Shown here one piece after another: positions 1-64,000 of a DNA stretch of 64,000 bases. A model generated the notes under the pieces. That model saw only the letters and a list, made by a program, of their open reading frames with translations, did not search any database and was not told where the DNA came from. The stretch comes from an uncultured Acetatifactor sp. (lineage in GTDB: Bacteria > Bacillota > Clostridia > Lachnospirales > Lachnospiraceae). The stretch spans positions 14,829-78,828 of the forward strand of contig CANQUQ010000009.1 of assembly GCA_947627115.1 (NCBI GenBank). The letters run 5' to 3'. Numbering within the stretch: position 1 is the stretch's first letter; every line of letters starts with the position of its first letter. The position numbers and the translations under genes were made by a program.

Positions 1-711
1 ATACTGGTGACATCCGGATCGATCGCAGCGGGGAAAAATGCGGTGAATCGGAAGGATGTGCGCGTGGACAGCCAGGCGGCGTCTCTGGCCGTCAAGCAGG
101 CGTGCTCCGCAGTGGGACAGGCCAGACTGATGATGATCTATCAGAAGCTGTTCGCCGAATACAATCAGGTGGCGGCACAGATCCTGATGACGAAAAACAC
201 CATTGTGGACAATCTGAACCGGTACAATGCCCACAATACATTTTCCGAGCTGTTGAAGATGGGAGTGATCCCCATTGTCAACGAGAACGACACCATAGCC
301 ACCTACGAGATCGAATTCGGTGACAACGACACGCTGTCGGCGGTAGTCGCCGCCCTGGTGGAGGCGGATCTTCTGATCCTTTTGTCCGATATCGACGGCC
401 TTTATACGGACGATCCCCGAAAGAACCCCGACGCAAGATTCATCGACCAGGTGGACGATCTGACGGACGACCTGATGAATATGGGAAAGAGCAGCACCGG
501 CAGCAGCGTGGGCACCGGCGGCATGAACACGAAATTGATCGCCGCCAGGATCGCCACCAGATCCAACGTGGACATGATCATTGCCAACAGCCGGGACATC
601 GGAGTCCTTCACAGGATCCTGGACGGCAGGCAGGCAGGCACGCTGTTCGTGGCGCAGAGGGATGAGAATTTTGACCTGCCGGGCTTTGTAGATAATCTGC
701 ACAAGAATTAA
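1..711 (+). CDS. proB: Glutamate 5-kinase (5'-partial, no PUA domain)
   Basis: Frame 1 open from base 1 (ILVTSGSIAAG); motifs AVGQ, PIVNENDT, FGDNDTLSA, LSDIDGLY, GTGGMNTK; proA nearby. Confidence 0.95.
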   Translation: MLVTSGSIAAGKNAVNRKDVRVDSQAASLAVKQACSAVGQARLMMIYQKLFAEYNQVAAQILMTKNTIVDNLNRYNAHNTFSELLKMGVIPIVNENDTIATYEIEFGDNDTLSAVVAALVEADLLILLSDIDGLYTDDPRKNPDARFIDQVDDLTDDLMNMGKSSTGSSVGTGGMNTKLIAARIATRSNVDMIIANSRDIGVLHRILDGRQAGTLFVAQRDENFDLPGFVDNLHKN

Positions 712-727
712 GAGGACCGTTCTGACG

Positions 728-1318
728 ATGAATAGGGAAGAACACATACTACAGCTGCGGCGGCAGCTCCGGCAAAAAGCCCTGGAGGCGCGGGACCGTC
801 TGAGTCCGGAGGAGAGGCGCAGGGGATCTCTTCTGATGACGGAGAGGCTCCTGGGACATCAGTTCTTTTACCGGTCGGAGATCTTCCTCTGCTTTGTCAG
901 CTATGGCAGTGAAATCGACACCCGCGAGCTGATCGAGGAGGCGCTGCGGCAGAAAAAGAAGGTATATGTCCCCAAGGTGATACGGGAATCGGAAATCCCG
1001 GAGATGAAATTTTACAGACTGACATCTCTGGCTGAACTGGAGCCGGGATTCCGGGGGATCCTGGAGCCCAGGGGAGATTCGGAGGAATATGTATACCGGG
1101 AAGCGGAGGCCGGCCGGACATTCCTTCTGATGCCTGGGGCGGCCTTTGACGGTCTTCGCAACAGGCTGGGCTACGGAAAGGGATTCTACGACAATTTCCT
1201 GGCGGATAAGGCGGCGCTGCAGTTACGCACGGCGGCAGTGGGATTTCGGTGTCAGATGGTGGAGGAGATTCCGGCGAGAGAGGGTGATATCAAGCCCTTT
1301 CAGGTAATATGTTTTTAG
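728..1318 (+). CDS. 5-formyltetrahydrofolate cyclo-ligase
   Basis: SYGSEIDT, VYVPKV, MPGAAFD, RLGYGKGFYD motifs. Confidence 0.9.
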   Translation: MNREEHILQLRRQLRQKALEARDRLSPEERRRGSLLMTERLLGHQFFYRSEIFLCFVSYGSEIDTRELIEEALRQKKKVYVPKVIRESEIPEMKFYRLTSLAELEPGFRGILEPRGDSEEYVYREAEAGRTFLLMPGAAFDGLRNRLGYGKGFYDNFLADKAALQLRTAAVGFRCQMVEEIPAREGDIKPFQVICF

Positions 1319-1334
1319 CAGGGGAGAGAAAACG

Positions 1335-2582
1335 ATGACAGATCTGCGCGAAATGGGCGAGCGGGCGGCTGCGGTCAGGACCGGGCTGCAGGCAATGTCC
1401 GCCGAAAAAAAGAACAAGGCTCTGCTCCTTGCCGCGGAAAGGCTTACGGAGCGAAGCGACGAGATCCTTCGGGCGAACGGGGCGGATATGGAGTCCGCCG
1501 AGCAGAACGGCATGAGCCAGGGACTGAAGGACCGTCTGAAACTGACCGGACAGCGGATCGGAGACATGGCGGAGGGACTGAGACAGATAGCGGCACTGCC
1601 GGACTGCATCGGCGAGTGCATGGAGGAGTTTGAACGTCCGAACGGCCTGAAGATCAGGAAGGTCAGGGTGCCCCTGGGCGTGATCGGCATTATCTATGAA
1701 GCGCGGCCCAACGTGACGGCGGATGCCTTCGGCCTCTGCTTTAAGACCGGAAATGCAGTGATACTGAAGGGCGGCAGCGATGCGATCCGCTCCAATGCCG
1801 CAATTGTGCGGGTGCTTCGGGATGCCATGGAGGAACAGGGAATCTCCAGGGACGTGCTGCAGCTGATCGAGGATACGGACCGGAGGGTGACCGTCGAGTT
1901 CATGAAGCTGAAGGATTACGTGGATGTGCTGATTCCCAGGGGCAGCGCCGGTCTGATCCGCAGCGTGGTGGAGAACAGTACGGTCCCCGTGATCGAGACC
2001 GGCACGGGGAACTGCCATGTCTACGTGGATAAGGATGCGGATCTGGATATGGCGGTGCGCATTGTATACAACGCCAAGACCCAGCGTATCGGCGTCTGCA
2101 ATGCCTGCGAGTCTCTGGTGGTGCACAGCGCTGTCAGGGAGGCCTTCCTGCCCATGCTGGAGGCGGCGCTGAGGGAGAAAAGCGTTGAGCTGCGGGGAGA
2201 TGAGAGGGTGCGGGCGGTGCTTAAGGATGCCGTCCCGGCCTCCGAGGAGGATTACGGCACCGAGTACCTGGACTACATCCTTTCCCTGAAGACGGTGGAT
2301 TCCGTGGAAGAGGCGATCGACCATATCAACCGGTACAATACAAAGCATTCCGACTGTATCGTCACGGAAGACCGTGGGACGGCGGAAAAGTTTTTGAACG
2401 GTGTGGATGCGGCATGTGTCTATTGGAATGCATCCACACGTTTTACGGACGGCTTTGAATTCGGGTTCGGAGCGGAGATCGGTATCAGTACACAGAAGCT
2501 CCATGCGAGGGGACCGATGGGGCTCAGGGAGCTGACTTCCTACAAATATGTAATCTATGGCAGCGGTCAGGTGAGAGGGTAG
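1335..2582 (+). CDS. proA: Gamma-glutamyl phosphate reductase
   Basis: PLGVIGIIYEARPNVT, LKGGSDA, GNCHVYVD, VCNACE, NASTRFTDG, EIGISTQKLHARGPMGL. Confidence 0.97.
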   Translation: MTDLREMGERAAAVRTGLQAMSAEKKNKALLLAAERLTERSDEILRANGADMESAEQNGMSQGLKDRLKLTGQRIGDMAEGLRQIAALPDCIGECMEEFERPNGLKIRKVRVPLGVIGIIYEARPNVTADAFGLCFKTGNAVILKGGSDAIRSNAAIVRVLRDAMEEQGISRDVLQLIEDTDRRVTVEFMKLKDYVDVLIPRGSAGLIRSVVENSTVPVIETGTGNCHVYVDKDADLDMAVRIVYNAKTQRIGVCNACESLVVHSAVREAFLPMLEAALREKSVELRGDERVRAVLKDAVPASEEDYGTEYLDYILSLKTVDSVEEAIDHINRYNTKHSDCIVTEDRGTAEKFLNGVDAACVYWNASTRFTDGFEFGFGAEIGISTQKLHARGPMGLRELTSYKYVIYGSGQVRG

Positions 2583-2601
2583 AGCATCGGCGGAAGACGC
2601 C

Positions 2602-2729
2602 GCGGCTCTTCTGCGGAAAGCGCAGCGGTAAGCATTGGGGATCATCTGTGGAGGGCGCAGCGGCTCTTCTGCGGAAAGCGCAGCAGTAAACATTGCGGAT
2701 CATCTGTGGAGGGCGCAGCGGATCTTCGG
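2602..2729. repeat. 58-bp intergenic tandem repeat, ~2.2 copies
   Basis: Units start at 2602, 2660 and 2718 (gcggctcttctgcggaaagcgcagc...gatcatctgtggagggcgca). Confidence 0.9.
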
Positions 2730-2771
2730 AAGAGAACAGTTGTGTAAAAAACAGCGGAATGAGAGGGAAGC

Positions 2772-3323
2772 ATGAAAGAATTGAACAACAGTATCTGGCA
2801 CAGCATCAGCACCCACAGGGTGACGCCCACGGATTTTATCTGCGTGATTGAAATTTCCAAGGGAAGCAAGAATAAATATGAGATGGACAAGGATACGGGG
2901 TTACTGATTTTGGACCGGATCCTGCACACCTCCACCCATTATCCTGCCAATTACGGCTTTATCCCCCGTACCTACGGAGATGACGGCGACCCGCTGGACG
3001 TATTGCTCTTATGCTCGGAGCCTGTGCAGCCCATGACGCTGGTACGGGCGTATCCGATCGGTGTGATTTCCATGCTGGACAACGGCAAGAATGACGAGAA
3101 GATCATAGCGGTGCCCTTCAGCGATCCGAATTACAATATCTATCATGACATCTCCGAGCTGCCGCCCCATGTGGTGGAGGAAATCGAGCATTTCTTCGTT
3201 GTCTACAAAAATCTGGAGCACAAGACCACGGCGGTGAACGAGAAGGGCAACCGCGAGGAAGCCATCGAGGTCATCAAGAAGTGTCTGGACAATTACATAA
3301 ACACCTTCATCAAGAGCTGGTGA
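2772..3323 (+). CDS. ppa: Soluble inorganic pyrophosphatase (family I)
   Basis: EISKGSKNKYE, LDRIL, YPANYGFIPRT, DGDPLDV, DEKII. Confidence 0.95.
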   Translation: MKELNNSIWHSISTHRVTPTDFICVIEISKGSKNKYEMDKDTGLLILDRILHTSTHYPANYGFIPRTYGDDGDPLDVLLLCSEPVQPMTLVRAYPIGVISMLDNGKNDEKIIAVPFSDPNYNIYHDISELPPHVVEEIEHFFVVYKNLEHKTTAVNEKGNREEAIEVIKKCLDNYINTFIKSW

Positions 3324-3387
3324 TATTTTTTGCGTGTTATAATGTATCCGCAGCCGACAAAAAATCAATCCGAAAGGAATCAGGACC

Positions 3388-4908
3388 ATGAGCGACATGA
3401 GAGGAATCGACACCCCGGTGAGACAGCGCCGGAGGAGAGTCTTTAAGGAAGTGGCCAATCTGGCCTATCATTCGACGAATTTGAAGGACGATATGGAGGC
3501 TCTGCCCTACAAGATAGTGGACTATGAAAAGTCACAGTATTGGGAGAGCGTATACCGGGACAGGGCCATTATCCGCGAGAGGCTCCGTCTGGCTATGGGC
3601 ATGAGCCTGAGACCGGAGAACAGGGATCATCCGGGACATCTGACGGAGGGCCTGGAGGAGAGCAATATCGACGAGAAATATTACGAGCCGCCGCTGATGC
3701 AGGTGATACCTTCCGCCTGCAACGCCTGCCCGGAGAACCGATATGAGGTGACGAACTCCTGCATGGGGTGCCTTGCCCATCCCTGCCAGAGCGTCTGCCC
3801 CAAGGGCGCGATCTCCATGGTGGACGGCAGGTCGGTCATCGACCAGGAGAAATGTATCCGCTGCGGCAAATGCCGGGAGATCTGTCCCTACGACGCCATC
3901 TGCCACAAGGAGAGGCCCTGCAAGGCCGCCTGCGGCGTGGATGCCATCAAATCGGACCGGTTCGGCCGGGCCTGTATCGACAGTGACAGATGTGTCTCCT
4001 GCGGCCAGTGCATGGTCAGCTGTCCTTTCGGGGCCATTGCGGACAAATCCCAGATCTTTCAGCTGATCCGTGCCATGCAGTCCGGACGGAAGATCATTGC
4101 GCAGGTAGCCCCTGCCTTTGTGGGACAGTTCGGCCCGGAGGTGACGCCGGACATGTTCAAGGCCGCCCTGAAGGAGCTGGGATTCGCGGATGTGTATGAG
4201 ACGGCCCTGGGAGCCGATATGGGATGTATGGCCGAGGCGGAGCACTATGTGAAGGAGGTCGCCACGGGCAATCAGGCCTTCGCGCTTACTTCCTGCTGCC
4301 CCTCCTGGTCCGTTATGGCAAAGCATCTGTTCCCGGAGACCATTGACAAGATCAGCAATGAGCTCACGCCCATGGTGGCAACGGCCCGGATCATCAAGCG
4401 TGATCACCCTGATGCCTCCGTAGTCTTTATCGGTCCCTGTGCCTCCAAAAAGCTGGAAGCCAGCAGGCGGACGATCCGCTCGGATGTGGATTTCGTGATA
4501 ACCTTTGAAGAGCTGACCGGCATGTTCGAGGCAAAGGGGATCCTGTTGGAGGAGATCAGGGCCATGGATGCCATGCAGGACGCAACGGGCGCCGGAAGGG
4601 GCTACGGTGTGGCCGGCGGTGTGGCAAGTGCCATTGAGGAATGCATCAGGACTTATTATCCGGGCACGGAGGTAAAGATAGAGCATGCGGAGAATCTTAC
4701 GGAATGTAAGAAAATGCTGCTGCTCGCCAAGGCAGGGAAAAAGAACGGCTGTCTGATCGAGGGCATGGCCTGCCCCGGAGGCTGCGTGGCGGGCGCGGGA
4801 ACCAATATTTCCATCCCCCAGGCGGCGAAGGCGGTGCAGGGCTTCAAGGCTGCGGCCGGCAGATCGGTGCCGGAAGAAGGATGTAACCAGGATGTATTGA
4901 AAAAATAA
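3388..4908 (+). CDS. Monomeric [FeFe]-hydrogenase with N-terminal 4Fe-4S ferredoxin domains (group B-like)
   Basis: H-cluster motifs TSCCPSW, GPCASKKLEA, EGMACPGGC; ferredoxin motifs CMGCLAHPCQSVCP, CIRCGKCREICP, CVSCGQCMVSCP. Confidence 0.88.
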   Translation: MSDMRGIDTPVRQRRRRVFKEVANLAYHSTNLKDDMEALPYKIVDYEKSQYWESVYRDRAIIRERLRLAMGMSLRPENRDHPGHLTEGLEESNIDEKYYEPPLMQVIPSACNACPENRYEVTNSCMGCLAHPCQSVCPKGAISMVDGRSVIDQEKCIRCGKCREICPYDAICHKERPCKAACGVDAIKSDRFGRACIDSDRCVSCGQCMVSCPFGAIADKSQIFQLIRAMQSGRKIIAQVAPAFVGQFGPEVTPDMFKAALKELGFADVYETALGADMGCMAEAEHYVKEVATGNQAFALTSCCPSWSVMAKHLFPETIDKISNELTPMVATARIIKRDHPDASVVFIGPCASKKLEASRRTIRSDVDFVITFEELTGMFEAKGILLEEIRAMDAMQDATGAGRGYGVAGGVASAIEECIRTYYPGTEVKIEHAENLTECKKMLLLAKAGKKNGCLIEGMACPGGCVAGAGTNISIPQAAKAVQGFKAAAGRSVPEEGCNQDVLKK

Positions 4909-4953
4909 ATTTTTTGTTTATTGCGCCCTGAGAAGGCGCAGGACGGAGGAACG

Positions 4954-6444
4954 ATGAAAAAGGTCAGAATCAGGTATGCGCCCAGCCCTACGGGGAAAAT
5001 GCATGTGGGCAATCTGCGCTCCGCATTATATGAGTTTTTGATCGCCAAGCATGCGGGAGGAGATTTCATCCTGCGCATAGAAGACACGGATCAGGAGAGA
5101 TTTGTGGAGGGCGCCACGGAGATCATCTACCGCACTCTGGAGGAGACCGGTCTGGTCCACGATGAGGGACCCGATAAGGACGGCGGCTATGGCCCTTATG
5201 TACAGAGTGAGCGCATGAAGACGGGAATCTACATGAAGTATGCCAAAGAGCTGATCGATAAGGGGCAGGCATACTATTGTTTCTGCGATAAGGAACGCCT
5301 GGCCTCCCTGAAGACAGAGGTGGCGGAGGGGAAGGAGATTACCGTATACGATAAGCACTGTCTGTCTTTGTCCAGGGAGGAGATCGAGGCGAATCTGGCG
5401 GCGGGAAAGCCCTATGTCATCCGGCAGAACAATCCCACGGAGGGGACCACGACGTTTCACGATGAGCTCTACGGAGATATCACGGTGGAGAATGCCGAGC
5501 TGGACGATATGATCCTGATCAAGTCGGACGGTTATCCCACCTATAATTTTGCAAACGTGGTGGACGACCATACCATGAACATCACCCATGTGGTGCGGGG
5601 AAATGAGTATCTCTCCTCTTCGCCCAAGTATGTGAGACTGTATGAGGCTTTCGGCTGGGAGGTGCCTGTATATGTGCATCTGCCGCTGCTGACAGATGAG
5701 AACCACAAGAAGCTGTCCAAGAGAAGCGGTCATTCTTCCTTTGAGGATCTGCTCGGACAGGGCTTTGTGACGGAGGCGATCGTCAATTATATTGCCCTTC
5801 TGGGCTGGAGCCCGGAGGACAACCGGGAGATATTCACTCTGGATGAGCTGATCGGAGAGTTCGACTATCGCAGGATCAGCAAATCCCCCGCCGTGTTCGA
5901 TATGGTAAAGCTCCGCTGGATGAACGGTGAATACATCAAGGCGATGGATTTCCAGCGGTTCTATGAGATGGCGGAACCGTATCTGAGACAGGTCCTGAAA
6001 TCGGATCTGGATCTGAGAAAGATCGCGGCCATGGTGCAGACCCGCATTGAGGTATTTCCGGATATCCCCGCGCTGGTAGACTTTTTTGAGAAGCTGCCGG
6101 AGTACGATCCGGAGATGTACGCCCACAAAAAGATGAAGACAGATATGAATTCCTCCCTGCAGGTGCTGACGGAATTGTTGCCGCTGCTGGAGGCCCAGGA
6201 GGATTATTCCAACGATGCACTGTACGGACTTTTGACGGAGTATGTGGAGAAAAAGGGATGTAAGAACGGCTACGTCATGTGGCCTGTGCGGACAGCCGTT
6301 TCCGGAAGGCAGATGACGCCGGCAGGCGCCACGGAGATCATGGAGATCCTGGGCAGGGAGGAATCGCTGAAAAGGATACGCACAGGGATACGGATGCTTC
6401 AGTCCGCCGTGGCCGCGGAGGACCGGAAGGCGGGAGAGACGTAA
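4954..6444 (+). CDS. gltX: Glutamate--tRNA ligase
   Basis: RYAPSPTG, HVGN (HIGH), KLSKR (KMSKS), LRIEDTD; ATG at 4954 after GGAGG. Confidence 0.97.
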   Translation: MKKVRIRYAPSPTGKMHVGNLRSALYEFLIAKHAGGDFILRIEDTDQERFVEGATEIIYRTLEETGLVHDEGPDKDGGYGPYVQSERMKTGIYMKYAKELIDKGQAYYCFCDKERLASLKTEVAEGKEITVYDKHCLSLSREEIEANLAAGKPYVIRQNNPTEGTTTFHDELYGDITVENAELDDMILIKSDGYPTYNFANVVDDHTMNITHVVRGNEYLSSSPKYVRLYEAFGWEVPVYVHLPLLTDENHKKLSKRSGHSSFEDLLGQGFVTEAIVNYIALLGWSPEDNREIFTLDELIGEFDYRRISKSPAVFDMVKLRWMNGEYIKAMDFQRFYEMAEPYLRQVLKSDLDLRKIAAMVQTRIEVFPDIPALVDFFEKLPEYDPEMYAHKKMKTDMNSSLQVLTELLPLLEAQEDYSNDALYGLLTEYVEKKGCKNGYVMWPVRTAVSGRQMTPAGATEIMEILGREESLKRIRTGIRMLQSAVAAEDRKAGET

Positions 6445-6447
6445 TAT

Positions 6448-8472
6448 ATGGCAGATTTCGGCAATATGAACGCGGCGCAGCTCAGCGCCGTGACGCATAC
6501 GGAGGGACCGCTGCTGGTGCTGGCGGGTCCCGGCTCAGGAAAGACCCTTACGGTATCGGGGCGCATTCGGTATCTCATTGAAGAAAGGGGTGTGCCCCCG
6601 GAACAGATCCTGGCGATTACCTTTACCAGGGAGGCTGCCGTTTCACTGCAGCGCCGCTTTCAGGAGCTTTCCTCCGCTGCGCTCCCTGTCCGTTTCGGTA
6701 CATTTCACTCCGTCTTTTTTCAGATACTGCAGCAATCCAATCTTCTCAGATCCACACATCTTCTGACAAATTCCAAAAAGAAAGAACTCATGATATCCGT
6801 ACTCAGAAAATATTGCAGCGGATCCGGCTGCGAACAGTCAACGGACAGCCTGGGAGAGGATGCGCTCCTGATCCTGTCCGCCCTAAGCTATTACAAGAAT
6901 ACGCTCAGGGAAGAGGAGGCGGCAATGCGTCTGCCCATTGAATGGCGGTGCCGTTTCCGGCAGATCATGGGGGATTATCAGAAAGCGGTACAGGCCTGCG
7001 GCATGTTGGATTTTGACGATATGCTCTGTCTGTGCAGACGGCTCCTGACAGAGGACGCCGGGGTATGCCGGCGCTGGCAGGAACGCTTTCGGCATATTCT
7101 CATCGATGAATTTCAGGATATCAACCCGGTGCAGTATGAGGTGGTCAAGCTGCTGGCCGGCACACATGCCTGTATTTTTGCGGTGGGCGACGATGACCAG
7201 GCCATATACGGCTTCCGGGGCTCGGAGCCTGCGTGCCTGAAGCGCTTTGAGGAGGAATACGGCGCGGGGAGGATCCTGCTGGATGTGAATTACCGAAGCC
7301 ATCCGCAGATCGTGAGAGCCTCTCTGGCCGTGATTGGGGAGAACAGGGACAGATTCCGGAAGCAGTTAAGAGCGTGCCGCTCAGAGGAGGGGCTTTCCGG
7401 GGACGGGTTTTCCGGGGACGGTCAGGACAGAGTGAGGCTCCTGTCCTTTCCCGACCAGGAGGCGCAGTATACCTTTCTGACGGAACGGTTAAAGAGATTT
7501 CGTTCGGAGAACGCAGACAGACCGAAAGAGGAATGTGCCGTACTGTTCCGTACCAATGCCCGTATGCAGGGGCTGGCGGTACGGCTGAGGGCGGCGGGAA
7601 TTCCCTTTGTGATGAGTGAAAGGGCGCAGAGCATCTATGACCATTTCATTGTCAGAGACGTGATGGCGTACCTGAAGCTGGCGGCCGGACAATGGGAGAG
7701 GGAAGCGCTCCTCAGAGCGGTAAACAGACCCTCCAGATCCGTCAGCCGGGAGGCGGCGGGGAGCGGAGGATGCAGCATCCGGCAGCTGCGTTCCTACTAC
7801 GAGAGATGTGACATGCCCCCTGGGGAGAGGAACAATGTCCTGACGGCCCTGGATCGGTTCGAGAGACAGCTGAAGACCATATCCGGGCTGTCACCGTCGC
7901 TGGCCGTGGCGTATGTGCAAAAGGCTGTGGGCTATGAGGGGTATCTCCGTCAGCTTGCGGGCAAAGAGGAGGAAAGGTGGAGAGAGTGGCGGGAGATGCT
8001 GGAGTGGCTGAAGGCGGATGCCGGAGGATATTCCTGCATGAAGGAATGGCAGGCGGCACAGGAGGCCTATACGGCAGACGCAGGGCGCAGGGGAGACCGC
8101 AGGTCTTCTGGGGGGAGGCCGGAGCGGGGCGGCCCCGTGATCCGGCTGATGACTGTTCATGGGGCGAAGGGGCTGGAATTTGACACGGTCATCATTCCCG
8201 ACTGTAATGAGAACGTGTTTCCCCACGGGAGACTCCGGGAGACGGCGGAGGTGGAAGAAGAGCGGCGGATCTTTTACGTCGCTATGACCAGAGCAAAAGA
8301 GAACCTGGAGCTTCTCTGTCTGACAGGTACAAAAGAGCGCCCCAGGCTGCCGTCAAGGTTCTTGGATCCGCTGCTGGATCATTCATCCATCAGCTCGTCA
8401 AATTCGCAGCTGTCCAGATATTCGTCGAAAGCGTCCGAGACCCTCTCGTACTCGTCATCATCCTCGATGTAG
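6448..8472 (+). CDS. SF1 ATP-dependent DNA helicase, UvrD/PcrA/Rep family
   Basis: AGPGSGKT, IDEFQD, VGDDDQAIYGFRG, LFRTN, TVHGAKGLEF, EERRIFYVAMTRA. Confidence 0.92.
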   Translation: MADFGNMNAAQLSAVTHTEGPLLVLAGPGSGKTLTVSGRIRYLIEERGVPPEQILAITFTREAAVSLQRRFQELSSAALPVRFGTFHSVFFQILQQSNLLRSTHLLTNSKKKELMISVLRKYCSGSGCEQSTDSLGEDALLILSALSYYKNTLREEEAAMRLPIEWRCRFRQIMGDYQKAVQACGMLDFDDMLCLCRRLLTEDAGVCRRWQERFRHILIDEFQDINPVQYEVVKLLAGTHACIFAVGDDDQAIYGFRGSEPACLKRFEEEYGAGRILLDVNYRSHPQIVRASLAVIGENRDRFRKQLRACRSEEGLSGDGFSGDGQDRVRLLSFPDQEAQYTFLTERLKRFRSENADRPKEECAVLFRTNARMQGLAVRLRAAGIPFVMSERAQSIYDHFIVRDVMAYLKLAAGQWEREALLRAVNRPSRSVSREAAGSGGCSIRQLRSYYERCDMPPGERNNVLTALDRFERQLKTISGLSPSLAVAYVQKAVGYEGYLRQLAGKEEERWREWREMLEWLKADAGGYSCMKEWQAAQEAYTADAGRRGDRRSSGGRPERGGPVIRLMTVHGAKGLEFDTVIIPDCNENVFPHGRLRETAEVEEERRIFYVAMTRAKENLELLCLTGTKERPRLPSRFLDPLLDHSSISSSNSQLSRYSSKASETLSYSSSSSM

Positions 8473-8696
8473 TCCAGGACGGGCTCTTCGTTGGGATCAT
8501 CCGGATTTTCACTGTATCTGTACAGCCATACTTCCCCGTCGGCATTATCGCCCTTCTCATCCAGGGGCAGCAGTGCGATGTAGTCCTGCTTCTCCACAGT
8601 CAAAATAGTGATGACGGCACAGTTTACGTTGGATCCGTCCTCCAGCTCCAGTTCTACAGTCATTTCTTCGGCATCGTAATCATTGTTCTTTCCCAT
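8379..8696 (-). CDS. DUF1292-like acidic protein
   Basis: TVELELEDG...YIALLP...YIEDDDEYERVSDAFDE pattern; GGAGG RBS on minus strand. Confidence 0.8.
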   Translation of the reverse strand: MGKNNDYDAEEMTVELELEDGSNVNCAVITILTVEKQDYIALLPLDEKGDNADGEVWLYRYSENPDDPNEEPVLDYIEDDDEYERVSDAFDEYLDSCEFDELMDE

Positions 8697-8821
8697 TGGA
8701 ATCCTCCTTGCTCCTTTGTCTTGGGGCCTGTTACAGTACTATTATATCCGCGTCCCCGGCATTTCGCAAGAGCACAAAGAATACAGCCGCTCTTCGGGAG
8801 AGATCTGTGATGCACGGCCTC

Positions 8822-8850
8822 TTGAAGTTGATCATCAATTGTGATATGAT
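8822..8850 (+). promoter_or_regulatory. Putative sigmaA promoter for the NlpC/P60 gene
   Basis: TTGAAG-17-TATGAT. Confidence 0.55.
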
Positions 8851-8937
8851 ATAGACTATTCCATAAAAATCGACAATTTCGGCACAAAAGCCGCAAATAA
8901 TTCGACCTACGGACATATCGGATGCAAAGAGGAAAAT

Positions 8938-10134
8938 ATGAGGAACAGAGTGATAGCCGCAGTATGCACCGGCCTGATGGCGGTGTGTCTGGGATGCGTG
9001 GCGTCAGATCCCAGGACGAAGACGGCGGATGAAAATACAGAAATCGTTCTGAACGGCGGTGTCCGGGAGTTCTTGGAACGGATGTGTGAAGAGGATGCAA
9101 AGTGGGAAACGGTGTGGCCGGTCGCCGTGGAGGCCACATCTGTCCTGGAGGACGCGGAAGCCCTGAATAGGGAGACGCAGGAGGAAAGCGAATACGCCGA
9201 CCTGGCCATTGCCAATGTAGACCATTACGTGAACGTGCGCACGGAGCCGAACACGGACAGCGCGGTGGTTGGGAAGATCTACGGCGGTGCCGTGGCGCAG
9301 ATACTGGCCGTGGCAGGAGAGGAGAACGACTGGTTCCGCGTAGTCTCCGGAAACGTGGAGGGCTATATCAAGTCAGAGTATTTTCTGTACGGAGATGCGG
9401 CGGTGGCCGTGATCGACAATTATGTGACCCGCTACGCCACCGTTCTTGCGGACAGGCTGAATGTACGTGAACAGCCTGACATAGAGGCGGCAAGGGTAGG
9501 CTATATCGACAGCGGAGAGCGTGTGAAGGTCCTGGCGGACCAGGGGGAATGGCTGCAGGTGCAGTACACGGATCGCAAGACAGGGTATGTGGCCGCTGAG
9601 TACGTGACCGTCTCCGATGAATTTATTTATGCAAAGACCCTGGAGGAGGAAGCAAAAGAGCTGGCGGAAAAGAAGGCTCTGGAGGAGCGGCAGCATGTGT
9701 CGGAGGAGCAGGCGGCCGAAAACACTGCGGTAACGGTGGCCCCGCCGGATACCTCCTATGCCTCCAGCGGAGAACTTCGCCAGCAGATCGTCGATTATTC
9801 CATGCAGTTTCTGGGAAATAAATATATACACGGAGGACAGACCCTGGAGGGAGGAACGGACTGTTCGGGATTTACCAGTCTGATCTACAGGGAGTTCGGG
9901 TATTCTCTTGGCAGAACGCCCGCAAGCCAACTCTCCGATGCGGGGCGGGGCATCGACTACAGCGAGGCCCAGCCGGGCGATATCATCTGCTACGGTTCCG
10001 GCAGTACGTGCACCCATGTGGCATTGTATATCGGTAACGGACAGATCATCCATTCGGCCAACCCAAGAAAGGGCGTTGTCGTCATGCAGGCCGATTACGA
10101 TACGATCATCGGCGTGAGGAATGTGATCGACTAG
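8938..10134 (+). CDS. Secreted SH3b-SH3b-NlpC/P60 peptidoglycan endopeptidase
   Basis: Signal peptide; two SH3b-like segments (VNVRTEP, LNVREQP); catalytic DCSGF, HVALYIG, IIHS. Confidence 0.9.
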   Translation: MRNRVIAAVCTGLMAVCLGCVASDPRTKTADENTEIVLNGGVREFLERMCEEDAKWETVWPVAVEATSVLEDAEALNRETQEESEYADLAIANVDHYVNVRTEPNTDSAVVGKIYGGAVAQILAVAGEENDWFRVVSGNVEGYIKSEYFLYGDAAVAVIDNYVTRYATVLADRLNVREQPDIEAARVGYIDSGERVKVLADQGEWLQVQYTDRKTGYVAAEYVTVSDEFIYAKTLEEEAKELAEKKALEERQHVSEEQAAENTAVTVAPPDTSYASSGELRQQIVDYSMQFLGNKYIHGGQTLEGGTDCSGFTSLIYREFGYSLGRTPASQLSDAGRGIDYSEAQPGDIICYGSGSTCTHVALYIGNGQIIHSANPRKGVVVMQADYDTIIGVRNVID

Positions 10135-11420
10135 CGTGAAAGAATATCCGACCGTGACAGGATCACATCGCCAAAGATATCCCTGCTCTCAGCCTGCAGA
10201 TCCGCCAGGTGGAGCGGGACAGCGCCCCAATTCCAGATACCGTGCCTGAGAGCCTGCTCTTCGGTGTAATCCTCAAGAGGATATACGCCCACCAGCCGCA
10301 GGGGACCGCTCTTATAATGACAGACCAGAGGCAGTACGCCGCTTTTCTCTTCCGAGATGTATACCTGGTCTTCCGTCACATGGAAGGTGACCCAGGCCAT
10401 TTCCTCCAGCATGCTGGCAGCCTGCTTCTGTGTGGAGACATAGTTGCCCAGGGAGTAATAGCACAGAGTCCTGTGGCCGTCCTCCGATGTGATCCATTCC
10501 ACAGGCTGCGGAACATGCGGATGAGTACCGATGATCAGGTCCGCTCCGGCGGATGCCATCTCTTCCGCGAACCTCTTCTGGATGTCGGAGGGCGTGAGGA
10601 CATATTCTGTTCCCCAGTGCGGGCAGACAATGACAATGTCCGCCTCGGTCTTCGCTCTCCGGATATCCTCGACCACCTGGGGATTCAGAGCGGTAAAGTC
10701 GATGGCGCCGGATCCTTCGCTGTAACTGCAGAGCATATTCAGATGGCCCATCAGCGATCTGTCCAGAGTCCCCATATTGGGGCCGTAGGTATAATTCAGA
10801 ACGGCGAACCGGATGCCTTCTACGGTCAGGATCGGAATTTCCTCCGACGGCTCGTCGGATATGCCTGTCACCAGGATGTCGGGATACTGTTCCCAGAAGG
10901 ACGTGCAGTTCAGGATCCCCTTCAGGCCCTGATCGGCAGCATGGTTCGTGGCGTGCAGCACCACATTGAAGCCTGCGGCAGCAATGGCGTCGCCGACCTG
11001 AGTGGGGGAGTTGAAGTGGGGAAATCCCGAAAAGCCGAGTTCGTTGCCGGCAAAAATAGTTTCCTGATTGATGATGCGTATATCCGCAGCCTGGATATAA
11101 TCGGTTATGTTTTCAAATAAAAAGGAGTAATCGTAAGTGCCGTCCTGCTGCCTTCCGGTGTTGACGATGCCCATGTGCAGGAGATCGTCCCCCAGCGCCA
11201 TCAGGGTGATGTCGTATTCCGCAAAGGGCTCCTCCGTGGGGACGGGAGTCGGTTCGGGAGTGGGCGCTGCGGTGGGCGCAGGCGGCTGCGGAGCAAGCGT
11301 CGAAAGAACGGCGGCGGGCCTGGGATCCGCGCCTGACGCGCAGCCGCAGACGGCCGGGCACAGCAGAGTGAAGGACAGCAGTATGGACAGCAGCCGGCAT
11401 CCCATTTTTGCTCGTCTCAT
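10131..11420 (-). CDS. CapA/PgsA-family metallophosphoesterase-fold protein, exported, with Pro/Thr linker
   Basis: GDDLLH, NQE, ATNHAAD, HWGTEY, IGTHPHV, YSLGNY; signal peptide followed by PTAAPTPEPTP. Confidence 0.85.
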   Translation of the reverse strand: MRRAKMGCRLLSILLSFTLLCPAVCGCASGADPRPAAVLSTLAPQPPAPTAAPTPEPTPVPTEEPFAEYDITLMALGDDLLHMGIVNTGRQQDGTYDYSFLFENITDYIQAADIRIINQETIFAGNELGFSGFPHFNSPTQVGDAIAAAGFNVVLHATNHAADQGLKGILNCTSFWEQYPDILVTGISDEPSEEIPILTVEGIRFAVLNYTYGPNMGTLDRSLMGHLNMLCSYSEGSGAIDFTALNPQVVEDIRRAKTEADIVIVCPHWGTEYVLTPSDIQKRFAEEMASAGADLIIGTHPHVPQPVEWITSEDGHRTLCYYSLGNYVSTQKQAASMLEEMAWVTFHVTEDQVYISEEKSGVLPLVCHYKSGPLRLVGVYPLEDYTEEQALRHGIWNWGAVPLHLADLQAESRDIFGDVILSRSDILSR

Positions 11421-11564
11421 AGATTTCTCCTTTCAAATGCAGAACGGAAATAATTGTAATTATCATAACCCATTTTGTTTATTTGTCAACTTGTGGTTTT
11501 AGAAGGAATCTATTATAATGGTGTCATAGGTGTTGGCGGCAAGGTCAACGAGATGGAGGAGAGC

Positions 11565-13520
11565 ATGACAGATAAGAATCGGCAGAAAAGACCCTATCCG
11601 TTGGGAGCTCATGTGGAGGAGGACGGTATTCGTTTTGCCTTTGTTTCCAAAAAGATGTGCTGCGGCGTTCTGCTGTTCGACAGAAGGACGGGAAAAAAGA
11701 TCGGGACGGTCCCGTTCTCCGACGAGGACCGCGTGGGGAACATATACTGTAAGACGCTGAGCGACCTGGATGCCTCCCGGATCACATACCAGTTCTATGA
11801 GGAGGACAGGATCGTTCCGGACCGTCGTGCCAGGGTCTTTCCGGGAAAGGTCAAATACGGGAAGGAGAGACCGTGGGCGCAGATGCGTGCGGGCTTTCTG
11901 ACCGGGAGCTTTGACTGGGGCCAGGATAAATTTCCCAGGATCCCCTATGACCGGATGCTGGGTTATTGTATGCATGTGAGAGGCTTTACCAGGCATATCT
12001 CGTCCAACGTGAAGAACCGGGGCACCTTTGCGGGAATCGCGGAGAAGATCCCGTATTTAAAGGAGATCGGTGTGACGACGCTGGAGCTGCAGCCGGCCTA
12101 TGAGTTCACCGAGATGGCCGCCGACGAGGAACTGCTTCAGGATCGGCCCGGCGCAGCCGCCGTTGAGGATGTCAGAGGCCTGGGCGGGAAAAAGCTGAAT
12201 TACTGGGGCTATAAAAAGGGCTATTATTATGCGCCGAAGGCTGCTTATGCGGCCTCGGAGGACCCGACGGTGGAATTTAAGGCTCTGGTGAAGGCGCTTC
12301 ACGAGAACGGCATGGAGCTGATCATGCAGCTGTATTTTCCCAGGGACGTAAAAAGAAATGAGATTGCCGAGATAGTGCGCTTTTGGGTCCTGGAGTATCA
12401 TGTGGACGGTTTTCATCTGCTGGGCGAGGACATGCCCGCGGAGCTTCTGGCCGCGGACGAGGCGCTTGCGGATACAAAGCTGTGGTACTATCATTTTGAC
12501 ACGGACCATATATATGAGAGAGATGAACAGCCTCGCTATCCCCATGTGGCGGAGTACAACGATGCATGGTACTATGACATGCGGAGATTCCTGAAGGGGG
12601 ACGAGGGAATGCTGAACAGCGTGCTCTATCACATGCGCCACATTCCTGAAAAGGCCGGCAGTATTCATTACCTGACAAATTATTTCGGCTTCACCCTGGC
12701 GGATCTGGTGGCCTACGACTATAAGCACAACGAGGCGAACGGCGAGGACAACCGGGACGGGAATGACAGCAACTGCAGCTGGAACTGCGGAGAGGAGGGC
12801 CCTTCCCGCAGACAGAAGGTGAAGCAGCTCAGGACGAAACAGATCAAGAATGCGATGTGCCTTCTGCTGTTGTCCCAGTCGACGCCCCTGATCTTCATGG
12901 GCGATGAGTTCGGCAATACTCAGAGGGGAAACAATAATCCGTACTGTCAGGACAATTCCGTCACCTGGCTGGATTGGAACGCCGTGACCAAAAATGCCGA
13001 GCTGTTGGATTTCTGGAAACAGCTGGTACATTTTCGCCGGGAGCATCCGATCCTTCACCCTCGGAGGGAGTTAAAGCTGATGGACTATATGGCGTGCGGT
13101 TACCCCGATCTGTCCTACCACGGACAGAGTGCCTGGAGGCCTCAGACCGAGAGCTATTTCCGGTACATCGGTATTTTGCTCTGCGGCAGATACGCAGAGA
13201 CGGAGAACGGGGAGGACACCTTTTTATATCTCGCAGTGAACATGCATTGGGAAGACCATGAGCTGGCGCTGCCAAGACCGCCGAAAGGAATGGTGTGGAG
13301 GCAAGTGCTCTCCACGGCCCCGGATCAGAGCGAGCCGAAATGTGAACCGGACGACGGGAGCAACGATGCCTTCCGCAGGATCCCGTGCAGGAGCATCAGC
13401 GTGTATGTCAGCGCCCCGGCGGAGGAGAAGAGGACCGCGAAGAGAACAGAGGGAAAGGCGGCGCCCGCCGGGAACGAACGGACGGGGCAGGCGCCAAATG
13501 ATCGGGATGTGAGCAGATAA
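11565..13520 (+). CDS. GlgX/isoamylase-like GH13 protein lacking catalytic residues (probable pseudo-enzyme)
   Basis: GlgX hallmarks present (YPLGA, NYWGY, KHNEANGEDNRDG, SWNCGEEG, MGDEFG, GNNNPYCQDN); catalytic regions read DGFHLL, KLWYY, TNYFGFTL. Confidence 0.85.
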   Translation: MTDKNRQKRPYPLGAHVEEDGIRFAFVSKKMCCGVLLFDRRTGKKIGTVPFSDEDRVGNIYCKTLSDLDASRITYQFYEEDRIVPDRRARVFPGKVKYGKERPWAQMRAGFLTGSFDWGQDKFPRIPYDRMLGYCMHVRGFTRHISSNVKNRGTFAGIAEKIPYLKEIGVTTLELQPAYEFTEMAADEELLQDRPGAAAVEDVRGLGGKKLNYWGYKKGYYYAPKAAYAASEDPTVEFKALVKALHENGMELIMQLYFPRDVKRNEIAEIVRFWVLEYHVDGFHLLGEDMPAELLAADEALADTKLWYYHFDTDHIYERDEQPRYPHVAEYNDAWYYDMRRFLKGDEGMLNSVLYHMRHIPEKAGSIHYLTNYFGFTLADLVAYDYKHNEANGEDNRDGNDSNCSWNCGEEGPSRRQKVKQLRTKQIKNAMCLLLLSQSTPLIFMGDEFGNTQRGNNNPYCQDNSVTWLDWNAVTKNAELLDFWKQLVHFRREHPILHPRRELKLMDYMACGYPDLSYHGQSAWRPQTESYFRYIGILLCGRYAETENGEDTFLYLAVNMHWEDHELALPRPPKGMVWRQVLSTAPDQSEPKCEPDDGSNDAFRRIPCRSISVYVSAPAEEKRTAKRTEGKAAPAGNERTGQAPNDRDVSR

Positions 13521-14077
13521 TGGGCAAGGCCTGGAATCATTTTAAAACGGTAACTTATCATAAATATCTGGTGGCAAAGGGATGCTTCCGCGTGGGCCTG
13601 TACAGACAGGGGCTCCTGCACGATCTGTCCAAATACAGCCCTTCGGAATTTATTGCAGGGGCCAGATATTATCAGGGCGACAGGAGCCCGAACAACGCCG
13701 AGCGGGAAGACAAGGGCTATTCCGCGGCGTGGATGCATCACAAGGGCAGAAATCGGCACCACTATGAGTACTGGGTCGATTACAGTCTGAAGGATGAGCC
13801 CGGAATCATGGCGCCGGTGCCGATGCCGGACCGCTATATTGCGGAGATGGTCATGGACCGCATCGCCGCGAGCAAGGTCTATGAGGGCAGGGCATATACG
13901 GATGCTTCGCCGCTCCGGTATTACTACAGGGGCACCGACAGGGCGCCGATGCATCCGGACACCAGAAAAAAGCTGGAGAGGATCCTGAGGATGCTGGCCG
14001 AAAAAGGGGAAGAGGAAACATTTGCCTATATCCGGCGGGCGCTTGTCAGGGGGAAACGGTCTCCAAAGAAAAAATAG
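13520..14077 (+). CDS. DUF5662-like HD-type protein
   Basis: HK...LHDLSKYSPSEF...AWMHHKGRNRHH; start overlaps the upstream stop (TAATG). Confidence 0.7.
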   Translation: MGKAWNHFKTVTYHKYLVAKGCFRVGLYRQGLLHDLSKYSPSEFIAGARYYQGDRSPNNAEREDKGYSAAWMHHKGRNRHHYEYWVDYSLKDEPGIMAPVPMPDRYIAEMVMDRIAASKVYEGRAYTDASPLRYYYRGTDRAPMHPDTRKKLERILRMLAEKGEEETFAYIRRALVRGKRSPKKK

Positions 14078-14084
14078 TACCTGC

Positions 14085-14112
14085 ACACCGGGGGAACGGA
14101 CTGCATATGATA
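14085..14112 (+). promoter_or_regulatory. Putative sigmaK (late mother-cell) promoter
   Basis: ACA(14085-87)-16 nt-CATATGATA(14104-12) matches AC[AC]-N16-CATAnnnT. Confidence 0.6.
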
Positions 14113-14139
14113 CCTTAAAAATATAGTACGGTGGATCAT

Positions 14140-14472
14140 ATGAACTGTATTCTCCTATTACTTCTTCTGGGATGCTGCGGCGGCTCCGACAACGGCGGCT
14201 CCGGCTGCGGGTGCGGCAGCAGCAGATTTTCTGCGGACAACGGCTGCGGTGCGGTGAGCGCGCGGAACGACAGCTGCGGCTGTGACAATGTTTCGACGAG
14301 GAATAATGACTGTGGATGTCAGGGGAGCCCCGCGCCGGTAAATACAGGCTGCGGATGCGGTCAGGACGGTCAGTCCGGAAACGGCTGCGATAATGTCGGA
14401 CAGAACCCTCCCGGCTGGCAGACCTTTCCTGAGCTTTCGCGCAGAGACAATGACTGCGGCTGCAGCAATTGA
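14140..14472 (+). CDS. Small Cys/Gly/Asn/Asp-rich protein, candidate spore coat/exosporium protein
   Basis: 110 aa, 15 Cys, five CGC motifs; alternative GTG start at 14131. Confidence 0.65.
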   Translation: MNCILLLLLLGCCGGSDNGGSGCGCGSSRFSADNGCGAVSARNDSCGCDNVSTRNNDCGCQGSPAPVNTGCGCGQDGQSGNGCDNVGQNPPGWQTFPELSRRDNDCGCSN

Positions 14473-14579
14473 GGAAAACGGCATAAGGAAGGATAAGCGG
14501 ACGGTCCCTATGAAGGTTGACCGTCCATTTTATTTGTGATATATTTATAGGTGCAGTAAAAGCAGTAAGGAGGCTCCCT

Positions 14580-15644
14580 ATGGCGGCGTCGAAGGCAAAG
14601 GAAAAATATGTGGCATATGTGTCCACCTACACCCAGGGGGACAATCACGGGATAAAAATATATGATGTGGATCTAGAGCGGGGGCGTTTTACTGAAAAGG
14701 ATCAGGTGGAGATCACGAACTCCTCGTATGTGTCGATATCTCACAACAGAAGGTTCCTGTATTCCATCACGGATTTCGGCGTGGAATCCTACCGCGTACT
14801 GAAGGACGGAAATCTGGAGATGATCAATTTTGCGCCGATCAACGGTATGAGAGGCTGCTATCTGTCCACAGATTACACGGACAGTTATCTGTTCGTGGCA
14901 GGCTACCATGACGGCAAGCTCACGGTGCTTCGTCTGCGGGAGGACGGATCCGTGGGGGAGATCACCGACGAGATATTCCACAAGGGCCTGGGGACGGTGG
15001 CGGAGAGAAATTCACGGCCTCATATCAACTGTGCGAGAATAACGCACGACAATAAATATCTGTTGGTGGCGGATCAGGGAATGGACCATGTCAACGTGTA
15101 CCGGTTCGATGTGTCCCAGGGAAAGGTGGCGCTGGCGGATGTGATCCGAAGCGAGCTTGATTCGGCGCCCAGGCATGTGAAAATGTCCAGAGACGGAAGA
15201 TTTATCTATATCATTCACGAGTGGAAGTGTTATGTGGATGTGTACTCCTACGAGGAGAAGAACGGACAGCCTGTGTTTGAAAAGATCCAGACCGTGGACA
15301 CCGTGAAGCGCGAGAAGGGAAGCTCCTGTGCGGCGAGCGCCCTGACCTTCTCCGATGATTATAAGTATCTGCTCTGCACCAGCGCGGGCGACAATTCTGC
15401 GACTCTTTACAGTGTGGATCAGGAGACGGGAATGCTGAGCAGGATCTTCTGCCTGCCCGTCAGCGGGGAATACCCTAAGGACGCAAGCCTGTTCCCCAAC
15501 AATAAGTTCCTGGTCTCGCTGAACCACGAGTCCAATGATATGACGTTCTTTAAGGTGGACATAGAGAATGGCACGATGATCATGAACGGCCCGCCCGTCA
15601 AGGTGGATGTGCCGAACTGTATTATCATCCACAAGGTGTCGTAG
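14580..15644 (+). CDS. Lactonase family beta-propeller (6-phosphogluconolactonase-like)
   Basis: YVSTYT, VAGYHDG, RPHINC, SAPRHV, YPKDASL; AGGAGG RBS. Confidence 0.85.
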   Translation: MAASKAKEKYVAYVSTYTQGDNHGIKIYDVDLERGRFTEKDQVEITNSSYVSISHNRRFLYSITDFGVESYRVLKDGNLEMINFAPINGMRGCYLSTDYTDSYLFVAGYHDGKLTVLRLREDGSVGEITDEIFHKGLGTVAERNSRPHINCARITHDNKYLLVADQGMDHVNVYRFDVSQGKVALADVIRSELDSAPRHVKMSRDGRFIYIIHEWKCYVDVYSYEEKNGQPVFEKIQTVDTVKREKGSSCAASALTFSDDYKYLLCTSAGDNSATLYSVDQETGMLSRIFCLPVSGEYPKDASLFPNNKFLVSLNHESNDMTFFKVDIENGTMIMNGPPVKVDVPNCIIIHKVS

Positions 15645-15677
15645 AGAAAGGACATTGCGGTAGATATGCGGAAATAT

Positions 15678-15714
15678 AAAAGCTCCTGGGGATTCAGTCC
15701 CTCAGGAGCTTTTT
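15678..15714. terminator. Bidirectional intrinsic terminator between lactonase and aroC
   Basis: aaaagctcctg...caggagctttt inverted repeat; overlaps the aroC stop. Confidence 0.75.
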
Positions 15715-16809
15715 GCCGTAAAAATTTTCCAGGGAGTCCATCCGGGCCGACATGTTCACCATCATGGCGTCCAATACGGTCAGCGCCGTCATACATTCCA
15801 TGACGACCGCAGCCCTGGGTACGATGACCGGGTCATGGCGCCCCTTGATGTTGATGCGGATGCTCTGCCCCTGGCGGTCCACTGTCTGTTGGGTCAGATA
15901 GATGGAGGGGGTGGGCTTCACATATGCGCGCACCAGAACGGTGTCGCCGTCGCTGATGCCGCCCAGAATGCCGCCCGCGTGATTGCTGGTCTTGGTGATG
16001 CGGCCGTCCTTGGCGCAGAAGCCGTCGTTGTTCTCGCTTCCCTTTCGGGCGGAGACCTGCGTGCCGTCGCCGATTTCCACCGCTTTCACGGCACCGATGG
16101 ACATGATCGCCTTCGCCAGGCCGGCATCCAGCTTCTCAAATACGGGGTCGCCTATCCCTGCGGGAAGGCCCTCCACGATACATTCCATACAGCCGCCCAC
16201 GGAATCGGTGCTGTGCCTGATCTCCTCCAAATATTTTACCGCGGCCTCATTGGCCGCCCTGTCAGGCATGGCGGTGGGAGTGGAGAGGACCGCATCCCGG
16301 TCAAAGCGGCTCATGTCCGCCTCCACGGGACCGATGGAGCGGGTGTACGCCAGTATCTCCACACCGATCTGCTTCAGTATTTTTAAGGCCACGGCACCTG
16401 CGGCCACACGGCCGACGGTCTCCCTGCCGGAGGAACGTCCGCCGCCCCGGTAGTCGCGGAAGCCGTATTTTTGGTCAAAGGTGTAATCCGCATGTCCCGG
16501 ACGGTAATATGAGGCGATCTCGCTGTAGTCCTTGGATATCTGAGAGGTGTTGCGCACGATCATTGAAATAGGAGTGCCGGTGGTGCGCCCTTCGAATACG
16601 CCGGAAAGGATCTCTACGCTGTCATCTTCCTTTCGGGGAGTGGTGACGGAGCTCGTTCCGGGCTTGCGCCTGTCCAGATACTTCTGAATGTCGGATTCCT
16701 CCAGAGGAAGTCCGGCGGGGCATCCGTCGATGACGACGCCAAGCGCTTTTCCGTGGGATTCGCCCCAAGTCGTTATTTTAAAAATTGTTCCCAAGGTAGA
16801 ACCGGCCAT
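15694..16809 (-). CDS. aroC: Chorismate synthase
   Basis: TTWGESHG, RPGHAD, GGGRSSGRET, SNHAGGILGGIS, KPTPSI, GRHDP. Confidence 0.97.
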   Translation of the reverse strand: MAGSTLGTIFKITTWGESHGKALGVVIDGCPAGLPLEESDIQKYLDRRKPGTSSVTTPRKEDDSVEILSGVFEGRTTGTPISMIVRNTSQISKDYSEIASYYRPGHADYTFDQKYGFRDYRGGGRSSGRETVGRVAAGAVALKILKQIGVEILAYTRSIGPVEADMSRFDRDAVLSTPTAMPDRAANEAAVKYLEEIRHSTDSVGGCMECIVEGLPAGIGDPVFEKLDAGLAKAIMSIGAVKAVEIGDGTQVSARKGSENNDGFCAKDGRITKTSNHAGGILGGISDGDTVLVRAYVKPTPSIYLTQQTVDRQGQSIRINIKGRHDPVIVPRAAVVMECMTALTVLDAMMVNMSARMDSLENFYGKKLLRD

Positions 16810-16985
16810 ATTTTTTCCTCCAGCGGTTGATTTGTTCTATTATATCGAATCATATGAAAAAACGCAAATTTTTTCAAAAAAGGAGTGCACATTTTAAGAA
16901 AGTGTGGTATGTTGTAATTGATAACTATGGTTTTTTTCAAAAGAAATAAAGTGAAATACAAATTTCAGGACTGGTCGGAATATAG

Positions 16986-18044
16986 ATGAGATTGTCGTTG
17001 GAGGAGCGTTTTCGGAAGAAGATGCTCAAATTCGGTAAAAAAAATAAAATATGTCGATTTGCGGTCATCCCTGTGATCGCCGTGGGAATGTTCTGGTTCC
17101 ACAGTGCTGCATGCCTGAAGGGAAATGCCAAGCGGCTTGCGGTCCTGGCCATGACGTTCCTTCTCTTTGTGGTCTACAGCAGTTTTTCCTTTCCCATTTT
17201 CATAATGGGGGACGGCGCGGACAACGGGCTGAATCCGGTGTCGGATGAGGCGCAGGATGTCATGCTGGCGCAGGAGGCGGAAATCGACCTGAGCGATATT
17301 GAGCTGCTGGACGATGAGGATGTTCGCATGGAGGGCGACGAGTATATGGATGACCTTCACGGCGATATCGGCGAGCTGTACAGCGCCTCCGAGATCCTGG
17401 AGGCGTCCCGGAGACGCGGGCCCCAGGAAGCGGAGCAGGACACAGAGGATGCCTCGGATGCGTCATTTTCAAAAGATGACTGGCGGCTGGTGCTCATCAA
17501 TAAACAGCACTCCATTCCCGACGATTATGTTTTCAGCCTTGGCGTGATCAATACCATGAAGGGGCCGATGTACTGCGACGAGCGGATTATTGACGATCTG
17601 GGCAGTATGCTGCAGGCGGCCAAGGAGGACGGGATCTCTCTTGGAATTTGTTCTCCCTATCGGGATCAGGCATATCAGGAAAAACTGTTCGCCCGCAAGA
17701 TCAAGCTGTACATGAGCCGCGGTCTGTCCTATATGGAAGCGTATCAGCTGGGCAGTCAGGCCGTGACGGTCCCCGGAGCCAGCGAGCATCAGATCGGACT
17801 GGCCCTGGATATTGTGACGCTCTCCCATCAGTCGCTGGACGAGGCCTTCGGAGAGACGCCGGGGGGCATCTGGCTTGCGGAGAACAGCTACAAGTACGGT
17901 TTTATTCTTCGTTATCCCAAAGGAAAAGAGTACATAACGGGCATAGAGTATGAGCCCTGGCATTTCCGCTATGTGGGCGTGGAAGCGGCCACCGTGATCA
18001 CGGAACAGGGAATCACCCTTGAGGAGTTCTGGGAGGATCTGTAA
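16986..18044 (+). CDS. Membrane-anchored M15B zinc carboxypeptidase (VanY/LdcB-like)
   Basis: N-terminal TM segments; SPYR, SEHQIGLALD, GFILRYP, YEPWHFRYVG; start codon uncertain. Confidence 0.85.
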   Translation: MRLSLEERFRKKMLKFGKKNKICRFAVIPVIAVGMFWFHSAACLKGNAKRLAVLAMTFLLFVVYSSFSFPIFIMGDGADNGLNPVSDEAQDVMLAQEAEIDLSDIELLDDEDVRMEGDEYMDDLHGDIGELYSASEILEASRRRGPQEAEQDTEDASDASFSKDDWRLVLINKQHSIPDDYVFSLGVINTMKGPMYCDERIIDDLGSMLQAAKEDGISLGICSPYRDQAYQEKLFARKIKLYMSRGLSYMEAYQLGSQAVTVPGASEHQIGLALDIVTLSHQSLDEAFGETPGGIWLAENSYKYGFILRYPKGKEYITGIEYEPWHFRYVGVEAATVITEQGITLEEFWEDL

Positions 18045-18048
18045 GTAT

Positions 18049-19179
18049 ATGTATCGCGTTTTAAAGACAGAGGGCCGTGCGAAGAGGGCGGAGCTATGTA
18101 CGGTGCACGGCGTCATTCAGACGCCTGTATTTATGAATGTGGGGACCCTGGCGGCCATAAAAGGTGCGGTGGCCACCTCCGATCTGGAGCAGATCGGCAC
18201 GCAGGTGGAGCTTTCCAACACCTATCATCTCCATGTGCGGCCCGGCGATAAAGTGATAAGACAGCTTGGAGGTCTTCACAGATTCATGTCCTGGAATAAG
18301 CCTATTCTTACGGATTCCGGCGGATTCCAGGTCTTTTCTTTGGCAGGGCTCCGCAAGATCAGGGAGGAGGGAGTCTTTTTCCGTTCCCATATTGACGGAC
18401 ACAGGATCTTCATGGGGCCGGAGGAGAGCATGCAGATCCAATCCAATCTGGCCTCCACCATAGCAATGGCCTTTGACGAGTGCCCGCCCAGCAAGGCGGA
18501 CAGAAGCTATGTGCAGGCGTCCGTGGATCGGACATCCAGATGGCTGGAGCGGTGCAAGCGGGAGATGAAGCGGCTCAATTCTCTGGAGGATACCATCAAT
18601 CCGCAGCAGCTTCTGTTCGGAATCAATCAGGGAGCCGTTTACGAGGATATCCGCATCGAACATGCCAAGCGCATTTCGGAGCTGGAGCTGGACGGCTATG
18701 CGGTGGGCGGTCTGGCGGTGGGCGAGACCCATGAAGAGATGTATCATATCCTGGATGAGGTCGTACCCTTTCTTCCCCAGGACAGACCTACTTATCTGAT
18801 GGGCGTGGGAACGCCCGCAAATATTTTGGAGGGCGTGGAGCGGGGAGTGGACTTCTTTGACTGTGTATATCCGACCAGGAACGGCAGGCACGGCCATCTG
18901 TACACCAACTGCGGGAAGCTGAACCTGTTCAACTCAAAATACGAACTGGATGACAGGCCCATAGAAGAAGGCTGCGGGTGTCCTGCCTGTCAGAGATATT
19001 CCAGGGCTTATATCAGACATCTTCTGAAGGCGAAGGAGATGCTGGGGATGAGGCTGTGCGTACTGCACAACCTGTATTTCTACAATACTATGATGGCCGA
19101 GATCAGGGATGCGCTGGACAACGGAAGCTTTTCGGCGTACAAAAAGGAAAAGCTGGAGAGAATGAGGCCGGAGAAATGA
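18049..19179 (+). CDS. tgt: tRNA-guanine transglycosylase
   Basis: TPVFMNVGT, NTYHL, TDSGGFQV, GGLAVGE, FDCVYPTRNGRHG, CGCPAC. Confidence 0.97.
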   Translation: MYRVLKTEGRAKRAELCTVHGVIQTPVFMNVGTLAAIKGAVATSDLEQIGTQVELSNTYHLHVRPGDKVIRQLGGLHRFMSWNKPILTDSGGFQVFSLAGLRKIREEGVFFRSHIDGHRIFMGPEESMQIQSNLASTIAMAFDECPPSKADRSYVQASVDRTSRWLERCKREMKRLNSLEDTINPQQLLFGINQGAVYEDIRIEHAKRISELELDGYAVGGLAVGETHEEMYHILDEVVPFLPQDRPTYLMGVGTPANILEGVERGVDFFDCVYPTRNGRHGHLYTNCGKLNLFNSKYELDDRPIEEGCGCPACQRYSRAYIRHLLKAKEMLGMRLCVLHNLYFYNTMMAEIRDALDNGSFSAYKKEKLERMRPEK

Positions 19180-19279
19180 AAAACACAGAAAGTGCTTGCC
19201 TGACAGGTATTTTTTGTGTATTATACTTACTTAGAGGTTCAGAAGTATTTTAGGCCATTTGTGCCGGAATGGAGGTAAA

Positions 19280-19591
19280 ATGGGTATTTTTTTGAGTGAG
19301 GGTACTGCGGCGCCCATGAGCCCTATAGGTCTGATCATATTCATGGTGTTGATGTACGGCGCGCTCTGGTTCATCCTGATGCGCCCTCAGAACAAGGAGA
19401 AAAAGCGTGTGGCGGCTATGCTGTCTGCTCTGGAGACCGGTGACAGTATAATGACTACCTCCGGTTTTTACGGGACTGTGATCGATATTGTGGACGACAC
19501 GGTGATCGTTGAGTTCGGAAACAACAAGAACTGCCGTATTCCTATGGACAAGTCGGCCATCAGCAAGGTGGAAAAGCCCGGCGAGAACTGA
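19280..19591 (+). CDS. yajC: Preprotein translocase subunit YajC
   Basis: TM helix then [18 protein letters not shown]; follows tgt; GGAGG RBS. Confidence 0.92.
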
Positions 19592-19607
19592 CGGACAGAG
19601 AGACTGC

Positions 19608-19638
19608 AAAAGGCAACGCATGGACGCGTTGCTTTTTT
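19608..19638 (+). terminator. Intrinsic terminator after yajC
   Basis: aggcaacgc-atggac-gcgttgctt followed by a T-run. Confidence 0.8.
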
Positions 19639-19642
19639 GTTG

Positions 19643-19671
19643 TTGAAATTTATATTTGTATCAGTTATCAT
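19643..19671 (+). promoter_or_regulatory. Putative sigmaA promoter for leuB-ilvD-ilvB
   Basis: TTGAAA-17-TATCAT. Confidence 0.55.
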
Positions 19672-19719
19672 AGAAACAGTGGCTGTTTATGCCCAATCAT
19701 GAAAAGGGGATGTGAAAAT

Positions 19720-20805
19720 ATGGAATTAAATATTACCTGTATTCCCGGAGACGGCATCGGACCTGAGATTGTGGGCGAGGCCAAAAAGGTCCTGGAGAAA
19801 GTCGCCGCGGTCTACGGTCATAAGATGAACTTTACGGATATTCTCATGGGCGGCGCGTCCATCGACGTACACGGCGTACCGCTTACGGACGAGGCCATTG
19901 CGACGGCCAAAGCGGCGGATGCCGTGCTGATGGGCTCCATCGGCGGCGACACCACCACCTCGCCCTGGTACAGACTGCCTCCGGAGAGGAGGCCTGAGGC
20001 GGGGCTCCTCGGAATCCGGAAGGCCCTGAATCTTTTTGCGAACCTGCGCCCGGCCGTCCTCTACGACGAGCTGGCGGCTGCCTGCCCCTTAAAGGAGGAA
20101 ATCAGCAGGGCGGGTTTTGATATGCTGATCATGAGAGAACTCACCGGCGGCCTGTATTTCGGAGAGCGCAGGACCACTGTGGAGAACGGCGTCAGAAAGG
20201 CCGTCGACACCTTGGTCTACGATGAGAACGAGATCCGCAGGATCGCCGTGAAGGGATTCGATATCGCGAGAAAGCGCAGAAAGAAAGTGACCAGCGTGGA
20301 CAAGGCGAACGTGCTGGATTCCTCCCGGCTCTGGAGAAAGGTAGTGGAGGAGGTGGCGGCGGATTATCCCGACGTTGTGCTGGAGCATATGCTGGTGGAC
20401 AACTGCGCCATGCAGCTTGTGAAGGATCCGGCCCAGTTCGACGTGATCCTCACGGAGAACATGTTCGGCGACATCCTCTCGGACGAGGCAAGTATGGTCA
20501 CCGGCTCCATCGGAATGCTTGCGAGCGCCAGCCTGAACGACACGAAGTTCGGCCTTTACGAGCCCAGTCACGGCTCTGCGCCGGACATCGCGGGCAAGGA
20601 CATCGCCAATCCCATCGCCACAGTGCTGAGCGCCGCCATGATGCTGCGCTACAGCTTTGATCTGGATAAGGAGGCGGACGCCGTGGAGGCGGCGGTCAAG
20701 CAGGTCTTAAAGGAAGGCTACCGCACGGGCGACATCATGTCCGAGGGCTGTAAAAAAGTGGGCTGCCGTGAGATGGGAGATCTGCTGGCAGAGAGAATCG
20801 CGTGA
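19720..20805 (+). CDS. leuB: 3-isopropylmalate dehydrogenase
   Basis: [53 protein letters not shown]. Confidence 0.97.
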
Positions 20806-20898
20806 AAAACACATAAAAACATAAGCTTTGTCAGTCCCGCCCGGCGCTGCCGGCAGGGATCTGAAATACACAGAGGGCAGCGCAGAAATGAGGAGAAA

Positions 20899-22572
20899 AT
20901 GATAAGTGACAATGCGAGGGCCGGTATGCAGCAGGCGCCGGCGAGAAGTCTGTTCAACGCTCTTGGCTTTACGCCGGAGGAAATGAAAAAGCCCATGGTG
21001 GGCATCGTGAGTTCTTACAACGAGATCGTTCCCGGACATATGAATCTGGATAAGATCGTGGACGCCGTGAAGCTGGGCGTTGCGGAGGCGGGAGGCGTTC
21101 CCGTGGTGTTCCCCGCCATCGCGGTGTGCGACGGCATCGCCATGGGACATATCGGGATGAAGTACTCCCTGGTGACCAGGGATCTGATCGCGGATTCCAC
21201 GGAGTGCATGGCCATCGCCCATCAGTTCGACGCTCTGGTGATGGTCCCCAACTGTGACAAGAACGTGCCGGGCCTTCTGATGGCTGCGGCGAGACTGAAC
21301 CTTCCCACGGTGTTCGTATCCGGCGGCCCCATGCTGGCAGGCCATGTGAAGGGACAGAAGAGAAGTCTCTCCTCCATGTTCGAGGCGGTGGGTTCCTACG
21401 CGGCCGGGACCATGACCGAGGAGGATGTGTGTGAATTTGAGAACAAGGTCTGCCCGACCTGCGGCTCCTGTTCCGGTATGTATACGGCCAATTCCATGAA
21501 CTGTCTGACGGAGGCTCTGGGCATGGGGCTTCGGGGCAACGGAACCATTCCGGCCGTCTATTCCGAGCGCATCAAGCTGGCAAAGCACGCCGGCATGGCG
21601 GTGATGGAGCTCGTAAGGAAAAATATCCGCGCGAGGGATATCATCACAAAGGAGTCCATTCTGAACGCCCTGACGGTGGATATGGCGCTGGGCTGCTCCA
21701 CGAACTCCATGTTGCATCTGCCGGCCATTGCCCATGAGATCGGCTTTGATTTTGATATCAGTTTTGCAAATCCTATCAGTGAAAAGACGCCGAACCTTTG
21801 CCACCTTGCTCCTGCAGGCCCCACCTACATGGAGGATCTGAATGAGGCGGGCGGCGTGTACGCCGTGATGAAGGAGCTGGCGGACATCGGTCTTCTGCAT
21901 ACGGAGTGCATGACGGTCACGGGAAGTACCATCGGGGAGAATATCGCCGGTGCCGTGAACCGCAATCCCGAAGTGATCCGTCCCGTGGACCGTCCCTACA
22001 GCAAGACCGGCGGACTGGCCGTGCTGAAGGGCAATCTTGCCCCGGACGGCTCCGTCGTGAAACGCTCCGCGGTAGTGGAAGAGATGATGGTGCATCAGGG
22101 TCCTGCCAGAGTCTTCGACTGCGAGGAGGACGCCATCGCCGCCATCAAGGGCGGAAAGATCGTGGCGGGCGACGTGGTCGTGATCCGCTATGAGGGCCCT
22201 AAGGGCGGCCCCGGTATGAGGGAGATGCTGAATCCTACCTCCGCCATCGCCGGCATGGGTCTGGGCTCCAGCGTGGCGCTGATCACTGACGGCAGGTTCT
22301 CCGGCGCGTCCAGAGGCGCTTCCATCGGCCATGTCTCTCCTGAGGCGGCCGTGGGCGGCCCCATCGCGCTGGTGGAGGAGGGGGATATGATAAATATCGA
22401 TATTCCCGGTCTGAAGCTGGAGCTTCTGGTGCCCGATGAGGTGCTGGAGGAGCGCCGCGCGAAGTGGCAGCCGAGAACTCCCCAGGTGACCACCGGATAT
22501 CTTACCAGATACTGCGAGATGGTGACCAGCGGCAACCGGGGCGCGGTCCTGGAAGTGCCCCACAGACAGTAG
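20899..22572 (+). CDS. ilvD: Dihydroxy-acid dehydratase
   Basis: [44 protein letters not shown]. Confidence 0.97.
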
Positions 22573-22619
22573 GCGCTTGGACGCAGATCATCAAACCACA
22601 ATATAAAGGAGAATACAAC

Positions 22620-24290
22620 ATGCAGCTTACAGGTTCGGAAATCGTTTTGGAATGTTTGAAGGAGCAGGGAGTGGACACTGTCTTTGGCTATCCGGGCGGT
22701 ACCATCCTGAACATTTACGATGAACTTTACAAGCACAGCGACGAGATCAGACATATCCTCACCTCCCACGAGCAGGGAGCCGCCCACGCGGCGGACGGCT
22801 ATGCAAGGGCCACCGGCAGGGTGGGCGTGTGCATGGCAACGAGCGGACCCGGTGCCACCAACCTTGTGACAGGCATCGCCACCGCATTTATGGACTCCGT
22901 TCCCATGGTGGCGATCACCGCCAACGTAAACCTTCCCATGCTGGGAAAGGACAGCTTCCAGGAGGTGGATATTGCGGGCGTCACGATCCCCATCACAAAG
23001 CACAGCTTTATCGTGAAGAACGTGGCGGATCTGGCCCCTACTCTGCGGAGAGCCTTCGACATAGCGACCAGCGGGCGTCCCGGTCCTGTTCTGGTGGATA
23101 TCACCAAGGACGTGACGGCGGCCACGTGCGAATATACGCCGGTGAAGCCGAAGGAAAAGGAGCGCAGCGCCTCCTACTCTCCGGAGGAGATGGAGAGAGT
23201 GCTGGAGTATATCCGGGCGGCGGAAAAGCCGTATATCTATCTTGGCGGCGGTGCGATACTGTCCGAGGCGTCAGCGGAGGTCGCCGAGTTCGCGGAGCTT
23301 ATCGACGCGCCCGTCTGCGACACCCTGATGGCGAAGGGCGCCTTTGACGGAACCGGCCCGCGCTATACCGGCATGATCGGTATGCACGGCACCAAGACCT
23401 CCAACCTGGGTGTCAGTCAGTGCGATCTGCTGATCGCGCTGGGAGCGAGATTCTCCGACCGCGTGATCGGCAATCCTCACAAGTTCGCGGAGAATGCCAA
23501 GATCATACACCTTGATATCGACGCCGCAGAGATCAACAAAAATATCCGTGTGGACGCAAGCCTGGTGGGCGATCTGAAGGTGGTGCTCACGGAGCTGAAC
23601 AAACGTCTGGAGAAGATGCAGCATACGGAATGGATGCATACCATACAGGAGCTGAAGGAAAAATATCCGTTGAAATATGACGGCAGCAGGCTTTCCTGTC
23701 CCTATGTGATGGAGACCATCGATAAAGTGACGGGGGGAGAGGCGCTGATCACCACCGATGTGGGACAACATCAGATGTGGGCGGCACAGTACTATCACTA
23801 TACAAAGCCCCGCACCTTCCTGTCCTCAGGAGGCCTGGGGACCATGGGGTACGGTCTCGGCGCCTGCATCGGCGCCCAGGTGGGACAGCCCGACAAGCTC
23901 TGCATCAATATTGCGGGCGACGGCTGCTTCCGCATGAACATGAATGAGCTGGCTACTGCAAGCCGCTACAATATTCCCATCATTCAGGTGGTGATCAACA
24001 ACCATGTGCTGGGGATGGTCCGCCAGTGGCAGACCCTGTTCTACGGGAAGCGCTACTCACAGACGGTGCTGAACGACAAAGTGGATTTCTGCAAGGTCGC
24101 GGAGGGGCTGGGCTGTGCGGCGATCCGTGTCACAGAGAAGGAGGAGGTCGCTCCTGCCCTTGAGAAGGCCATCGCCATGAAGGCACCCGTGCTCATTGAA
24201 TGTGTGATACCGGAGGACGACAAGGTATTTCCCATGGTTCCTGCGGGCGCGCCCATTGCGGATGTATTCGACGGAGACGATCTGACTTAA
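22620..24290 (+). CDS. ilvB: Acetolactate synthase large subunit
   Basis: FGYPGG, HEQGAAHAADG, TSGPGATN, GRPGPV, SGGLGTMG, GDG...NN TPP-binding motif. Confidence 0.95.
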   Translation: MQLTGSEIVLECLKEQGVDTVFGYPGGTILNIYDELYKHSDEIRHILTSHEQGAAHAADGYARATGRVGVCMATSGPGATNLVTGIATAFMDSVPMVAITANVNLPMLGKDSFQEVDIAGVTIPITKHSFIVKNVADLAPTLRRAFDIATSGRPGPVLVDITKDVTAATCEYTPVKPKEKERSASYSPEEMERVLEYIRAAEKPYIYLGGGAILSEASAEVAEFAELIDAPVCDTLMAKGAFDGTGPRYTGMIGMHGTKTSNLGVSQCDLLIALGARFSDRVIGNPHKFAENAKIIHLDIDAAEINKNIRVDASLVGDLKVVLTELNKRLEKMQHTEWMHTIQELKEKYPLKYDGSRLSCPYVMETIDKVTGGEALITTDVGQHQMWAAQYYHYTKPRTFLSSGGLGTMGYGLGACIGAQVGQPDKLCINIAGDGCFRMNMNELATASRYNIPIIQVVINNHVLGMVRQWQTLFYGKRYSQTVLNDKVDFCKVAEGLGCAAIRVTEKEEVAPALEKAIAMKAPVLIECVIPEDDKVFPMVPAGAPIADVFDGDDLT

Positions 24291-24316
24291 AGAAGGATGA
24301 CAGGTAACAAACATTT

Positions 24317-25723
24317 ATGAAGAAACTACTTCGTTTCCTGGTGCTTTTTCTGCTGGTGGGAATCCTTCTGATGCTTGGTATGGGCCTGGCACTGGGACTG
24401 TATTACCGAAATCATTTTCCCGTGAATACCTGGATCAATGGAGTCTATTGTACCGGGAAAACGCTGGAGCAGGTAAATCGGGAGCTCTCCCAGAAGACCG
24501 ACGTGCCTGCGGCGGTCATTGTGGGGATGGACGGCAGGGACGGGCAGCTGGATCTGCGCCGGGCGGAAGGCAGGGCGGATTACACCGCCGTGCTGGTCCG
24601 TTATCTTTATAAAAACGCCTTTTTGCTGTGGGCAGAAAATCTACGGGAACCTGTGCGGGAAGAGCTGGAAGCGGACAGTTACGTTTACGACCGGGATAAG
24701 CTCCGGGAAGACTTTGAAGAACTGGATATCATCAGCGAAGCCCGGAAGACGGACCCCGGCGTTCGGCTGATCCGGAGCGTGCGGGGATACGAATTGCAGG
24801 ACGGAAATACCGCGCATCTGGATGTGGAACAGGCCTTTGCATATCTGGAGGAATGTCTTTCCAGGGGAGAATGCCATGTGGACCTGGCGGACGGAAATTG
24901 CTATACAGCGCTGGAGGACAGCGAATATGACGAACATGTCAGAATGATATGGGAACGCCTGCAGGAATACACCGACCGTTCCATTGTCTATGATATGGGG
25001 ACGGAGGACATTCCGCTGTCCGCGGATATCCTGTGTGATTTTCTTGACGTTGGGAAGGACGCTCTGCCTGTTCCGGCCGCAGGGGGCGGCCTTGTGCTGA
25101 ACGAGGGTAAAATAAGAGCCTGGCTGGAGGGATTGGCACAGACCTACAACACCGTCGGTACAGAGCTGGAATTTCACGCCACCAGAGGCGATGTGGTCAA
25201 GGTAAAGTACGAAACATACGGCACAGAGCTGGATGTGGAGACGGAGACGGCATATCTGACAAAGGTCCTGTCGGGTTCCGGGGGGACGGAGGAGGACCGG
25301 CATGTCCCGGCCTACCTTCACCAGGGATATGTGCGGGGGCTGGACGATATCGGCGGCACTTATATTGAAGTGGACATGACTGAGCAGCATATGTATTATT
25401 ATGTGGACGGAGAGCTGGCCCTGGATACCGATGTGGTCACCGGATGTACGGGACTCAGGAGAGGAACGCCCCAGGGTGTGAATTTTGTCTACGCCAAACA
25501 GCGCAACAGGATCCTCCGGGGGCCGGATTACGCCTCCCCCGTAAAGTACTGGATGCCCGTGCGGGGACATGTGGGGATCCACGATGCCGACTGGCGTTCC
25601 CGCTTCGGCGGAAAGATTTATAAGACCGACGGCTCCCACGGCTGCATCAATACGCCGCCAAAGAAGATGGCGGAGCTGTATGAGATGGTGGAGATCGGCA
25701 CGCCTGTCATTACGTTCTATTAA
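24317..25723 (+). CDS. Membrane-anchored L,D-transpeptidase (YkuD domain)
   Basis: N-terminal TM; IEVDMTEQ, GIHDA, GSHGCIN. Confidence 0.88.
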   Translation: MKKLLRFLVLFLLVGILLMLGMGLALGLYYRNHFPVNTWINGVYCTGKTLEQVNRELSQKTDVPAAVIVGMDGRDGQLDLRRAEGRADYTAVLVRYLYKNAFLLWAENLREPVREELEADSYVYDRDKLREDFEELDIISEARKTDPGVRLIRSVRGYELQDGNTAHLDVEQAFAYLEECLSRGECHVDLADGNCYTALEDSEYDEHVRMIWERLQEYTDRSIVYDMGTEDIPLSADILCDFLDVGKDALPVPAAGGGLVLNEGKIRAWLEGLAQTYNTVGTELEFHATRGDVVKVKYETYGTELDVETETAYLTKVLSGSGGTEEDRHVPAYLHQGYVRGLDDIGGTYIEVDMTEQHMYYYVDGELALDTDVVTGCTGLRRGTPQGVNFVYAKQRNRILRGPDYASPVKYWMPVRGHVGIHDADWRSRFGGKIYKTDGSHGCINTPPKKMAELYEMVEIGTPVITFY

Positions 25724-25815
25724 TTTTCTGTTGACGAAAGTGCCCGAAAAGATTATTCTATACCTATGTGTGAAAAGCAAAAAATGTTAATATAGGAAAG
25801 ACGAGGAGGAAAATC

Positions 25816-26898
25816 ATGTCGAGAGTATACAATTTTTCCGCAGGCCCTGCCGTGCTGCCGGAAGAGGTCCTGAGAGAAGCCGCAGATGAGATGCTGGACT
25901 ACAGAGGTACCGGAATGTCCGTTATGGAGATGAGCCACCGGTCCAAGGCATACGAGACGATCATCAAGGAGGCGGAGGCAGATATCAGGGAGCTGATGAA
26001 CATTCCTGACAACTATAAGGTGCTGTTCCTGCAGGGCGGCGCCAGCCAGCAGTTCGCTATGATCCCCATGAATCTGATGAAGAACAGGAAGGCGGCCTAC
26101 ATAGTGACGGGCCAGTGGGCGAAGAAGGCCTTTCAGGAGGCAAAGCTCTACGGCGAGGCGGTGGAGGTGGCTTCCTCGGCAGACAAGACCTTCTCCTATA
26201 TCCCCGACTGTTCCGATCTGGATATTCCGGAGGACGCCGACTATGTGTATATCTGCGAGAACAATACCATCTATGGGACAAAGTTCTGGAAGCTTCCCAA
26301 TACCAAGGGCCATACCCTTGTGGCGGATGTGTCCAGCTGCTTCCTGTCCGAGCCCGTGGACGTGACAAAGTACGGTGTGATCTACGGCGGCGTTCAGAAG
26401 AATATCGGACCGGCGGGCGTGGTCATCGTGATCATCCGCGAGGATCTGATCACCGAGGATGTCCTTCCCGGCACCCCCACCATGCTGCGCTACAAGATCC
26501 ATGCAGATAACGGGTCGCTGTACAATACGCCTCCCGCATACGGCATATATATCTGCGGCAAGGTGTTCAAGTGGATCAAGAAGATGGGCGGCCTGCAGGC
26601 CATGAAGGAGCGCAACGAGAAAAAGGCCAAGATACTTTACGATTTCCTGGACGAGAGCAGGCTGTTCCGTGGAACGGTCCGCAGGGAAGACCGCTCTCTG
26701 ATGAATGTTCCCTTTGTGACGGGCAGTGAGGAGCTGGATGCCAAGTTCGTCAAGGAGGCGAAGGAGGCCGGCTTCGAGAACCTGAAGGGACACAGGACCG
26801 TGGGCGGCATGAGAGCAAGCATCTACAATGCGATGCCGATCGAAGGTGTGGAGAAGCTTGTGGAGTTCATGAAAAAATTTGAGGCGGAGAACGCCTGA
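25816..26898 (+). CDS. serC: Phosphoserine aminotransferase
   Basis: YNFSAGPAVLP, MEMSHRS, FLQGGAS, GVQKNIGPAG, NTPP, GHRTVGGMRASIYNA. Confidence 0.97.
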   Translation: MSRVYNFSAGPAVLPEEVLREAADEMLDYRGTGMSVMEMSHRSKAYETIIKEAEADIRELMNIPDNYKVLFLQGGASQQFAMIPMNLMKNRKAAYIVTGQWAKKAFQEAKLYGEAVEVASSADKTFSYIPDCSDLDIPEDADYVYICENNTIYGTKFWKLPNTKGHTLVADVSSCFLSEPVDVTKYGVIYGGVQKNIGPAGVVIVIIREDLITEDVLPGTPTMLRYKIHADNGSLYNTPPAYGIYICGKVFKWIKKMGGLQAMKERNEKKAKILYDFLDESRLFRGTVRREDRSLMNVPFVTGSEELDAKFVKEAKEAGFENLKGHRTVGGMRASIYNAMPIEGVEKLVEFMKKFEAENA

Positions 26899-26961
26899 AC
26901 GCGCTTCCGGCAGAAGGCACGGAAATGCGCGGAATGTTCTGACATAGAGAGGAAAAGAGAC

Positions 26962-28125
26962 ATGTATAAGATAAATTGCATGAATCCCATCGCCAAGGTG
27001 GGGCTGAACAATTTCAGCGATCAGTATGAGATAACGGAGGAAGTACAGGAAGCCGACGGCATCCTGGTGAGAAGCGCTTCCATGCATGAGATGGAACTGC
27101 CCAAGGGGCTGCTGGCAGTGGCCAGGGCCGGGGCCGGCGTCAACAATATTCCGCTGGATAAGTGCGCAGAGCACGGCGTGGTGGTGTTCAACACTCCCGG
27201 CGCCAACGCCAACGGTGTAAAGGAGCTGGTACTGGCGGGCATGCTGCTGGCCGCCAGAGATGTGGTGGGCGGAATCGAATGGGTAAAGTCCGCCAGGGAC
27301 GACGAGAATATCTCCAAGGCCGCAGAAAAAGAAAAGAAGAAATTTGCGGGGACCGAGATCAAGGGGAAGAAGCTGGGCGTGATCGGACTGGGCGCCATCG
27401 GCGTCAAGGTCGCGAACGCGGCAGCGGCTCTCGACATGGAAGTATACGGCTATGATCCCTATCTGTCCGTGAACGCGGCCTGGAGCCTCAGCCGCGCCGT
27501 AAAGCACGTGTTCAACGTGGACGACATCTATGCGGAGTGCGACTACATTACCATTCATGTGCCTTTGATGGATTCCACCAGGGGCATGATCAATGCCGAA
27601 GCCATCGCAAAGATGAAGGACGGCGTGAATATCATGAACTTTGCCAGAGATCTTCTGGCTGACGAGAAGGATGTCCTGGAGGGCCTGAAGAGCGGCAAGA
27701 TTGCCCATTATGTTTCCGATTTCCCCAATCCTACCACGGCGGGACAGCCTGGCTGCATCGTCATTCCTCATCTGGGCGCCAGCACGGAGGAGTCCGAGGA
27801 CAACTGTGCGGTGATGGCGGTCGAGGAGCTGAAGGATTATCTGGAGAACGGCAATATCAGGAACAGCGTGAACTACCCGGCCTGCGACATGGGCATTTGC
27901 AGCCAGGCGGGACGCGTGGCTATTTTCCACAAGAACATTGCCAATATGATCACAAAGTTTACCGCCGTTTTCGGAGAGAAGGGCATCAATATCAGCGATC
28001 TGACCAACAAGTCCCGCGGGGAGGTCGCATATACCATGCTGGACGTAGAGACAGCGCCCACCGCCGAGATCGTTGAGGCGCTGGAGAAGATCGAGGGAGT
28101 GTTCCGCGCCAGGATCGTCAAGTGA
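26962..28125 (+). CDS. serA: D-3-phosphoglycerate dehydrogenase with ACT domain
   Basis: RAGAGVNNI, GLGAIG, NFAR, PHLGASTEE, C-terminal ACT (HKNIANM). Confidence 0.93.
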   Translation: MYKINCMNPIAKVGLNNFSDQYEITEEVQEADGILVRSASMHEMELPKGLLAVARAGAGVNNIPLDKCAEHGVVVFNTPGANANGVKELVLAGMLLAARDVVGGIEWVKSARDDENISKAAEKEKKKFAGTEIKGKKLGVIGLGAIGVKVANAAAALDMEVYGYDPYLSVNAAWSLSRAVKHVFNVDDIYAECDYITIHVPLMDSTRGMINAEAIAKMKDGVNIMNFARDLLADEKDVLEGLKSGKIAHYVSDFPNPTTAGQPGCIVIPHLGASTEESEDNCAVMAVEELKDYLENGNIRNSVNYPACDMGICSQAGRVAIFHKNIANMITKFTAVFGEKGINISDLTNKSRGEVAYTMLDVETAPTAEIVEALEKIEGVFRARIVK

Positions 28126-28203
28126 CGGGCGGAATCCGGACCTGCCTGAAGGGATGGCGCGCCGGTGCGCGGAATGCGGATACCGGACAATAAATTACAA
28201 AAT

Positions 28204-28253
28204 AAAAGACATCCGCGCAGGTCGGACGACCTGCGAAAGGATGTCTCTTTTTT
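28204..28253. terminator. Strong (likely bidirectional) terminator after serA
   Basis: agacatcc/ggatgtct outer stem plus cgcaggtc/gacctgcg inner stem; flanked by A4 and a T-run. Confidence 0.8.
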
Positions 28254-28536
28254 ATCGGAACAGGAGCGGCGTGCCGCCGTCAAAGCCGTCATTCAAGTCC
28301 TGCAGACGGTCGGCGAGCTTTTTGTTGGTGGAGCAGCTGGCCTCGCTCTGCAGATCCATATACAGGATAAAGACCTCCTCCAGGCTCATGTCCTTTTCCT
28401 TTGCGATTTCCTCCATGACGGGCCTCAGCTTTTCCAGCTGGACAGAGACGGGGACCTTCTGGGGATCTATCTCTCCCAGGACGTTTTCGGCGTAAGCATT
28501 GATGCGCGCAAGCAGCGCTTTATTTTCCTCTGTCAT
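28252..28536 (-). CDS. Hypothetical small acidic helical protein (94 aa)
   Basis: MTEENKALLARINAY...; AGGAAGG RBS on minus strand; no recognised family. Confidence 0.7.
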   Translation of the reverse strand: MTEENKALLARINAYAENVLGEIDPQKVPVSVQLEKLRPVMEEIAKEKDMSLEEVFILYMDLQSEASCSTNKKLADRLQDLNDGFDGGTPLLFR

Positions 28537-28688
28537 GATCATACCTTCCTTCTTTTCGTGGCCGCTGTCCCGATAATGACAGCAAAATATATTTTCTATC
28601 CCATAGTTTATCATCAGATGCTTGTTATGTATAGCAATTTTTGTTAAAATAACCTGGACAGCTCAAATATCGGAAAAGGAGAATTCCC

Positions 28689-29933
28689 ATGGCACAGATC
28701 AGACCATTTGCGGCATATCGTCCCGTCCCTGACATGGCGGACAGGATAGCGGCGCTGCCCTACGACGTGTACAACAGGCAGGAGGCGGAGCAGGCGGTAA
28801 AGGACAATCCGGACTCCTTCCTTGCAATAGACAGAGCGGAGACCGGCTTCGGCCCTGAGGTGGACACTTACGCGCCGGAGGTCTATCGGCGCGCGGACAG
28901 GCTGCTGCATGAGCGGATCGCGGCCGGACAGTTCCTCAGGGAGGAAAAGCCCTGCTTTTATCTGTATCAGCAGATCTTTCAGGGAAGGAGACAGACAGGG
29001 ATCGCAGCCTGCGCCTCCATAGACGATTATCTGGACAACACGATCAAAAAGCATGAGAATACCAGGGAGGACAAGGAGCTGGACCGCATCAGGCATGTGG
29101 ACGTGTGCAATATGCAGACGGGCCCCATCTTTCTCGCCTACCGCGCCAACAATGCTCTGCGAGAGATAGTGGCGCAGGCCCAGGAGCAGGAGCCGGTGTA
29201 TGATTTTGTGTCGGAGGACGGCGTGGGACATCGCGTATGGGTGATCGGGGACGAGGACGCGATCCGGCGCATACAGGAGGAATTTGCCCGGATCCCCGCG
29301 CTCTATATCGCGGACGGACATCATCGCTGCGCGTCCGCGGTCAAGGTTGGACTGATGCGGAGGGAAGCACATCCGGACTATACGGGACAGGAGGAATTCA
29401 ATTTCTTTCTCTCGGTCCTCTTTCCGGACGAGGAGCTGCACATTATGGATTACAACAGGGTGGTCCGCGACCTGAACGGATATACCGCTGTGGAATTTCT
29501 GGAAAAGATCGGGAGCAATTTCCGGGTGGAGGATCGGGGGACGAGCCCCTGCCGCCCTGAGAAAAAAGGCACCTTCGGCATGTTTCTGGAGGGCCGGTGG
29601 TATCTGCTGACGGCGAAGGACGCCATTCTCTCGGAGGATGCGGTGGAGGGGCTGGATGTCTCCCTGCTGCAGAAATATCTTCTGGAGCCGGTCCTCGGCA
29701 TCGGCGATCCCAGGACCGACAGGCGCATTGACTTTGTGGGCGGGATCAGAGGTCTGGAAGAGCTGGAGCGGAGAGTGCGGACAGATATGAAGGCAGCGTT
29801 CGCAATGTATCCCACCTCCATTGAGGAGCTGTTCCGGGTGGCGGATGCGGGCAGGCTCATGCCTCCCAAGTCCACCTGGTTCGAACCGAAGCTGAGGAGC
29901 GGACTGTTCCTGCATGATATCCGGCAGAGCTGA
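28689..29933 (+). CDS. DUF1015 family protein (ParB/Srx-like motif)
   Basis: IRPF..YRP, LPYDV, KHENTR, YIADGHHR, PPKSTWFEPKLRSGL. Confidence 0.85.
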   Translation: MAQIRPFAAYRPVPDMADRIAALPYDVYNRQEAEQAVKDNPDSFLAIDRAETGFGPEVDTYAPEVYRRADRLLHERIAAGQFLREEKPCFYLYQQIFQGRRQTGIAACASIDDYLDNTIKKHENTREDKELDRIRHVDVCNMQTGPIFLAYRANNALREIVAQAQEQEPVYDFVSEDGVGHRVWVIGDEDAIRRIQEEFARIPALYIADGHHRCASAVKVGLMRREAHPDYTGQEEFNFFLSVLFPDEELHIMDYNRVVRDLNGYTAVEFLEKIGSNFRVEDRGTSPCRPEKKGTFGMFLEGRWYLLTAKDAILSEDAVEGLDVSLLQKYLLEPVLGIGDPRTDRRIDFVGGIRGLEELERRVRTDMKAAFAMYPTSIEELFRVADAGRLMPPKSTWFEPKLRSGLFLHDIRQS

Positions 29934-29979
29934 CGCAAGAAGATGGGATTCCTGCGGCGGCAGGAAGATAGGAGAGAGC

Positions 29980-32409
29980 ATGACAAAGAAATTGTACAAG
30001 CTGATGAACTGGCCCCTGATAGAAGAAATCATATATTCGGAGAGCGACGATCCCCATGCCGTGCTGGGCCCTCACAGGGCGGGCAGCCAGACGCTGGTGC
30101 AGGCGTATTTCCCCGGCGCGAAAAAGGCGGCTTTGGTCTATGACAGGACGGGAGAGACCGTACAGATGGAAAAGGCTGACGACGACGGCTTTTTTGCGGT
30201 GCTCCTGCCGGGCACGGAGGCGCCGGCCTACCACTATCAGGTGCAGAGAGGCAAGAAGACCCTGACCTTCGGGGAGCCTTACCGCTTTGAACCCCGGATC
30301 ACCAAGAGCGACACGGAAAAGTTCAGGAACGGCATCCATTATACGGTCTACGAGAAGCTCGGAGCGCATCCCATGGAGCTGGAGGGCGTAAAGGGCACCT
30401 ATTTTGCCGTCTGGGCGCCGGGCGCCATGCGCGTCAGCGTGGTGGGGGATTTCAACGAGTGGGACGGACGGATGCATCAGATGCGCCGCCTGTGGGACTC
30501 AGGCATCTTTGAAATATTTGTTCCCGGTGCAAGGGCCGGAGAGAACTACAAATTTGAACTGAAGCTGAAAGACGGCCTTACCTACCTGAAGGCCGATCCT
30601 TACGGGAACGCGGCGCAGCTGCGCCCGGAGACGGCGTCCGTCATTGCGGATCTCAGGGGCTTTCACTGGGAGGATGAACGGTTCCTCCGGGACAGAGAAA
30701 AATTTCAGACCGGTGCGGTGCCGATGAGCGTCTACGAGCTGTACCTGGGCTCCTTCACGGCGGCGAGGAAGGGAGAGGCCCGCGCAAATTACCGCGATAT
30801 CGCGGATGCCCTGATCCCCTATGTGAAGGAGATGGGCTATACCCACGTGGAACTGATGCCGGTCATGGAACATCCCCTGGACGAATCCTGGGGATATCAG
30901 GTCATCGGGTATTATGCGCCCACATCCCGCTACGGTTCTCCGAAGGACTTCATGTATTTTGTGAACGAACTGCACAAAGCGGGCATCGGGGTGATCCTGG
31001 ACTGGGTGCCGGCGCATTTTCCCAGGGATGGATACGGACTTTCGGATTTTGACGGGACATGCCTGTACGAGCATCCGGATTCCCGCAGGGGAGGTTACAC
31101 GCCCTGGGGAACGCTGACGTACGATTACGGCAGACCGGAGGTCTCCAACTATCTGATTGCAAACGCCCTGTTCTGGGTGGAGAAGTACCATGCGGACGGG
31201 ATCCGGATGAATGCGGTGGCAAGCATGCTGTACCTGGATTACGGCAGGAGCGACGGACAGTGGACGCCCAACATCTACGGCGGCAGAGAGAATCTGGAAG
31301 CCATTGAGTTGATAAAGCACCTGAATTCCATCATGAAGAAGAGAAACGCCGGCGTGCTGACCGTCGCGGAGGAGAGCACGGCTTTCCCCGGAGTGACAGG
31401 CAATCTGGACGAAGGCGGGCTGGGCTTTGACCTGAAGTGGAACACGGGATTTGTAAATGACTATCTGCGCTATATCCAGTATGATCCCTATTTCCGGAGC
31501 CATCATCACGGTGAGTTGACCTTCAGCATGATATATGCGTACAGCGAAAAATTCATGCTGGCCTTCTCTCATGACGAAGTGGTACACGGGAAAGCGTCCC
31601 TGGCGGGAAAGATGCCCGGTGACAGGGGACAGAAGCTGGCAAATCTCCGCCTGACGTACGCTTACGCGATGGCGCATCCCGGTAAGAAGCTTCTGTTCAT
31701 GGGACAGGATCTTGGAGAGCCTGACGAATGGAATGAAAAACGCCTTGTGGAGTGGGAATTGGCCGAGGCGCCGGAGCATGCGGGAATAAGAGCGCTGGTG
31801 AGGGATCTGAATCACCTTTACCGCACCAGTCCGGAGCTGTACGAGCTGGACGATCGGGCTGAGGGCTTTGAGTGGATCAATAATATTTCCGGCAATGAGA
31901 ATTATCTGGTCTTCCTGCGCCATGGCGAAAAAGAAGAGCAGGTCCTGCTGGTGGCGGCCAATTTCTCCGGTATTTCCAGACAGATCACCGCGGGCGTGCC
32001 CTTTGACGGGAAATATAAGGAGATCTTCAACTCTGACGACGAAAAGTACGGCGGCAGCGGTGAGACGAACGGCCGGGTCAAAAAGGCCCGCCGGACAGAG
32101 TGGGATGACAGGCCGCAGTCCGTCACGGTGAAGCTGGCCCCGCTGTCTGTGAGCATACTGCGCTATATTCCTTATACGGAGGAAGAGCTGGAGCAGAAGC
32201 AAAAGCAGGAGAAGGCCCGCATGGAGAAGGCCGCGGCGGCAAGGAAGAAAGCTCAGGAGAAGGCCGCGGCGGCAAGGAAGAAAGCTCAGGAGGAGGCCGC
32301 GGCGGCAAGGAAGAAAGCCCAGGAGAAGACTGCGGCGGCAAAGAAGAAAGCTCAGGAGAAGACTGCGGCGGCAGGGAAGAGAACTCAGGAGAAGGCCGCA
32401 AAGAAATAG
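29980..32409 (+). CDS. glgB: 1,4-alpha-glucan branching enzyme homolog with nucleophile D->N and Lys/Ala repeat tail
   Basis: DPHAVLGPH, FAVWAP, SWGYQ, DWVPAHFP, DGIRMNAVASM, AEEST, SHDEVVHGK. Confidence 0.92.
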   Translation: MTKKLYKLMNWPLIEEIIYSESDDPHAVLGPHRAGSQTLVQAYFPGAKKAALVYDRTGETVQMEKADDDGFFAVLLPGTEAPAYHYQVQRGKKTLTFGEPYRFEPRITKSDTEKFRNGIHYTVYEKLGAHPMELEGVKGTYFAVWAPGAMRVSVVGDFNEWDGRMHQMRRLWDSGIFEIFVPGARAGENYKFELKLKDGLTYLKADPYGNAAQLRPETASVIADLRGFHWEDERFLRDREKFQTGAVPMSVYELYLGSFTAARKGEARANYRDIADALIPYVKEMGYTHVELMPVMEHPLDESWGYQVIGYYAPTSRYGSPKDFMYFVNELHKAGIGVILDWVPAHFPRDGYGLSDFDGTCLYEHPDSRRGGYTPWGTLTYDYGRPEVSNYLIANALFWVEKYHADGIRMNAVASMLYLDYGRSDGQWTPNIYGGRENLEAIELIKHLNSIMKKRNAGVLTVAEESTAFPGVTGNLDEGGLGFDLKWNTGFVNDYLRYIQYDPYFRSHHHGELTFSMIYAYSEKFMLAFSHDEVVHGKASLAGKMPGDRGQKLANLRLTYAYAMAHPGKKLLFMGQDLGEPDEWNEKRLVEWELAEAPEHAGIRALVRDLNHLYRTSPELYELDDRAEGFEWINNISGNENYLVFLRHGEKEEQVLLVAANFSGISRQITAGVPFDGKYKEIFNSDDEKYGGSGETNGRVKKARRTEWDDRPQSVTVKLAPLSVSILRYIPYTEEELEQKQKQEKARMEKAAAARKKAQEKAAAARKKAQEEAAAARKKAQEKTAAAKKKAQEKTAAAGKRTQEKAAKK
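32224..32406 (+). repeat. 33-bp in-frame tandem repeat, ~5.5 copies (EKAAAARKKAQ)
   Basis: Units at 32224, 32257, 32290, 32323, 32356 and a partial unit at 32389. Confidence 0.95.
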
Positions 32410-32446
32410 TGCGGCGGAGCAATATATTAATTATGACCGCAAAGGA

Positions 32447-33301
32447 ATGGGAAAGATGAATACTGACTTAAATGCAATGGAAAGGTTCTTTACCGATCTG
32501 GCTTCGGAGGGTCTGCATCTGGGGATCCGTGTAGTGCTTGCAGTGATCCTCTTCCTGATCGGCAGCCAGCTGATCAAATTCGTGAGGACCGTTATCAGAA
32601 AATCCATGAGACATGCCCAGGCAGAGGTGGGGGCAATACAGTTCGTGGACTCCTTTGTCAAAACTGCATTGTATATTGTGCTTGTGGTCCTGCTGGCGTC
32701 ATTCTGCGGAGTGGATGCCGCGGGCATTGTGGCCGTCGTGGGCTCGGCGGGCGTTGCGGTCGGACTGGCCGTGCAGGGAAGCCTTTCAAATCTGGCCGGA
32801 GGCGTGCTGATCCTGGCGCTGAAGCCCTTTAAGGTGGGAGACTATATCGTTGAGAGCCTGACCGGCAAGGAGGGCACGGTGACGGAGATCCAGATCTTTT
32901 ATACGAAGCTGCTCACCTTTGACAATCAGACGGTCGTCCTGCCCAACGGAAGTCTGGCCAACAACAGTCTTGTGAACGTGACGGCCCAGGATTCCAGGCG
33001 TATGGAGATCCGTGTGCCCGTGTCCTACAGCACGGACCTGAAGAAGGCCAGGGAGGTCCTGACAAAGGTGTTGGAGGATGACCCGGCAGTGATAAAGGAA
33101 AAGGAATATCTGGTGTTTGTGAATCAACTGGGGAACTCCGCTGTGGAGCTGGGAGTCCGGTGCTGGTTCAGCCAGGCGGATTTCTGGCCGGGGAAATGGC
33201 GTGTGACCGAGAGCTGTAAGCTGGCTCTGGACGAGGCCGGGATCTCGATCCCGTACGATCAGCTGGATGTACATTTAATTGAAAAAGATCAAAACGGATA
33301 A
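32447..33301 (+). CDS. mscS: Small-conductance mechanosensitive channel
   Basis: GSAGVAVGLAVQGSLSNLAGG, KPFKVGDYI, GTVTEIQIFYT, PNGSL, GISIPY. Confidence 0.92.
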   Translation: MGKMNTDLNAMERFFTDLASEGLHLGIRVVLAVILFLIGSQLIKFVRTVIRKSMRHAQAEVGAIQFVDSFVKTALYIVLVVLLASFCGVDAAGIVAVVGSAGVAVGLAVQGSLSNLAGGVLILALKPFKVGDYIVESLTGKEGTVTEIQIFYTKLLTFDNQTVVLPNGSLANNSLVNVTAQDSRRMEIRVPVSYSTDLKKAREVLTKVLEDDPAVIKEKEYLVFVNQLGNSAVELGVRCWFSQADFWPGKWRVTESCKLALDEAGISIPYDQLDVHLIEKDQNG

Positions 33302-33377
33302 AAGACGGATTGCGGGATCCTGAGATATATGTTAAAATTGAATCATATTAAATTCTATCAATAAAGGAGGAAAGGAA

Positions 33378-34565
33378 ATGTTAGATCGATTTTTGAGCAG
33401 TATTACCACAGGCGCATGGGCAGTGGTCAGCGCGGTGCTTATACTGGTGGCGGCATTCGTCGTGGCGACTATTGTAAAGGCGCTTGTCATGAAGCTGCTG
33501 AACAAGGGCAGGATAAGTCAGGTCCTGGAGAAGGTCGACGCAGCCGGGGTGGACGCCCAGACCGGCACGACGAAGGACTTCATCGGGAAGCTGGTCTATT
33601 TACTGGTATTTTTGCTCTTTGTACCCGGTATCTTCACCAGACTGGGGCTGTCGAATATTATCAGCCCGATCACGGGTCTTCTTGACAAGGTATGGGGCTA
33701 TGTGCCCAACATTGCAGCTGCCGTTATCGTGCTGGTGATCGGCTTCTTTGTGGCGAAGCTGGTAAGACAGCTTCTGATCCCGGTATTTGACAAGCTGAGC
33801 ATCAACAAGCTGCAGGAGAAGGCGGGCATCGAAGTGGCGAGCGGGGACAAGCTCTCCGGCACGCTGGCATATATCGTCTACGTGCTCATTCTGATCCCCA
33901 TGATCGTAGTGGCGCTGGATGTACTGAATATCGATGTGATCTCTACGCCCGCAGTCAATATGCTGAATCTGATCTTTGCATTTATTCCGAATATCTTTGT
34001 AGGCCTGGTAATTATCCTGATCGGATGCATGATAGGTAAATTCGTAGGACAGATCGTGACACGTCTGATCGCGTCCGCGGGACTGGATGCAAAGCTTTCC
34101 GCTCTCACCGGAGACCAGGGCAAGATCGTGCTGTCCAAGCTTGTGGGCAACATCATCTATGCAGTCGTTGTCATCTGCTTTGTGGTAGAGGGCGTGAACG
34201 TGCTCAAGCTGGAGGTGCTGACGAATATCGGTGCGGTGATAATCGGATATATGCCCGCGGTACTGGGCGCGATCATTATCTTTTCCGCTGCGCTGTTCGC
34301 AAGCTCCGCCGCGGAAAAGGCACTCCGCAAGAACGGTATGAATGTCATGGCAATAGTGGTCAGGGCAGCGATTCTTGTGGTAGCGGCCTTCATGGTCCTG
34401 AGTCAGCTGGGCATCGCCGCAGAATTGGTGAACTCCACATTCAAGCTGATCATTGCAGCGCTGGCAGTGGCGTTTGCGGTGGCATTTGGCGTAGGCGGCA
34501 AGGATTTCGCATCCCGCACGCTGAAGAAGCTGGAGGACAATCTGGATAATAAGGACGAAAAGTAA
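33378..34565 (+). CDS. Multi-pass membrane protein with repeated MscS-type TM_helix units (CmpX-like)
   Basis: Repeats YVPNIAAAVIVL, FIPNIFVGLVII, YMPAVLGAIIIF; ends ALAVAFAVAFGVGGKD. Confidence 0.75.
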   Translation: MLDRFLSSITTGAWAVVSAVLILVAAFVVATIVKALVMKLLNKGRISQVLEKVDAAGVDAQTGTTKDFIGKLVYLLVFLLFVPGIFTRLGLSNIISPITGLLDKVWGYVPNIAAAVIVLVIGFFVAKLVRQLLIPVFDKLSINKLQEKAGIEVASGDKLSGTLAYIVYVLILIPMIVVALDVLNIDVISTPAVNMLNLIFAFIPNIFVGLVIILIGCMIGKFVGQIVTRLIASAGLDAKLSALTGDQGKIVLSKLVGNIIYAVVVICFVVEGVNVLKLEVLTNIGAVIIGYMPAVLGAIIIFSAALFASSAAEKALRKNGMNVMAIVVRAAILVVAAFMVLSQLGIAAELVNSTFKLIIAALAVAFAVAFGVGGKDFASRTLKKLEDNLDNKDEK

Positions 34566-34627
34566 GACTTCTGCTCCGGCATCTTCCGTGCGCACGGCAG
34601 AAGAAAATGAACTTTCTAAAATAATAG

Positions 34628-34656
34628 TTGAAAAATGGACAGAGAACCTATATAAT
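34628..34656 (+). promoter_or_regulatory. sigmaA promoter of tRNA-Thr
   Basis: TTGAAA-17-TATAAT. Confidence 0.75.
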
Positions 34657-34689
34657 ACACTTAGTTGCGCTTGCAGCGCAGCTGGTGCT

Positions 34690-34762
34690 GCTGAAATAGC
34701 TCAGTTGGTAGAGCACTTCACTCGTAATGAAGGGGTCGTGGGTTCAAGTCCCATTTTCAGCT
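34690..34762 (+). tRNA. tRNA-Thr(CGT), CCA not encoded
   Basis: Acceptor GCTGAAA/TTTCAGC; D-arm AGCTCAGTTGGTAGAGC; anticodon arm CTTCA-CT-CGT-AA-TGAAG; T-loop GGTTCAAGTCC. Confidence 0.97.
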
Positions 34763-34768
34763 GTATGT

Positions 34769-34801
34769 AAGGCCTGAAAGCGAGAGCTTTTGGGCCTTTT
34801 T
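34769..34801. terminator. Terminator after tRNA-Thr, possibly shared with the convergent ABC operon
   Basis: aaggcctgaaagc-gaga-gcttttgggcctt followed by T's. Confidence 0.75.
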
Positions 34802-34802
34802 A

Positions 34803-35615
34803 TTACATTTTGAACCGAATTTTTATTTGATGCTCTATGAACTGGATAGACTTATAGAACAGCAGAGCGATCACGCAGAGCACAATAATGCTGGTGATCA
34901 CCATATCCAGCCGGAATACCTGTGAGCCGTAGATGATCAGATAGCCGAGACCTCTTCTGGCAGCCAGGAATTCTCCGATGATGACTCCCACCAGCGCCAG
35001 CCCGATATTGACCTTTGCCGTGCTGAGCAGAATGGGTACGGAGCCCGGCAGTATCACCTTAAAGAACGCATCCCGCCTGTGCCCGCCCAGAGTGTAGATC
35101 AGCGTCACCTTTTCCCCGTCTACCTGTTGGAAGCCTGTAAAGAAGCTGATGACGGAGCCGAAGATCGCCACGGACATGCCGGCCACGATGATAGTCCTTG
35201 TGCCGGTGCCGAGCCAGACGATAAAGAGCGGGGCCAGCGCCGACTTTGGCAGGCTGTTCAGGACCACCAGGTAGGGCTCCAGGATCTCGGAAAGCTTCGG
35301 CGAGTACCACAGTACGGTGGCCGCCGCAAGGCTGCACAGGAAGACCAGGAGAAAGCTGACGATCGTCTCGTACAGCGTGATCCCGATGTGGAAAAGCATG
35401 GAATTTGTTCTGATCTGCTCCGCCAGGCACAGGACGACCCGGCTGGGACTGGAAAAGAAAAAGCTGTCGATCCGGCCGGTGTCTGCGCTGATTTCCCACA
35501 GCGCCAGGAACAGAACAAAGAGCAGGATGCGCCATGCCGCGATCAGATAATGATGCCGTCTGTGCTGCCGCACAAATTCCTCCTGTCTTGTCAGGGTCCT
35601 TCTTTCAGTCTTCAT
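34803..35615 (-). CDS. NitT/TauT-family ABC permease (YtlD-like)
   Basis: FFFSSPS, LNSLPKSALAPL, LVGVIIGEF; EAA-loop equivalent. Confidence 0.88.
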   Translation of the reverse strand: MKTERRTLTRQEEFVRQHRRHHYLIAAWRILLFVLFLALWEISADTGRIDSFFFSSPSRVVLCLAEQIRTNSMLFHIGITLYETIVSFLLVFLCSLAAATVLWYSPKLSEILEPYLVVLNSLPKSALAPLFIVWLGTGTRTIIVAGMSVAIFGSVISFFTGFQQVDGEKVTLIYTLGGHRRDAFFKVILPGSVPILLSTAKVNIGLALVGVIIGEFLAARRGLGYLIIYGSQVFRLDMVITSIIVLCVIALLFYKSIQFIEHQIKIRFKM

Positions 35616-36372
35616 GTGTCAAGTCCTCCCATAATCTGGTAAAATAGTCCTGAAATTCCGGTGCGTTCCTGGCGGCCAGCGGCGAGTCGTCCTTTAGTGT
35701 CAGCCTCACAGGCATTTCGGTCCGCACAGTGGCGGGACGGCCGGAGAGTACAATGATCCTGTCCGCAAGGCTGATGGCTTCTGCCAGATCATGTGTGATA
35801 ATGATCATGGTCTTGCCTGCCTCCCGGATCAGATGGCAGATATCGGCGGAGACCATAAGCCGGGTCTGGTAGTCCAGAGCGCTGAAGGGCTCATCCAGCA
35901 GAAGCAGCTGAGGCTCCAGGGCCAGGGTGCGGATCAGCGCCGCGCGCTGTTTCATTCCGCCTGAGAGCTCGCTGGGGCGTTTGTCGCGGAACTTATCGAG
36001 ACCGTACTCCTCCAGAAGACGGTCTACCTTTTGCAGGCGGTCCGGTGTGAGCTGCCTGTGTATCTCCAGCCCAAGCGTCACGTTGCGGTAGACCGTGCGC
36101 CATTCAAAGAGGTGGTCGCGCTGCAGCATGTAGCCGATCTTCGGGTAGCGCAGGGAGCCGTCGGGATTGTTCACCAGAATGGTTCCCTGCTCCGGCGCCA
36201 GCAGCCCCGCGATAATGGAGAGGAGCGTGGTCTTTCCGCAGCCGCTGGGGCCCACAATAGCCACAAATTCTCCCTCGCCGACCCCGAAGGAGATATTCCG
36301 AAGAGCCTGTGTCTCCCCGTGAAGGTTGTGGTATGAGTAGCTGATATTCTTCAGTTCAAGAATATTAGGCAT
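35605..36372 (-). CDS. NitT/TauT-family ABC ATP-binding protein (YtlC-like)
   Basis: GPSGCGKTT, LSGGMKQR, LLLDEPFSALD, ITHD. Confidence 0.92.
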   Translation of the reverse strand: MPNILELKNISYSYHNLHGETQALRNISFGVGEGEFVAIVGPSGCGKTTLLSIIAGLLAPEQGTILVNNPDGSLRYPKIGYMLQRDHLFEWRTVYRNVTLGLEIHRQLTPDRLQKVDRLLEEYGLDKFRDKRPSELSGGMKQRAALIRTLALEPQLLLLDEPFSALDYQTRLMVSADICHLIREAGKTMIIITHDLAEAISLADRIIVLSGRPATVRTEMPVRLTLKDDSPLAARNAPEFQDYFTRLWEDLTHED

Positions 36373-36403
36373 TGGTTCTCCCTCTTACACTTTTACTTAT
36401 CAT

Positions 36404-36431
36404 AGTGTATGAAATGAGAGAAAAAGGAGTT
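36404..36431 (-). promoter_or_regulatory. Putative mother-cell sigmaK/sigmaE promoter of the ABC operon
   Basis: Minus strand AACT-16 nt-CATACACT. Confidence 0.45.
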
Positions 36432-36509
36432 ACTTGCACTATCGTGTCTTTTATGGTAATATGAATGGTAAGCGCAATCGGTCAAGACGGTTGCCACGGG
36501 AGAGAAAGT

Positions 36510-37904
36510 ATGGCACAGTTATGGGGAGGACGCTTCACCAAGGATACGGACCAAAGGGTCTATGAGTTTAACGCATCCATTGGATTTGACCGCCGTTTGT
36601 TCCATCAGGATATAGAGGGGAGCATGGCTCATGTGAGCATGCTGACAAGGCAGGGGATCCTCACCGAAGACGAGGGGAAGCGCATTGCCGAAGGACTGCA
36701 GGGCATCCGCCGCGACGTTGAGGCCGGAAGGCTTGAGATCAGTGAAAAATACGAGGACATCCACAGCTTTGTGGAGGCGGTCCTGACCGAGCGGATCGGT
36801 GACGCCGGGAAAAAGCTCCACACGGGAAGGAGCCGTAATGACCAGGTGGCGCTGGATATGAGGCTCTATACCAGATACCGTGTGACGGAGACGGCAAGGC
36901 TTTTGGAGGAGCTCCTGGATACGATACTGGGCACCATGGCGGAGAACACAGAGACTTACATGCCCGGTTTTACCCATCTGCAGAAGGCTCAGCCGACTAC
37001 GCTGGCCCACCACTACGGCGCTTACTTTGAAATGTTCAGGCGCGACAGACTGCGCATGACGGACATATATGAGAGAATGAATTACTGCCCGCTGGGCGCC
37101 GGGGCGCTGGCAGGCACCACATACCCTTTGGACAGGGAGTATGTGGCCGCCGCTCTGAAATTTGCAGGCCCCACCATGAACAGCATGGACTCCGTCTCGG
37201 ACAGAGATTATCTGATCGAGTACCTGGCGGCGCTGGCCACCGTAATGATGCATCTCAGCCGCTTCTGCGAGGAGATCATCCTATGGAACTCGAACGAGTA
37301 CCGTTTTGTGGAGATCGACGACGCATATTCTACCGGAAGCAGCATTATGCCTCAGAAGAAGAACCCCGATATTGCCGAGCTGATACGGGGAAAGACCGGG
37401 CGGGTGTACGGCGCTCTCATGAGCCTGCTCACCACCATGAAGGGGCTTCCGCTGGCGTACAACAAGGATATGCAGGAGGATAAGGAGATGGCGTTCGACG
37501 CCATGGACACGGTGGCAGACTGCCTGTCTCTCTTTGCGGGGATGCTGCGGACCATGAAGTTCAATAAGGAGCGTATGGCGGAGAGCGCAATGAGCGGTTT
37601 TACCAACGCCACCGACGCCGCGGACTATCTGGTAGGCAAGGGGGTTCCGTTCAGGGATGCCCACGGCATTGTCGGCAGACTGGTCCTGTACTGTATTGAG
37701 AAAAATACTTCTATCGATAAGCTTTCTCTGGAGGAGCTGAGAAAGATCAGCGATAAGTTCGAGGAGGATATCTTTGACGCGGTCTCACTGAAGACCTGTG
37801 TGGAGAGAAGGCTCACCGCAGGCGGTCCCGGTCCGGCGGTAATGAATAAGACGATCCGGATGTACAGGGACTGGCTGGATCAGGTGAAGCGGGAGAGCTT
37901 TTAA
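36510..37904 (+). CDS. argH: Argininosuccinate lyase
   Basis: LWGGRF, HTGRSRNDQV, PGFTHLQ, GSSIMPQKKNPD, YNKDMQEDKE. Confidence 0.97.
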   Translation: MAQLWGGRFTKDTDQRVYEFNASIGFDRRLFHQDIEGSMAHVSMLTRQGILTEDEGKRIAEGLQGIRRDVEAGRLEISEKYEDIHSFVEAVLTERIGDAGKKLHTGRSRNDQVALDMRLYTRYRVTETARLLEELLDTILGTMAENTETYMPGFTHLQKAQPTTLAHHYGAYFEMFRRDRLRMTDIYERMNYCPLGAGALAGTTYPLDREYVAAALKFAGPTMNSMDSVSDRDYLIEYLAALATVMMHLSRFCEEIILWNSNEYRFVEIDDAYSTGSSIMPQKKNPDIAELIRGKTGRVYGALMSLLTTMKGLPLAYNKDMQEDKEMAFDAMDTVADCLSLFAGMLRTMKFNKERMAESAMSGFTNATDAADYLVGKGVPFRDAHGIVGRLVLYCIEKNTSIDKLSLEELRKISDKFEEDIFDAVSLKTCVERRLTAGGPGPAVMNKTIRMYRDWLDQVKRESF

Positions 37905-37945
37905 TTTGAGCAGAGTGCCGTGACGGCACCGGAAAGAGGAGAATT

Positions 37946-39049
37946 ATGAATGAAAAACTGAAGGTCGGTATTTTGGGCGGAACAGGAATGGTAGGACAGA
38001 GATTTATTGCTCTGCTGGAGGATCATCCGTGGTTCCGGGTGACGACGATCGCCGCCAGCCCCCGCTCGGCGGGCAAGACCTACGAGGAGGCCGTGGGCGA
38101 CAGGTGGAAGATGGATACGCCCATGCCGGAGGCGGTAAAGAATATTGTGGTAATGAACGTGAACGAGGTGGAGGCCGTCGCCTCCCAGGTGGATTTCGTG
38201 TTCAGCGCCGTGGATATGACCAAGGATGAGATCAAGAGGATCGAGGAGGAATATGCAAAGACGGAGACTCCGGTGGTCTCGAACAACAGCGCCCACAGAT
38301 GGACGCCGGATGTGCCCATGGTGGTGCCTGAGATCAACCCGGAGCACATGAAGGTGATCGACTTCCAGAGAAAGCGTCTTGGGACCAGCCGGGGCTTTGT
38401 GGCTGTGAAGCCCAACTGCTCCATTCAGAGCTATGCGCCTGTTCTGACCGCGTGGAAGGAGTTTGAGCCCACAGAGGTCGTGGCAACCACCTATCAGGCG
38501 ATCTCCGGTGCGGGCAAGACCTTTAAGGACTGGCCGGAAATGGTCGGAAATATCATTCCCTATATCGGCGGCGAGGAGGAGAAGAGCGAGAAGGAGCCTC
38601 TGCGCATATGGGGAGAGATCAGGGACGGCGTCATCGTTCCGGCGGAAAGCCCTTTGATCACGTGCCAGTGCATCCGCGTGCCGGTGTTGAACGGACATAC
38701 CGCTGCGGTGTTCGTGAGGTTCAGGAAAAAGCCCACGAAAGAACAGCTGCTGGAAAAGCTGAACTCTTTCAGCGGGGAACCTCAGAGGCTGGGACTTCCC
38801 AGTGCGCCCAAGCAGTTCATCCGCTATGTGGAGGAGGACAACAGGCCCCAGGTGACGATGGACGTGGACTATGAGAACGGTATGGGTATCACAGTGGGGC
38901 GCCTGAGAGAGGACACGCTTTTTGACTATAAATTTGTCGGGCTTTCGCATAACACAGTGAGAGGTGCCGCGGGCGGCGCGATACTCTGTGCAGAATTGCT
39001 GAAGGCTCAGGGATATATCACCCCGAAAGACCAAAAGACCTGTGGATGA
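37946..39049 (+). CDS. asd: Aspartate-semialdehyde dehydrogenase
   Basis: GGTGMVGQ, SNNSAHR, PNCS, TYQAISGAG, RVPVLNGH, HNTVRGAAGG. Confidence 0.95.
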   Translation: MNEKLKVGILGGTGMVGQRFIALLEDHPWFRVTTIAASPRSAGKTYEEAVGDRWKMDTPMPEAVKNIVVMNVNEVEAVASQVDFVFSAVDMTKDEIKRIEEEYAKTETPVVSNNSAHRWTPDVPMVVPEINPEHMKVIDFQRKRLGTSRGFVAVKPNCSIQSYAPVLTAWKEFEPTEVVATTYQAISGAGKTFKDWPEMVGNIIPYIGGEEEKSEKEPLRIWGEIRDGVIVPAESPLITCQCIRVPVLNGHTAAVFVRFRKKPTKEQLLEKLNSFSGEPQRLGLPSAPKQFIRYVEEDNRPQVTMDVDYENGMGITVGRLREDTLFDYKFVGLSHNTVRGAAGGAILCAELLKAQGYITPKDQKTCG

Positions 39050-39068
39050 TACCAAGGGGGCATAATCT

Positions 39069-40796
39069 ATGAGTGAACTTCACTATAAGCTGGATCTGTT
39101 GAAAGCAATGAATCAGAAGCTTACAGAAAAAGAAAGAATGTACCGTATGGTCTGTGATTCGGCGGAGGGCGCATTTCTGTATTACTCGTTCGATAAGAGC
39201 AAGCTGACGGCCCTCGGACAGTGGCGGGAGTATTTTAGCTTTGAGATCGCGGAACTGTCGGATCTGCAGAAGATCCTTGACGCCGTGGAGGACGAGGGAA
39301 GTGAATCTCAGCTCAGGGAAGTACTCTACCTGGAGAAGAAGGGCGAGGAGCATGCCGTCACAGAGTGTTTCTTGAAGGAAAGGCATCTCTGGCTGCAGTT
39401 CCGCACAAGAGTCTACTACGATCATTCCGGCAGGCCAACAGACAAGGTAATCTACATTACCAATGTGACAAAGCAGCGCCACAAGGATGAGGAGCTGCTC
39501 TATATGGCCTATTACGATAGCCTGACGGGGCTGTATAACCGTAATTACTTTGTCCAGCTTCTCAGTGAATACATTAGGAAGGCCTCCGAGACCAACAGCA
39601 TCGTCAGCGTCATGAATATTGATATAGATGAGTTCAACAAGGTGAACGACGGTCTTGGCATTGTTATGGGAGACGAGCTGGTGCAGCAGTTCGGTATGCT
39701 GCTGAAGGATCTCTGCCAGGAGAATGTCATCGCCTGCCATCTGCACAGAGATGTATATTGCATCGCCATCTATGATCCGGCGGGAACAAGGACGGCGGAG
39801 CATATCTATAAAGCAATCAAGGCCAGGACAAAGCAGCCGTTCCTTTTGAGCAACGGTTCGGACGTTCAGATCACGGTGAGCGTCGGCGTCGCGGAATATC
39901 CGGAGGCTGCGCGGTCCGCGCTGGAGCTGATCAATTACGCCGAGCTGGTGGTGTTCCGGGTGAAGGCCATGGGGCGCAACGGCTTTCAGTACTTTAACGC
40001 GCCTATTCTGGATGATTTCCTGAATTCCGTGGAGGTGGAGAACAGACTGAGGCAGGCTGTCACCAATCGGGATTTTGAACTGTATTATCAGCCGCAGTAC
40101 TACACCGGCAATATGCGTCTCAGGGGCGTGGAAGCACTGATCCGCTGGCACAGCAGTGAGGGAGAGGTGCTGAGTCCGGACACATTCATTCCCGTGGCTG
40201 AAAAGAACGGCAGCATTGTGCCGATCGGCAAGTGGGTCGTGGAGGAAAGCGTCAGACAGTATTCTGTCTGGAGGCAGCAGTTCGGCTTCCCCTTTATCAT
40301 GTCCATCAATATATCGGCGCTTCAGTATAAAAAGGACGATTTCGTGGACTTTCTGCTGAACATCCTGAATAAATATCAGGTCAAGCCCTTTGAGATCGAG
40401 CTGGAGATCACGGAGAGCGTGCTGATAGACGACTTTGCCGCCGTCTCCGAAAAGCTGAAGCTGCTGCGCGGATACGGCATACGGATATCCCTGGATGATT
40501 TCGGTACGGGCTTCTCATCCCTGTCCTATCTGAAGAAGCTGCCCATCGACACCCTGAAAATAGACAAATCCTTTATTGATACGGTACTGACGGATTCCTC
40601 CACCAGAGTGATCACGGAATCCATACTGAATATGGTGAAGGCCCTGGGCTTTGAATCTATTGCGGAGGGCGTGGAGCAGGAACAGCAATACAAATATCTG
40701 CACTCTATCGGCTGTGATGTGCTTCAGGGCTATCTGTTCAGCAAGCCGCTTCCGGCGGCAGATTTGGAAAAGATGATCGTTGGCAGCCTTGAGTAA
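39069..40796 (+). CDS. GGDEF-EAL protein, degenerate GGDEF, probable c-di-GMP phosphodiesterase
   Basis: DSLTGLYNR; GGDEF position reads HRDVY; YYQPQ, EALIRW, ELEITES, DDFGTGFSSL, KIDKSF, AEGVE, QGYLF. Confidence 0.88.
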   Translation: MSELHYKLDLLKAMNQKLTEKERMYRMVCDSAEGAFLYYSFDKSKLTALGQWREYFSFEIAELSDLQKILDAVEDEGSESQLREVLYLEKKGEEHAVTECFLKERHLWLQFRTRVYYDHSGRPTDKVIYITNVTKQRHKDEELLYMAYYDSLTGLYNRNYFVQLLSEYIRKASETNSIVSVMNIDIDEFNKVNDGLGIVMGDELVQQFGMLLKDLCQENVIACHLHRDVYCIAIYDPAGTRTAEHIYKAIKARTKQPFLLSNGSDVQITVSVGVAEYPEAARSALELINYAELVVFRVKAMGRNGFQYFNAPILDDFLNSVEVENRLRQAVTNRDFELYYQPQYYTGNMRLRGVEALIRWHSSEGEVLSPDTFIPVAEKNGSIVPIGKWVVEESVRQYSVWRQQFGFPFIMSINISALQYKKDDFVDFLLNILNKYQVKPFEIELEITESVLIDDFAAVSEKLKLLRGYGIRISLDDFGTGFSSLSYLKKLPIDTLKIDKSFIDTVLTDSSTRVITESILNMVKALGFESIAEGVEQEQQYKYLHSIGCDVLQGYLFSKPLPAADLEKMIVGSLE

Positions 40797-40873
40797 AGGC
40801 TGCCGATGTTTTGTGCGGGAGTCAGTCGCCAGGTGTGAAATGACAGCCGGATGATCGGAGGGAAAAGAGATCT

Positions 40874-42853
40874 GTGGGGAAAAGTCTATTTATTGCTGAA
40901 AAACCGAGCGTTGCAAGAGAATTTGCCAGCGCACTGAAAATAAACACTGCTCCCCGCGACGGCTATCTGGAGGCCCAGGATGCCATTGTGACGTGGTGCG
41001 TCGGACATCTTGTCACCATGAGCTATCCGGAGGTCTACGATGAGAAATACAGGCGGTGGAGCTTTGACACGATTCCCTTTCTGCCGGAGGAGTTCAAGTA
41101 TGAAGTCATCGACAGCTCCAGAAAGCAATATACTGTGGTAAGCTCTCTGATGAAACGGCCCGATGTGACTACCATCTACGTCTGTACCGACTCCGGGCGC
41201 GAGGGAGAGTATATCTATCGCCTGGTAGAGCAGATGTCGGGCGTGACCGGCAAGGAGCGCAAACGTGTCTGGATCGACTCGCAGACGCAGGAGGAGATCC
41301 TGCGCGGCATACGGGAGGCCAAGGACCTGTCCGAGTATGACAATCTGAGCGATGCCGCTTATCTGCGCGCCAAAGAAGACTATTTGATGGGAATCAATTT
41401 TTCCAGAGTCCTGACCTTGAAGTACGGAAGGACGGTCAGGGATTATCTGAAACGGGATAAGGCCGTGATATCCGTGGGGCGCGTGATGACCTGCGTCCTT
41501 GGGATCGTTGTGAACAGGGAACGGGAGATACGCTCCTTTGTCAAAACGCCCTTTTACCGGGTGCTGGGCAATTTCAGGCTCCGGGACAGCGTTCTTCCGG
41601 CGGAGTGGAAGGCGGTGGAGGGCTCGGCCTGGCACATGTCGCCGAAGCTCTATAAGGAGAACGGCTTCAGGGAGAAGGAGACCGCAGAACAGTTGATCTC
41701 GCAGCTGCAGCAGGAGCCTGTGGGCGAGATCGTAATAGAGAGCATCGAAAAAAAGAAAGAAAATAAGAACCCGCCTCTGCTGTACAATCTTGCGGAGCTG
41801 CAGAACGAATGCTCCAGGATGTTCAAGATCAGTCCGGACGAAACGCTGCGCATCGTGCAGGAGCTGTATGAGAGAAAGCTGGTCACCTACCCCCGAACGG
41901 ACGCAAGAGTACTTTCCACCGCTGTTTCCAAGGAAATACATAAAAATCTGGCCGGGCTGAAAAATTACGGCCCCGCCGCCGGGATCGCGGCGGAGATCCT
42001 GGAAAAAGGCAGTTATAAAGGCATTGCCAAAACACGGTATGTAAATGACAGGCAGATCACGGATCATTACGCCATCATCCCCACGGGACAGGGCCTGAAC
42101 GGCTTAGGAAGCATGCCGCAGCTGTCGGCAAGGGTGTACGAGGTCATCACGCGCAGATTTTTGAGTATTTTTTACCCTGCGGCGGTGTATATGAAGTACA
42201 CGCTGAAGGTGAAGGTGAAGGAGGAACGGTTCTTTGCCAATTTTAAGGTGCCGGCCCAGAAGGGATATCTGAGGGTGGCAGCATGCTCCTTCAGCAGGCC
42301 CGCCGAGAACCAGGAGACGGTGATCGACGACGAAAAAATGAGAGGGCTCCTGGCGGATCTGAAAAAGGGAGAGCCGGTGGAGAGCGCCTCTTACGAGATC
42401 AAAGAGGGAGAGACCTCGCCTCCGAAGCGGTATACCTCCGGAAGCATCATACTGACCATGGAGAACGCCGGACAATTCATCGAGGATGAGGAACTGCGGG
42501 CCCAGATCAAGGGCAGCGGGATCGGCACCAGCGCCACCAGGGCCGAGATCCTGAAAAAGCTGGTGAACATTGAGTATTTGGCGCTGAGCAAAAAGACGCA
42601 GGTGCTCACCCCAACGCTGATGGGAGAGATGATCTACGACGTGGTGGAGAGCTCCATCAAGGCGCTGCTCGATCCGTCCCTGACCGCAAGCTGGGAGAAG
42701 GGGCTGACGCTGGTGGCCCAGGGCGACATCACCTCGCAGGAGTATATGGATAAGCTCACGGGCTTTGTGGGCAGGCGGACGGAGTATGTGAAAAGGCTGA
42801 ACAATCAGGGAGCATTGTATGCCCAGTTCCGGGCTGCGGCGGAAAATTATTGA
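40874..42853 (+). CDS. topB: DNA topoisomerase III (type IA)
   Basis: IAEKPSVA, WCVGHL, DSGREGE, VGRVMT, catalytic TYPRTD, GIGTSATR; GTG start. Confidence 0.9.
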   Translation: MGKSLFIAEKPSVAREFASALKINTAPRDGYLEAQDAIVTWCVGHLVTMSYPEVYDEKYRRWSFDTIPFLPEEFKYEVIDSSRKQYTVVSSLMKRPDVTTIYVCTDSGREGEYIYRLVEQMSGVTGKERKRVWIDSQTQEEILRGIREAKDLSEYDNLSDAAYLRAKEDYLMGINFSRVLTLKYGRTVRDYLKRDKAVISVGRVMTCVLGIVVNREREIRSFVKTPFYRVLGNFRLRDSVLPAEWKAVEGSAWHMSPKLYKENGFREKETAEQLISQLQQEPVGEIVIESIEKKKENKNPPLLYNLAELQNECSRMFKISPDETLRIVQELYERKLVTYPRTDARVLSTAVSKEIHKNLAGLKNYGPAAGIAAEILEKGSYKGIAKTRYVNDRQITDHYAIIPTGQGLNGLGSMPQLSARVYEVITRRFLSIFYPAAVYMKYTLKVKVKEERFFANFKVPAQKGYLRVAACSFSRPAENQETVIDDEKMRGLLADLKKGEPVESASYEIKEGETSPPKRYTSGSIILTMENAGQFIEDEELRAQIKGSGIGTSATRAEILKKLVNIEYLALSKKTQVLTPTLMGEMIYDVVESSIKALLDPSLTASWEKGLTLVAQGDITSQEYMDKLTGFVGRRTEYVKRLNNQGALYAQFRAAAENY

Positions 42854-42877
42854 AAATGAAGAAAGGAATCGGCGATT

Positions 42878-43555
42878 ATGAGCGGTGTGACCGTAGAAGA
42901 GCTGTTCGATCTGAAGGAGACCATAGCGGCTGAGCTTTTTACGGGGGTGACCTACCCCTGGGAGGTCCTTCCCAAGATCCATGATTTTATAATTGCACTG
43001 GGAGAAGAGCTGCCGGAGGATGTGTATGAGCGGCGGGGAGAATATATCTGGATCGCAAGGAGCGCAGAGGTCGCGCAGACGGCCTGTCTGAACGGCCCCC
43101 TGATCGTGGATCGGGAGGCGCAGATCCGACACTGTGCCTTTGTGCGTGGCAATGCCATCGTAGGAAAGGGAGCCGTGGTGGGAAATTCCACGGAGCTGAA
43201 GAATGTGATCCTCTTTGATAAGGTGCAGGTGCCCCACTACAATTATGTGGGGGACAGCGTGCTGGGATTTAAGAGCCATATGGGAGCCGGCTCCATCACC
43301 TCCAACGTGAAGAGCGACAAGACGCCGGTGACGGTAAAGGGAGAGGAGATCTGTCTTGAGACCGGTCTGAAGAAGATGGGAGCCATGCTGGGCGATCATG
43401 TGGAGGTGGGGTGCAACAGCGTTCTGAACCCCGGCACCGTGATCGGGAAGAACACCAATATTTATCCCGTTTCCTGTGTGAGAGGAGTGATCGGGGCGAA
43501 CTGCATTTACAAGGATGCGGAACATATTGTTCCGAAGCAGACAGCAAAATATTGA
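42878..43555 (+). CDS. Stand-alone hexapeptide-repeat acyltransferase resembling the GlmU acetyltransferase domain
   Basis: VGNSTELKN, VPHYNYVGDS, GAGSITSN, VGCNSVLNPG; no nucleotidyltransferase domain. Confidence 0.75.
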   Translation: MSGVTVEELFDLKETIAAELFTGVTYPWEVLPKIHDFIIALGEELPEDVYERRGEYIWIARSAEVAQTACLNGPLIVDREAQIRHCAFVRGNAIVGKGAVVGNSTELKNVILFDKVQVPHYNYVGDSVLGFKSHMGAGSITSNVKSDKTPVTVKGEEICLETGLKKMGAMLGDHVEVGCNSVLNPGTVIGKNTNIYPVSCVRGVIGANCIYKDAEHIVPKQTAKY

Positions 43556-43639
43556 CGAACAATGGGAAATGAGTTATATTAATCAGGTATGGTGCGATGC
43601 TCTGAGCAGAGCGTCGACACACTGAAGGAGGAGAATATT

Positions 43640-44707
43640 ATGAAGAAAAAAATCGTATCACTGCTGCTGACGGCAGTGCTGGCCATGACCGCTCTGAGCG
43701 GATGCGGCGGCAATGCCGAAGGTGCAGAGGAAAGCAGCACTGCAAATGTGGAAGAGAGCAAAGATGTTGAGGAGAGCAATGATGCCGGGGCAGATAACGG
43801 CGCAGACAGCGCGTCGGCCGGGAAGACATATACGATCGGCATCTGCCAGCTGGTGGAGCATCCCGCATTGGATGCGGCCACTCAGGGATTTCAGGACGCG
43901 CTGGTAGACAAACTGGGAGCGGACAGGGTGACCTTCCAGCTTCAGAACGCACAGAACGATCAGAACGTGGCAGGGACCATCTGCAACGGCTTTGTGTCCG
44001 ACGGCGTTGACCTGATCCTGGCGAATGCCACCACGCCTCTGCAGAGCGCTGCGGCAGCGACCACCAGCATTCCCATTCTCGGAACCTCCATTACCGATTA
44101 TGCCACCGCGCTTGAGATCGCGGACTGGACCGGTTCCACCGGCAGGAATATTTCCGGAACCTCCGACCTGGCTCCCATCGACCAGCAGGAGGATATGGTC
44201 CTGGAGCTGTTCCCCGATGTAAAGAAGGTGGGACTTCTGTACTGTACGGCAGAGCCCAACTCCGATTATCAGATCCGTCTGTTCAGCCAGGCGCTGGAGG
44301 AGGACAATATTCCTTACCAGACATACGGCATCGCAGACACCAACGAGGTACAGTCCGTTGTGACTACGGCGGCAAGCGAGTGCGATGTGCTCTATATACC
44401 TACCGACAACACTCTTGCCAACGTGACGGAGACCGTATACAATGTTGTGGTTCCCGCAAAGGTGCCCGTGATCGCGGGTGAGGAAGGAATCTGCGGCGGC
44501 TGCGGCGTTGCAACGCTGTCCATCAGCTACTACGATCTCGGATATGCCACCGGTGAGATGGCGTATGAGATCCTTGAGGAGGGCGCCGATATCTCTTCCA
44601 TGGATGTGCGTTTCGCTCCCAATGTGACCAAGAAGTACAATGCCGAGATCTGCGAACAGCTCGGCGTCACGATCCCCGAAGGATATGAGGCGATCGTAAG
44701 CGAATAA
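43640..44707 (+). CDS. ABC substrate-binding lipoprotein (ABC_sub_bind, aromatic amino acid type)
   Basis: Lipobox LSGC; QLVEHPALDA, ANATTPLQ, GTSD, PTDN. Confidence 0.85.
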   Translation: MKKKIVSLLLTAVLAMTALSGCGGNAEGAEESSTANVEESKDVEESNDAGADNGADSASAGKTYTIGICQLVEHPALDAATQGFQDALVDKLGADRVTFQLQNAQNDQNVAGTICNGFVSDGVDLILANATTPLQSAAAATTSIPILGTSITDYATALEIADWTGSTGRNISGTSDLAPIDQQEDMVLELFPDVKKVGLLYCTAEPNSDYQIRLFSQALEEDNIPYQTYGIADTNEVQSVVTTAASECDVLYIPTDNTLANVTETVYNVVVPAKVPVIAGEEGICGGCGVATLSISYYDLGYATGEMAYEILEEGADISSMDVRFAPNVTKKYNAEICEQLGVTIPEGYEAIVSE

Positions 44708-44727
44708 AGGCACAGAGACAAGAACAG

Positions 44728-44770
44728 CGGATAGGGATGGCGTGAAGAACACTGTCCCTATCTGATTTTT
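44728..44770 (+). terminator. Intra-operon hairpin after the substrate-binding gene
   Basis: cggataggga...tccctatctg followed by atttt. Confidence 0.55.
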
Positions 44771-44837
44771 ACACGTGCAGTGACCTGTTTTGCCGTGACG
44801 TAAGTACGGCTGACCATCATGACAAGGAGGACAGAAG

Positions 44838-45785
44838 ATGCTGTGTTTGATAACATTGAATCCCCTCTCCCTGTTCCGGGCATTCCCCGGCTCCATTGCT
44901 CAGGGAATGATATGGGGCATTATGGCGCTGGGAGTCTATATTACCTTCCGGCTGCTTGATTTTCCGGATCTGACAGTGGACGGCTCCATAGCCACAGGGG
45001 CGGCAGTGTCTGTCATGCTGATCCGCGGGGGCGTGTCGCCTCTTCTGTCTCTGCCTGCCGCATTTCTGGTGGGAATGCTGGCCGGACTTGCCACCGGACT
45101 GTTGAACACACTTCTTGGAATTCCTGGAATACTGGCAAGTATTCTGACACAGATATCTCTGTATTCCGTGAACCTGATGATCATGGGAAAATCCAATCAG
45201 CCTGTCAGCGTGGACAATTATCCTCTGGTGACATCCCTCAGGTATGTGACGGAGGGTTCCGCCGCGAGCAAGTGCATGTTCTTCCTCGGAATGGCCCTGT
45301 TCTTGATCGCGCTGGTCGCCGTTCTGTACTGGTATTTCGGCACGGAGCAGGGGCACGCCATACGTGCCACGGGCTGTAACGGCAATATGGCCAGGGCCCA
45401 GGGCATCAACACCAACTTTATCAAGGTGCTGGCGCTGATGATATCCAACGGCCTGGTGGGACTTTGCGGCGGCATGTATGCCCAGTTCCAGGGGGCTGCA
45501 GACATCAACATGGGACGCGGCGCCATTGTGATCGGTCTGGCGGCCGTGATCATCGGTGAGGTGCTGTTCGGGAAGTTCGCCAGCAGAAGAAGACTGGCCT
45601 TCGCCTATACCCTGATCGCAGTGATCCTTGGGGCCGTGATCTATTACATGGTATATCAGTTCGTCCTGTGGCTGAAGATGCCGTCGGAGAATATGAAGCT
45701 GTTCTCCGCCATTGTCGTCGCAATTTTTCTGGCGATCCCCTATCTGAAAGAAAAGCGGAGCGTAAAGAAGGGGGTGGCGCGGTAA
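44838..45785 (+). CDS. ABC permease (BPD_transp_2 type)
   Basis: FPDLTVDGS, GNMARAQG, GRGAIVIGLAAVIIGE. Confidence 0.88.
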   Translation: MLCLITLNPLSLFRAFPGSIAQGMIWGIMALGVYITFRLLDFPDLTVDGSIATGAAVSVMLIRGGVSPLLSLPAAFLVGMLAGLATGLLNTLLGIPGILASILTQISLYSVNLMIMGKSNQPVSVDNYPLVTSLRYVTEGSAASKCMFFLGMALFLIALVAVLYWYFGTEQGHAIRATGCNGNMARAQGINTNFIKVLALMISNGLVGLCGGMYAQFQGAADINMGRGAIVIGLAAVIIGEVLFGKFASRRRLAFAYTLIAVILGAVIYYMVYQFVLWLKMPSENMKLFSAIVVAIFLAIPYLKEKRSVKKGVAR

Positions 45786-46588
45786 TGGCATATGCATTGG
45801 AGATCAATGATGTACATAAAGTGTTTAACAAGGGTACTGTCAATGAAAAGGTGGCGCTGGACGGTGTGGACCTGAGGCTGAACTCCGGGGATTTTGTGAC
45901 GATCATCGGCGGGAACGGCGCAGGCAAGTCCACGACCCTGAACGCCATAGCCGGTGTATGGCCGGTCGACAGCGGCAGGATCATTATTGACGGGACCGAC
46001 ATCACAGGTCTTCCAGAACACAAGCGGGCCGCATTTCTGGGCCGTGTGTTCCAGGATCCCATGACAGGCACGGCGGCTACCATGGATATCGAGGAAAACA
46101 TGGCCATTGCCTGCCGCAGGGGACAGCGCAGGACATTGAAATGGGGCATCACCAGACAAGAGAGGGAGGAATTCCGGGAAAAGCTTTCCACCCTGGGACT
46201 TGGGTTGGAGGAACGCATGACCACCAAGGTGGGACTGCTGTCCGGAGGACAGAGACAGGCAATCACACTGCTGATGGCCTCCATGAAGCACCCGAAGCTG
46301 CTTCTTTTGGATGAGCACACTGCGGCGCTGGATCCCAAGACGGCGGCCAAGGTACTTGAGATCAGCGACAGGATCATCTCCGACAATCAACTGACGGCCA
46401 TGATGGTGACCCACAATATGAAGGACGCCATCACCCACGGCAACCGGCTCATCATGATGCACGAGGGCAGGATCATCTATGACGTGTCGGGGGAGGAAAA
46501 GCAGAAGCTGCACGTGAAGGATCTTCTGGCTAAATTTGAGGAGGTCAGCGGAGGAGAATTCGCCAACGACAGAATGATGCTCACATAA
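45785..46588 (+). CDS. ABC ATP-binding protein
   Basis: GGNGAGKST, LSGGQRQ, LLLDEHTAALDP, VTHN; TAATG coupling. Confidence 0.92.
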   Translation: MAYALEINDVHKVFNKGTVNEKVALDGVDLRLNSGDFVTIIGGNGAGKSTTLNAIAGVWPVDSGRIIIDGTDITGLPEHKRAAFLGRVFQDPMTGTAATMDIEENMAIACRRGQRRTLKWGITRQEREEFREKLSTLGLGLEERMTTKVGLLSGGQRQAITLLMASMKHPKLLLLDEHTAALDPKTAAKVLEISDRIISDNQLTAMMVTHNMKDAITHGNRLIMMHEGRIIYDVSGEEKQKLHVKDLLAKFEEVSGGEFANDRMMLT

Positions 46589-46704
46589 TTAAAAAAACTC
46601 TGGATTTTTTGCCGTAAATATGAGAAAATGTACGGGAATGATATTATTTTGTCAATGGACCTGATGAAATAATAACATATATACACATTGAAAGGAGATT
46701 TCGC

Positions 46705-47397
46705 ATGATTTATTCAAAGGAAGTTGAAGAAATGTGTCCTGTGGCTCAGGGCGTACATCATGGCTGCGCACCCATTCCCGAAGAAGCAAAATGGGTACAG
46801 GCCAAGAAAGTGGAAGACATCTCCGGTTTCACACACGGTGTGGGCTGGTGTGCTCCTCAGCAGGGCGCCTGCAAGCTGTCCCTGAATGTGAAGGAGGGCA
46901 TCATTCAGGAGGCCCTGGTGGAGACCATCGGCTGCTCCGGCATGACTCACTCCGCAGCTATGGCGGCTGAAATCCTTCCCGGTCTGACCGTGATGGAGGC
47001 ACTGAATACCGACCTGGTATGCGATGCCATCAACACCGCTATGAGAGAGCTGTTCCTGCAGATCGTTTACGGACGTTCCCAGAGCGCATTTTCCGAGGAG
47101 GGACTGCCTGTGGGCGCCGGCCTGGAGGATCTGGGCAAGGGCCTGCGGAGCCAGGTGGGAACCATGTACGGCACGCTGGCAAAGGGTCCCCGTTATCTGG
47201 AGATGGCAGAGGGCTATGTAACAGGTATTGCTTTGGATAAAGACGATCAGATCATCGGCTATCAGTTCGTGAGCCTCGGAAAGATGACCGACTTCATCAA
47301 GAAGGGCGACGATCCCAACACCGCATGGGAGAAGGCAAAGGGCCAGTACGGCCGTGTGGACGATGCAGTTAAGATCATCGATCCCAGAAAAGAATAA
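46705..47397 (+). CDS. NifU/IscU-like protein (partner of GGGtGRT)
   Basis: GWCAPQQGACK, IGCSGMTHSA, LVCDAIN. Confidence 0.75.
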   Translation: MIYSKEVEEMCPVAQGVHHGCAPIPEEAKWVQAKKVEDISGFTHGVGWCAPQQGACKLSLNVKEGIIQEALVETIGCSGMTHSAAMAAEILPGLTVMEALNTDLVCDAINTAMRELFLQIVYGRSQSAFSEEGLPVGAGLEDLGKGLRSQVGTMYGTLAKGPRYLEMAEGYVTGIALDKDDQIIGYQFVSLGKMTDFIKKGDDPNTAWEKAKGQYGRVDDAVKIIDPRKE

Positions 47398-47418
47398 GGA
47401 TGAAGGAGGACAGAGAAA

Positions 47419-48429
47419 ATGGCTTTATTTGAATCATATGAGAGACGTATTGACAAGATCAACGAAGTTCTGAACAGCTATGGCATCTCCTCTATCGAAG
47501 AAGCGGAGAAGATCACCAAGGACGCAGGCCTGGATGTATACGACCAGGTAAAGAAGATCCAGCCCATCTGTTTTGAGAATGCGTGCTGGGCGTACACCGT
47601 AGGCGCAGCCATCGCTATCAAGAAGGGTGCAAAGAAGGCCTCCGAAGCCGCTGCAGCCATCGGCGAGGGACTTCAGGCATTCTGTATTCCCGGCTCTGTG
47701 GCAGACACCCGTAAGGTGGGCTTAGGCCACGGCAATCTTGGCAAGATGCTGCTGGAGGAGGACACCGACTGCTTCTGCTTCCTGGCAGGACATGAGTCCT
47801 TCGCTGCCGCAGAAGGCGCTATCGGTATCGCCGAGAAGGCCAACAAGGTCCGCCAGAAGCCTCTGCGCGTGATCCTGAACGGCCTCGGCAAGGATGCCGC
47901 AAAGATCATTTCCCGTATCAACGGTTTTACCTTTGTGGAGACCGAATACGATCCCTATACCAACACGGTAAAAGAGATCGAGAAGATTCCCTATTCCACC
48001 GGACTTCGTTCCAAGGTGAACTGCTACGGTGCGAACTCCGTTCCTGAGGGCGTTGCCATCATGTGGAAGGAGAACGTGGACGTTTCCATCACCGGCAACT
48101 CCACCAACCCCACCAGATTCCAGCATCCCGTTGCAGGAACCTACAAGAAGGAGAGGACCGAGGCCGGCAAGAAGTACTTCTCCGTTGCCTCCGGCGGCGG
48201 TACAGGACGTACCCTGCATCCCGACAACATGGCTGCAGGCCCCGCTTCCTACGGCTTCACCGACACCCTAGGCCGTATGCATTCCGATGCGCAGTTCGCG
48301 GGTTCTTCCTCCGTGCCTGCACACGTTGAGATGATGGGCCTGATCGGTATGGGCAACAACCCCATGGTGGGCGCTACCGTGGCTGTGGCTGTATCCATTG
48401 AGGAAGCTGCTAAAGCAGGCAAATTCTAA
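47419..48429 (+). CDS. GGGtGRT-family protein (function unknown)
   Basis: ASGGGTGRTLHPD signature; FLAGHESFAAAEGA; TGNSTNPTRF. Confidence 0.9.
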   Translation: MALFESYERRIDKINEVLNSYGISSIEEAEKITKDAGLDVYDQVKKIQPICFENACWAYTVGAAIAIKKGAKKASEAAAAIGEGLQAFCIPGSVADTRKVGLGHGNLGKMLLEEDTDCFCFLAGHESFAAAEGAIGIAEKANKVRQKPLRVILNGLGKDAAKIISRINGFTFVETEYDPYTNTVKEIEKIPYSTGLRSKVNCYGANSVPEGVAIMWKENVDVSITGNSTNPTRFQHPVAGTYKKERTEAGKKYFSVASGGGTGRTLHPDNMAAGPASYGFTDTLGRMHSDAQFAGSSSVPAHVEMMGLIGMGNNPMVGATVAVAVSIEEAAKAGKF

Positions 48430-48466
48430 GAAACGATTACAGGTTCTGAGAAATAGCGTGAAACAA

Positions 48467-48510
48467 AGGGCTTCTGTTGACATGAATGGTCAGCGGGAGC
48501 CCTAAATTTT
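48467..48510 (+). terminator. Hairpin closing the GGGtGRT operon
   Basis: 15-bp stem with three G-U pairs (agggcttctgttgac / gtcagcgggagccct); weak T-tail. Confidence 0.6.
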
Positions 48511-48681
48511 GCCGCGCCGCACACAGGCGGCAAACAGGAAGCACACAAATATAGAGCATAAGAAAATTCAATCAGATAGCGATCAGCTGCAGTGTAAAAA
48601 TAATTGCAGAACAATGATAATTATGAGCAAAAAGAGTATGTTATGAAACGGCAGTATTGCAGAGCACATTTCACAAAATGG

Positions 48682-48709
48682 TTGACTTGAATATTGCCGT
48701 TTTATATTA
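48682..48709 (+). promoter_or_regulatory. Putative sigmaA promoter of the toxin-antitoxin pair
   Basis: TTGACT-16-TATTAT. Confidence 0.55.
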
Positions 48710-48745
48710 TGTATACAGGAGAGAATGTGATTGGAGGTATGGCGC

Positions 48746-49399
48746 ATGAGAGATGTGTATGAATATGCTAAATTTTTTATAAAGAACGGAGCCGATTCAG
48801 AGCCGAATACTTATGACGGAAATATGAAATTACAGAAATTGCTCGTGTTGGCAAATATGGCTTATATCTCACAATACCAAAAACCACTTTATAATGAGGA
48901 TATCCTTGCCTTTGAAAATGGGTTAGTCGTTGAAAAAGTCCGACTGAAATATAGAAATGACTATCATGCTTTCAAGTTGGAAAGCGAAAAATTTAATCCG
49001 AATTTTGATCAAGAAGAATATGAAATATTAAATGCTGTGTTAGGCGTTTATGGTCATTTGTCTGCAAAAGAGCTATCCGATTTAAATCATCAGTTTAATT
49101 CATGGAAACAGGCATATCGCGATGGAACATCGAGTGAAGGTTATCATGATAAAAAGAAATCAGTGGTGGATTTCAGCGCATTTCCGGATGATATTGAAGC
49201 TGTCGGAAGGGCTATAAAGGCATATAAGGAAACGAAAAAGAATGCCCTGCAGCATGAAGTGGTGAACGGAGTTACGTTTTATTATGATGATTTAGTGATG
49301 ACGGATGAACTGATAGCAGAGCTGGAAAAATTTTCCAAGGTATGTGAGGAAGATGCCTACAGCATTTGTCAAGAGGACGGAAGGCTGGTGATTTACTAA
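48746..49399 (+). CDS. Panacea (DUF4065/SocA/GepA-like) antitoxin
   Basis: NMKLQKLLVLA, LYNEDILAFENGLVV, LSAKELSDLNH..SW; GGAGG 8 nt before the ATG; AT-rich. Confidence 0.82.
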   Translation: MRDVYEYAKFFIKNGADSEPNTYDGNMKLQKLLVLANMAYISQYQKPLYNEDILAFENGLVVEKVRLKYRNDYHAFKLESEKFNPNFDQEEYEILNAVLGVYGHLSAKELSDLNHQFNSWKQAYRDGTSSEGYHDKKKSVVDFSAFPDDIEAVGRAIKAYKETKKNALQHEVVNGVTFYYDDLVMTDELIAELEKFSKVCEEDAYSICQEDGRLVIY

Positions 49400-49742
49400 T
49401 GCCGCAGACGTTTATTGCAGGTCAGGCATTTTGGGGCAGGATATGTTTTCCGGATGGAGATCTTCCGGCCTATGACAGACCTTATCTTGTTGTTGGCGTA
49501 GATGGGGATTATGTGGAAATTCTTACAGTATCTTCTGTGACAGGTAAAGAGTGGAAGCTGTCAATTCCGACGAATAGAGAGATTATCAATTATGATCCTC
49601 CGTTTCCCAAAAGAACATTTGTAAAATTAGATTCGCTGCAGAAAGTACATATAAATGATTTGTCTAATGTTATGATTGCAAAAAGGGAAGAACATTGAAT
49701 GCAGCGGAACTTTCAGAAATTATCAGTGCTATCATTAGGTAA
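49399..49742 (+). pseudogene. PemK/MazF-like toxin with an apparent 1-nt frameshift near the 3' end (in-frame stop 49698, -1-frame stop 49742)
   Basis: GQAFWGRICFPDG...RPYLVV...TFVKLDSL; TAATG coupling to the antitoxin; -1 frame continues KGRTLNAAELSEIISAIIR. Confidence 0.65.
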
Positions 49743-49766
49743 ATATTAAAAAATGAAGATGCCAAG

Positions 49767-50516
49767 ATGGGAGAACGGTTTTTGAATAAAAAAATTAAAA
49801 TAACTCTGGCAGCGCTCGCGGCAGTGTCCCTTCTGGCGATTGCGGCAGGACTTTTGGCAGGAGCGATCTATTTCGGCTTTTTTCATGTGAACGGGTTTGC
49901 CGCATCTCGCTATCCGGTGCGCGGTGTGGACGTGTCTCATTATCAGGGGAGGATCGACTGGCCGGTATTGTCCGGGCAGGACATTCAGTTCGCATACATC
50001 AAAGCTACAGAAGGAAGCTCTTACACGGACGAATGTTTTGCAGACAACTGGAAAGATGCGCGGCAGACGGGGCTTCGGGTCGGTGCCTATCATTTTTTCA
50101 GTTTTGACAGTACCGGTATCCAGCAGGCAGAGCATTTCATTGAAACGGTGGACGCTTTTGAGGAAATGCTGCCGCCTGTGGTGGATGTGGAATTTTACGG
50201 AAAAACAGAAGCAGACCCGCCCCAGGCGGAGGAGGTGGCGGCACAGCTGCAGGTCTATCTTGACACGGTGGAGGAGGCGTATGGGCTTAAGCCCATGATC
50301 TATGCCACTTACGATACGTGGGAGCTCTATATCAAGGACAGATTTGAAGAATATCCTCTGTGGATACGGGACATCTGGCATAGACCGGACAAGAGTGTCC
50401 CGTGGACATTCTGGCAGTATACCAACCGCGGCCGCCTGCGGGGATTTTCGGGCGATGAGGAACCTTATGTGGATCTGGATGTATATGGCGGCAGCAAAGA
50501 ATTAATTATGAACTAG
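49767..50516 (+). CDS. GH25 muramidase with N-terminal membrane anchor
   Basis: VDVSHYQG, YIKATEG, GAYHFF, PPVVDVE, FWQYT, VDLD; alternative TTG start at 49782. Confidence 0.92.
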   Translation: MGERFLNKKIKITLAALAAVSLLAIAAGLLAGAIYFGFFHVNGFAASRYPVRGVDVSHYQGRIDWPVLSGQDIQFAYIKATEGSSYTDECFADNWKDARQTGLRVGAYHFFSFDSTGIQQAEHFIETVDAFEEMLPPVVDVEFYGKTEADPPQAEEVAAQLQVYLDTVEEAYGLKPMIYATYDTWELYIKDRFEEYPLWIRDIWHRPDKSVPWTFWQYTNRGRLRGFSGDEEPYVDLDVYGGSKELIMN

Positions 50517-50817
50517 ATATGAAACAGATTTTGCAAATTGGATTATAAATAATTATCTTTTGTTGTAATAGAGACAGTGAGATGAGGCGAGAAAGGGGAT
50601 TACATGAAGAAGTATATCATTACTTATGCCTGTAGTTATGTTAATCAGTTTCGTGTTTTTACCGATAGGCATGTCAAAACATATGCCCATACAGCCGAAG
50701 GAAACATTTACTCAGATATGGTCTCTTGTTTCACTGGCTATGCGTTAATTTGCAAGTGGCAGGAGGAGTAATGGTTTATAGCCTCCGAAAATTCGGACGC
50801 GAAAGGAGAAATATCCC

Positions 50818-53061
50818 ATGAAAAAATATCATTTCCTTCTGCCGCTGTTATGTCTGCTCTGTCTGTCCGGCTGCGGGAAGCAGACGGAGGAGGTGCAGAC
50901 AGATCCGCAGGCCCTGGACTGGAAGAAGAACGGATTTGCGGTCAGCAAGGGAGTGGTGGAGGAACAGGCGCTTTGGGTGGGTGAGTACATTCCCTGGGAG
51001 CATAGAGATGTGACCTGGAACGAGGAGACAGAGTATGTCGGCGAATCTGTCCAGGCAGTGTGCTGCGGCGAAAAAATATATAAGGTGCTGCCGATTATAA
51101 GTAACGGGGAATATGTATTTAACAAATGCTATCTGGAGATATATGATACCGGATCAATGGAAATGTCGGTCAGTGAGCTTGACCTGGAGAAGATAGGGAT
51201 CAAAAAGACGGGAGAGACCAGAAAATTACTGAGGGGAATAGATGTCCTGGAAGATGGGTCCTATGCCTTCCATGTGCTGGAGCTTGAGGTCGATATGGAC
51301 GAGAAAGGGGGCGAGACCTATACCCAGCTATTCAACGGATTGACCTTGTCGGATCCGAAGGAAAATGCGGAGCAGGTCGATTGGCGCCCTTTTTTTGAGA
51401 CGCAGGGGCTTACGGAACTCGGTCAGACCATTGACATTTCATGGCGATGTGACAGGGATGGGAACAGTTATATCAGAACGGGAACGGGCGATGCTCCGTT
51501 TGGCCGGCTGTATATTCTGGATCCGAAAGGCAAGCTTGTGATGGATCATCAGGTGTCGGAATCGGAACAGATCTTTCCGCCAATGAAGACCCAGGACGGT
51601 GAATTAATCTTTTTGATCTTTAACACGGACACAAGAAGTTCGAAGCTGGTCTGGTTCGATGTGAAGGAGGAACAGGAGCATACCGTCGCGGCGCTGGAGG
51701 ATGATTACGTAAAGCAGCTGTATGGCATGGTGGGGAATGACCTTTACTATGAAAACGGATTCGGCATTGTCAAATGGGATGTTGAATCCGGCATAAGAAA
51801 GCTGATATTTCGCTATGACAGCAACGGAATTGATGATGCTTATCAGTCTATGCTGGTGTTGCGGAAGGATAGGACACCGGTACTCAGAGTATGGGGAAGC
51901 TCCGACGACGGGCAGGAGGATTGGATCGTTACATTGTCGGAAGAGCCGACTGAGCGTTCCGAGGCTGTCCGCATCGTGAGCCTGACGACAGAGTCGCAGC
52001 GGCTAAGGAACAGTGTGCCGGTGGTCAGTCGCAGGAATCCCAACTATGCGTTCGTGTATGAGGAACCGGAAAGCTCAACTGCGGAGGACTACCGCACCCG
52101 GATCATGGCGGACCTGACGGCAGGGCACGGACCGGAGGTCATGTATGTCTCCCTTGAGGATATGGAGATATTATATGAAAAGGGTATGCTGGCAGATCTT
52201 CGGGACTATCTCTCGGAAGAGACTTTGGACAAGATCGTTCCCGGTGTACTGGAAATGGGGACTGTGGACGGAACGCTGGTGGGAATTGCTCCCGGAATCA
52301 GTGCGCGGTCACTGCGGGTAGGTGAAAATGTGTGGAGCGGGGACAGCTGGACCCTGGATGATATCTTGACGCTGATGGAAAGCGGAAAGCTGGAAAATAA
52401 GATATACTATGAGAAGAACGGCTCCTATTACGGCTCCATGGCCGTTGTGCGCTGGCTGACATTTGATAATCTGGAGAATTCTTTTCTGATTGACTGGGAG
52501 AGCGGTGAAAGCCATTTTGAGGATGACAGGTTCATTCGTCTTCTGAAATGTATCGGAAAATATGACAGCGCATCCTATGAGGGACCGCAGGACGACAGAA
52601 TAGGCGGAGGCGGCAGCCTGATCGTGTTCGATCAGATCAGCACTCTGCAGGATGCCGCCGAATATGCCGAGACCCACAGAGTACAGGGAAGTCACTACGT
52701 GGGCTTTCCGTCGGAGCGCGGCAACGGGAATTATCTGGATGCTGACGGCGTCGTTGTAGTGAACAGAGATGTCTCCGACCCGGCTGCGGTATCGGTCTAT
52801 CTGGAAGGTCTTTTGGAAAACGGGGTGCAGATGAACGACACCCTGGAACTGTATCACGGCCTTCCGGTGACCGAGCTTCCTGCGGACGAACAGGAGACAA
52901 ATGCCTTTCTCGCCCGGTGCGTACCTGCGCCCAGAGCTTATAAGGACATAGAGGATATTATTTATGAGGAACTTAGGGATTACTATGCCGGTGACAAGAC
53001 GGCGGAGGAAGCGGCGGAAATTATTGACAACCGCGTCCAGCTCTATCTGGATGAAATGTGA
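50818..53061 (+). CDS. Large extracellular solute-binding lipoprotein (family 1-like C-terminal part)
   Basis: Lipobox CLSGC; ADLTAGHGPEV, LADLRDYL, IIYEELRDYYAGDKTAEEAAEIIDNRVQLYLDE. Confidence 0.7.
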   Translation: MKKYHFLLPLLCLLCLSGCGKQTEEVQTDPQALDWKKNGFAVSKGVVEEQALWVGEYIPWEHRDVTWNEETEYVGESVQAVCCGEKIYKVLPIISNGEYVFNKCYLEIYDTGSMEMSVSELDLEKIGIKKTGETRKLLRGIDVLEDGSYAFHVLELEVDMDEKGGETYTQLFNGLTLSDPKENAEQVDWRPFFETQGLTELGQTIDISWRCDRDGNSYIRTGTGDAPFGRLYILDPKGKLVMDHQVSESEQIFPPMKTQDGELIFLIFNTDTRSSKLVWFDVKEEQEHTVAALEDDYVKQLYGMVGNDLYYENGFGIVKWDVESGIRKLIFRYDSNGIDDAYQSMLVLRKDRTPVLRVWGSSDDGQEDWIVTLSEEPTERSEAVRIVSLTTESQRLRNSVPVVSRRNPNYAFVYEEPESSTAEDYRTRIMADLTAGHGPEVMYVSLEDMEILYEKGMLADLRDYLSEETLDKIVPGVLEMGTVDGTLVGIAPGISARSLRVGENVWSGDSWTLDDILTLMESGKLENKIYYEKNGSYYGSMAVVRWLTFDNLENSFLIDWESGESHFEDDRFIRLLKCIGKYDSASYEGPQDDRIGGGGSLIVFDQISTLQDAAEYAETHRVQGSHYVGFPSERGNGNYLDADGVVVVNRDVSDPAAVSVYLEGLLENGVQMNDTLELYHGLPVTELPADEQETNAFLARCVPAPRAYKDIEDIIYEELRDYYAGDKTAEEAAEIIDNRVQLYLDEM

Positions 53062-53089
53062 GGAATCTATCTGAAGGAGACGACGTTTT

Positions 53090-53788
53090 ATGCTGTTGAT
53101 CGGAGATAAGATACAGGAATACCGCAAGGCTGCCAATCTGACCCAGGAGGAGTTTGCGGCGAAAGTGGGAGTGACCAGGCAGGCGGTCTCCAAATGGGAA
53201 CTGGATAAGGCATATCCGGATCTGGACAAGCTGGCGGACATCTGCGAGATCCTCCATGTCAGTATCACGGAATTTCTGTACGGCAGGGAGGAATCCGCAT
53301 CTGGGGAGGGCCGGACGGAGAGTGCGGCAGAGCCTGCCGGAAGAGCGCGCGGCAAGTCGTCCCGTCTGCGGCTGTACAGTATGGCGGTGCTGCTGGGCGG
53401 AGCCTTTGTATTCTGTGCAGTGGTCCTTGCGGTCTTTCTGATGCGTTATCCCCGGCCGAAGGACGACGGCCTTTTGGAGCAGGCCAGGGTGGAGAGGGTC
53501 TACAGACAGTATACCAAAGCGGATCTGGGAATCTATGACGATGTGGGCCGCAAGGTCGTAAGGACGTTATGGCTGGATGCGGACGGCATCCGTCAGGGGG
53601 ATTATATCGAGTGCTATACCAACGGGGAACAGGATGGGATATTCTACGATTACAATATCGGCACGCTGGCGGTCTTTCTTGTCCTGACGCTCCTTTTTCT
53701 GCTTCTTTTCCTGCTCTGTATGGGAGAAATATCATGTGCGGCACCGGTGCGTACGCCGGGTGAGCGGAAGGGAAAGGAGCAGTCATGA
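53090..53788 (+). CDS. XRE-family HTH regulator with two TM segments
   Basis: IQEYRKAANLTQEEFAAKVGVTRQAVSKWELDKAYPD; two hydrophobic stretches. Confidence 0.85.
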   Translation: MLLIGDKIQEYRKAANLTQEEFAAKVGVTRQAVSKWELDKAYPDLDKLADICEILHVSITEFLYGREESASGEGRTESAAEPAGRARGKSSRLRLYSMAVLLGGAFVFCAVVLAVFLMRYPRPKDDGLLEQARVERVYRQYTKADLGIYDDVGRKVVRTLWLDADGIRQGDYIECYTNGEQDGIFYDYNIGTLAVFLVLTLLFLLLFLLCMGEISCAAPVRTPGERKGKEQS

Positions 53789-55032
53789 GCGGCAGGTGGA
53801 GATGGGGCTTTGCGGCAGCGGCGGCGGGAGCATTTCTGCTTGCAGTATTTCTGGGCCTTTGGTTTTCGGGCATTCTTTCCTTCGGGGGAGCGGGCGGAGA
53901 AAATAAGGACGGCAGCGGCGGAGGATATGCGGCGGGCGTCGGAGCGGACGGAGAATATACGGCAGACGCCGAAAACGGCACAAATATGTCCGAGACATGG
54001 GAGATCGTCTTCAAAGGGATGAAATTTGCCGTGCCGGAAAAGGGAATGGCCTGTGTCCATGAGAGCGGCTGCATGAACATCAGACAGCAGGACGAATACC
54101 TGATCCAGATCGATATCGAGGACGATACCGTTGAGGGACTGTGGGAGCGCATGGACAGCAAGAAAAAGTCTTTGACGGATTCGGGCTATCGGATGGAGGA
54201 GGAACCGCAGCTGCTGGACAGAGACGGACAGACCTATATCCGATATGCTATCAGTATGGCGGACGAGAGGGGAAGTGATTTTGATCGTTCTTTTTTTGAA
54301 GTGCTGCTGTTCCCCGCGGACGATCAGAGGCGTTTTCTGGCGGTGCTCCGCTTTGACGGGATCGATATGGAAAAGCTTGAGACGAAGCGTCGCAGCCGCA
54401 TGTACGAAGAGGCGGAAGAGGCGGCGCTCAATGTGCTTGTCCGGGCGGTCCCCACGGAGGAAAAGGACGACCCTGCCGGCACCCTCTGGATGGAGGATGA
54501 GAACCTCGACCCCAACGGAGCATACCTTTCAGAGGATTCGATCCTCTGCGATGACGGTGAGTGGACCGTCTCGTACAGACTGCCGAAGAACAGTCAGATT
54601 GTTTTCGACGATCTGGCCGGCAAGACATATCTTGACACGGACAAACAGATCTATATCCGGATAGGCACGCTGAACTACACATGGATGACAGCGGAGGACA
54701 TGGTGCGCTCATCTGTCTCCTCCCGACTTTCCGAGACCACGGAACAGGGAGAGATCGAATCGGGAGGCCGCACGTTCTATTATGACACCTATTCCGTTCT
54801 GGAGTACGGGGAAACAAAAAAAGTGACCCATTATTACTTTGAGGCGTACTGCGATCTGGAGAACGGAGATATTTTCTGTATCCACGTATCCGCGGATGAC
54901 CGCCCTGAGGTATTGGATGAACTGTACTATCTTGACATCTATGACATCACAGAGACGGAGGCGGCGAAAAATCAGGCTTTTTCGCCGCAATCAACCGTTC
55001 GTTGCGCATCTGCAACCAGATTTCGCTTGTGA
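53785..55032 (+). CDS. Hypothetical single-pass membrane protein, acidic extracellular domain
   Basis: N-terminal TM, Gly-rich linker; ATGA overlap with the XRE gene. Confidence 0.7.
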   Translation: MSGRWRWGFAAAAAGAFLLAVFLGLWFSGILSFGGAGGENKDGSGGGYAAGVGADGEYTADAENGTNMSETWEIVFKGMKFAVPEKGMACVHESGCMNIRQQDEYLIQIDIEDDTVEGLWERMDSKKKSLTDSGYRMEEEPQLLDRDGQTYIRYAISMADERGSDFDRSFFEVLLFPADDQRRFLAVLRFDGIDMEKLETKRRSRMYEEAEEAALNVLVRAVPTEEKDDPAGTLWMEDENLDPNGAYLSEDSILCDDGEWTVSYRLPKNSQIVFDDLAGKTYLDTDKQIYIRIGTLNYTWMTAEDMVRSSVSSRLSETTEQGEIESGGRTFYYDTYSVLEYGETKKVTHYYFEAYCDLENGDIFCIHVSADDRPEVLDELYYLDIYDITETEAAKNQAFSPQSTVRCASATRFRL

Positions 55033-55157
55033 AGAACAGCATTTTTTCCTAATAATTCCTTTTGCAGTGTCTCTGCTCTCCGGACCGGCGCATGGTCTGT
55101 GCGGCAGGAGCGTTCGGCCGTAGGCTGAGACACGAAAAAAGGAAAAGGAGAAAAAGT

Positions 55158-56030
55158 ATGAAAAAAAGAAGAAAAGAACTACAGGGGCTCCTCACCGCGG
55201 CGGTCGTGCTGTGCCTGATGACGGCCTGCGCAGGAAGAAGCGACGTGGGGGAAACGCAGAGATCCTCTGAGAACGAGGCAGGTCAGAGCGAAGCCCTCGG
55301 AGCGGAAGAGGCGGATACGGAGGAAACACAGTCCCAGGATCCGGGGACGGCTGAGACAGAGGAGGAAGACAGCTCGGACCAAGAGAACTCTGACGCAGAA
55401 GCTTCTGACGCGGAGGGCTCCCAGGAGAAAGAGGCGGCGTCACAGCCGAAGCCCTTTGTTCCCGTGGAGGGACTAAGCGAGGATTATGCCGACCTTGAAA
55501 AGAGATGCTTTGCCTATAAGGGACAGATATTTACGCTCGGAGAGAGCACGCTTCAGGACCTGATCGACGGCGGCATTCCGTTCGACGAAGACGAGCTGAA
55601 GAACATCGGCAACAATGTGAACAGCAATTATGAGACGGGCAGATACAGTGTGGAGATCAACGACTATGTCTGGCTGCAGTTCTCCTTCCTCAATATGACG
55701 GACGACAGCATCAGCGAGGCGGAATGCCTGCTTTGTTCCGTGAGATGGTATACGATCTACGTTCCCCAGCCGGACTATGAGGACAGCATGAATGAGGAGA
55801 TCACAGATCTGATCGCCGCCGCCCAGGAGGAGGTGTGCTTTTCCTTCCCGTTCACGCTGACCAAGGAGCAGCTTTTGGAAAATAACGGCAATGCCACGGA
55901 GATCGATGAATATAATAATGTCAGGTACTATGCGGACTCCGAGATCTATATGGGGAAGAGCGGATATTCCTTTGAATTCAACAAGACCACAGATCAGCTG
56001 GAAGCCGTGAGCATCTCCTGGCTCCCGTGA
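55158..56030 (+). CDS. Hypothetical lipoprotein with an acidic disordered linker
   Basis: MKKRRK...LMTAC lipobox; E/D/S-rich linker; AGGAG RBS. Confidence 0.75.
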   Translation: MKKRRKELQGLLTAAVVLCLMTACAGRSDVGETQRSSENEAGQSEALGAEEADTEETQSQDPGTAETEEEDSSDQENSDAEASDAEGSQEKEAASQPKPFVPVEGLSEDYADLEKRCFAYKGQIFTLGESTLQDLIDGGIPFDEDELKNIGNNVNSNYETGRYSVEINDYVWLQFSFLNMTDDSISEAECLLCSVRWYTIYVPQPDYEDSMNEEITDLIAAAQEEVCFSFPFTLTKEQLLENNGNATEIDEYNNVRYYADSEIYMGKSGYSFEFNKTTDQLEAVSISWLP

Positions 56031-56058
56031 TTGAAAGACCGCGTTTTTTGTTCCGGCT

Positions 56059-56121
56059 CTGAAGCTATCCTGTAATCGTCTGAAGGCATCCTGCGATCGT
56101 CTGAAGGTATCCTGCGATCGT
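56059..56121. repeat. 21-bp tandem repeat x3
   Basis: ctgaagctatcctgtaatcgt / ctgaaggcatcctgcgatcgt / ctgaaggtatcctgcgatcgt. Confidence 0.9.
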
Positions 56122-56126
56122 CGATA

Positions 56127-56156
56127 TTGAGATGTGCCGGTATTCTATGCTATAAT
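56127..56156 (+). promoter_or_regulatory. Putative sigmaA promoter (extended -10) of the GH51 gene
   Basis: TTGAGA-18-TATAAT, with TG one base upstream of the -10. Confidence 0.65.
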
Positions 56157-56196
56157 AAGACAACGGTGCATATAGCATCTAAGATTCGGGGAGGGT

Positions 56197-58182
56197 ATGA
56201 GGAGCATGGAACTGCAGATTACCGACAGGCGCGGAGTTCCCGTTGCGGAGAATATGATCGGTCTGTTCTTTGAAGATATCAACTATGCTGCGGACGGAGG
56301 TCTGTACGCGGAGCTCATAGAGAACAGGGCCTTTGAATTTCAGGAGTGCTGTGGGAGGAACGGTGACTTTTACACCAGACAGGACAGCGGATATGGCTGG
56401 ACCGCCACCAGGCAGCACGGTGAGGGCAGGATGGAGTATGTTTCGGGCAGCCCGGTCCACAGGAACAATCCCCATTATCTGAGGTTTACGGCATCCTGTG
56501 CAGGACAGGGCTTTGCCAACAAGGCCTATCGGGGATTGTTCCTGAAAAAAGGGCAGGATTATCATGTCTCGTTCTATGCCAGGGCGGCAGCTTACGGGGG
56601 AGATTTTGAGGTCCGTGTGGAGAAGGACGGAAAATGTTATGGGGCGCGGACCGTGTCCTGTGTGCATGCGCCCGGTGACAGCTGGCAGAAATGGCAGAAG
56701 TACGAGACGGTACTCACACCGGAGGAAGACACGGAGGGCGCCCTGTTCATTCTTTCCCTCACCCAACCGGGGACAGCGGAGTTTGATTTTATCTCCATGA
56801 TGCCCGCGGATGCGGTGGCAGGTGTCTTCCGCAGGGATCTGTTCAATTTGCTCAAGGACTTAAAGCCGGGCTTTCTGCGCTTTCCGGGCGGCTGCGTGGT
56901 GGAGGGCTGCACTCTGGAGAACCGCTATCGCTGGAAGGACAGTGTGGGCCCCGTCGAGGAGCGCCGTCCCAACTTTAACCGCTGGGCCACCTCGGATGCG
57001 TCGGAAGAGAACGGCTGGTGTTCCGTCTGGTCACATTACAATCAGACCCTTGGGCTTGGCTATTACGAATATTTCCTGCTGTGCGAGCTGATCGGCGCGA
57101 AGCCGCTTCCGGTGCTTTCCGTGGGGCTTGCGTGTCAGTTCCAGTCCTATGAGCTGGTGGAGCCCGCAGATCCCGCGTTCAGTGAATTTGTGCAGGATGC
57201 GCTGGATCTGATCGAGTTCGCCAACGGCGGCGAGGACACCCGGTGGGGCAGTCTTCGCGTAAGGATGGGGCATCCTGCGCCCTTTGGCCTTGACATGCTG
57301 GGCATCGGCAACGAACAGTGGGAGACCCCGCAGACAAAGTTCTTTGAGCGATACAGTGCCTTTGAGAGAGCGATACATGAAAGGTATCCCAGGATCCGGC
57401 TGATCGGTTCCGCCGGGCCGGATGTCACGTCGGAGCATCACCGCGCCGCGTGGAATTTTTATTACGGCAGGGGAAGGGAGAACCAACGGTTCTGCTATGC
57501 GGTGGATGAACACTATTACATGAAGCCGGAGTGGTTCTACGGTCACACGGACTTCTATGACGATTATTCCAGGGATGTGAAGGTCTTCTCCGGGGAATAT
57601 GCGGCGCACCCCGCGTACGGTGAGGGGGACAAGACCGCGGCGAACACGTTGGGAGGCGCGCTGGCGGAGGCGGCTTTTCTGACCGGCGTGGAGCGCAATG
57701 CCGATCTTGTGGTGATGGCGTCCTACGCGCCCCTGTTCGCACGCGTGGGATATGCCCAGTGGACGCCGGATCTGATCTGGTTCGACGAGCGGCACGCCTA
57801 TGGAACACCCAGCTACTATGTGCAGAAAATGTACAGTGAAAATCTCGGTACGGTCACGGTGCCCATGCAGGGACAGGAGAAGGCTCTGGCGCGGGAGGGC
57901 GTCTACCTCGGTCTGAGCCTGGACAGGAAGAGCGGGGAGCTGATCGTAAAGGCGGTAAATCACGGCCCGGAGGAAAAGGAGATCCGTCTGATCCTGCCGG
58001 AGGGGTGGAGATTGGATGCCCAGGCCAGCTGGCAGGTCCTTGCCGGCGGTGAGGAGGATCGCAATACTCTGAAGGACCCGGAACACGTGTCCGTGAAAAA
58101 GACGAGGCGTCCCTTCGAGGGGTCTTTAAAGCTTGCGCCCATGAGCTTTTCCGTGGTGCGGATCTCAGGAACGGTCCTCTGA
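56197..58182 (+). CDS. Alpha-L-arabinofuranosidase (GH51)
   Basis: FFEDINYAADGGLYAEL, LRFPGGC, GIGNEQW, SGEYA, ASYAPLF. Confidence 0.92.
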   Translation: MRSMELQITDRRGVPVAENMIGLFFEDINYAADGGLYAELIENRAFEFQECCGRNGDFYTRQDSGYGWTATRQHGEGRMEYVSGSPVHRNNPHYLRFTASCAGQGFANKAYRGLFLKKGQDYHVSFYARAAAYGGDFEVRVEKDGKCYGARTVSCVHAPGDSWQKWQKYETVLTPEEDTEGALFILSLTQPGTAEFDFISMMPADAVAGVFRRDLFNLLKDLKPGFLRFPGGCVVEGCTLENRYRWKDSVGPVEERRPNFNRWATSDASEENGWCSVWSHYNQTLGLGYYEYFLLCELIGAKPLPVLSVGLACQFQSYELVEPADPAFSEFVQDALDLIEFANGGEDTRWGSLRVRMGHPAPFGLDMLGIGNEQWETPQTKFFERYSAFERAIHERYPRIRLIGSAGPDVTSEHHRAAWNFYYGRGRENQRFCYAVDEHYYMKPEWFYGHTDFYDDYSRDVKVFSGEYAAHPAYGEGDKTAANTLGGALAEAAFLTGVERNADLVVMASYAPLFARVGYAQWTPDLIWFDERHAYGTPSYYVQKMYSENLGTVTVPMQGQEKALAREGVYLGLSLDRKSGELIVKAVNHGPEEKEIRLILPEGWRLDAQASWQVLAGGEEDRNTLKDPEHVSVKKTRRPFEGSLKLAPMSFSVVRISGTVL

Positions 58183-58448
58183 TCTGCCTGTGAGGGCTGC
58201 CGGGGAAAACGGGCGGGGAAATGGCCGGGGAAAACGGCCGAAAAAAACGGCCGGAGGCGGCAGCCGGCTTCCGATATCCGGCCGGTGCGGCAGGGATAAA
58301 ATGTTGTGACTAATTTTTACAGGGGTCTTGCCTTTCGGACAAAATTCATATATAATGTTCTGATGTAGGCACATGCTTACAAAACTGGTATAGGAAAAGA
58401 TTGTCTTTCGATCAATTCCGGGCGATACTATATTAAAAGGAGAGAAAA

Positions 58449-58853
58449 ATGGACGGACAAAATTTTGAAAACGGACAGAGTACTGAGAATCAGGTCCAGT
58501 CTGAGACCTCGTACAACAACTATCAGAACAATGTGGAGACCACATCCTATCAGGGCGTTCCTGTGGTGGAGGACGCCGGTTCCGGCAAGGCGAACGGAAT
58601 GCAGATCGCCAGCCTGGTAGTCGGTATTTTTTCCATCCTGATCTGCTGCTGCTACGGCGTGCCTTCCATCATCGCGGGAATTGTGGGTATTATTCTTGCG
58701 ATAATGGGCAATAAGCAGGGCAAGAACGGAGTGGGGACCGCCGGTCTTGTGTGCTCGATCATCGGCCTTGTCCTGGGCACTGTGTTCCTGATCTTAATGG
58801 TGCTTGGCGTTGCAGCCGGCAGCATGGACTCTATGCTCAATGAATACTATTAA
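58449..58853 (+). CDS. DUF4190-like small membrane protein
   Basis: Polar N-terminus, then IASLVVGIFSI...GIVGIILAI...AGLVCSIIG. Confidence 0.75.
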   Translation: MDGQNFENGQSTENQVQSETSYNNYQNNVETTSYQGVPVVEDAGSGKANGMQIASLVVGIFSILICCCYGVPSIIAGIVGIILAIMGNKQGKNGVGTAGLVCSIIGLVLGTVFLILMVLGVAAGSMDSMLNEYY

Positions 58854-59283
58854 GGAGCAGTCCCCCAAGACATTGGAGGATGAATTATATCCGGTAGGAC
58901 TGATCTGCCTGGGCGTGGCGGCTGTCTGCCTGCCCGTCTTTCTGAAGTTCGTTCTGCCATGGTTCGATGACCGGCATTTGGGGTGCGCCTTCTGGACGTT
59001 CCTTGGAGCCTACTGCCCCGGCTGCGGAGGAACGCGTGCCGTGAAAGCGCTCCTGCAGGGACATTTTCTGGAGTCGCTCTGGTATCATCCGGTCGTGCCG
59101 TATGGCGTGGCGCTGTATCTGATGTTCATGATCTCCTGGACATTTGCAAAGCTGCATCTGTTCGGGATAAAAACGGGCGTGAAATTTCGCGCCGGTTATC
59201 TCTATGCCATGCTGGTCATCATAGCGGTCAACTTTGTATTAAAAAATGTTCTGAAGTTCTGCTTTGGGATCGTTATGCTGTGA
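58840..59283 (+). CDS. DUF2752-like membrane protein
   Basis: CAFWTFLGAYCPGCGGTRA...SLWYHP. Confidence 0.8.
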   Translation: MNTIKEQSPKTLEDELYPVGLICLGVAAVCLPVFLKFVLPWFDDRHLGCAFWTFLGAYCPGCGGTRAVKALLQGHFLESLWYHPVVPYGVALYLMFMISWTFAKLHLFGIKTGVKFRAGYLYAMLVIIAVNFVLKNVLKFCFGIVML

Positions 59284-59378
59284 GCGGTAAAATGATAGTA
59301 TCATGATAATATCAACCGTACAAACTGCCTGTCCTGTGAGGACCGTGCAGGAATTTTAAGGGAAAAGGAGAAAAGAAA

Positions 59379-59669
59379 ATGAGTACAAAGGCAACGAACA
59401 TTGTAGCGTATATCGGCTGGATCGGCTGGATCATCGCTATCTGCGCAGGGGATAAGGAGAATTGCAAGGTGCATCTGAACAACGCTCTGCTCCTCAATCT
59501 TGCAGTGATCATATTCGGCATCATCAGCGTGATACCTGTAGTCGGCTGGATCATTGGATGTATCGGCTGGATCGCTTGGCTCGTATTCTGGATCATGGGA
59601 CTGATTTCCGCAATTCAGGATACCGACAAAGAGCTTCCTCTGATCGGCGGCATCAAGATCATCAAGTAA
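59379..59669 (+). CDS. Small membrane protein (DUF4870/Tic20-like)
   Basis: VAYIGWIGWI...VHLNNAL...IPVVGWI...LPLIGGIKIIK. Confidence 0.72.
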   Translation: MSTKATNIVAYIGWIGWIIAICAGDKENCKVHLNNALLLNLAVIIFGIISVIPVVGWIIGCIGWIAWLVFWIMGLISAIQDTDKELPLIGGIKIIK

Positions 59670-59711
59670 GTCCTGAAGGCAGGCAGGGAAAAACCCTGGA
59701 AGTCAAAAAAC

Positions 59712-59746
59712 AAAAGCGGTTCAGCTGAAGGCTGAGCCGCTTTTTT
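59712..59746. terminator. Bidirectional intrinsic terminator
   Basis: aaaagcggttcagc-tgaag-gctgagccgctttt. Confidence 0.85.
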
Positions 59747-59795
59747 GAATTTCTTTCCGCATCCTGTCTTTTTCTGCCCTTACGGCACTGCGGTG

Positions 59796-60269
59796 CTATT
59801 CCTCATATTCGATGGTCAGATCGGCGTCGTCCGGTTCCTCGCCGTGAAGGAAGGCAATGATGATCTGCAGTCTCTTGTATGCCCTGGAATAATTCTCCTT
59901 CGCGTAGGCCGCAGCGTACTCGTCATAGGACCCGTCACGGAATGCATCGTGATAACTGGAGACGGCCTCTGTCATGTATGTGCTGGACTGGTCGGCCAGC
60001 TCCTCCAGGTAATCGAATTCATCCGGGAAATCCATATCCGCAAAGGATTGAAATGCCGCGTCAAGCTCGTCCAGATAGGAGAGGAGCTCCGCGGTGGCGT
60101 TCTCCGATTCCGCGTCGATGCCGTTGATGGCGCTGTCTATCTCGGATACCTTTGTACAGAAATCATCCATGCTGTTCCGGAACTGTGTCAATTCGGAATC
60201 TCTGCCGCATGAGGTGAGGAAAGCAGTGGTCAGGACTGCTGCAAACAGCAGAATAAATCGTTTTTTCAA
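59796..60269 (-). CDS. Hypothetical helical lipoprotein
   Basis: TTG start after GGAGG; lipobox LTSC; acidic. Confidence 0.75.
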   Translation of the reverse strand: MKKRFILLFAAVLTTAFLTSCGRDSELTQFRNSMDDFCTKVSEIDSAINGIDAESENATAELLSYLDELDAAFQSFADMDFPDEFDYLEELADQSSTYMTEAVSSYHDAFRDGSYDEYAAAYAKENYSRAYKRLQIIIAFLHGEEPDDADLTIEYEE

Positions 60270-60461
60270 TGATTAACCCTCCAATGTGTGTCTGCCGTAC
60301 GACCGGCTGCCGATATATTCCACATACCATTAAAATTTACCACAATTCGCACAATTTCGCAACTACTTTCCGGCAAAAGGTGAAATCCTCCTCTTTACGA
60401 CTAAAACATGTCTGTGGTATGATAAACATAAGTTTGCAGGAGAGAAAGGCATATCGACCGA

Positions 60462-62975
60462 ATGACGAGGGAAGAGTTTGAAAGACTTTCAAATAAATAT
60501 CTGTATCTGGACGGTGCCACAGGCTCCAATCTGGTAAAAGCGGGCATGCCCTCCGGCGTCTGCCCTGAGCAGTGGATCCTGGAGCATCCGGATAAAATGC
60601 TGGAGCTGCAGAGGGAATACGTCGCGGCGGGGACGGATATCCTCTACGCGCCCACCTTCACGGCGAACCGCATCAAGCTGGCCGAGTACGGGCTGGAGGG
60701 ACAGCTGGAGGATATGATCGGTGCGCTTGTGGCGATCTCAAGAGAGGCCGCCGATTCCGCGGGAGACCGCACCGTCTATGTGGCCGGCGACCTGACGATG
60801 ACGGGAGAGCAGCTTTGGCCTGTCGGCAGCATGGAGCTGGAGACACTGATCGACGTGTATAAGGAACAGATCCGGGCCCTGGAGAAGGCGGGAGCGGATC
60901 TGCTGGCGGTGGAGACCATGATGAGCCTGGCCGAAGCCAGGGCCGCGCTGATAGCGGCAAAGGAGGTCTGTGAGCTCCCTGTGATGGTGACCATGACTTT
61001 CGAGGAGGACGGAAGGACGCTGTACGGCACGGATGCAGTGACTGCGGCGGTAGTGCTGGAAAGCCTGGGAGCCTGTGCGGTGGGAGTCAACTGTTCCACG
61101 GGCCCTGCCCGCATGAAGGAGATCGTGTCGGAGATGGCGGCATGTACGCGGATCCCCATTATCGCAAAGCCCAATGCCGGGCTGCCGTGTCTGGACGGGG
61201 AGGGCCGCACCTTCTACAATATGGACGCGGAGGAATTCGCGGAGGAAATGAAGCAGCTGGCGGAGGCGGGAGCGACCGTACTGGGAGGCTGCTGCGGTAC
61301 GACTCCGGAATTTATCCGAAAAATTTTTGAGACCTTCGGCCGTGATATCCCGCACCATCCCGACAGACGCCGGGAGGGGATCCACTATCTTACGTCTGAG
61401 CGCAGGACTCTGCGCTTCGGCCTTGAAGACGGCTTTTTTATTGTGGGCGAGCGCATCAATCCCACCGGCAAGAAGGCGCTGCAGGCCCAGCTGCGGGAGG
61501 GATGCATGGACAGGGTGCTGCAGCTGGCGGAGGAGCAGGAGCAGGGCGGCGCACAGGTCCTGGACATCAACATGGGCATGAGCGGCATCGACGAGAAGGA
61601 GATGATGCTGCGGACGATCCGGGAGGTGGGCGGAGTGACCGACCTGCCTCTTTCTCTGGATTCCAGCCATGTGGATGTGCTGGAGGCCGCGCTGAGGAAT
61701 TATCCGGGCAGAGCGCTGATCAACTCCGTATCCCTTGAAAAAGAAAAGTACGAGAAGCTGATCCCCACGGCCAAAAAATACGGCGCCATGTTCATCCTGC
61801 TTCCCCTTTCCGACAGGGGACTGCCGGAAAGCCTTGAGGAGAAGAAGGAAATCATAGAGACCGTGTTGAAGAGGGCCTATGAATGCGGTCTGAGCAGGGA
61901 CGATGTGGTGGTGGACGGTCTGGTGGCCACGGTGGGCGCGAACAGAAACGCCGGCCTGGAGACGCTGGAGACTATCCACTACTGCAGAGAGAAGGGGCTG
62001 GCCACCGTCTGCGGCCTTTCCAACATCTCCTTCGGGATGCCGGAACGGGGCTTTGTGAATACGGCGTTCGTGACGCTGGCGATCCGGGAGGGGCTGACCA
62101 TGGCCATCGCCAATCCCTCTCAGGAGCTTCTGGTCAGCTGCGCGCTGGCGGCGGATCTGCTTCTGGCAAAGAGGGAAGCGGACATCCGCTATATAGAATA
62201 CGCCGGGACCGTGGCGGAGAACAGGAAGGCAAGAGAGGCCAGAGCCGCCGCAGAGCCGAAGCCCGTCAGGGAGACGGAGACTGGCGGCAGCCCGGCAGAC
62301 CGGACCGGACCGGACCGGAGCGCCGGGGCGGAAGGGGATGAGAGCCCTATGGCCGCTGCCCTGAGGCATGCCGTGCGAAAGGGGAACCGAAACGGTATCG
62401 CGGCGATCACAAGGGATGCGCTGGCGGCCGGTGAGGAGCCTCAATTCCTCCTGGACCGCGTTCTGATTCCCGCCATCAATGAGGTCGGAGAGCTGTTCGA
62501 TCAGGGGAAATATTTCCTGCCCCAGCTGATAGGCAGCGCCGAGGCCATGAAGAATTCCATCGAGGTCCTGGAGCCTCTCTTGAGACAGACTTCGGATTCC
62601 CGCCACATGCCGGTGGTGGTCATTGCCACCGTGGAGGGGGACATCCATGATATCGGCAAGAACCTGGTGGCCATGATGCTGAAAAATTACGGTTTTCAGG
62701 TCATCGACCTGGGAAAGGACGTGCCCAGGGAGGAGATCGTCCGGGCGGCTGAGGAGAACCACGCACAGATTATCGCGCTTTCGGCGCTGATGACCACTAC
62801 CATGCAGCGGATGCGGGAGGTGATCGCGCTTGTGAAGGAGCGGGGGCTTCCGGCCAAGGTCATGATCGGAGGGGCTGTCATCACGCAGGACTACGCGGAT
62901 GAGATCGGAGCGGACGGATACTCTCAGGATGCTGCGGAGGCCGTCAGGCTGGCTCAGCGGTTGACCGGCCAATAG
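60462..62975 (+). CDS. metH: B12-dependent methionine synthase lacking the AdoMet reactivation domain
   Basis: LDGATG, GVNCS, GGCCGT (Zn); GERINPTGK and pterin domain; DIHDIGKNLV (DxHxxG). Confidence 0.9.
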   Translation: MTREEFERLSNKYLYLDGATGSNLVKAGMPSGVCPEQWILEHPDKMLELQREYVAAGTDILYAPTFTANRIKLAEYGLEGQLEDMIGALVAISREAADSAGDRTVYVAGDLTMTGEQLWPVGSMELETLIDVYKEQIRALEKAGADLLAVETMMSLAEARAALIAAKEVCELPVMVTMTFEEDGRTLYGTDAVTAAVVLESLGACAVGVNCSTGPARMKEIVSEMAACTRIPIIAKPNAGLPCLDGEGRTFYNMDAEEFAEEMKQLAEAGATVLGGCCGTTPEFIRKIFETFGRDIPHHPDRRREGIHYLTSERRTLRFGLEDGFFIVGERINPTGKKALQAQLREGCMDRVLQLAEEQEQGGAQVLDINMGMSGIDEKEMMLRTIREVGGVTDLPLSLDSSHVDVLEAALRNYPGRALINSVSLEKEKYEKLIPTAKKYGAMFILLPLSDRGLPESLEEKKEIIETVLKRAYECGLSRDDVVVDGLVATVGANRNAGLETLETIHYCREKGLATVCGLSNISFGMPERGFVNTAFVTLAIREGLTMAIANPSQELLVSCALAADLLLAKREADIRYIEYAGTVAENRKAREARAAAEPKPVRETETGGSPADRTGPDRSAGAEGDESPMAAALRHAVRKGNRNGIAAITRDALAAGEEPQFLLDRVLIPAINEVGELFDQGKYFLPQLIGSAEAMKNSIEVLEPLLRQTSDSRHMPVVVIATVEGDIHDIGKNLVAMMLKNYGFQVIDLGKDVPREEIVRAAEENHAQIIALSALMTTTMQRMREVIALVKERGLPAKVMIGGAVITQDYADEIGADGYSQDAAEAVRLAQRLTGQ

Positions 62976-63033
62976 AATATGCGGGGCCATGATAAAGAGA
63001 AAGCTGTCCGTCGGCAGCGGAAACGAGGTAGAA

Positions 63034-64000
63034 ATGATAGGAGCAGATGCAATCATAAAATGTCTGGAGGCGGAGGGAGTCACAACGGTGTTCGGCTATC
63101 CGGGAGTGGCTATCTGTCCCTTTTACAACAGTATCCTGGAATCGGATATCAGGACGGTCCTGGTCAGGACGGAGCAGAACGCGGCCCACGCGGCCAGCGG
63201 TGTGTCGAGAATGACGGGAAGGCCCGGCGTGTGCGCGGTGACCTCCGGGCCCGGCGCCACCAATGTGATCACGGGCATTGCCACCGCCTTCGCGGACAGC
63301 ATTCCCCTGATCTGCATCACCGGCCAGGTGAACAGCGAGCTTTTGGGAAGCGACGTGTTCCAGGAGGCTGACATCACCGGTGCGGTGGAGTCGTTCGTAA
63401 AATACAGTTATCTTGTGAGAAGGGCGGAGGATATTCCGAGAATATTCAAGGAGGCGTTCCACATTGCCAACACGGGACGAAAGGGCCCGGTGCTGATCGA
63501 CGTGCCCATTGACGTGCAGAATGCGCCCCTCTCCCGATTTAAGTATCCGGAGGAGGTGAACCTGCGGACCTATAAGCCTACCGTCAAGGGTCACGCGGTG
63601 CAGATCAAAAAGGTCATAAAGGAGCTGGAAAAGGCGGAAAGACCTCTGATCTGTGCCGGCGGCGGCGTGCTTCTCAGCGACGCGCAGGATGAGCTGAGGA
63701 GCTTTTCCGAGAAGCACGGCATCCCCGTGGTGTCGACCATGATGGGAAAGGGCGTCATGCCCACGGAGCATCCCCTGTATTACGGTATGGTGGGCAACAA
63801 CGGTATGGCTTACGCCAACCGCGCCATGAACGAATGTGATCTGCTGATCATGGTAGGGGCGAGGGTCGCGGACAGGGCGGTGAACCAGCCGGACCTGATC
63901 ACCAGGGACAAGGTGCTGGTGCACATCGATGTGGATCCGGCGGAGATCGGAAAGAACGCAGGCCCCACCATTCCGCTGGTAGGCGACGCCAAGCATATCT
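63034..64000 (+). CDS. ilvB: Second acetolactate synthase large subunit (3'-partial)
   Basis: ATG at 63034 after GAGG: MIGADAIIKCL..FGYPG, TEQNAAHAASG, TSGPGATN, GRKGPV; frame open to the window end, so absent from the ORF track. Confidence 0.92.
   Translation, partial: MIGADAIIKCLEAEGVTTVFGYPGVAICPFYNSILESDIRTVLVRTEQNAAHAASGVSRMTGRPGVCAVTSGPGATNVITGIATAFADSIPLICITGQVNSELLGSDVFQEADITGAVESFVKYSYLVRRAEDIPRIFKEAFHIANTGRKGPVLIDVPIDVQNAPLSRFKYPEEVNLRTYKPTVKGHAVQIKKVIKELEKAERPLICAGGGVLLSDAQDELRSFSEKHGIPVVSTMMGKGVMPTEHPLYYGMVGNNGMAYANRAMNECDLLIMVGARVADRAVNQPDLITRDKVLVHIDVDPAEIGKNAGPTIPLVGDAKHI

Follow-up and report, generated by a model that had tools for sequence, protein, structure and literature searches.

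What can a protein do that has kept the scaffold of a GlgX-type glycogen debranching enzyme and none of its catalytic residues? The question is raised by a gene in the 64-kb window analysed here (the whole stretch of 64,000 nucleotides). The original prediction, made from the letters alone, had described its product as a maintained pseudo-enzyme and not a decaying gene. The following sections address the integrity of the gene, the structure of the encoded GlgX-like protein, the family to which it belongs and the role that it might have.

Gene structure and sequence integrity

The coding sequence of the GlgX-like protein, a non-catalytic GlgX/isoamylase homolog of 651 residues, occupies positions 11565–13520 (stop codon included) on the forward strand, as do all features of this gene and of its downstream neighbour given below. 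The reading frame is open from 11475, and the start at ATG 11565 agrees with the N-termini of homologs; a Shine-Dalgarno-like GGAGG (11555–11559), read directly off the sequence, lies 5 nt 5' of this ATG. The sequence is not an assembly artefact, because the contig X1 from an independent run spans positions 10000–15800 with 10 substitutions and no gap relative to the window. Contigs from an RNA run cover parts of the gene and its junction with the following DUF5662 gene. No signal peptide is evident at the N-terminus, suggesting that the protein is probably cytoplasmic. Rfam elements were not found near the gene, and neither a clear promoter nor a clear terminator showed up between it and the DUF5662 gene in a simple scan.

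Overall structure of the GlgX-like protein

Both the sequence and the predicted fold are homologous to GlgX, isoamylases (ISA) and TreX over the full length. The best matches of a PDB sequence search were ISA1, CrISA1, Streptomyces venezuelae GlgX, TreX and Escherichia coli GlgX, and the AF2 model (pTM of 0.87) retrieved the same set by Foldseek with E-values of 1e-38 to 1e-47. The best NCBIfam match is TIGR02100 (glgX), with a score of 300.7 bits, less than half of the equivalog cutoff of 640.9 bits. The N-terminal residues ~9–100 (11589–11864) form a β-sandwich that probably corresponds to the CBM48-like domain of GlgX and isoamylases, with the modelled strands at residues 14–84. A Pfam search at E ≤ 0.1 gave no CBM_48 match for this protein, and PF02922 is precomputed for distant members of the family. 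At the other end, the charged, low-complexity C-terminal tail (residues 617–651; 13413–13517) is modelled as disordered and corresponds to the unconserved end of the family consensus.

Two loops typical of GlgX are retained, as the original prediction had noted. The loop after strand 7 (12723–12800) starts with KHNEANGEDNRDG (12723–12761) and ends with SWNCGEEG (12777–12800); it is near-invariant among family members, and E. coli GlgX has the identical sequence. The loop after strand 8 (12900–12956), GDEFGNTQRGNNNPYCQDN, is also near-invariant. The strand-7 loop is modelled at low confidence (pLDDT 53–70 for residues 380–410), and in the strand-8 loop the pLDDT drops below 50 for residues 446–459 despite the conservation.

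Loss of the catalytic residues and of domain B

Differences from active enzymes are found in the active site. Alignment to E. coli K-12 GlgX, from which all residue equivalences were taken, shows that the catalytic triad Asp336/Glu371/Asp443 is replaced by Leu/Tyr/Phe. The region I remnant QLYFPR (12327–12344) has Gln in place of Asp261 and Arg in place of His266, and the region II remnant VDGFHLLG (12402–12425) has His in place of Arg334 and Leu in place of the nucleophile Asp336. In the region III remnant KLWYYHFD (12477–12500), the acid/base Glu371 is replaced by Tyr, and in the region IV remnant TNYFGFTL (12675–12698) the pair His442-Asp443 is replaced by Tyr-Phe (12681–12686). The original prediction of a full-length homolog devoid of all three carboxylates is thus borne out, and the motifs that it quoted were all found in the sequence at the positions given here. 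The polar residues of the -1 subsite, which make the sugar contacts in active GH13 enzymes, are all missing as well.

The spacer between the region I and region II blocks had been noted as shortened, and it has 17 residues against 61 in E. coli GlgX. In place of domain B there are only a short linker and a helix (12345–12401): strand 3 (residues 251–258) of the AF2 model runs directly into helix 264–278, which is followed by strand 4 (residues 282–287), so that the protein has no domain B, which in GlgX follows strand 3 and precedes helix 3. From its sequence, the protein is predicted to have no debranching (α-1,6-glucosidase) activity.

Conservation and selection across the family

The nucleophile and domain B are absent from all 80 genomic homologs (40–80% identity), which are species-level loci, all assigned to Lachnospiraceae by synteny or name, and from all 150 of the best representatives of clusters at 50% identity. 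The same losses were seen in 120 clusters at 61–80% identity and in 120 clusters around a Hungatella member. The substitutions are not due to chance, because each homolog examined shows them again. The reading frames are intact in 80 of 80 species-level loci, and dN/dS, a check that the original prediction had called for, lies between 0.05 and 0.18 (21 pairs), indicating strong purifying selection. The catalytic loss is a trait of the family and not decay.

The lost positions themselves are free to vary. Column entropies are 3.2–3.5 bits for the nucleophile, the region I His and the acid/base; Asp443 has 2.6 bits, and the median is 2.58 bits. Across the family, the lost catalytic positions vary as much as the average position does. 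By contrast with these columns, conservation reaches 97% or more at 38 positions; 34 of these carry the same residue as E. coli GlgX, and all eight conserved carboxylates among the 38 are shared with active GlgX. The conservation analysis revealed no family-specific invariant acid that could be a relocated catalytic carboxylate; because no such carboxylate is conserved, the protein is almost certainly not a hydrolase. Catalytic residues are missing, no replacement is conserved and selection is purifying, a combination which makes it very probable that the protein is a non-catalytic pseudo-enzyme kept by selection. The claim of a maintained pseudo-enzyme is thus strongly supported, and no fewer than 150 clusters at 50% identity show the trait.

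The original prediction concerned one protein; the trait now defines a very large Lachnospiraceae family, throughout which the former catalytic positions are unconstrained. The family, with at least 150 clusters at 50% identity in one dominant gut bacterial family, is real and conserved, and it is apparently undescribed: full-text literature searches, on DUF5662 as well, and reviews made no mention of a bacterial GlgX family that lacks activity. Its members carry the database labels 'alpha-amylase family glycosyl hydrolase', 'glycogen debranching protein' or 'glycogen operon protein'. Because members are labelled as active enzymes, counts of GH13 or glgX in gut metagenomes, and statements of 'two glgX homologs' in a genome, would overstate the debranching capacity.

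Genomic context and the DUF5662 gene

An active GH13/GlgX paralog or a glg operon was found within ±10 kb of the gene in none of 81 loci, and an active paralog was not found within the 64-kb window. The conserved neighbours are housekeeping genes, namely gltX, a UvrD-type helicase, a lactonase and aroC, or dGTPase, dnaG and rpoD. GlgB is encoded at 29914–32409 of the window, 16 kb from the gene; glgB also lies within 10 kb in the loci L010, L048, L059 and L080, amounting to a loose linkage at 5–16 kb in five lineages. Two glgX homologs have been reported both in Butyrivibrio hungatei, with 726 residues including CBM48 and 648 residues, respectively, and in Blautia obeum (PMC5716241, PMC10395257). 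It is possible that these pairs represent an active paralog beside a GlgX-like protein.

Beyond the original prediction, the sole conserved gene partner turned out to be DUF5662 and not a glycogen gene. In the window, the DUF5662 gene (13520–14077; 185 residues; Pfam PF18907, E = 4.8e-39) has an ATG that overlaps the stop codon of the GlgX-like gene by one base (13520). Of the 79 loci with room downstream, about 56 have a DUF5662 gene directly after the GlgX-like gene in the same orientation, frequently with stop/start overlaps of 1 or 4 bases, and the pairing persists in branches at 41–46% identity where all other neighbours differ. About 22 loci lack the pairing, and the entire Enterocloster/Hungatella branch is among them. 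An RNA-run contig (13295–13720) bridges the junction, and the two genes appear to be co-transcribed. For a domain of unknown function, the pairing thus provides a defined partner protein.

The DUF5662 protein is very conserved (70–87% identity), and its invariant residues include the pair His34-Asp35, His73/His74, His80/His81 and Asp113, a sequence pattern that in our reading resembles metal-binding HD-type hydrolases. Foldseek gave no significant fold (best E-value of 1.3 for a small alarmone hydrolase; E-values of about 4–5 for HD-GYP), and sequence searches gave no PDB, NCBIfam or Pfam HD match. No second Pfam family stood above noise, and the only other match was a PHROG of unknown function. 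DUF5662 proteins are sometimes mislabelled as 'catalase'.

Proposed role and alternative explanations

Based on these results, we propose that the GlgX-like protein descends from a debranching enzyme of the GlgX/isoamylase type (GH13_11-like), has become a pseudo-enzyme and most likely acts by binding; to this explanation as a whole we give roughly even chances. The founding changes would have been the loss of the nucleophile Asp and the deletion of domain B, after which the remaining polar residues of the -1 subsite would have drifted. The protein retains the three domains of the isoamylase scaffold, together with the GlgX-specific loops that follow strands 7 and 8, and is under strong purifying selection throughout Lachnospiraceae. 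With these losses on a retained scaffold, the protein would be unable to use the GH13 mechanism to cut α-1,6 branches. Its most likely mode of action is to bind an α-glucan (glycogen) chain, a protein partner or both.

The presumed ligand would be glycogen, and the presumed role that of a non-catalytic regulatory or targeting subunit, either for an active GlgX paralog, as plant ISA2 is for ISA1, or for the apparently co-transcribed DUF5662 protein. An ISA2-like glucan-binding or regulatory role is plausible, and the partner could equally be DUF5662. A glycogen-binding or regulatory subunit is our tentative assignment, rated somewhat short of an even chance. The original prediction had likewise suggested an ISA2-like subunit or a glucan-binding scaffold, for which the loose linkage to glgB and the reports of two glgX homologs per genome give indirect support. 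Speaking against the proposal, none of the 81 loci has a glycogen gene or a GH13 paralog next to the gene, the neighbours being housekeeping genes; Pfam finds no CBM48 in the protein, the polar residues of the -1 subsite are gone, domain B, a part of the cleft, is missing, and about 22 loci do without the DUF5662 pairing.

Alternatively, the GlgX-like protein might be a recognition or scaffold subunit while DUF5662 does the chemistry, maybe as a metal-dependent hydrolase, on a target that is not necessarily glycogen. The frequent same-strand adjacency, found also in the branches at 41–46% identity, the bridging RNA contig and the invariant His and Asp residues of a highly conserved protein are all consistent with this explanation. 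However, DUF5662 has no significant fold or sequence match and no Pfam HD, the pairing is lacking in about 22 loci, and the adjacency may reflect synteny inherited within one family. We regard it as unlikely.

It is still less likely that the protein is a neo-functionalised enzyme that catalyses a different reaction, or acts on a different substrate, through other barrel residues or another site. The strong purifying selection would fit such an enzyme, as would the near-invariant acids Glu394, Asp398, Glu411, Asp447, Glu448 and Asp463 on loops at the C-terminal face of the barrel, and some subclades retain the region III Glu and the region IV His-Asp. However, GlgX with normal catalysis conserves all the invariant acids equally well without using them as catalysts, and the cleft positions that once bore the chemistry are among the more variable columns of the family. 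Moreover, restoring the triad of rice ISA2 did not restore activity (PMC12218847), indicating that such a scaffold can be inert.

A bolder combination, which we consider a long shot, is that the GlgX-like scaffold targets a new two-component system to glucan, as one of its subunits, and in this system DUF5662 would be a His/Asp-rich, probably metal-dependent hydrolase that modifies glycogen and does not debranch it. For example, it might remove covalent phosphate or another substituent, as a bacterial counterpart of the laforin/SEX4-type glucan phosphatases. If this were true, the two proteins would control the structure or turnover of glycogen granules in gut Lachnospiraceae. Finally, a pseudogene in decay or an artefact of assembly or sequencing, for which the loss of catalytic residues is the sole argument, is refuted by the intact reading frames (80/80), the low dN/dS, the agreement of independent DNA runs and the presence of RNA contigs.

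Comparison with known systems

GlgX, TreX and ISA1 of GH13 subfamily 11 share with the GlgX-like protein an N-terminal β-sandwich, a (β/α)8 barrel and a C-terminal β domain. E. coli GlgX is 29% identical over ~590 residues, and the segments NYWGY, NEANGE.NRDG, SWNCG.EG and GDE.G..Q.GNNN.YCQDN are identical in GlgX-type enzymes and the GlgX-like protein. Unlike these enzymes, the latter lacks the nucleophile Asp, the acid/base Glu, the transition-state Asp, the region I His and the region II Arg; unlike GlgX, it has domain B deleted and its gene lies outside a glg operon.

The heavy chains 4F2hc and rBAT of eukaryotic amino-acid transporters are GH13 barrels without catalytic residues that serve purely as protein partners, and 4F2hc likewise has no domain B. 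They show no specific sequence relationship to the GlgX-like protein beyond the GH13 fold, and they differ in being extracellular, membrane-anchored and eukaryotic, with an unrelated function.

GlgD of Firmicutes is a non-catalytic paralog of the ADP-glucose pyrophosphorylase GlgC, and offers a precedent in the same phylum and the same pathway for a dead paralog kept as a regulatory subunit (mentioned in PMC10395257). Its fold and enzyme family are different, and glgD adjoins glgC in an operon, whereas the GlgX-like gene adjoins no glg gene.

A parallel in evolutionary outcome is plant ISA2, likewise a conserved member of the isoamylase family that has lost its triad, which functions as a non-enzymatic partner of ISA1. 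The rice enzyme OsISA2 has Ile458, Asp495 and Ser566 at the triad positions and is inactive, yet enhances ISA1 (PMC12218847). The GlgX-like protein shows the same combination of an isoamylase fold, a lost triad and maintenance by selection. Orthology with the ISA2 clade was rejected, as the GlgX-like protein scores 113–129 bits against ISA2, compared to 225–234 bits against ISA1 and 218 bits against bacterial GlgX. These higher scores to ISA1 and GlgX indicate that the catalytic loss is independent of that in ISA2, that is, convergent. The hosts also differ, since ISA2 acts in plants that make starch and the GlgX-like protein in a bacterial cytoplasm that makes glycogen. As a parallel to plant ISA2 in bacteria, the family would stem from an isoamylase that became non-catalytic and has been kept for a very long time, and it would offer an experimentally tractable bacterial system for the role of dead debranching enzymes.

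Loss of the catalytic site

The GlgX-like ORF spans 11475..13520 (+), and the start codon is most likely the ATG at 11565, because a GGAGG lies 5 nt upstream and homologs have the same N-terminal start. Among NCBIfam models, the 651-aa product matches TIGR02100 (glgX_debranch) best, and the solved structures closest to it by sequence are plant and Chlamydomonas ISA1, Streptomyces GlgX, Sulfolobus TreX and E. coli GlgX. The protein clearly descends from the GlgX family, but it scores only 300.7 bits against the TIGR02100 cutoff of 640.9 and lacks both the triad and domain B of a functional GlgX.

Alignment to E. coli K-12 GlgX revealed replacements in regions I to IV. Region I has D261->Q and H266->R; region II has R334->H and D336->L; region III has E371->Y; and region IV has H442->Y and D443->F. 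A spacer of 17 residues separates the blocks of regions I and II, versus 61 in E. coli GlgX. The original prediction of lost catalytic motifs and a shortened region I-II segment was borne out in every detail; its motif coordinates all proved exact on re-check, and the GlgX-specific motifs it quoted as retained are present.

Conservation of the family

The losses extend to the whole family. A search among 5.8 billion proteins yielded 120 clusters at 61-80% identity, all of which (120/120) carry Q for D261 and Y for H442 and lack Asp at the nucleophile position, with almost invariant replacement motifs (QFYFP, VDGFHL[LM]G, KLWYY.FD and NY[YSF]GFTL). A Hungatella member used as a second seed gave 120 further clusters with the same losses. 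An exhaustive HMMER search covered 1.84 billion cluster representatives, and each of its best 150 matches (405-1111 bits) has a spacer of 16-17 residues and no nucleophile Asp. Scanning one genome per species revealed 80 loci at 40-80% identity, every one with an intact ORF and without the nucleophile or domain B. By name or synteny, all 80 belong to Lachnospiraceae (Acetatifactor, Lachnoclostridium, Enterocloster, Hungatella, Eisenbergiella, Merdimonas and others). At loci L009, L010, L048, L067 and L069, the gene and its synteny are of the Lachnospiraceae type in MAG records entitled Muribaculum, Bacteroidaceae, Bacteroidales, Bulleidia and Alistipes; these bins are probably contaminated or mislabelled.

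The dN/dS ratio is 0.05-0.18 (Nei-Gojobori, 21 pairs with >80% amino-acid identity), and independent DNA runs reproduced the gene sequence. Together with the intact ORFs, these data exclude decay or artefact and, given the family-wide losses, uphold the claim that the gene is maintained rather than decaying. The GlgX-like family is real and conserved.

Predicted structure and putative function

In the AlphaFold2 model, built from a 129-sequence alignment (mean pLDDT 83.8, pTM 0.87), a beta-sandwich at the N-terminus is followed by a barrel of eight strands and a C-terminal beta domain. Strand 3 joins helix 3 directly in the model, and therefore domain B is absent. Foldseek placed rice and Arabidopsis ISA1, CrISA1, S. 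venezuelae GlgX, TreX and E. coli GlgX at the top (E=1e-38 to 1e-47, TM about 0.7-0.77), with ISA2 below them. Residues 380-410 and 446-459 (window 12705-12794 and 12900-12941), the two loops with the highest conservation, are the least confident barrel parts (pLDDT 40-70), which would fit a conformation dependent on a ligand or partner.

Position conservation was computed across 150 cluster representatives. Entropy reaches 3.2-3.5 bits at the positions of the nucleophile, the acid/base and the region I His, and 2.6 bits at that of D443, the protein-core median being 2.58. Certain branches retain the region III Glu and the region IV His-Asp or His-Asn; this retention and the high entropies at the old site suggest that the nucleophile and domain B were lost first, the remaining site drifting afterwards. 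At 38 positions conservation is at least 97%, and 34 of these have the same residue in E. coli GlgX; the conserved positions include NYWGY, D281-G282, NEANGE.NRDG, N.G.EG, GDE and GN.N....D. Since every carboxylate conserved among the 150 representatives is also kept in active GlgX, none is family-specific, and at sequence level the relocated carboxylates considered in the original prediction do not appear to exist.

The GlgX-like protein is thus very probably no GH13 hydrolase but a pseudo-enzyme under selection. In active GH13 family members, the glucan cleft is lined by the NYWGY Tyr and by the loops of strands 7 and 8. Because these are retained, no signal peptide is evident and members of the host family make glycogen, we tentatively favour a glycogen-binding regulatory or targeting subunit, for which an active GlgX paralog would be a possible target. 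Two glgX homologs are reported for Blautia obeum (PMC10395257), and Butyrivibrio hungatei is reported to carry a 726-aa glgX1 with CBM48 and a 648-aa glgX2 (PMC5716241); the shorter copies would be candidate members of the GlgX-like family.

Genomic neighbourhood and alternative explanations

Neither a glg operon nor a second GH13 debranching enzyme was found within +/-10 kb at the 81 loci, the window's own included. Housekeeping genes occupy the flanks. In the window and its relatives these are gltX, a UvrD-type helicase, an NlpC/P60 protein, PGA_cap, a lactonase and aroC; in another branch, reading of the sequences identified an ECF-sigma-like gene, a dGTPase, dnaG and rpoD. The sole partner kept through rearrangements is the DUF5662 gene, directly downstream on the same strand in about 56 of the 79 loci with downstream room, usually with a 1- or 4-base stop/start overlap. 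In the window (13520-14077, +) its ATG starts at 13520, the final base of the GlgX-like stop codon. About 22 loci lack the pairing, among them the entire Enterocloster/Hungatella branch. RNA contigs from one metatranscriptome run match the GlgX-like region at >=99% identity (11451-11917, 12102-12382, 13103-13281 and 13295-13720), and the last spans the stop/start junction, consistent with a two-gene transcript or possibly with DNA carry-over in the library.

The 185-aa DUF5662 protein is strongly conserved (invariant H7, H14, H34-D35, H73/H74, H80/H81 and D113) and all-helical (AF2 pLDDT 86.8). Searches including the PDB gave no significant match in sequence or fold; Foldseek's closest hit was an HD-type small alarmone hydrolase (E-value 1.3). 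Some NCBI records name the protein 'catalase', and phrog_20637, a phage family of unknown function, matches it. Just 3' of the DUF5662 gene lies a conserved small ORF (14131-14472, +) that encodes a hydrophobic N-terminus and then Cys/Gly/Asn-rich CGCG-type repeats. Neither Pfam nor NCBIfam matches it, and it recurs at +1/+2 in 14 or more loci, for example L040 (12406-12801) and L048 (9142-9444).

The main rival explanation, which we consider unlikely, is that DUF5662 is the relevant partner and the target is perhaps other than glycogen. A neo-functionalised enzyme is more doubtful still, because the old active-site columns are unconstrained and a new conserved acid is absent.

GlgB and other genes of the window

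The position of glgB offers a loose regional tie to glycogen metabolism: the gene lies 16 kb downstream (29914-32409, +), and within 10 kb at four other loci (L010, L048, L059 and L080). The window GlgB (831 aa) comprises GlgB_N, CBM48, alpha-amylase and C-terminal domains, and a low-complexity repeat of the KKAQEKAAAAR type forms its end. It has Asn at the nucleophile position (codon 31210-31212; YHADGIRMNAVASMLY versus E. coli RVDAV); Glu in AEES and Asp in SHDE are intact. Homologs of 54-70% identity (L010, L048, L080) keep Asp at the nucleophile position. Two DNA runs and one RNA run, all independent, gave contigs that agree on AAT, so the Asn is real in this population, and GlgB may be a second inactivated glycogen enzyme of this species. 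A DUF1015 gene lies immediately 5' of glgB (window 28689-29933, +; L010 10071-11327; L048 14838-16094), overlapping it in the window, and three or more lineages retain the pair.

The gene at 39069-40796 (+) codes for a GGDEF-EAL protein of c-di-GMP turnover; S. venezuelae GlgX is a c-di-GMP receptor according to the titles of PDB 7u3a. The segment ~48000-53000 is GC-poor (0.44-0.49 vs ~0.55 elsewhere) and encodes a SocA/Panacea antitoxin-like protein, a GH25 lysozyme, an HTH regulator and a 747-aa protein that lacks a Pfam match and whose N-terminus is lipoprotein-like. It may be an acquired island or prophage remnant.

Comparison with known systems

Neither an inactive bacterial GlgX family nor DUF5662 is described in what full-text literature searches returned or in the reviews consulted, and database names of family members are generic or wrongly imply activity. 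The protein merits a bench test. It resembles plant ISA2 in being a dead isoamylase kept by selection; OsISA2, whose triad positions read I458/D495/S566, has no activity but enhances ISA1 (PMC12218847). Orthology to ISA2 is rejected, as the GlgX-like protein scores 225-234 bits to ISA1 versus 113-129 to ISA2. Among Firmicutes, GlgD is a precedent for a dead paralog in the same (glycogen) pathway. The 4F2hc ectodomain, an unrelated GH13 pseudo-enzyme, likewise has neither domain B nor the catalytic residues.

Follow-up and report, generated by a model that had tools for sequence, protein, structure and literature searches.

The retaining mechanism of GH13 enzymes requires a carboxylate nucleophile, and Asn cannot serve in that role. 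Among branching enzymes, the closest described systems are those of Cyanothece (CceBE1, PDB 5gqw/5gqx) and E. coli (GlgB). In RpBE and CceBE1, residues of loop 2 contact the donor glucan, and a Pro-(Asp/His)-Trp motif in this loop hands the donor chain to the nucleophile (PMC11464733). The RpBE mutants D269A and P268A have 16% and 26.9% activity respectively, and replacement of the nucleophile in D305A leaves 5.6% (PMC11464733). A non-catalytic GH13 protein is known from plants: ISA2 is an isoamylase paralog that partners the active ISA1 and has been proposed to act via its glucan-binding sites (PMC12510319). A literature search for inactive or pseudoenzyme forms of bacterial GlgB found nothing relevant.

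The gene described here lies in the window, by which we mean the whole stretch of 64,000 nucleotides that was analysed, from an uncultured Acetatifactor sp. Its product has the same domain order as CceBE1 and E. coli GlgB, is collinear with them over its full length and keeps GH13 regions I, III and IV intact. It differs from both in having Asn at the nucleophile site, T-P-W in place of P-H/D-W in loop 2, and an 80-aa tail rich in Lys, Ala and Glu. The gene also stands outside a glg operon, between a DUF1015 gene and mscS:

28689 to 29933, + strand: DUF1015 gene, directly upstream of the long glgB (Pfam PF06245, E=3e-115)
29980 to 32409, + strand: long glgB paralog, 809 aa, with GlgB_N, CBM48, GH13 catalytic and alpha-amylase C domains followed by the Lys/Ala/Glu-rich tail (ORF, translation and profiles)
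32223 to 32399, + strand: 33-nt tandem repeat, 5.4 copies, encoding the basic tail (AAAARKKAQEK)n
32447 to 33301, + strand: gene for an MscS-type mechanosensitive channel, directly downstream of the long glgB (NCBIfam NF007662)

A GGAGA ribosome-binding site precedes the ATG at 29980, which is likely the true start. With this start, the residue at the nucleophile site is Asn411 of an 809-aa protein, and it becomes Asn433 only in the longest ORF (831 aa). The ORF scores 886 bits against the NCBIfam GlgB profile NF003811 (cut-off 741) and 833.5 bits against TIGR01515 (cut-off 463.95), and the solved structure of Cyanothece GlgB, 5gqw, matches it from end to end (E=5.6e-210). GlgB_N, CBM48, the GH13 (beta/alpha)8 domain and the alpha-amylase C domain were all found in the order typical of GlgB, with Pfam matches to PF22019 (36-123), PF02922 (148-231), PF00128 and PF02806 (654-750). 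Canonical long copies of the genus have tails of 27-213 aa. AlphaFold2 modelled the tail of the window protein, at low confidence, as a single long helix; the model, built on an alignment of 35 close relatives, has a mean pLDDT of 58, with the catalytic domain below 50, and is too poor a guide to the structure.

The order DUF1015-glgB-mscS is kept in relatives, as seen by synteny comparison, and the 46-bp gap between the DUF1015 gene and glgB contains no terminator-like site. In the metatranscriptome X6, thin and even contigs cover DUF1015, glgB and mscS, including one that spans a junction, a pattern that would look the same with DNA carry-over. Membership of the long glgB in a glg operon was ruled out, its neighbours being serC, serA, mscS genes and the gene for DUF1015; the genome carries glgA and glgC/glgD on other contigs. 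A second glgB, which the earlier note had suggested looking for, was found on contig C14. It encodes a short GlgB of 650 aa (P0130), intact by its motifs, with RVDAVASM, AEEST and SHDEVVH all present. Nearly every genome of this Acetatifactor-like genus of Lachnospiraceae carries both a long and a short GlgB paralog, and some fairly complete genomes, such as G016, are without the long one.

The active-site features of the long copy are as follows:

31000 to 31020, + strand: GH13 region I, DWVPAHF, intact, with Asp and His kept
31078 to 31125, + strand: domain B loop 2, DSRRGGYTPWGTLTYD, with six lineage-specific substitutions
31210 to 31212, + strand: codon AAT, Asn411, at the position of the catalytic nucleophile in GH13 region II (read from the sequence and from alignment)
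31366 to 31380, + strand: GH13 region III, AEEST, intact, with the general acid/base Glu kept
31567 to 31587, + strand: GH13 region IV, SHDEVVH, intact, with the His and the transition-state-stabilising Asp kept

Positions 31198-31227 read GGG ATC CGG ATG AAT GCG GTG GCA AGC ATG and translate as G-I-R-M-N-A-V-A-S-M. In the alignment to 5gqw, 'dgirmNavasmly' stands opposite 'dgirvDavasmly', and the Asn faces the nucleophile Asp of CceBE1. The sequence and this alignment both bear out the earlier note, which had read Asn instead of Asp at this codon. Region II thus has R-M-N where Arg-x-Asp is required, and the catalytic signature of the window protein is YDHRNEEHD as against the canonical YDHRDEEHD. 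Asp occupies the nucleophile column in 118 of the 120 nearest homologues listed, and the codon is GAT or GAC in all 29 of the long copies first fetched from the genus. Reassignment of the AAT codon was considered and ruled out: within the gene, AAT falls on 8 columns that have Asn in at least 95% of homologues, and the nucleophile site is the only column with at least 95% Asp at which AAT is found.

The remaining catalytic machinery is present. The Asp and His of region I, the Glu of region III and the His-Asp pair of region IV are all found in the window protein, in agreement with the earlier note, which had described AEEST and SHDEVVH as intact. Loop 2 is altered, carrying P390S, H395Y, P396T, H397P, I402T and N404D, all at positions that are at least 96% conserved. 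The loop maps to P268-D269-W270 of RpBE and K397-E398-W399 of CceBE1 (numbering from the 5gqw alignment). The triplet at the framing Trp is T-P-W in the window protein, P-H-W in at least 97% of long orthologues and P-D-W in the short paralog. The Pro-(Asp/His)-Trp motif is therefore replaced by Thr-Pro-Trp, with the framing Trp intact.

The same window encodes a GlgX-like protein (11475/11565-13520), an intact ORF whose region II reads HVDGFHLLGED, without the Arg and the Asp. It shares genome, pathway and GH13 superfamily with the long GlgB, and catalytic residues have been lost in both; unlike the GlgX-like protein, the long GlgB retains all but the nucleophile and loop 2.

The earlier note had observed that AAT is one base from GAT, and had named a sequencing error, a mutation of one strain and a conserved pseudo-enzyme as possible explanations. 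An error of sequencing or assembly, or a mutation limited to the strain that was assembled, might be suspected from this single-base difference and from the source genome, a metagenome-assembled draft of 105 contigs. AAT was nevertheless found in independent assemblies from five runs and four studies (X1, X2, X3, X6, X7), the contigs of which carry strain SNPs at 31158, 31309 and 31329, and also in ENA/NCBI members of the 90% cluster (P0002, P0122, P0123, P0125). The flanking loop, moreover, has six further fixed substitutions. An error is refuted at the contig level, and a single-strain mutation is excluded by the presence of AAT in every sampled strain of the species, so that we regard this explanation as exceedingly improbable. 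Raw-read runs X21 and X22 contained 0 reads from the organism.

Close relatives with GAT or GAC had been named by the earlier note as evidence that would count against its reading. By ortholog comparison, Asp is encoded by GAT in the sister species P0003, P0004 and P0005, of which P0005 matches genome G032. The nearest species with GAT have 86-87% identity to the window GlgB, and the window species and these sisters form one clade with 100% support. The distribution of codons across strains and sisters indicates a single, derived G>A transition (GAT to AAT) that is fixed in the window species. It likewise indicates that the loss of the catalytic Asp is young and lineage-specific, not an old conserved trait of the family. 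A conserved pseudo-enzyme is accordingly upheld within this species and set aside as an ancient family feature.

A redundant long copy, recently knocked out by this change, could also be a pseudogene in waiting that has yet to acquire stops or frameshifts and whose constraint mostly records its history before the knockout. This account agrees with a loss limited to one species whose sisters keep GAT, with the presence of an intact paralog, and with the genomes that are missing the long copy. Variation within the species argues against it: the window and strain L004 differ by 13 synonymous and 7 nonsynonymous substitutions that arose after Asn was fixed, giving a dN/dS of 0.155 and, from only 20 differences, a binomial p = 6e-5 against neutrality. 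The changes on the window branch are also concentrated in one part of the protein. Residues 362-520, the segment to which the glucan-contacting loop 2 belongs, hold 16 of its 30 polarised amino-acid changes, as compared with 1 of 21 on the sister branches (Fisher p = 2e-4). Columns that are at least 95% conserved account for 12 window-branch changes, 11 of them in this segment (p = 1e-5). Outside it, the window branch has 14 polarised changes and the sisters 11 and 9; judged by these counts, beyond the catalytic-cleft segment the long copy evolves as slowly as its active orthologues. Despite the 16 changes in the cleft segment, the 2430 bp of the gene contain no stop or indel, and every strain compared has the full 809-aa frame open. 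The pattern of substitution indicates that the gene is kept by selection and is not decaying. The branch dN/dS values are rough, since synonymous sites have nearly saturated between the window species and its sisters (dS 1.2-1.4), and the low dN/dS of the stem may in large part have been established before the D>N change.

The comparison across the genus bears on the same question. The canonical catalytic signature of the syntenic long copy was lost in five independent events. A second Asn clade (P0028, P0126-P0129), which also has a region I His>Gln change, arose separately, as a single origin of the two Asn lineages was ruled out by the tree and by the AU test (p = 0.0002). Its copies are open, with dN/dS of 0.062-0.071 at dS of 0.38-0.79, as low as in Asp orthologues. 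The two lineages changed the same conserved columns (397, 433 and 511) beyond chance (p = 0.006). In G014, G037 and G046, the syntenic long copies are heavily degenerate yet open, with losses of Arg, Glu and Asp, and are likewise accompanied by a canonical GlgB paralog. These single tips on long branches (0.67, 1.22 and 0.34, respectively) make up most of the signature losses in the genus and favour the decay of a redundant copy. A perfect catalytic signature was found in 44 of the 48 sampled long copies of the genus, so that catalysis is normally selected, and the position of the losses, mostly at tips, is as expected if they were mildly deleterious dead ends.

Asn-type clades also occur in other Lachnospiraceae, where they remain open through dS of about 1 with dN/dS of 0.04-0.11; all parallel Asn clades together show dN/dS of 0.04-0.11 at dS of 0.4-1.3. 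Constraint lasting over such distances speaks against a copy on its way to decay, and we consider that account unlikely. The isolates Blautia sp. OF03-15BH and Fusicatenibacter faecihominis carry an Asn-type copy beside two canonical GlgBs. When the window's own genome was searched alongside 400 others, each representing a further genus of the family, the Asn pattern was found in 3 of the 401, including the window's, and the Asn state is thus rare and not the family norm. A GTDB-wide scan for the pattern returned 36 places, about 17 of which are real GlgB, the remainder being chance matches in unrelated frames. The window case is the youngest and mildest instance of this recurrent process.

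The Asn variant may, on the other hand, still be an enzyme, with slow branching, non-covalent hydrolysis or a new specificity conferred by loop 2, the changes of which would then be adaptive and not relaxed. The acid/base Glu, regions I and IV and the framing Trp are all intact, the changes are grouped in one loop instead of being scattered, and two lineages converged on the same columns; the residual relative activity of the RpBE nucleophile mutant points the same way. That mutant is altered at the same position but was engineered, whereas the allele in the window arose naturally, has become fixed in a species and goes along with a remodelled loop. The dependence of the retaining mechanism on a carboxylate weighs against continued catalysis, as does the loss of more catalytic residues in the parallel lineages (His in the second of the Asn clades; Arg, Glu and Asp in the three degenerate copies), which fits lost catalysis better than a tuned new chemistry. 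We find a persisting enzyme improbable. With a non-nucleophilic Asn and a remodelled loop 2, transfer from alpha-1,4 to alpha-1,6 linkages has most likely been lost or nearly lost, a conclusion drawn from the general GH13 mechanism and from the small activity left in the RpBE alanine mutant.

Our preferred reading, which we consider probable, is that the long copy is a young, selected and catalytically disabled GlgB paralog that binds alpha-glucan. The G>A transition removed the Asp on which the covalent glucosyl-enzyme intermediate is formed; branching would fall to the short GlgB, intact and encoded on a different contig, together with GlgC/GlgD and GlgA, as predicted from their sequences. 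The long copy would persist as a non-catalytic alpha-glucan-binding protein. It retains CBM48, GlgB_N, a cleft with the acid/base and other motifs, and the basic tail. That glucan binding is preserved after the D>N change, as the earlier note had it, is plausible. A role in organising glycogen chains or shielding them is conceivable, as is a partnership with active enzymes like that of ISA2.

The likeness to ISA2 extends to several features. In the window protein, as in ISA2, a full-length GH13 homologue of glucan metabolism has lost a catalytic residue and, by prediction, a functional catalytic site; it remains under purifying selection after that loss and is kept beside an active-type paralog in the same genome. 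The two differ in origin and age. ISA2 is an ancient protein of debranching-enzyme descent (GH13_11) that all plants have, whereas the window protein goes back to a branching enzyme (GH13_9) and lost its nucleophile recently, at the level of one species, in a type of loss that recurs. ISA2 also partners its active paralog, a role that is conjectural for the window GlgB.

The repeated disabling of the same copy in related bacteria, combined with its retention under selection, makes a job that needs no catalysis probable. More broadly, the long GlgB of Lachnospiraceae may have a selected, catalysis-free function, either organising and shielding glycogen via CBM48, the cleft and the tail, or partnering GlgA or the short GlgB. 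The protein would on this view be able to do without catalysis, and would have lost it repeatedly, in five lineages of the genus and in at least three clades elsewhere, cultured Blautia and Fusicatenibacter among them. We put forward this wider proposal tentatively, at somewhat less than an even chance.

The capacity of gut commensals to store glycogen is estimated from the number of glgB copies. In databases, the window protein is labelled an active '1,4-alpha-glucan branching protein GlgB', as are its Asn-type relatives from Blautia, from Fusicatenibacter and from many Lachnospiraceae that are uncultured, and a review that credits Blautia and Dorea with two or three glgB homologues does not ask whether each is active (PMC10395257). 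Asn-type copies occur in cultured isolates, which opens the question to direct testing. The window species, in which only the nucleophile and one loop have changed, offers a natural first step that would be useful for separating binding from catalysis. If the copy is repeatedly non-catalytic yet selected, bacterial branching enzymes would have a structural or regulatory role beyond branching, paralleling plant ISA2. These proteins would then be the first family of bacterial pseudoenzymes descended from branching enzymes to be described and, with the apparently dead GlgX-like protein encoded in the same genome, would belong to a layer of glycogen control in gut Firmicutes that works without catalysis.

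Positions 31198-31227 read GGG ATC CGG ATG AAT GCG GTG GCA AGC ATG, with AAT exactly at 31210-31212, inside a + strand open reading frame (29914-32409) whose translation is a full-length GlgB. The probable start is the ATG at 29980, which has a GGAGA ribosome-binding site seven bases before it and matches the 809-aa gene calls of public assemblies. With this start, the residue at the nucleophile position is Asn411 (Asn433 from the first ATG of the frame, whose 831-aa numbering is used for all other residues). On NCBIfam NF003811 the protein reaches 886 bits (cut-off 741). It contains GlgB_N, CBM48, alpha-amylase catalytic and C-terminal domains, and aligns over residues 35-754 with the Cyanothece GlgB 5gqw (E=5.6e-210), where 'dgirmNavasmly' lies opposite 'dgirvDavasmly'. 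The earlier note had described Asn at the GlgB nucleophile position with AEEST and SHDEVVH intact, and the sequence, its translation and the 5gqw alignment confirm this in every detail. The AlphaFold2 model, built from a shallow alignment, is too poor for use, its mean pLDDT being 58 overall and under 50 in the catalytic domain.

GH13 motifs of the window long GlgB
Region I: DWVPAHF, intact
Region III: AEEST, intact
Region IV: SHDEVVH, intact

No difference at the codon was found in contigs of three DNA runs from two studies (X1, X2, X3) and an RNA-seq run from a third (X6), and a run of a fourth study (X7) also kept AAT. Relative to the window, X2, X3 and X6 differ at 31158, X2 and X3 at 31309, and X3 at 31329; these neighbouring differences indicate that X2, X3 and X6 represent other strains rather than copies of the same assembly. 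Within the 90%-identity cluster, every member with sequence at the site (P0002, P0122, P0123 and P0125; sources ENA, Logan and NCBI) also has RMNAVASM. The support is at contig level, the organism being absent from the two raw-read runs examined. Within the window glgB, AAT occupies eight columns with at least 95% Asn in homologues, and an Asp column at the nucleophile site only; AAT is an ordinary Asn codon in this gene. In each of the first 29 long copies retrieved, the Asp codon is GAT or GAC, and since the nearest ones use GAT, the change from Asp to Asn is a single G>A transition. The earlier note had kept sequencing error and strain mutation as options; the former is excluded by AAT in contigs of several runs, studies and strains, and the latter by its being common to several strains. 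An artefact could mimic a single transition and, given these contigs, is extremely improbable.

Asp occupies the nucleophile column in 118 of the 120 nearest homologues, the P0028 cluster being the only exception besides the window. The Asn state is rare in the family, the pattern appearing in only 3 of 401 Lachnospiraceae genomes (one from each of 400 other genera, plus the window's own, which is included in the three). Conservation among orthologs, an option in the earlier note, holds within the window species, where all members covering the site carry AAT, and stops there, the nearest relatives having GAT. In a 61-genome sample of the genus, almost every genome carried two glgB genes: the long copies span 740-980 aa, and the short ones, about 645 aa in length, share 47-52% identity with them. 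The second glgB that the note had raised as a possibility exists in the window genome, as an intact short copy on contig C14 (P0130, 650 aa) with RVDAVASM, AEEST and SHDEVVH, and glgA and glgC/glgD lie on other contigs. In this species the Asn is genuine, derived and fixed, and the genome also has the intact paralog and the remainder of the pathway. The short glgB is located at C14:37899-39851, and a 1221-aa ORF (C14:34265-37930) overlaps its start by about 30 bases.

Between the window and another strain of the species (L004), a 726-codon core holds 13 synonymous and 7 nonsynonymous changes (dN/dS 0.155), against a neutral expectation of 77% nonsynonymous (binomial p=6e-5). On the window branch dN/dS is about 0.09, and 0.03 and 0.06 on the sisters, by a three-taxon decomposition of Nei-Gojobori distances that is rough at dS 1.2-1.4. 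When amino-acid changes were polarised with outgroups, 16 of the 30 on the window branch fell in residues 362-520, the stretch holding regions I to III and domain B, which takes 1 of 21 changes on the two sister branches (Fisher p=2e-4). Outside this stretch there is no acceleration (14 changes, versus 11 and 9 on the sisters), and 11 of the 12 window-lineage changes at columns at least 95% conserved lie within it (p=1e-5). Such a pattern would be expected if constraint had been lifted from the catalytic cleft alone, with the rest under normal selection. That the gene is redundant and recently inactivated, its decay still to come, would suit a genome with an intact short copy; the window gene is open and constrained outside the cleft, and we regard this explanation as unlikely.

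Besides D433N, six changes fall in DSRRGGYTPWGTLTYD at 31078-31125: P390S, H395Y, P396T, H397P, I402T and N404D. In the 5gqw alignment, window T396-P397-W398 corresponds to K397-E398-W399 of CceBE1, a segment equated with P268-D269-W270 of 'loop 2' in RpBE, where D269 and W270 interact most strongly with the donor chain (PMC11464733). Properly folded RpBE mutants retained 16% relative activity for D269A, at most 26.9% for P268 substitutions and 5.6% for the nucleophile mutant D305A (PMC11464733). Given these mutant data and the GH13 double-displacement mechanism, the window protein has probably lost its branching activity wholly or for the most part. That it is still an enzyme, with activity that is residual or altered, could find support in the few per cent left in D305A and in the intact regions I, III and IV; set against the double-displacement mechanism, it is quite unlikely.

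The window species clusters with the Asp-bearing sister-species sequences P0003, P0004 and P0005 with 100% support, and the second, metagenomic Asn cluster of the genus (P0028, P0126-P0129) with the Asp-bearing P0007. With the nucleophile column masked, the Asn rows were united in no bootstrap tree, and their monophyly, as required by a single origin, was rejected by the AU test (delta lnL 73, p=0.0002); the separate placements and this rejection indicate that Asp changed to Asn twice in the genus. Conserved columns 397, 433 and 511 changed in both lineages (overlap 3 versus 0.41 expected, p=0.006), and the second clade additionally lacks the region I His (DWVPSQF). A catalytic signature of nine positions, scored in the 48 long copies of the genus sample, is the canonical YDHRDEEHD in 44 and non-canonical in four; since 44 of the 48 keep the perfect set, catalysis is normally selected in long copies.

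Non-canonical signatures among long copies
Window long GlgB: YDHRNEEHD
Genome G037 (L078): YDRKTEEHD; domain B deleted, region II R>K and D>T
Genome G046 (L079): YDHRED-HH; D>E, region III lost, region IV reads SHH
Genome G014 (L096): YDGCGSGHE; His, Arg, Asp and Glu lost

A fifth non-canonical lineage is the metagenomic Asn clade, with YDQRNEEHD; each of the five has its own tree position and a lengthened branch. The copies of G014, G037 and G046, which are three other species of the genus, retain the syntenic position and open reading frames, with damage much heavier than in the window copy. The second Asn clade gives dN/dS values of 0.062-0.071 at dS 0.38-0.79, compared with 0.03-0.10 in Asp orthologues. 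When all GTDB species genomes were searched for DNA that encodes D-[GA]-x-R-x-N-A-V-A-[ST]-M, 36 places matched; about 17 of them are true GlgB homologues, 11 of these from Lachnospiraceae. An Asn-type pair from Blautia sp. OF03-15BH and Fusicatenibacter faecihominis, isolates that each also carry two canonical short-type GlgBs, has a dN/dS of 0.042. A six-species Asn clade, whose members show additional losses (DWVPSQF, AEDSS, loop Trp to Asn), gives 0.086-0.109. Catalytic residues have been lost repeatedly in the same paralog, and at least three such clades are kept by purifying selection. Outside Firmicutes, Asn-type homologues with other motifs intact occur in Actinomycetes MAGs (L048, L055; dN/dS 0.28 between them), a delta-proteobacterial MAG (L052), Planctomycetota (L045, L072) and Vicinamibacterales (L074); several come from long-read MAG projects, where sequence errors are possible.

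The long glgB lies outside any glg operon, in the order serC, serA, DUF1015 gene, long glgB, mscS, an order that relatives share and that extends even beyond the genus, to others of the Lachnospiraceae.

28689-29933: DUF1015 gene, directly upstream of long glgB, separated by 46 bp with no terminator
32173-32406: 80-aa C-terminal tail of the long GlgB, 88% Lys/Ala/Glu/Gln/Arg
32223-32399: 33-nt tandem repeat, 5.4 copies, encoding the (AAAARKKAQEK)n tail

The DUF1015 gene is directly 5' of long glgB in the genus and in other Lachnospiraceae genera (relatives L004, L035, L037, L043, L044), and one RNA-run contig, in which DNA carry-over is possible, spans the junction. This adjacency, the short gap and the spanning contig suggest a functional link between the two. 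Two strains differ at 36 codons, 16 of them in the tail, which is predicted with low confidence as one long helix. Among canonical long copies of the genus the tail measures 27-213 aa, and it is missing from the short paralog. A GlgX/isoamylase-like ORF at 11475-13520 (+) reads HVDGFHLLGED in region II, without the Arg and the nucleophile Asp, so that together with the long GlgB the genome holds two disabled GH13 glycogen-pathway paralogs. A second GlgA-like match (L099, C8:71922-73598, 225 bits, below the family cut-off) lies inside a 940-aa open frame and could represent a glycogen-synthase-like protein that is fused or divergent.

We infer that the window protein is retained for something other than catalysis; the simplest candidate is alpha-glucan binding, which would proceed through CBM48, the N domain and a still well-formed cleft. 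It may be likened to ISA2, a plant isoamylase paralog without activity, whose conservation is attributed to the way its glucan-binding sites arrange polymers rather than to catalysis (PMC12510319), as a glucan-pathway paralog kept without catalysis. The window species may be a lineage where the short copy took over branching. Literature searches for a natural catalytically dead bacterial GlgB found no description of one, and a review of gut-commensal glycogen genes that lists several glgB homologues for Blautia and Dorea does not consider that any might be inactive (PMC10395257). By homology the window protein is a GlgB, and it lacks the catalytic feature that defines the family; it is best filed as a putative young pseudoenzyme derived from a branching enzyme, and as an example of a trend that recurs in Lachnospiraceae and was previously undescribed.
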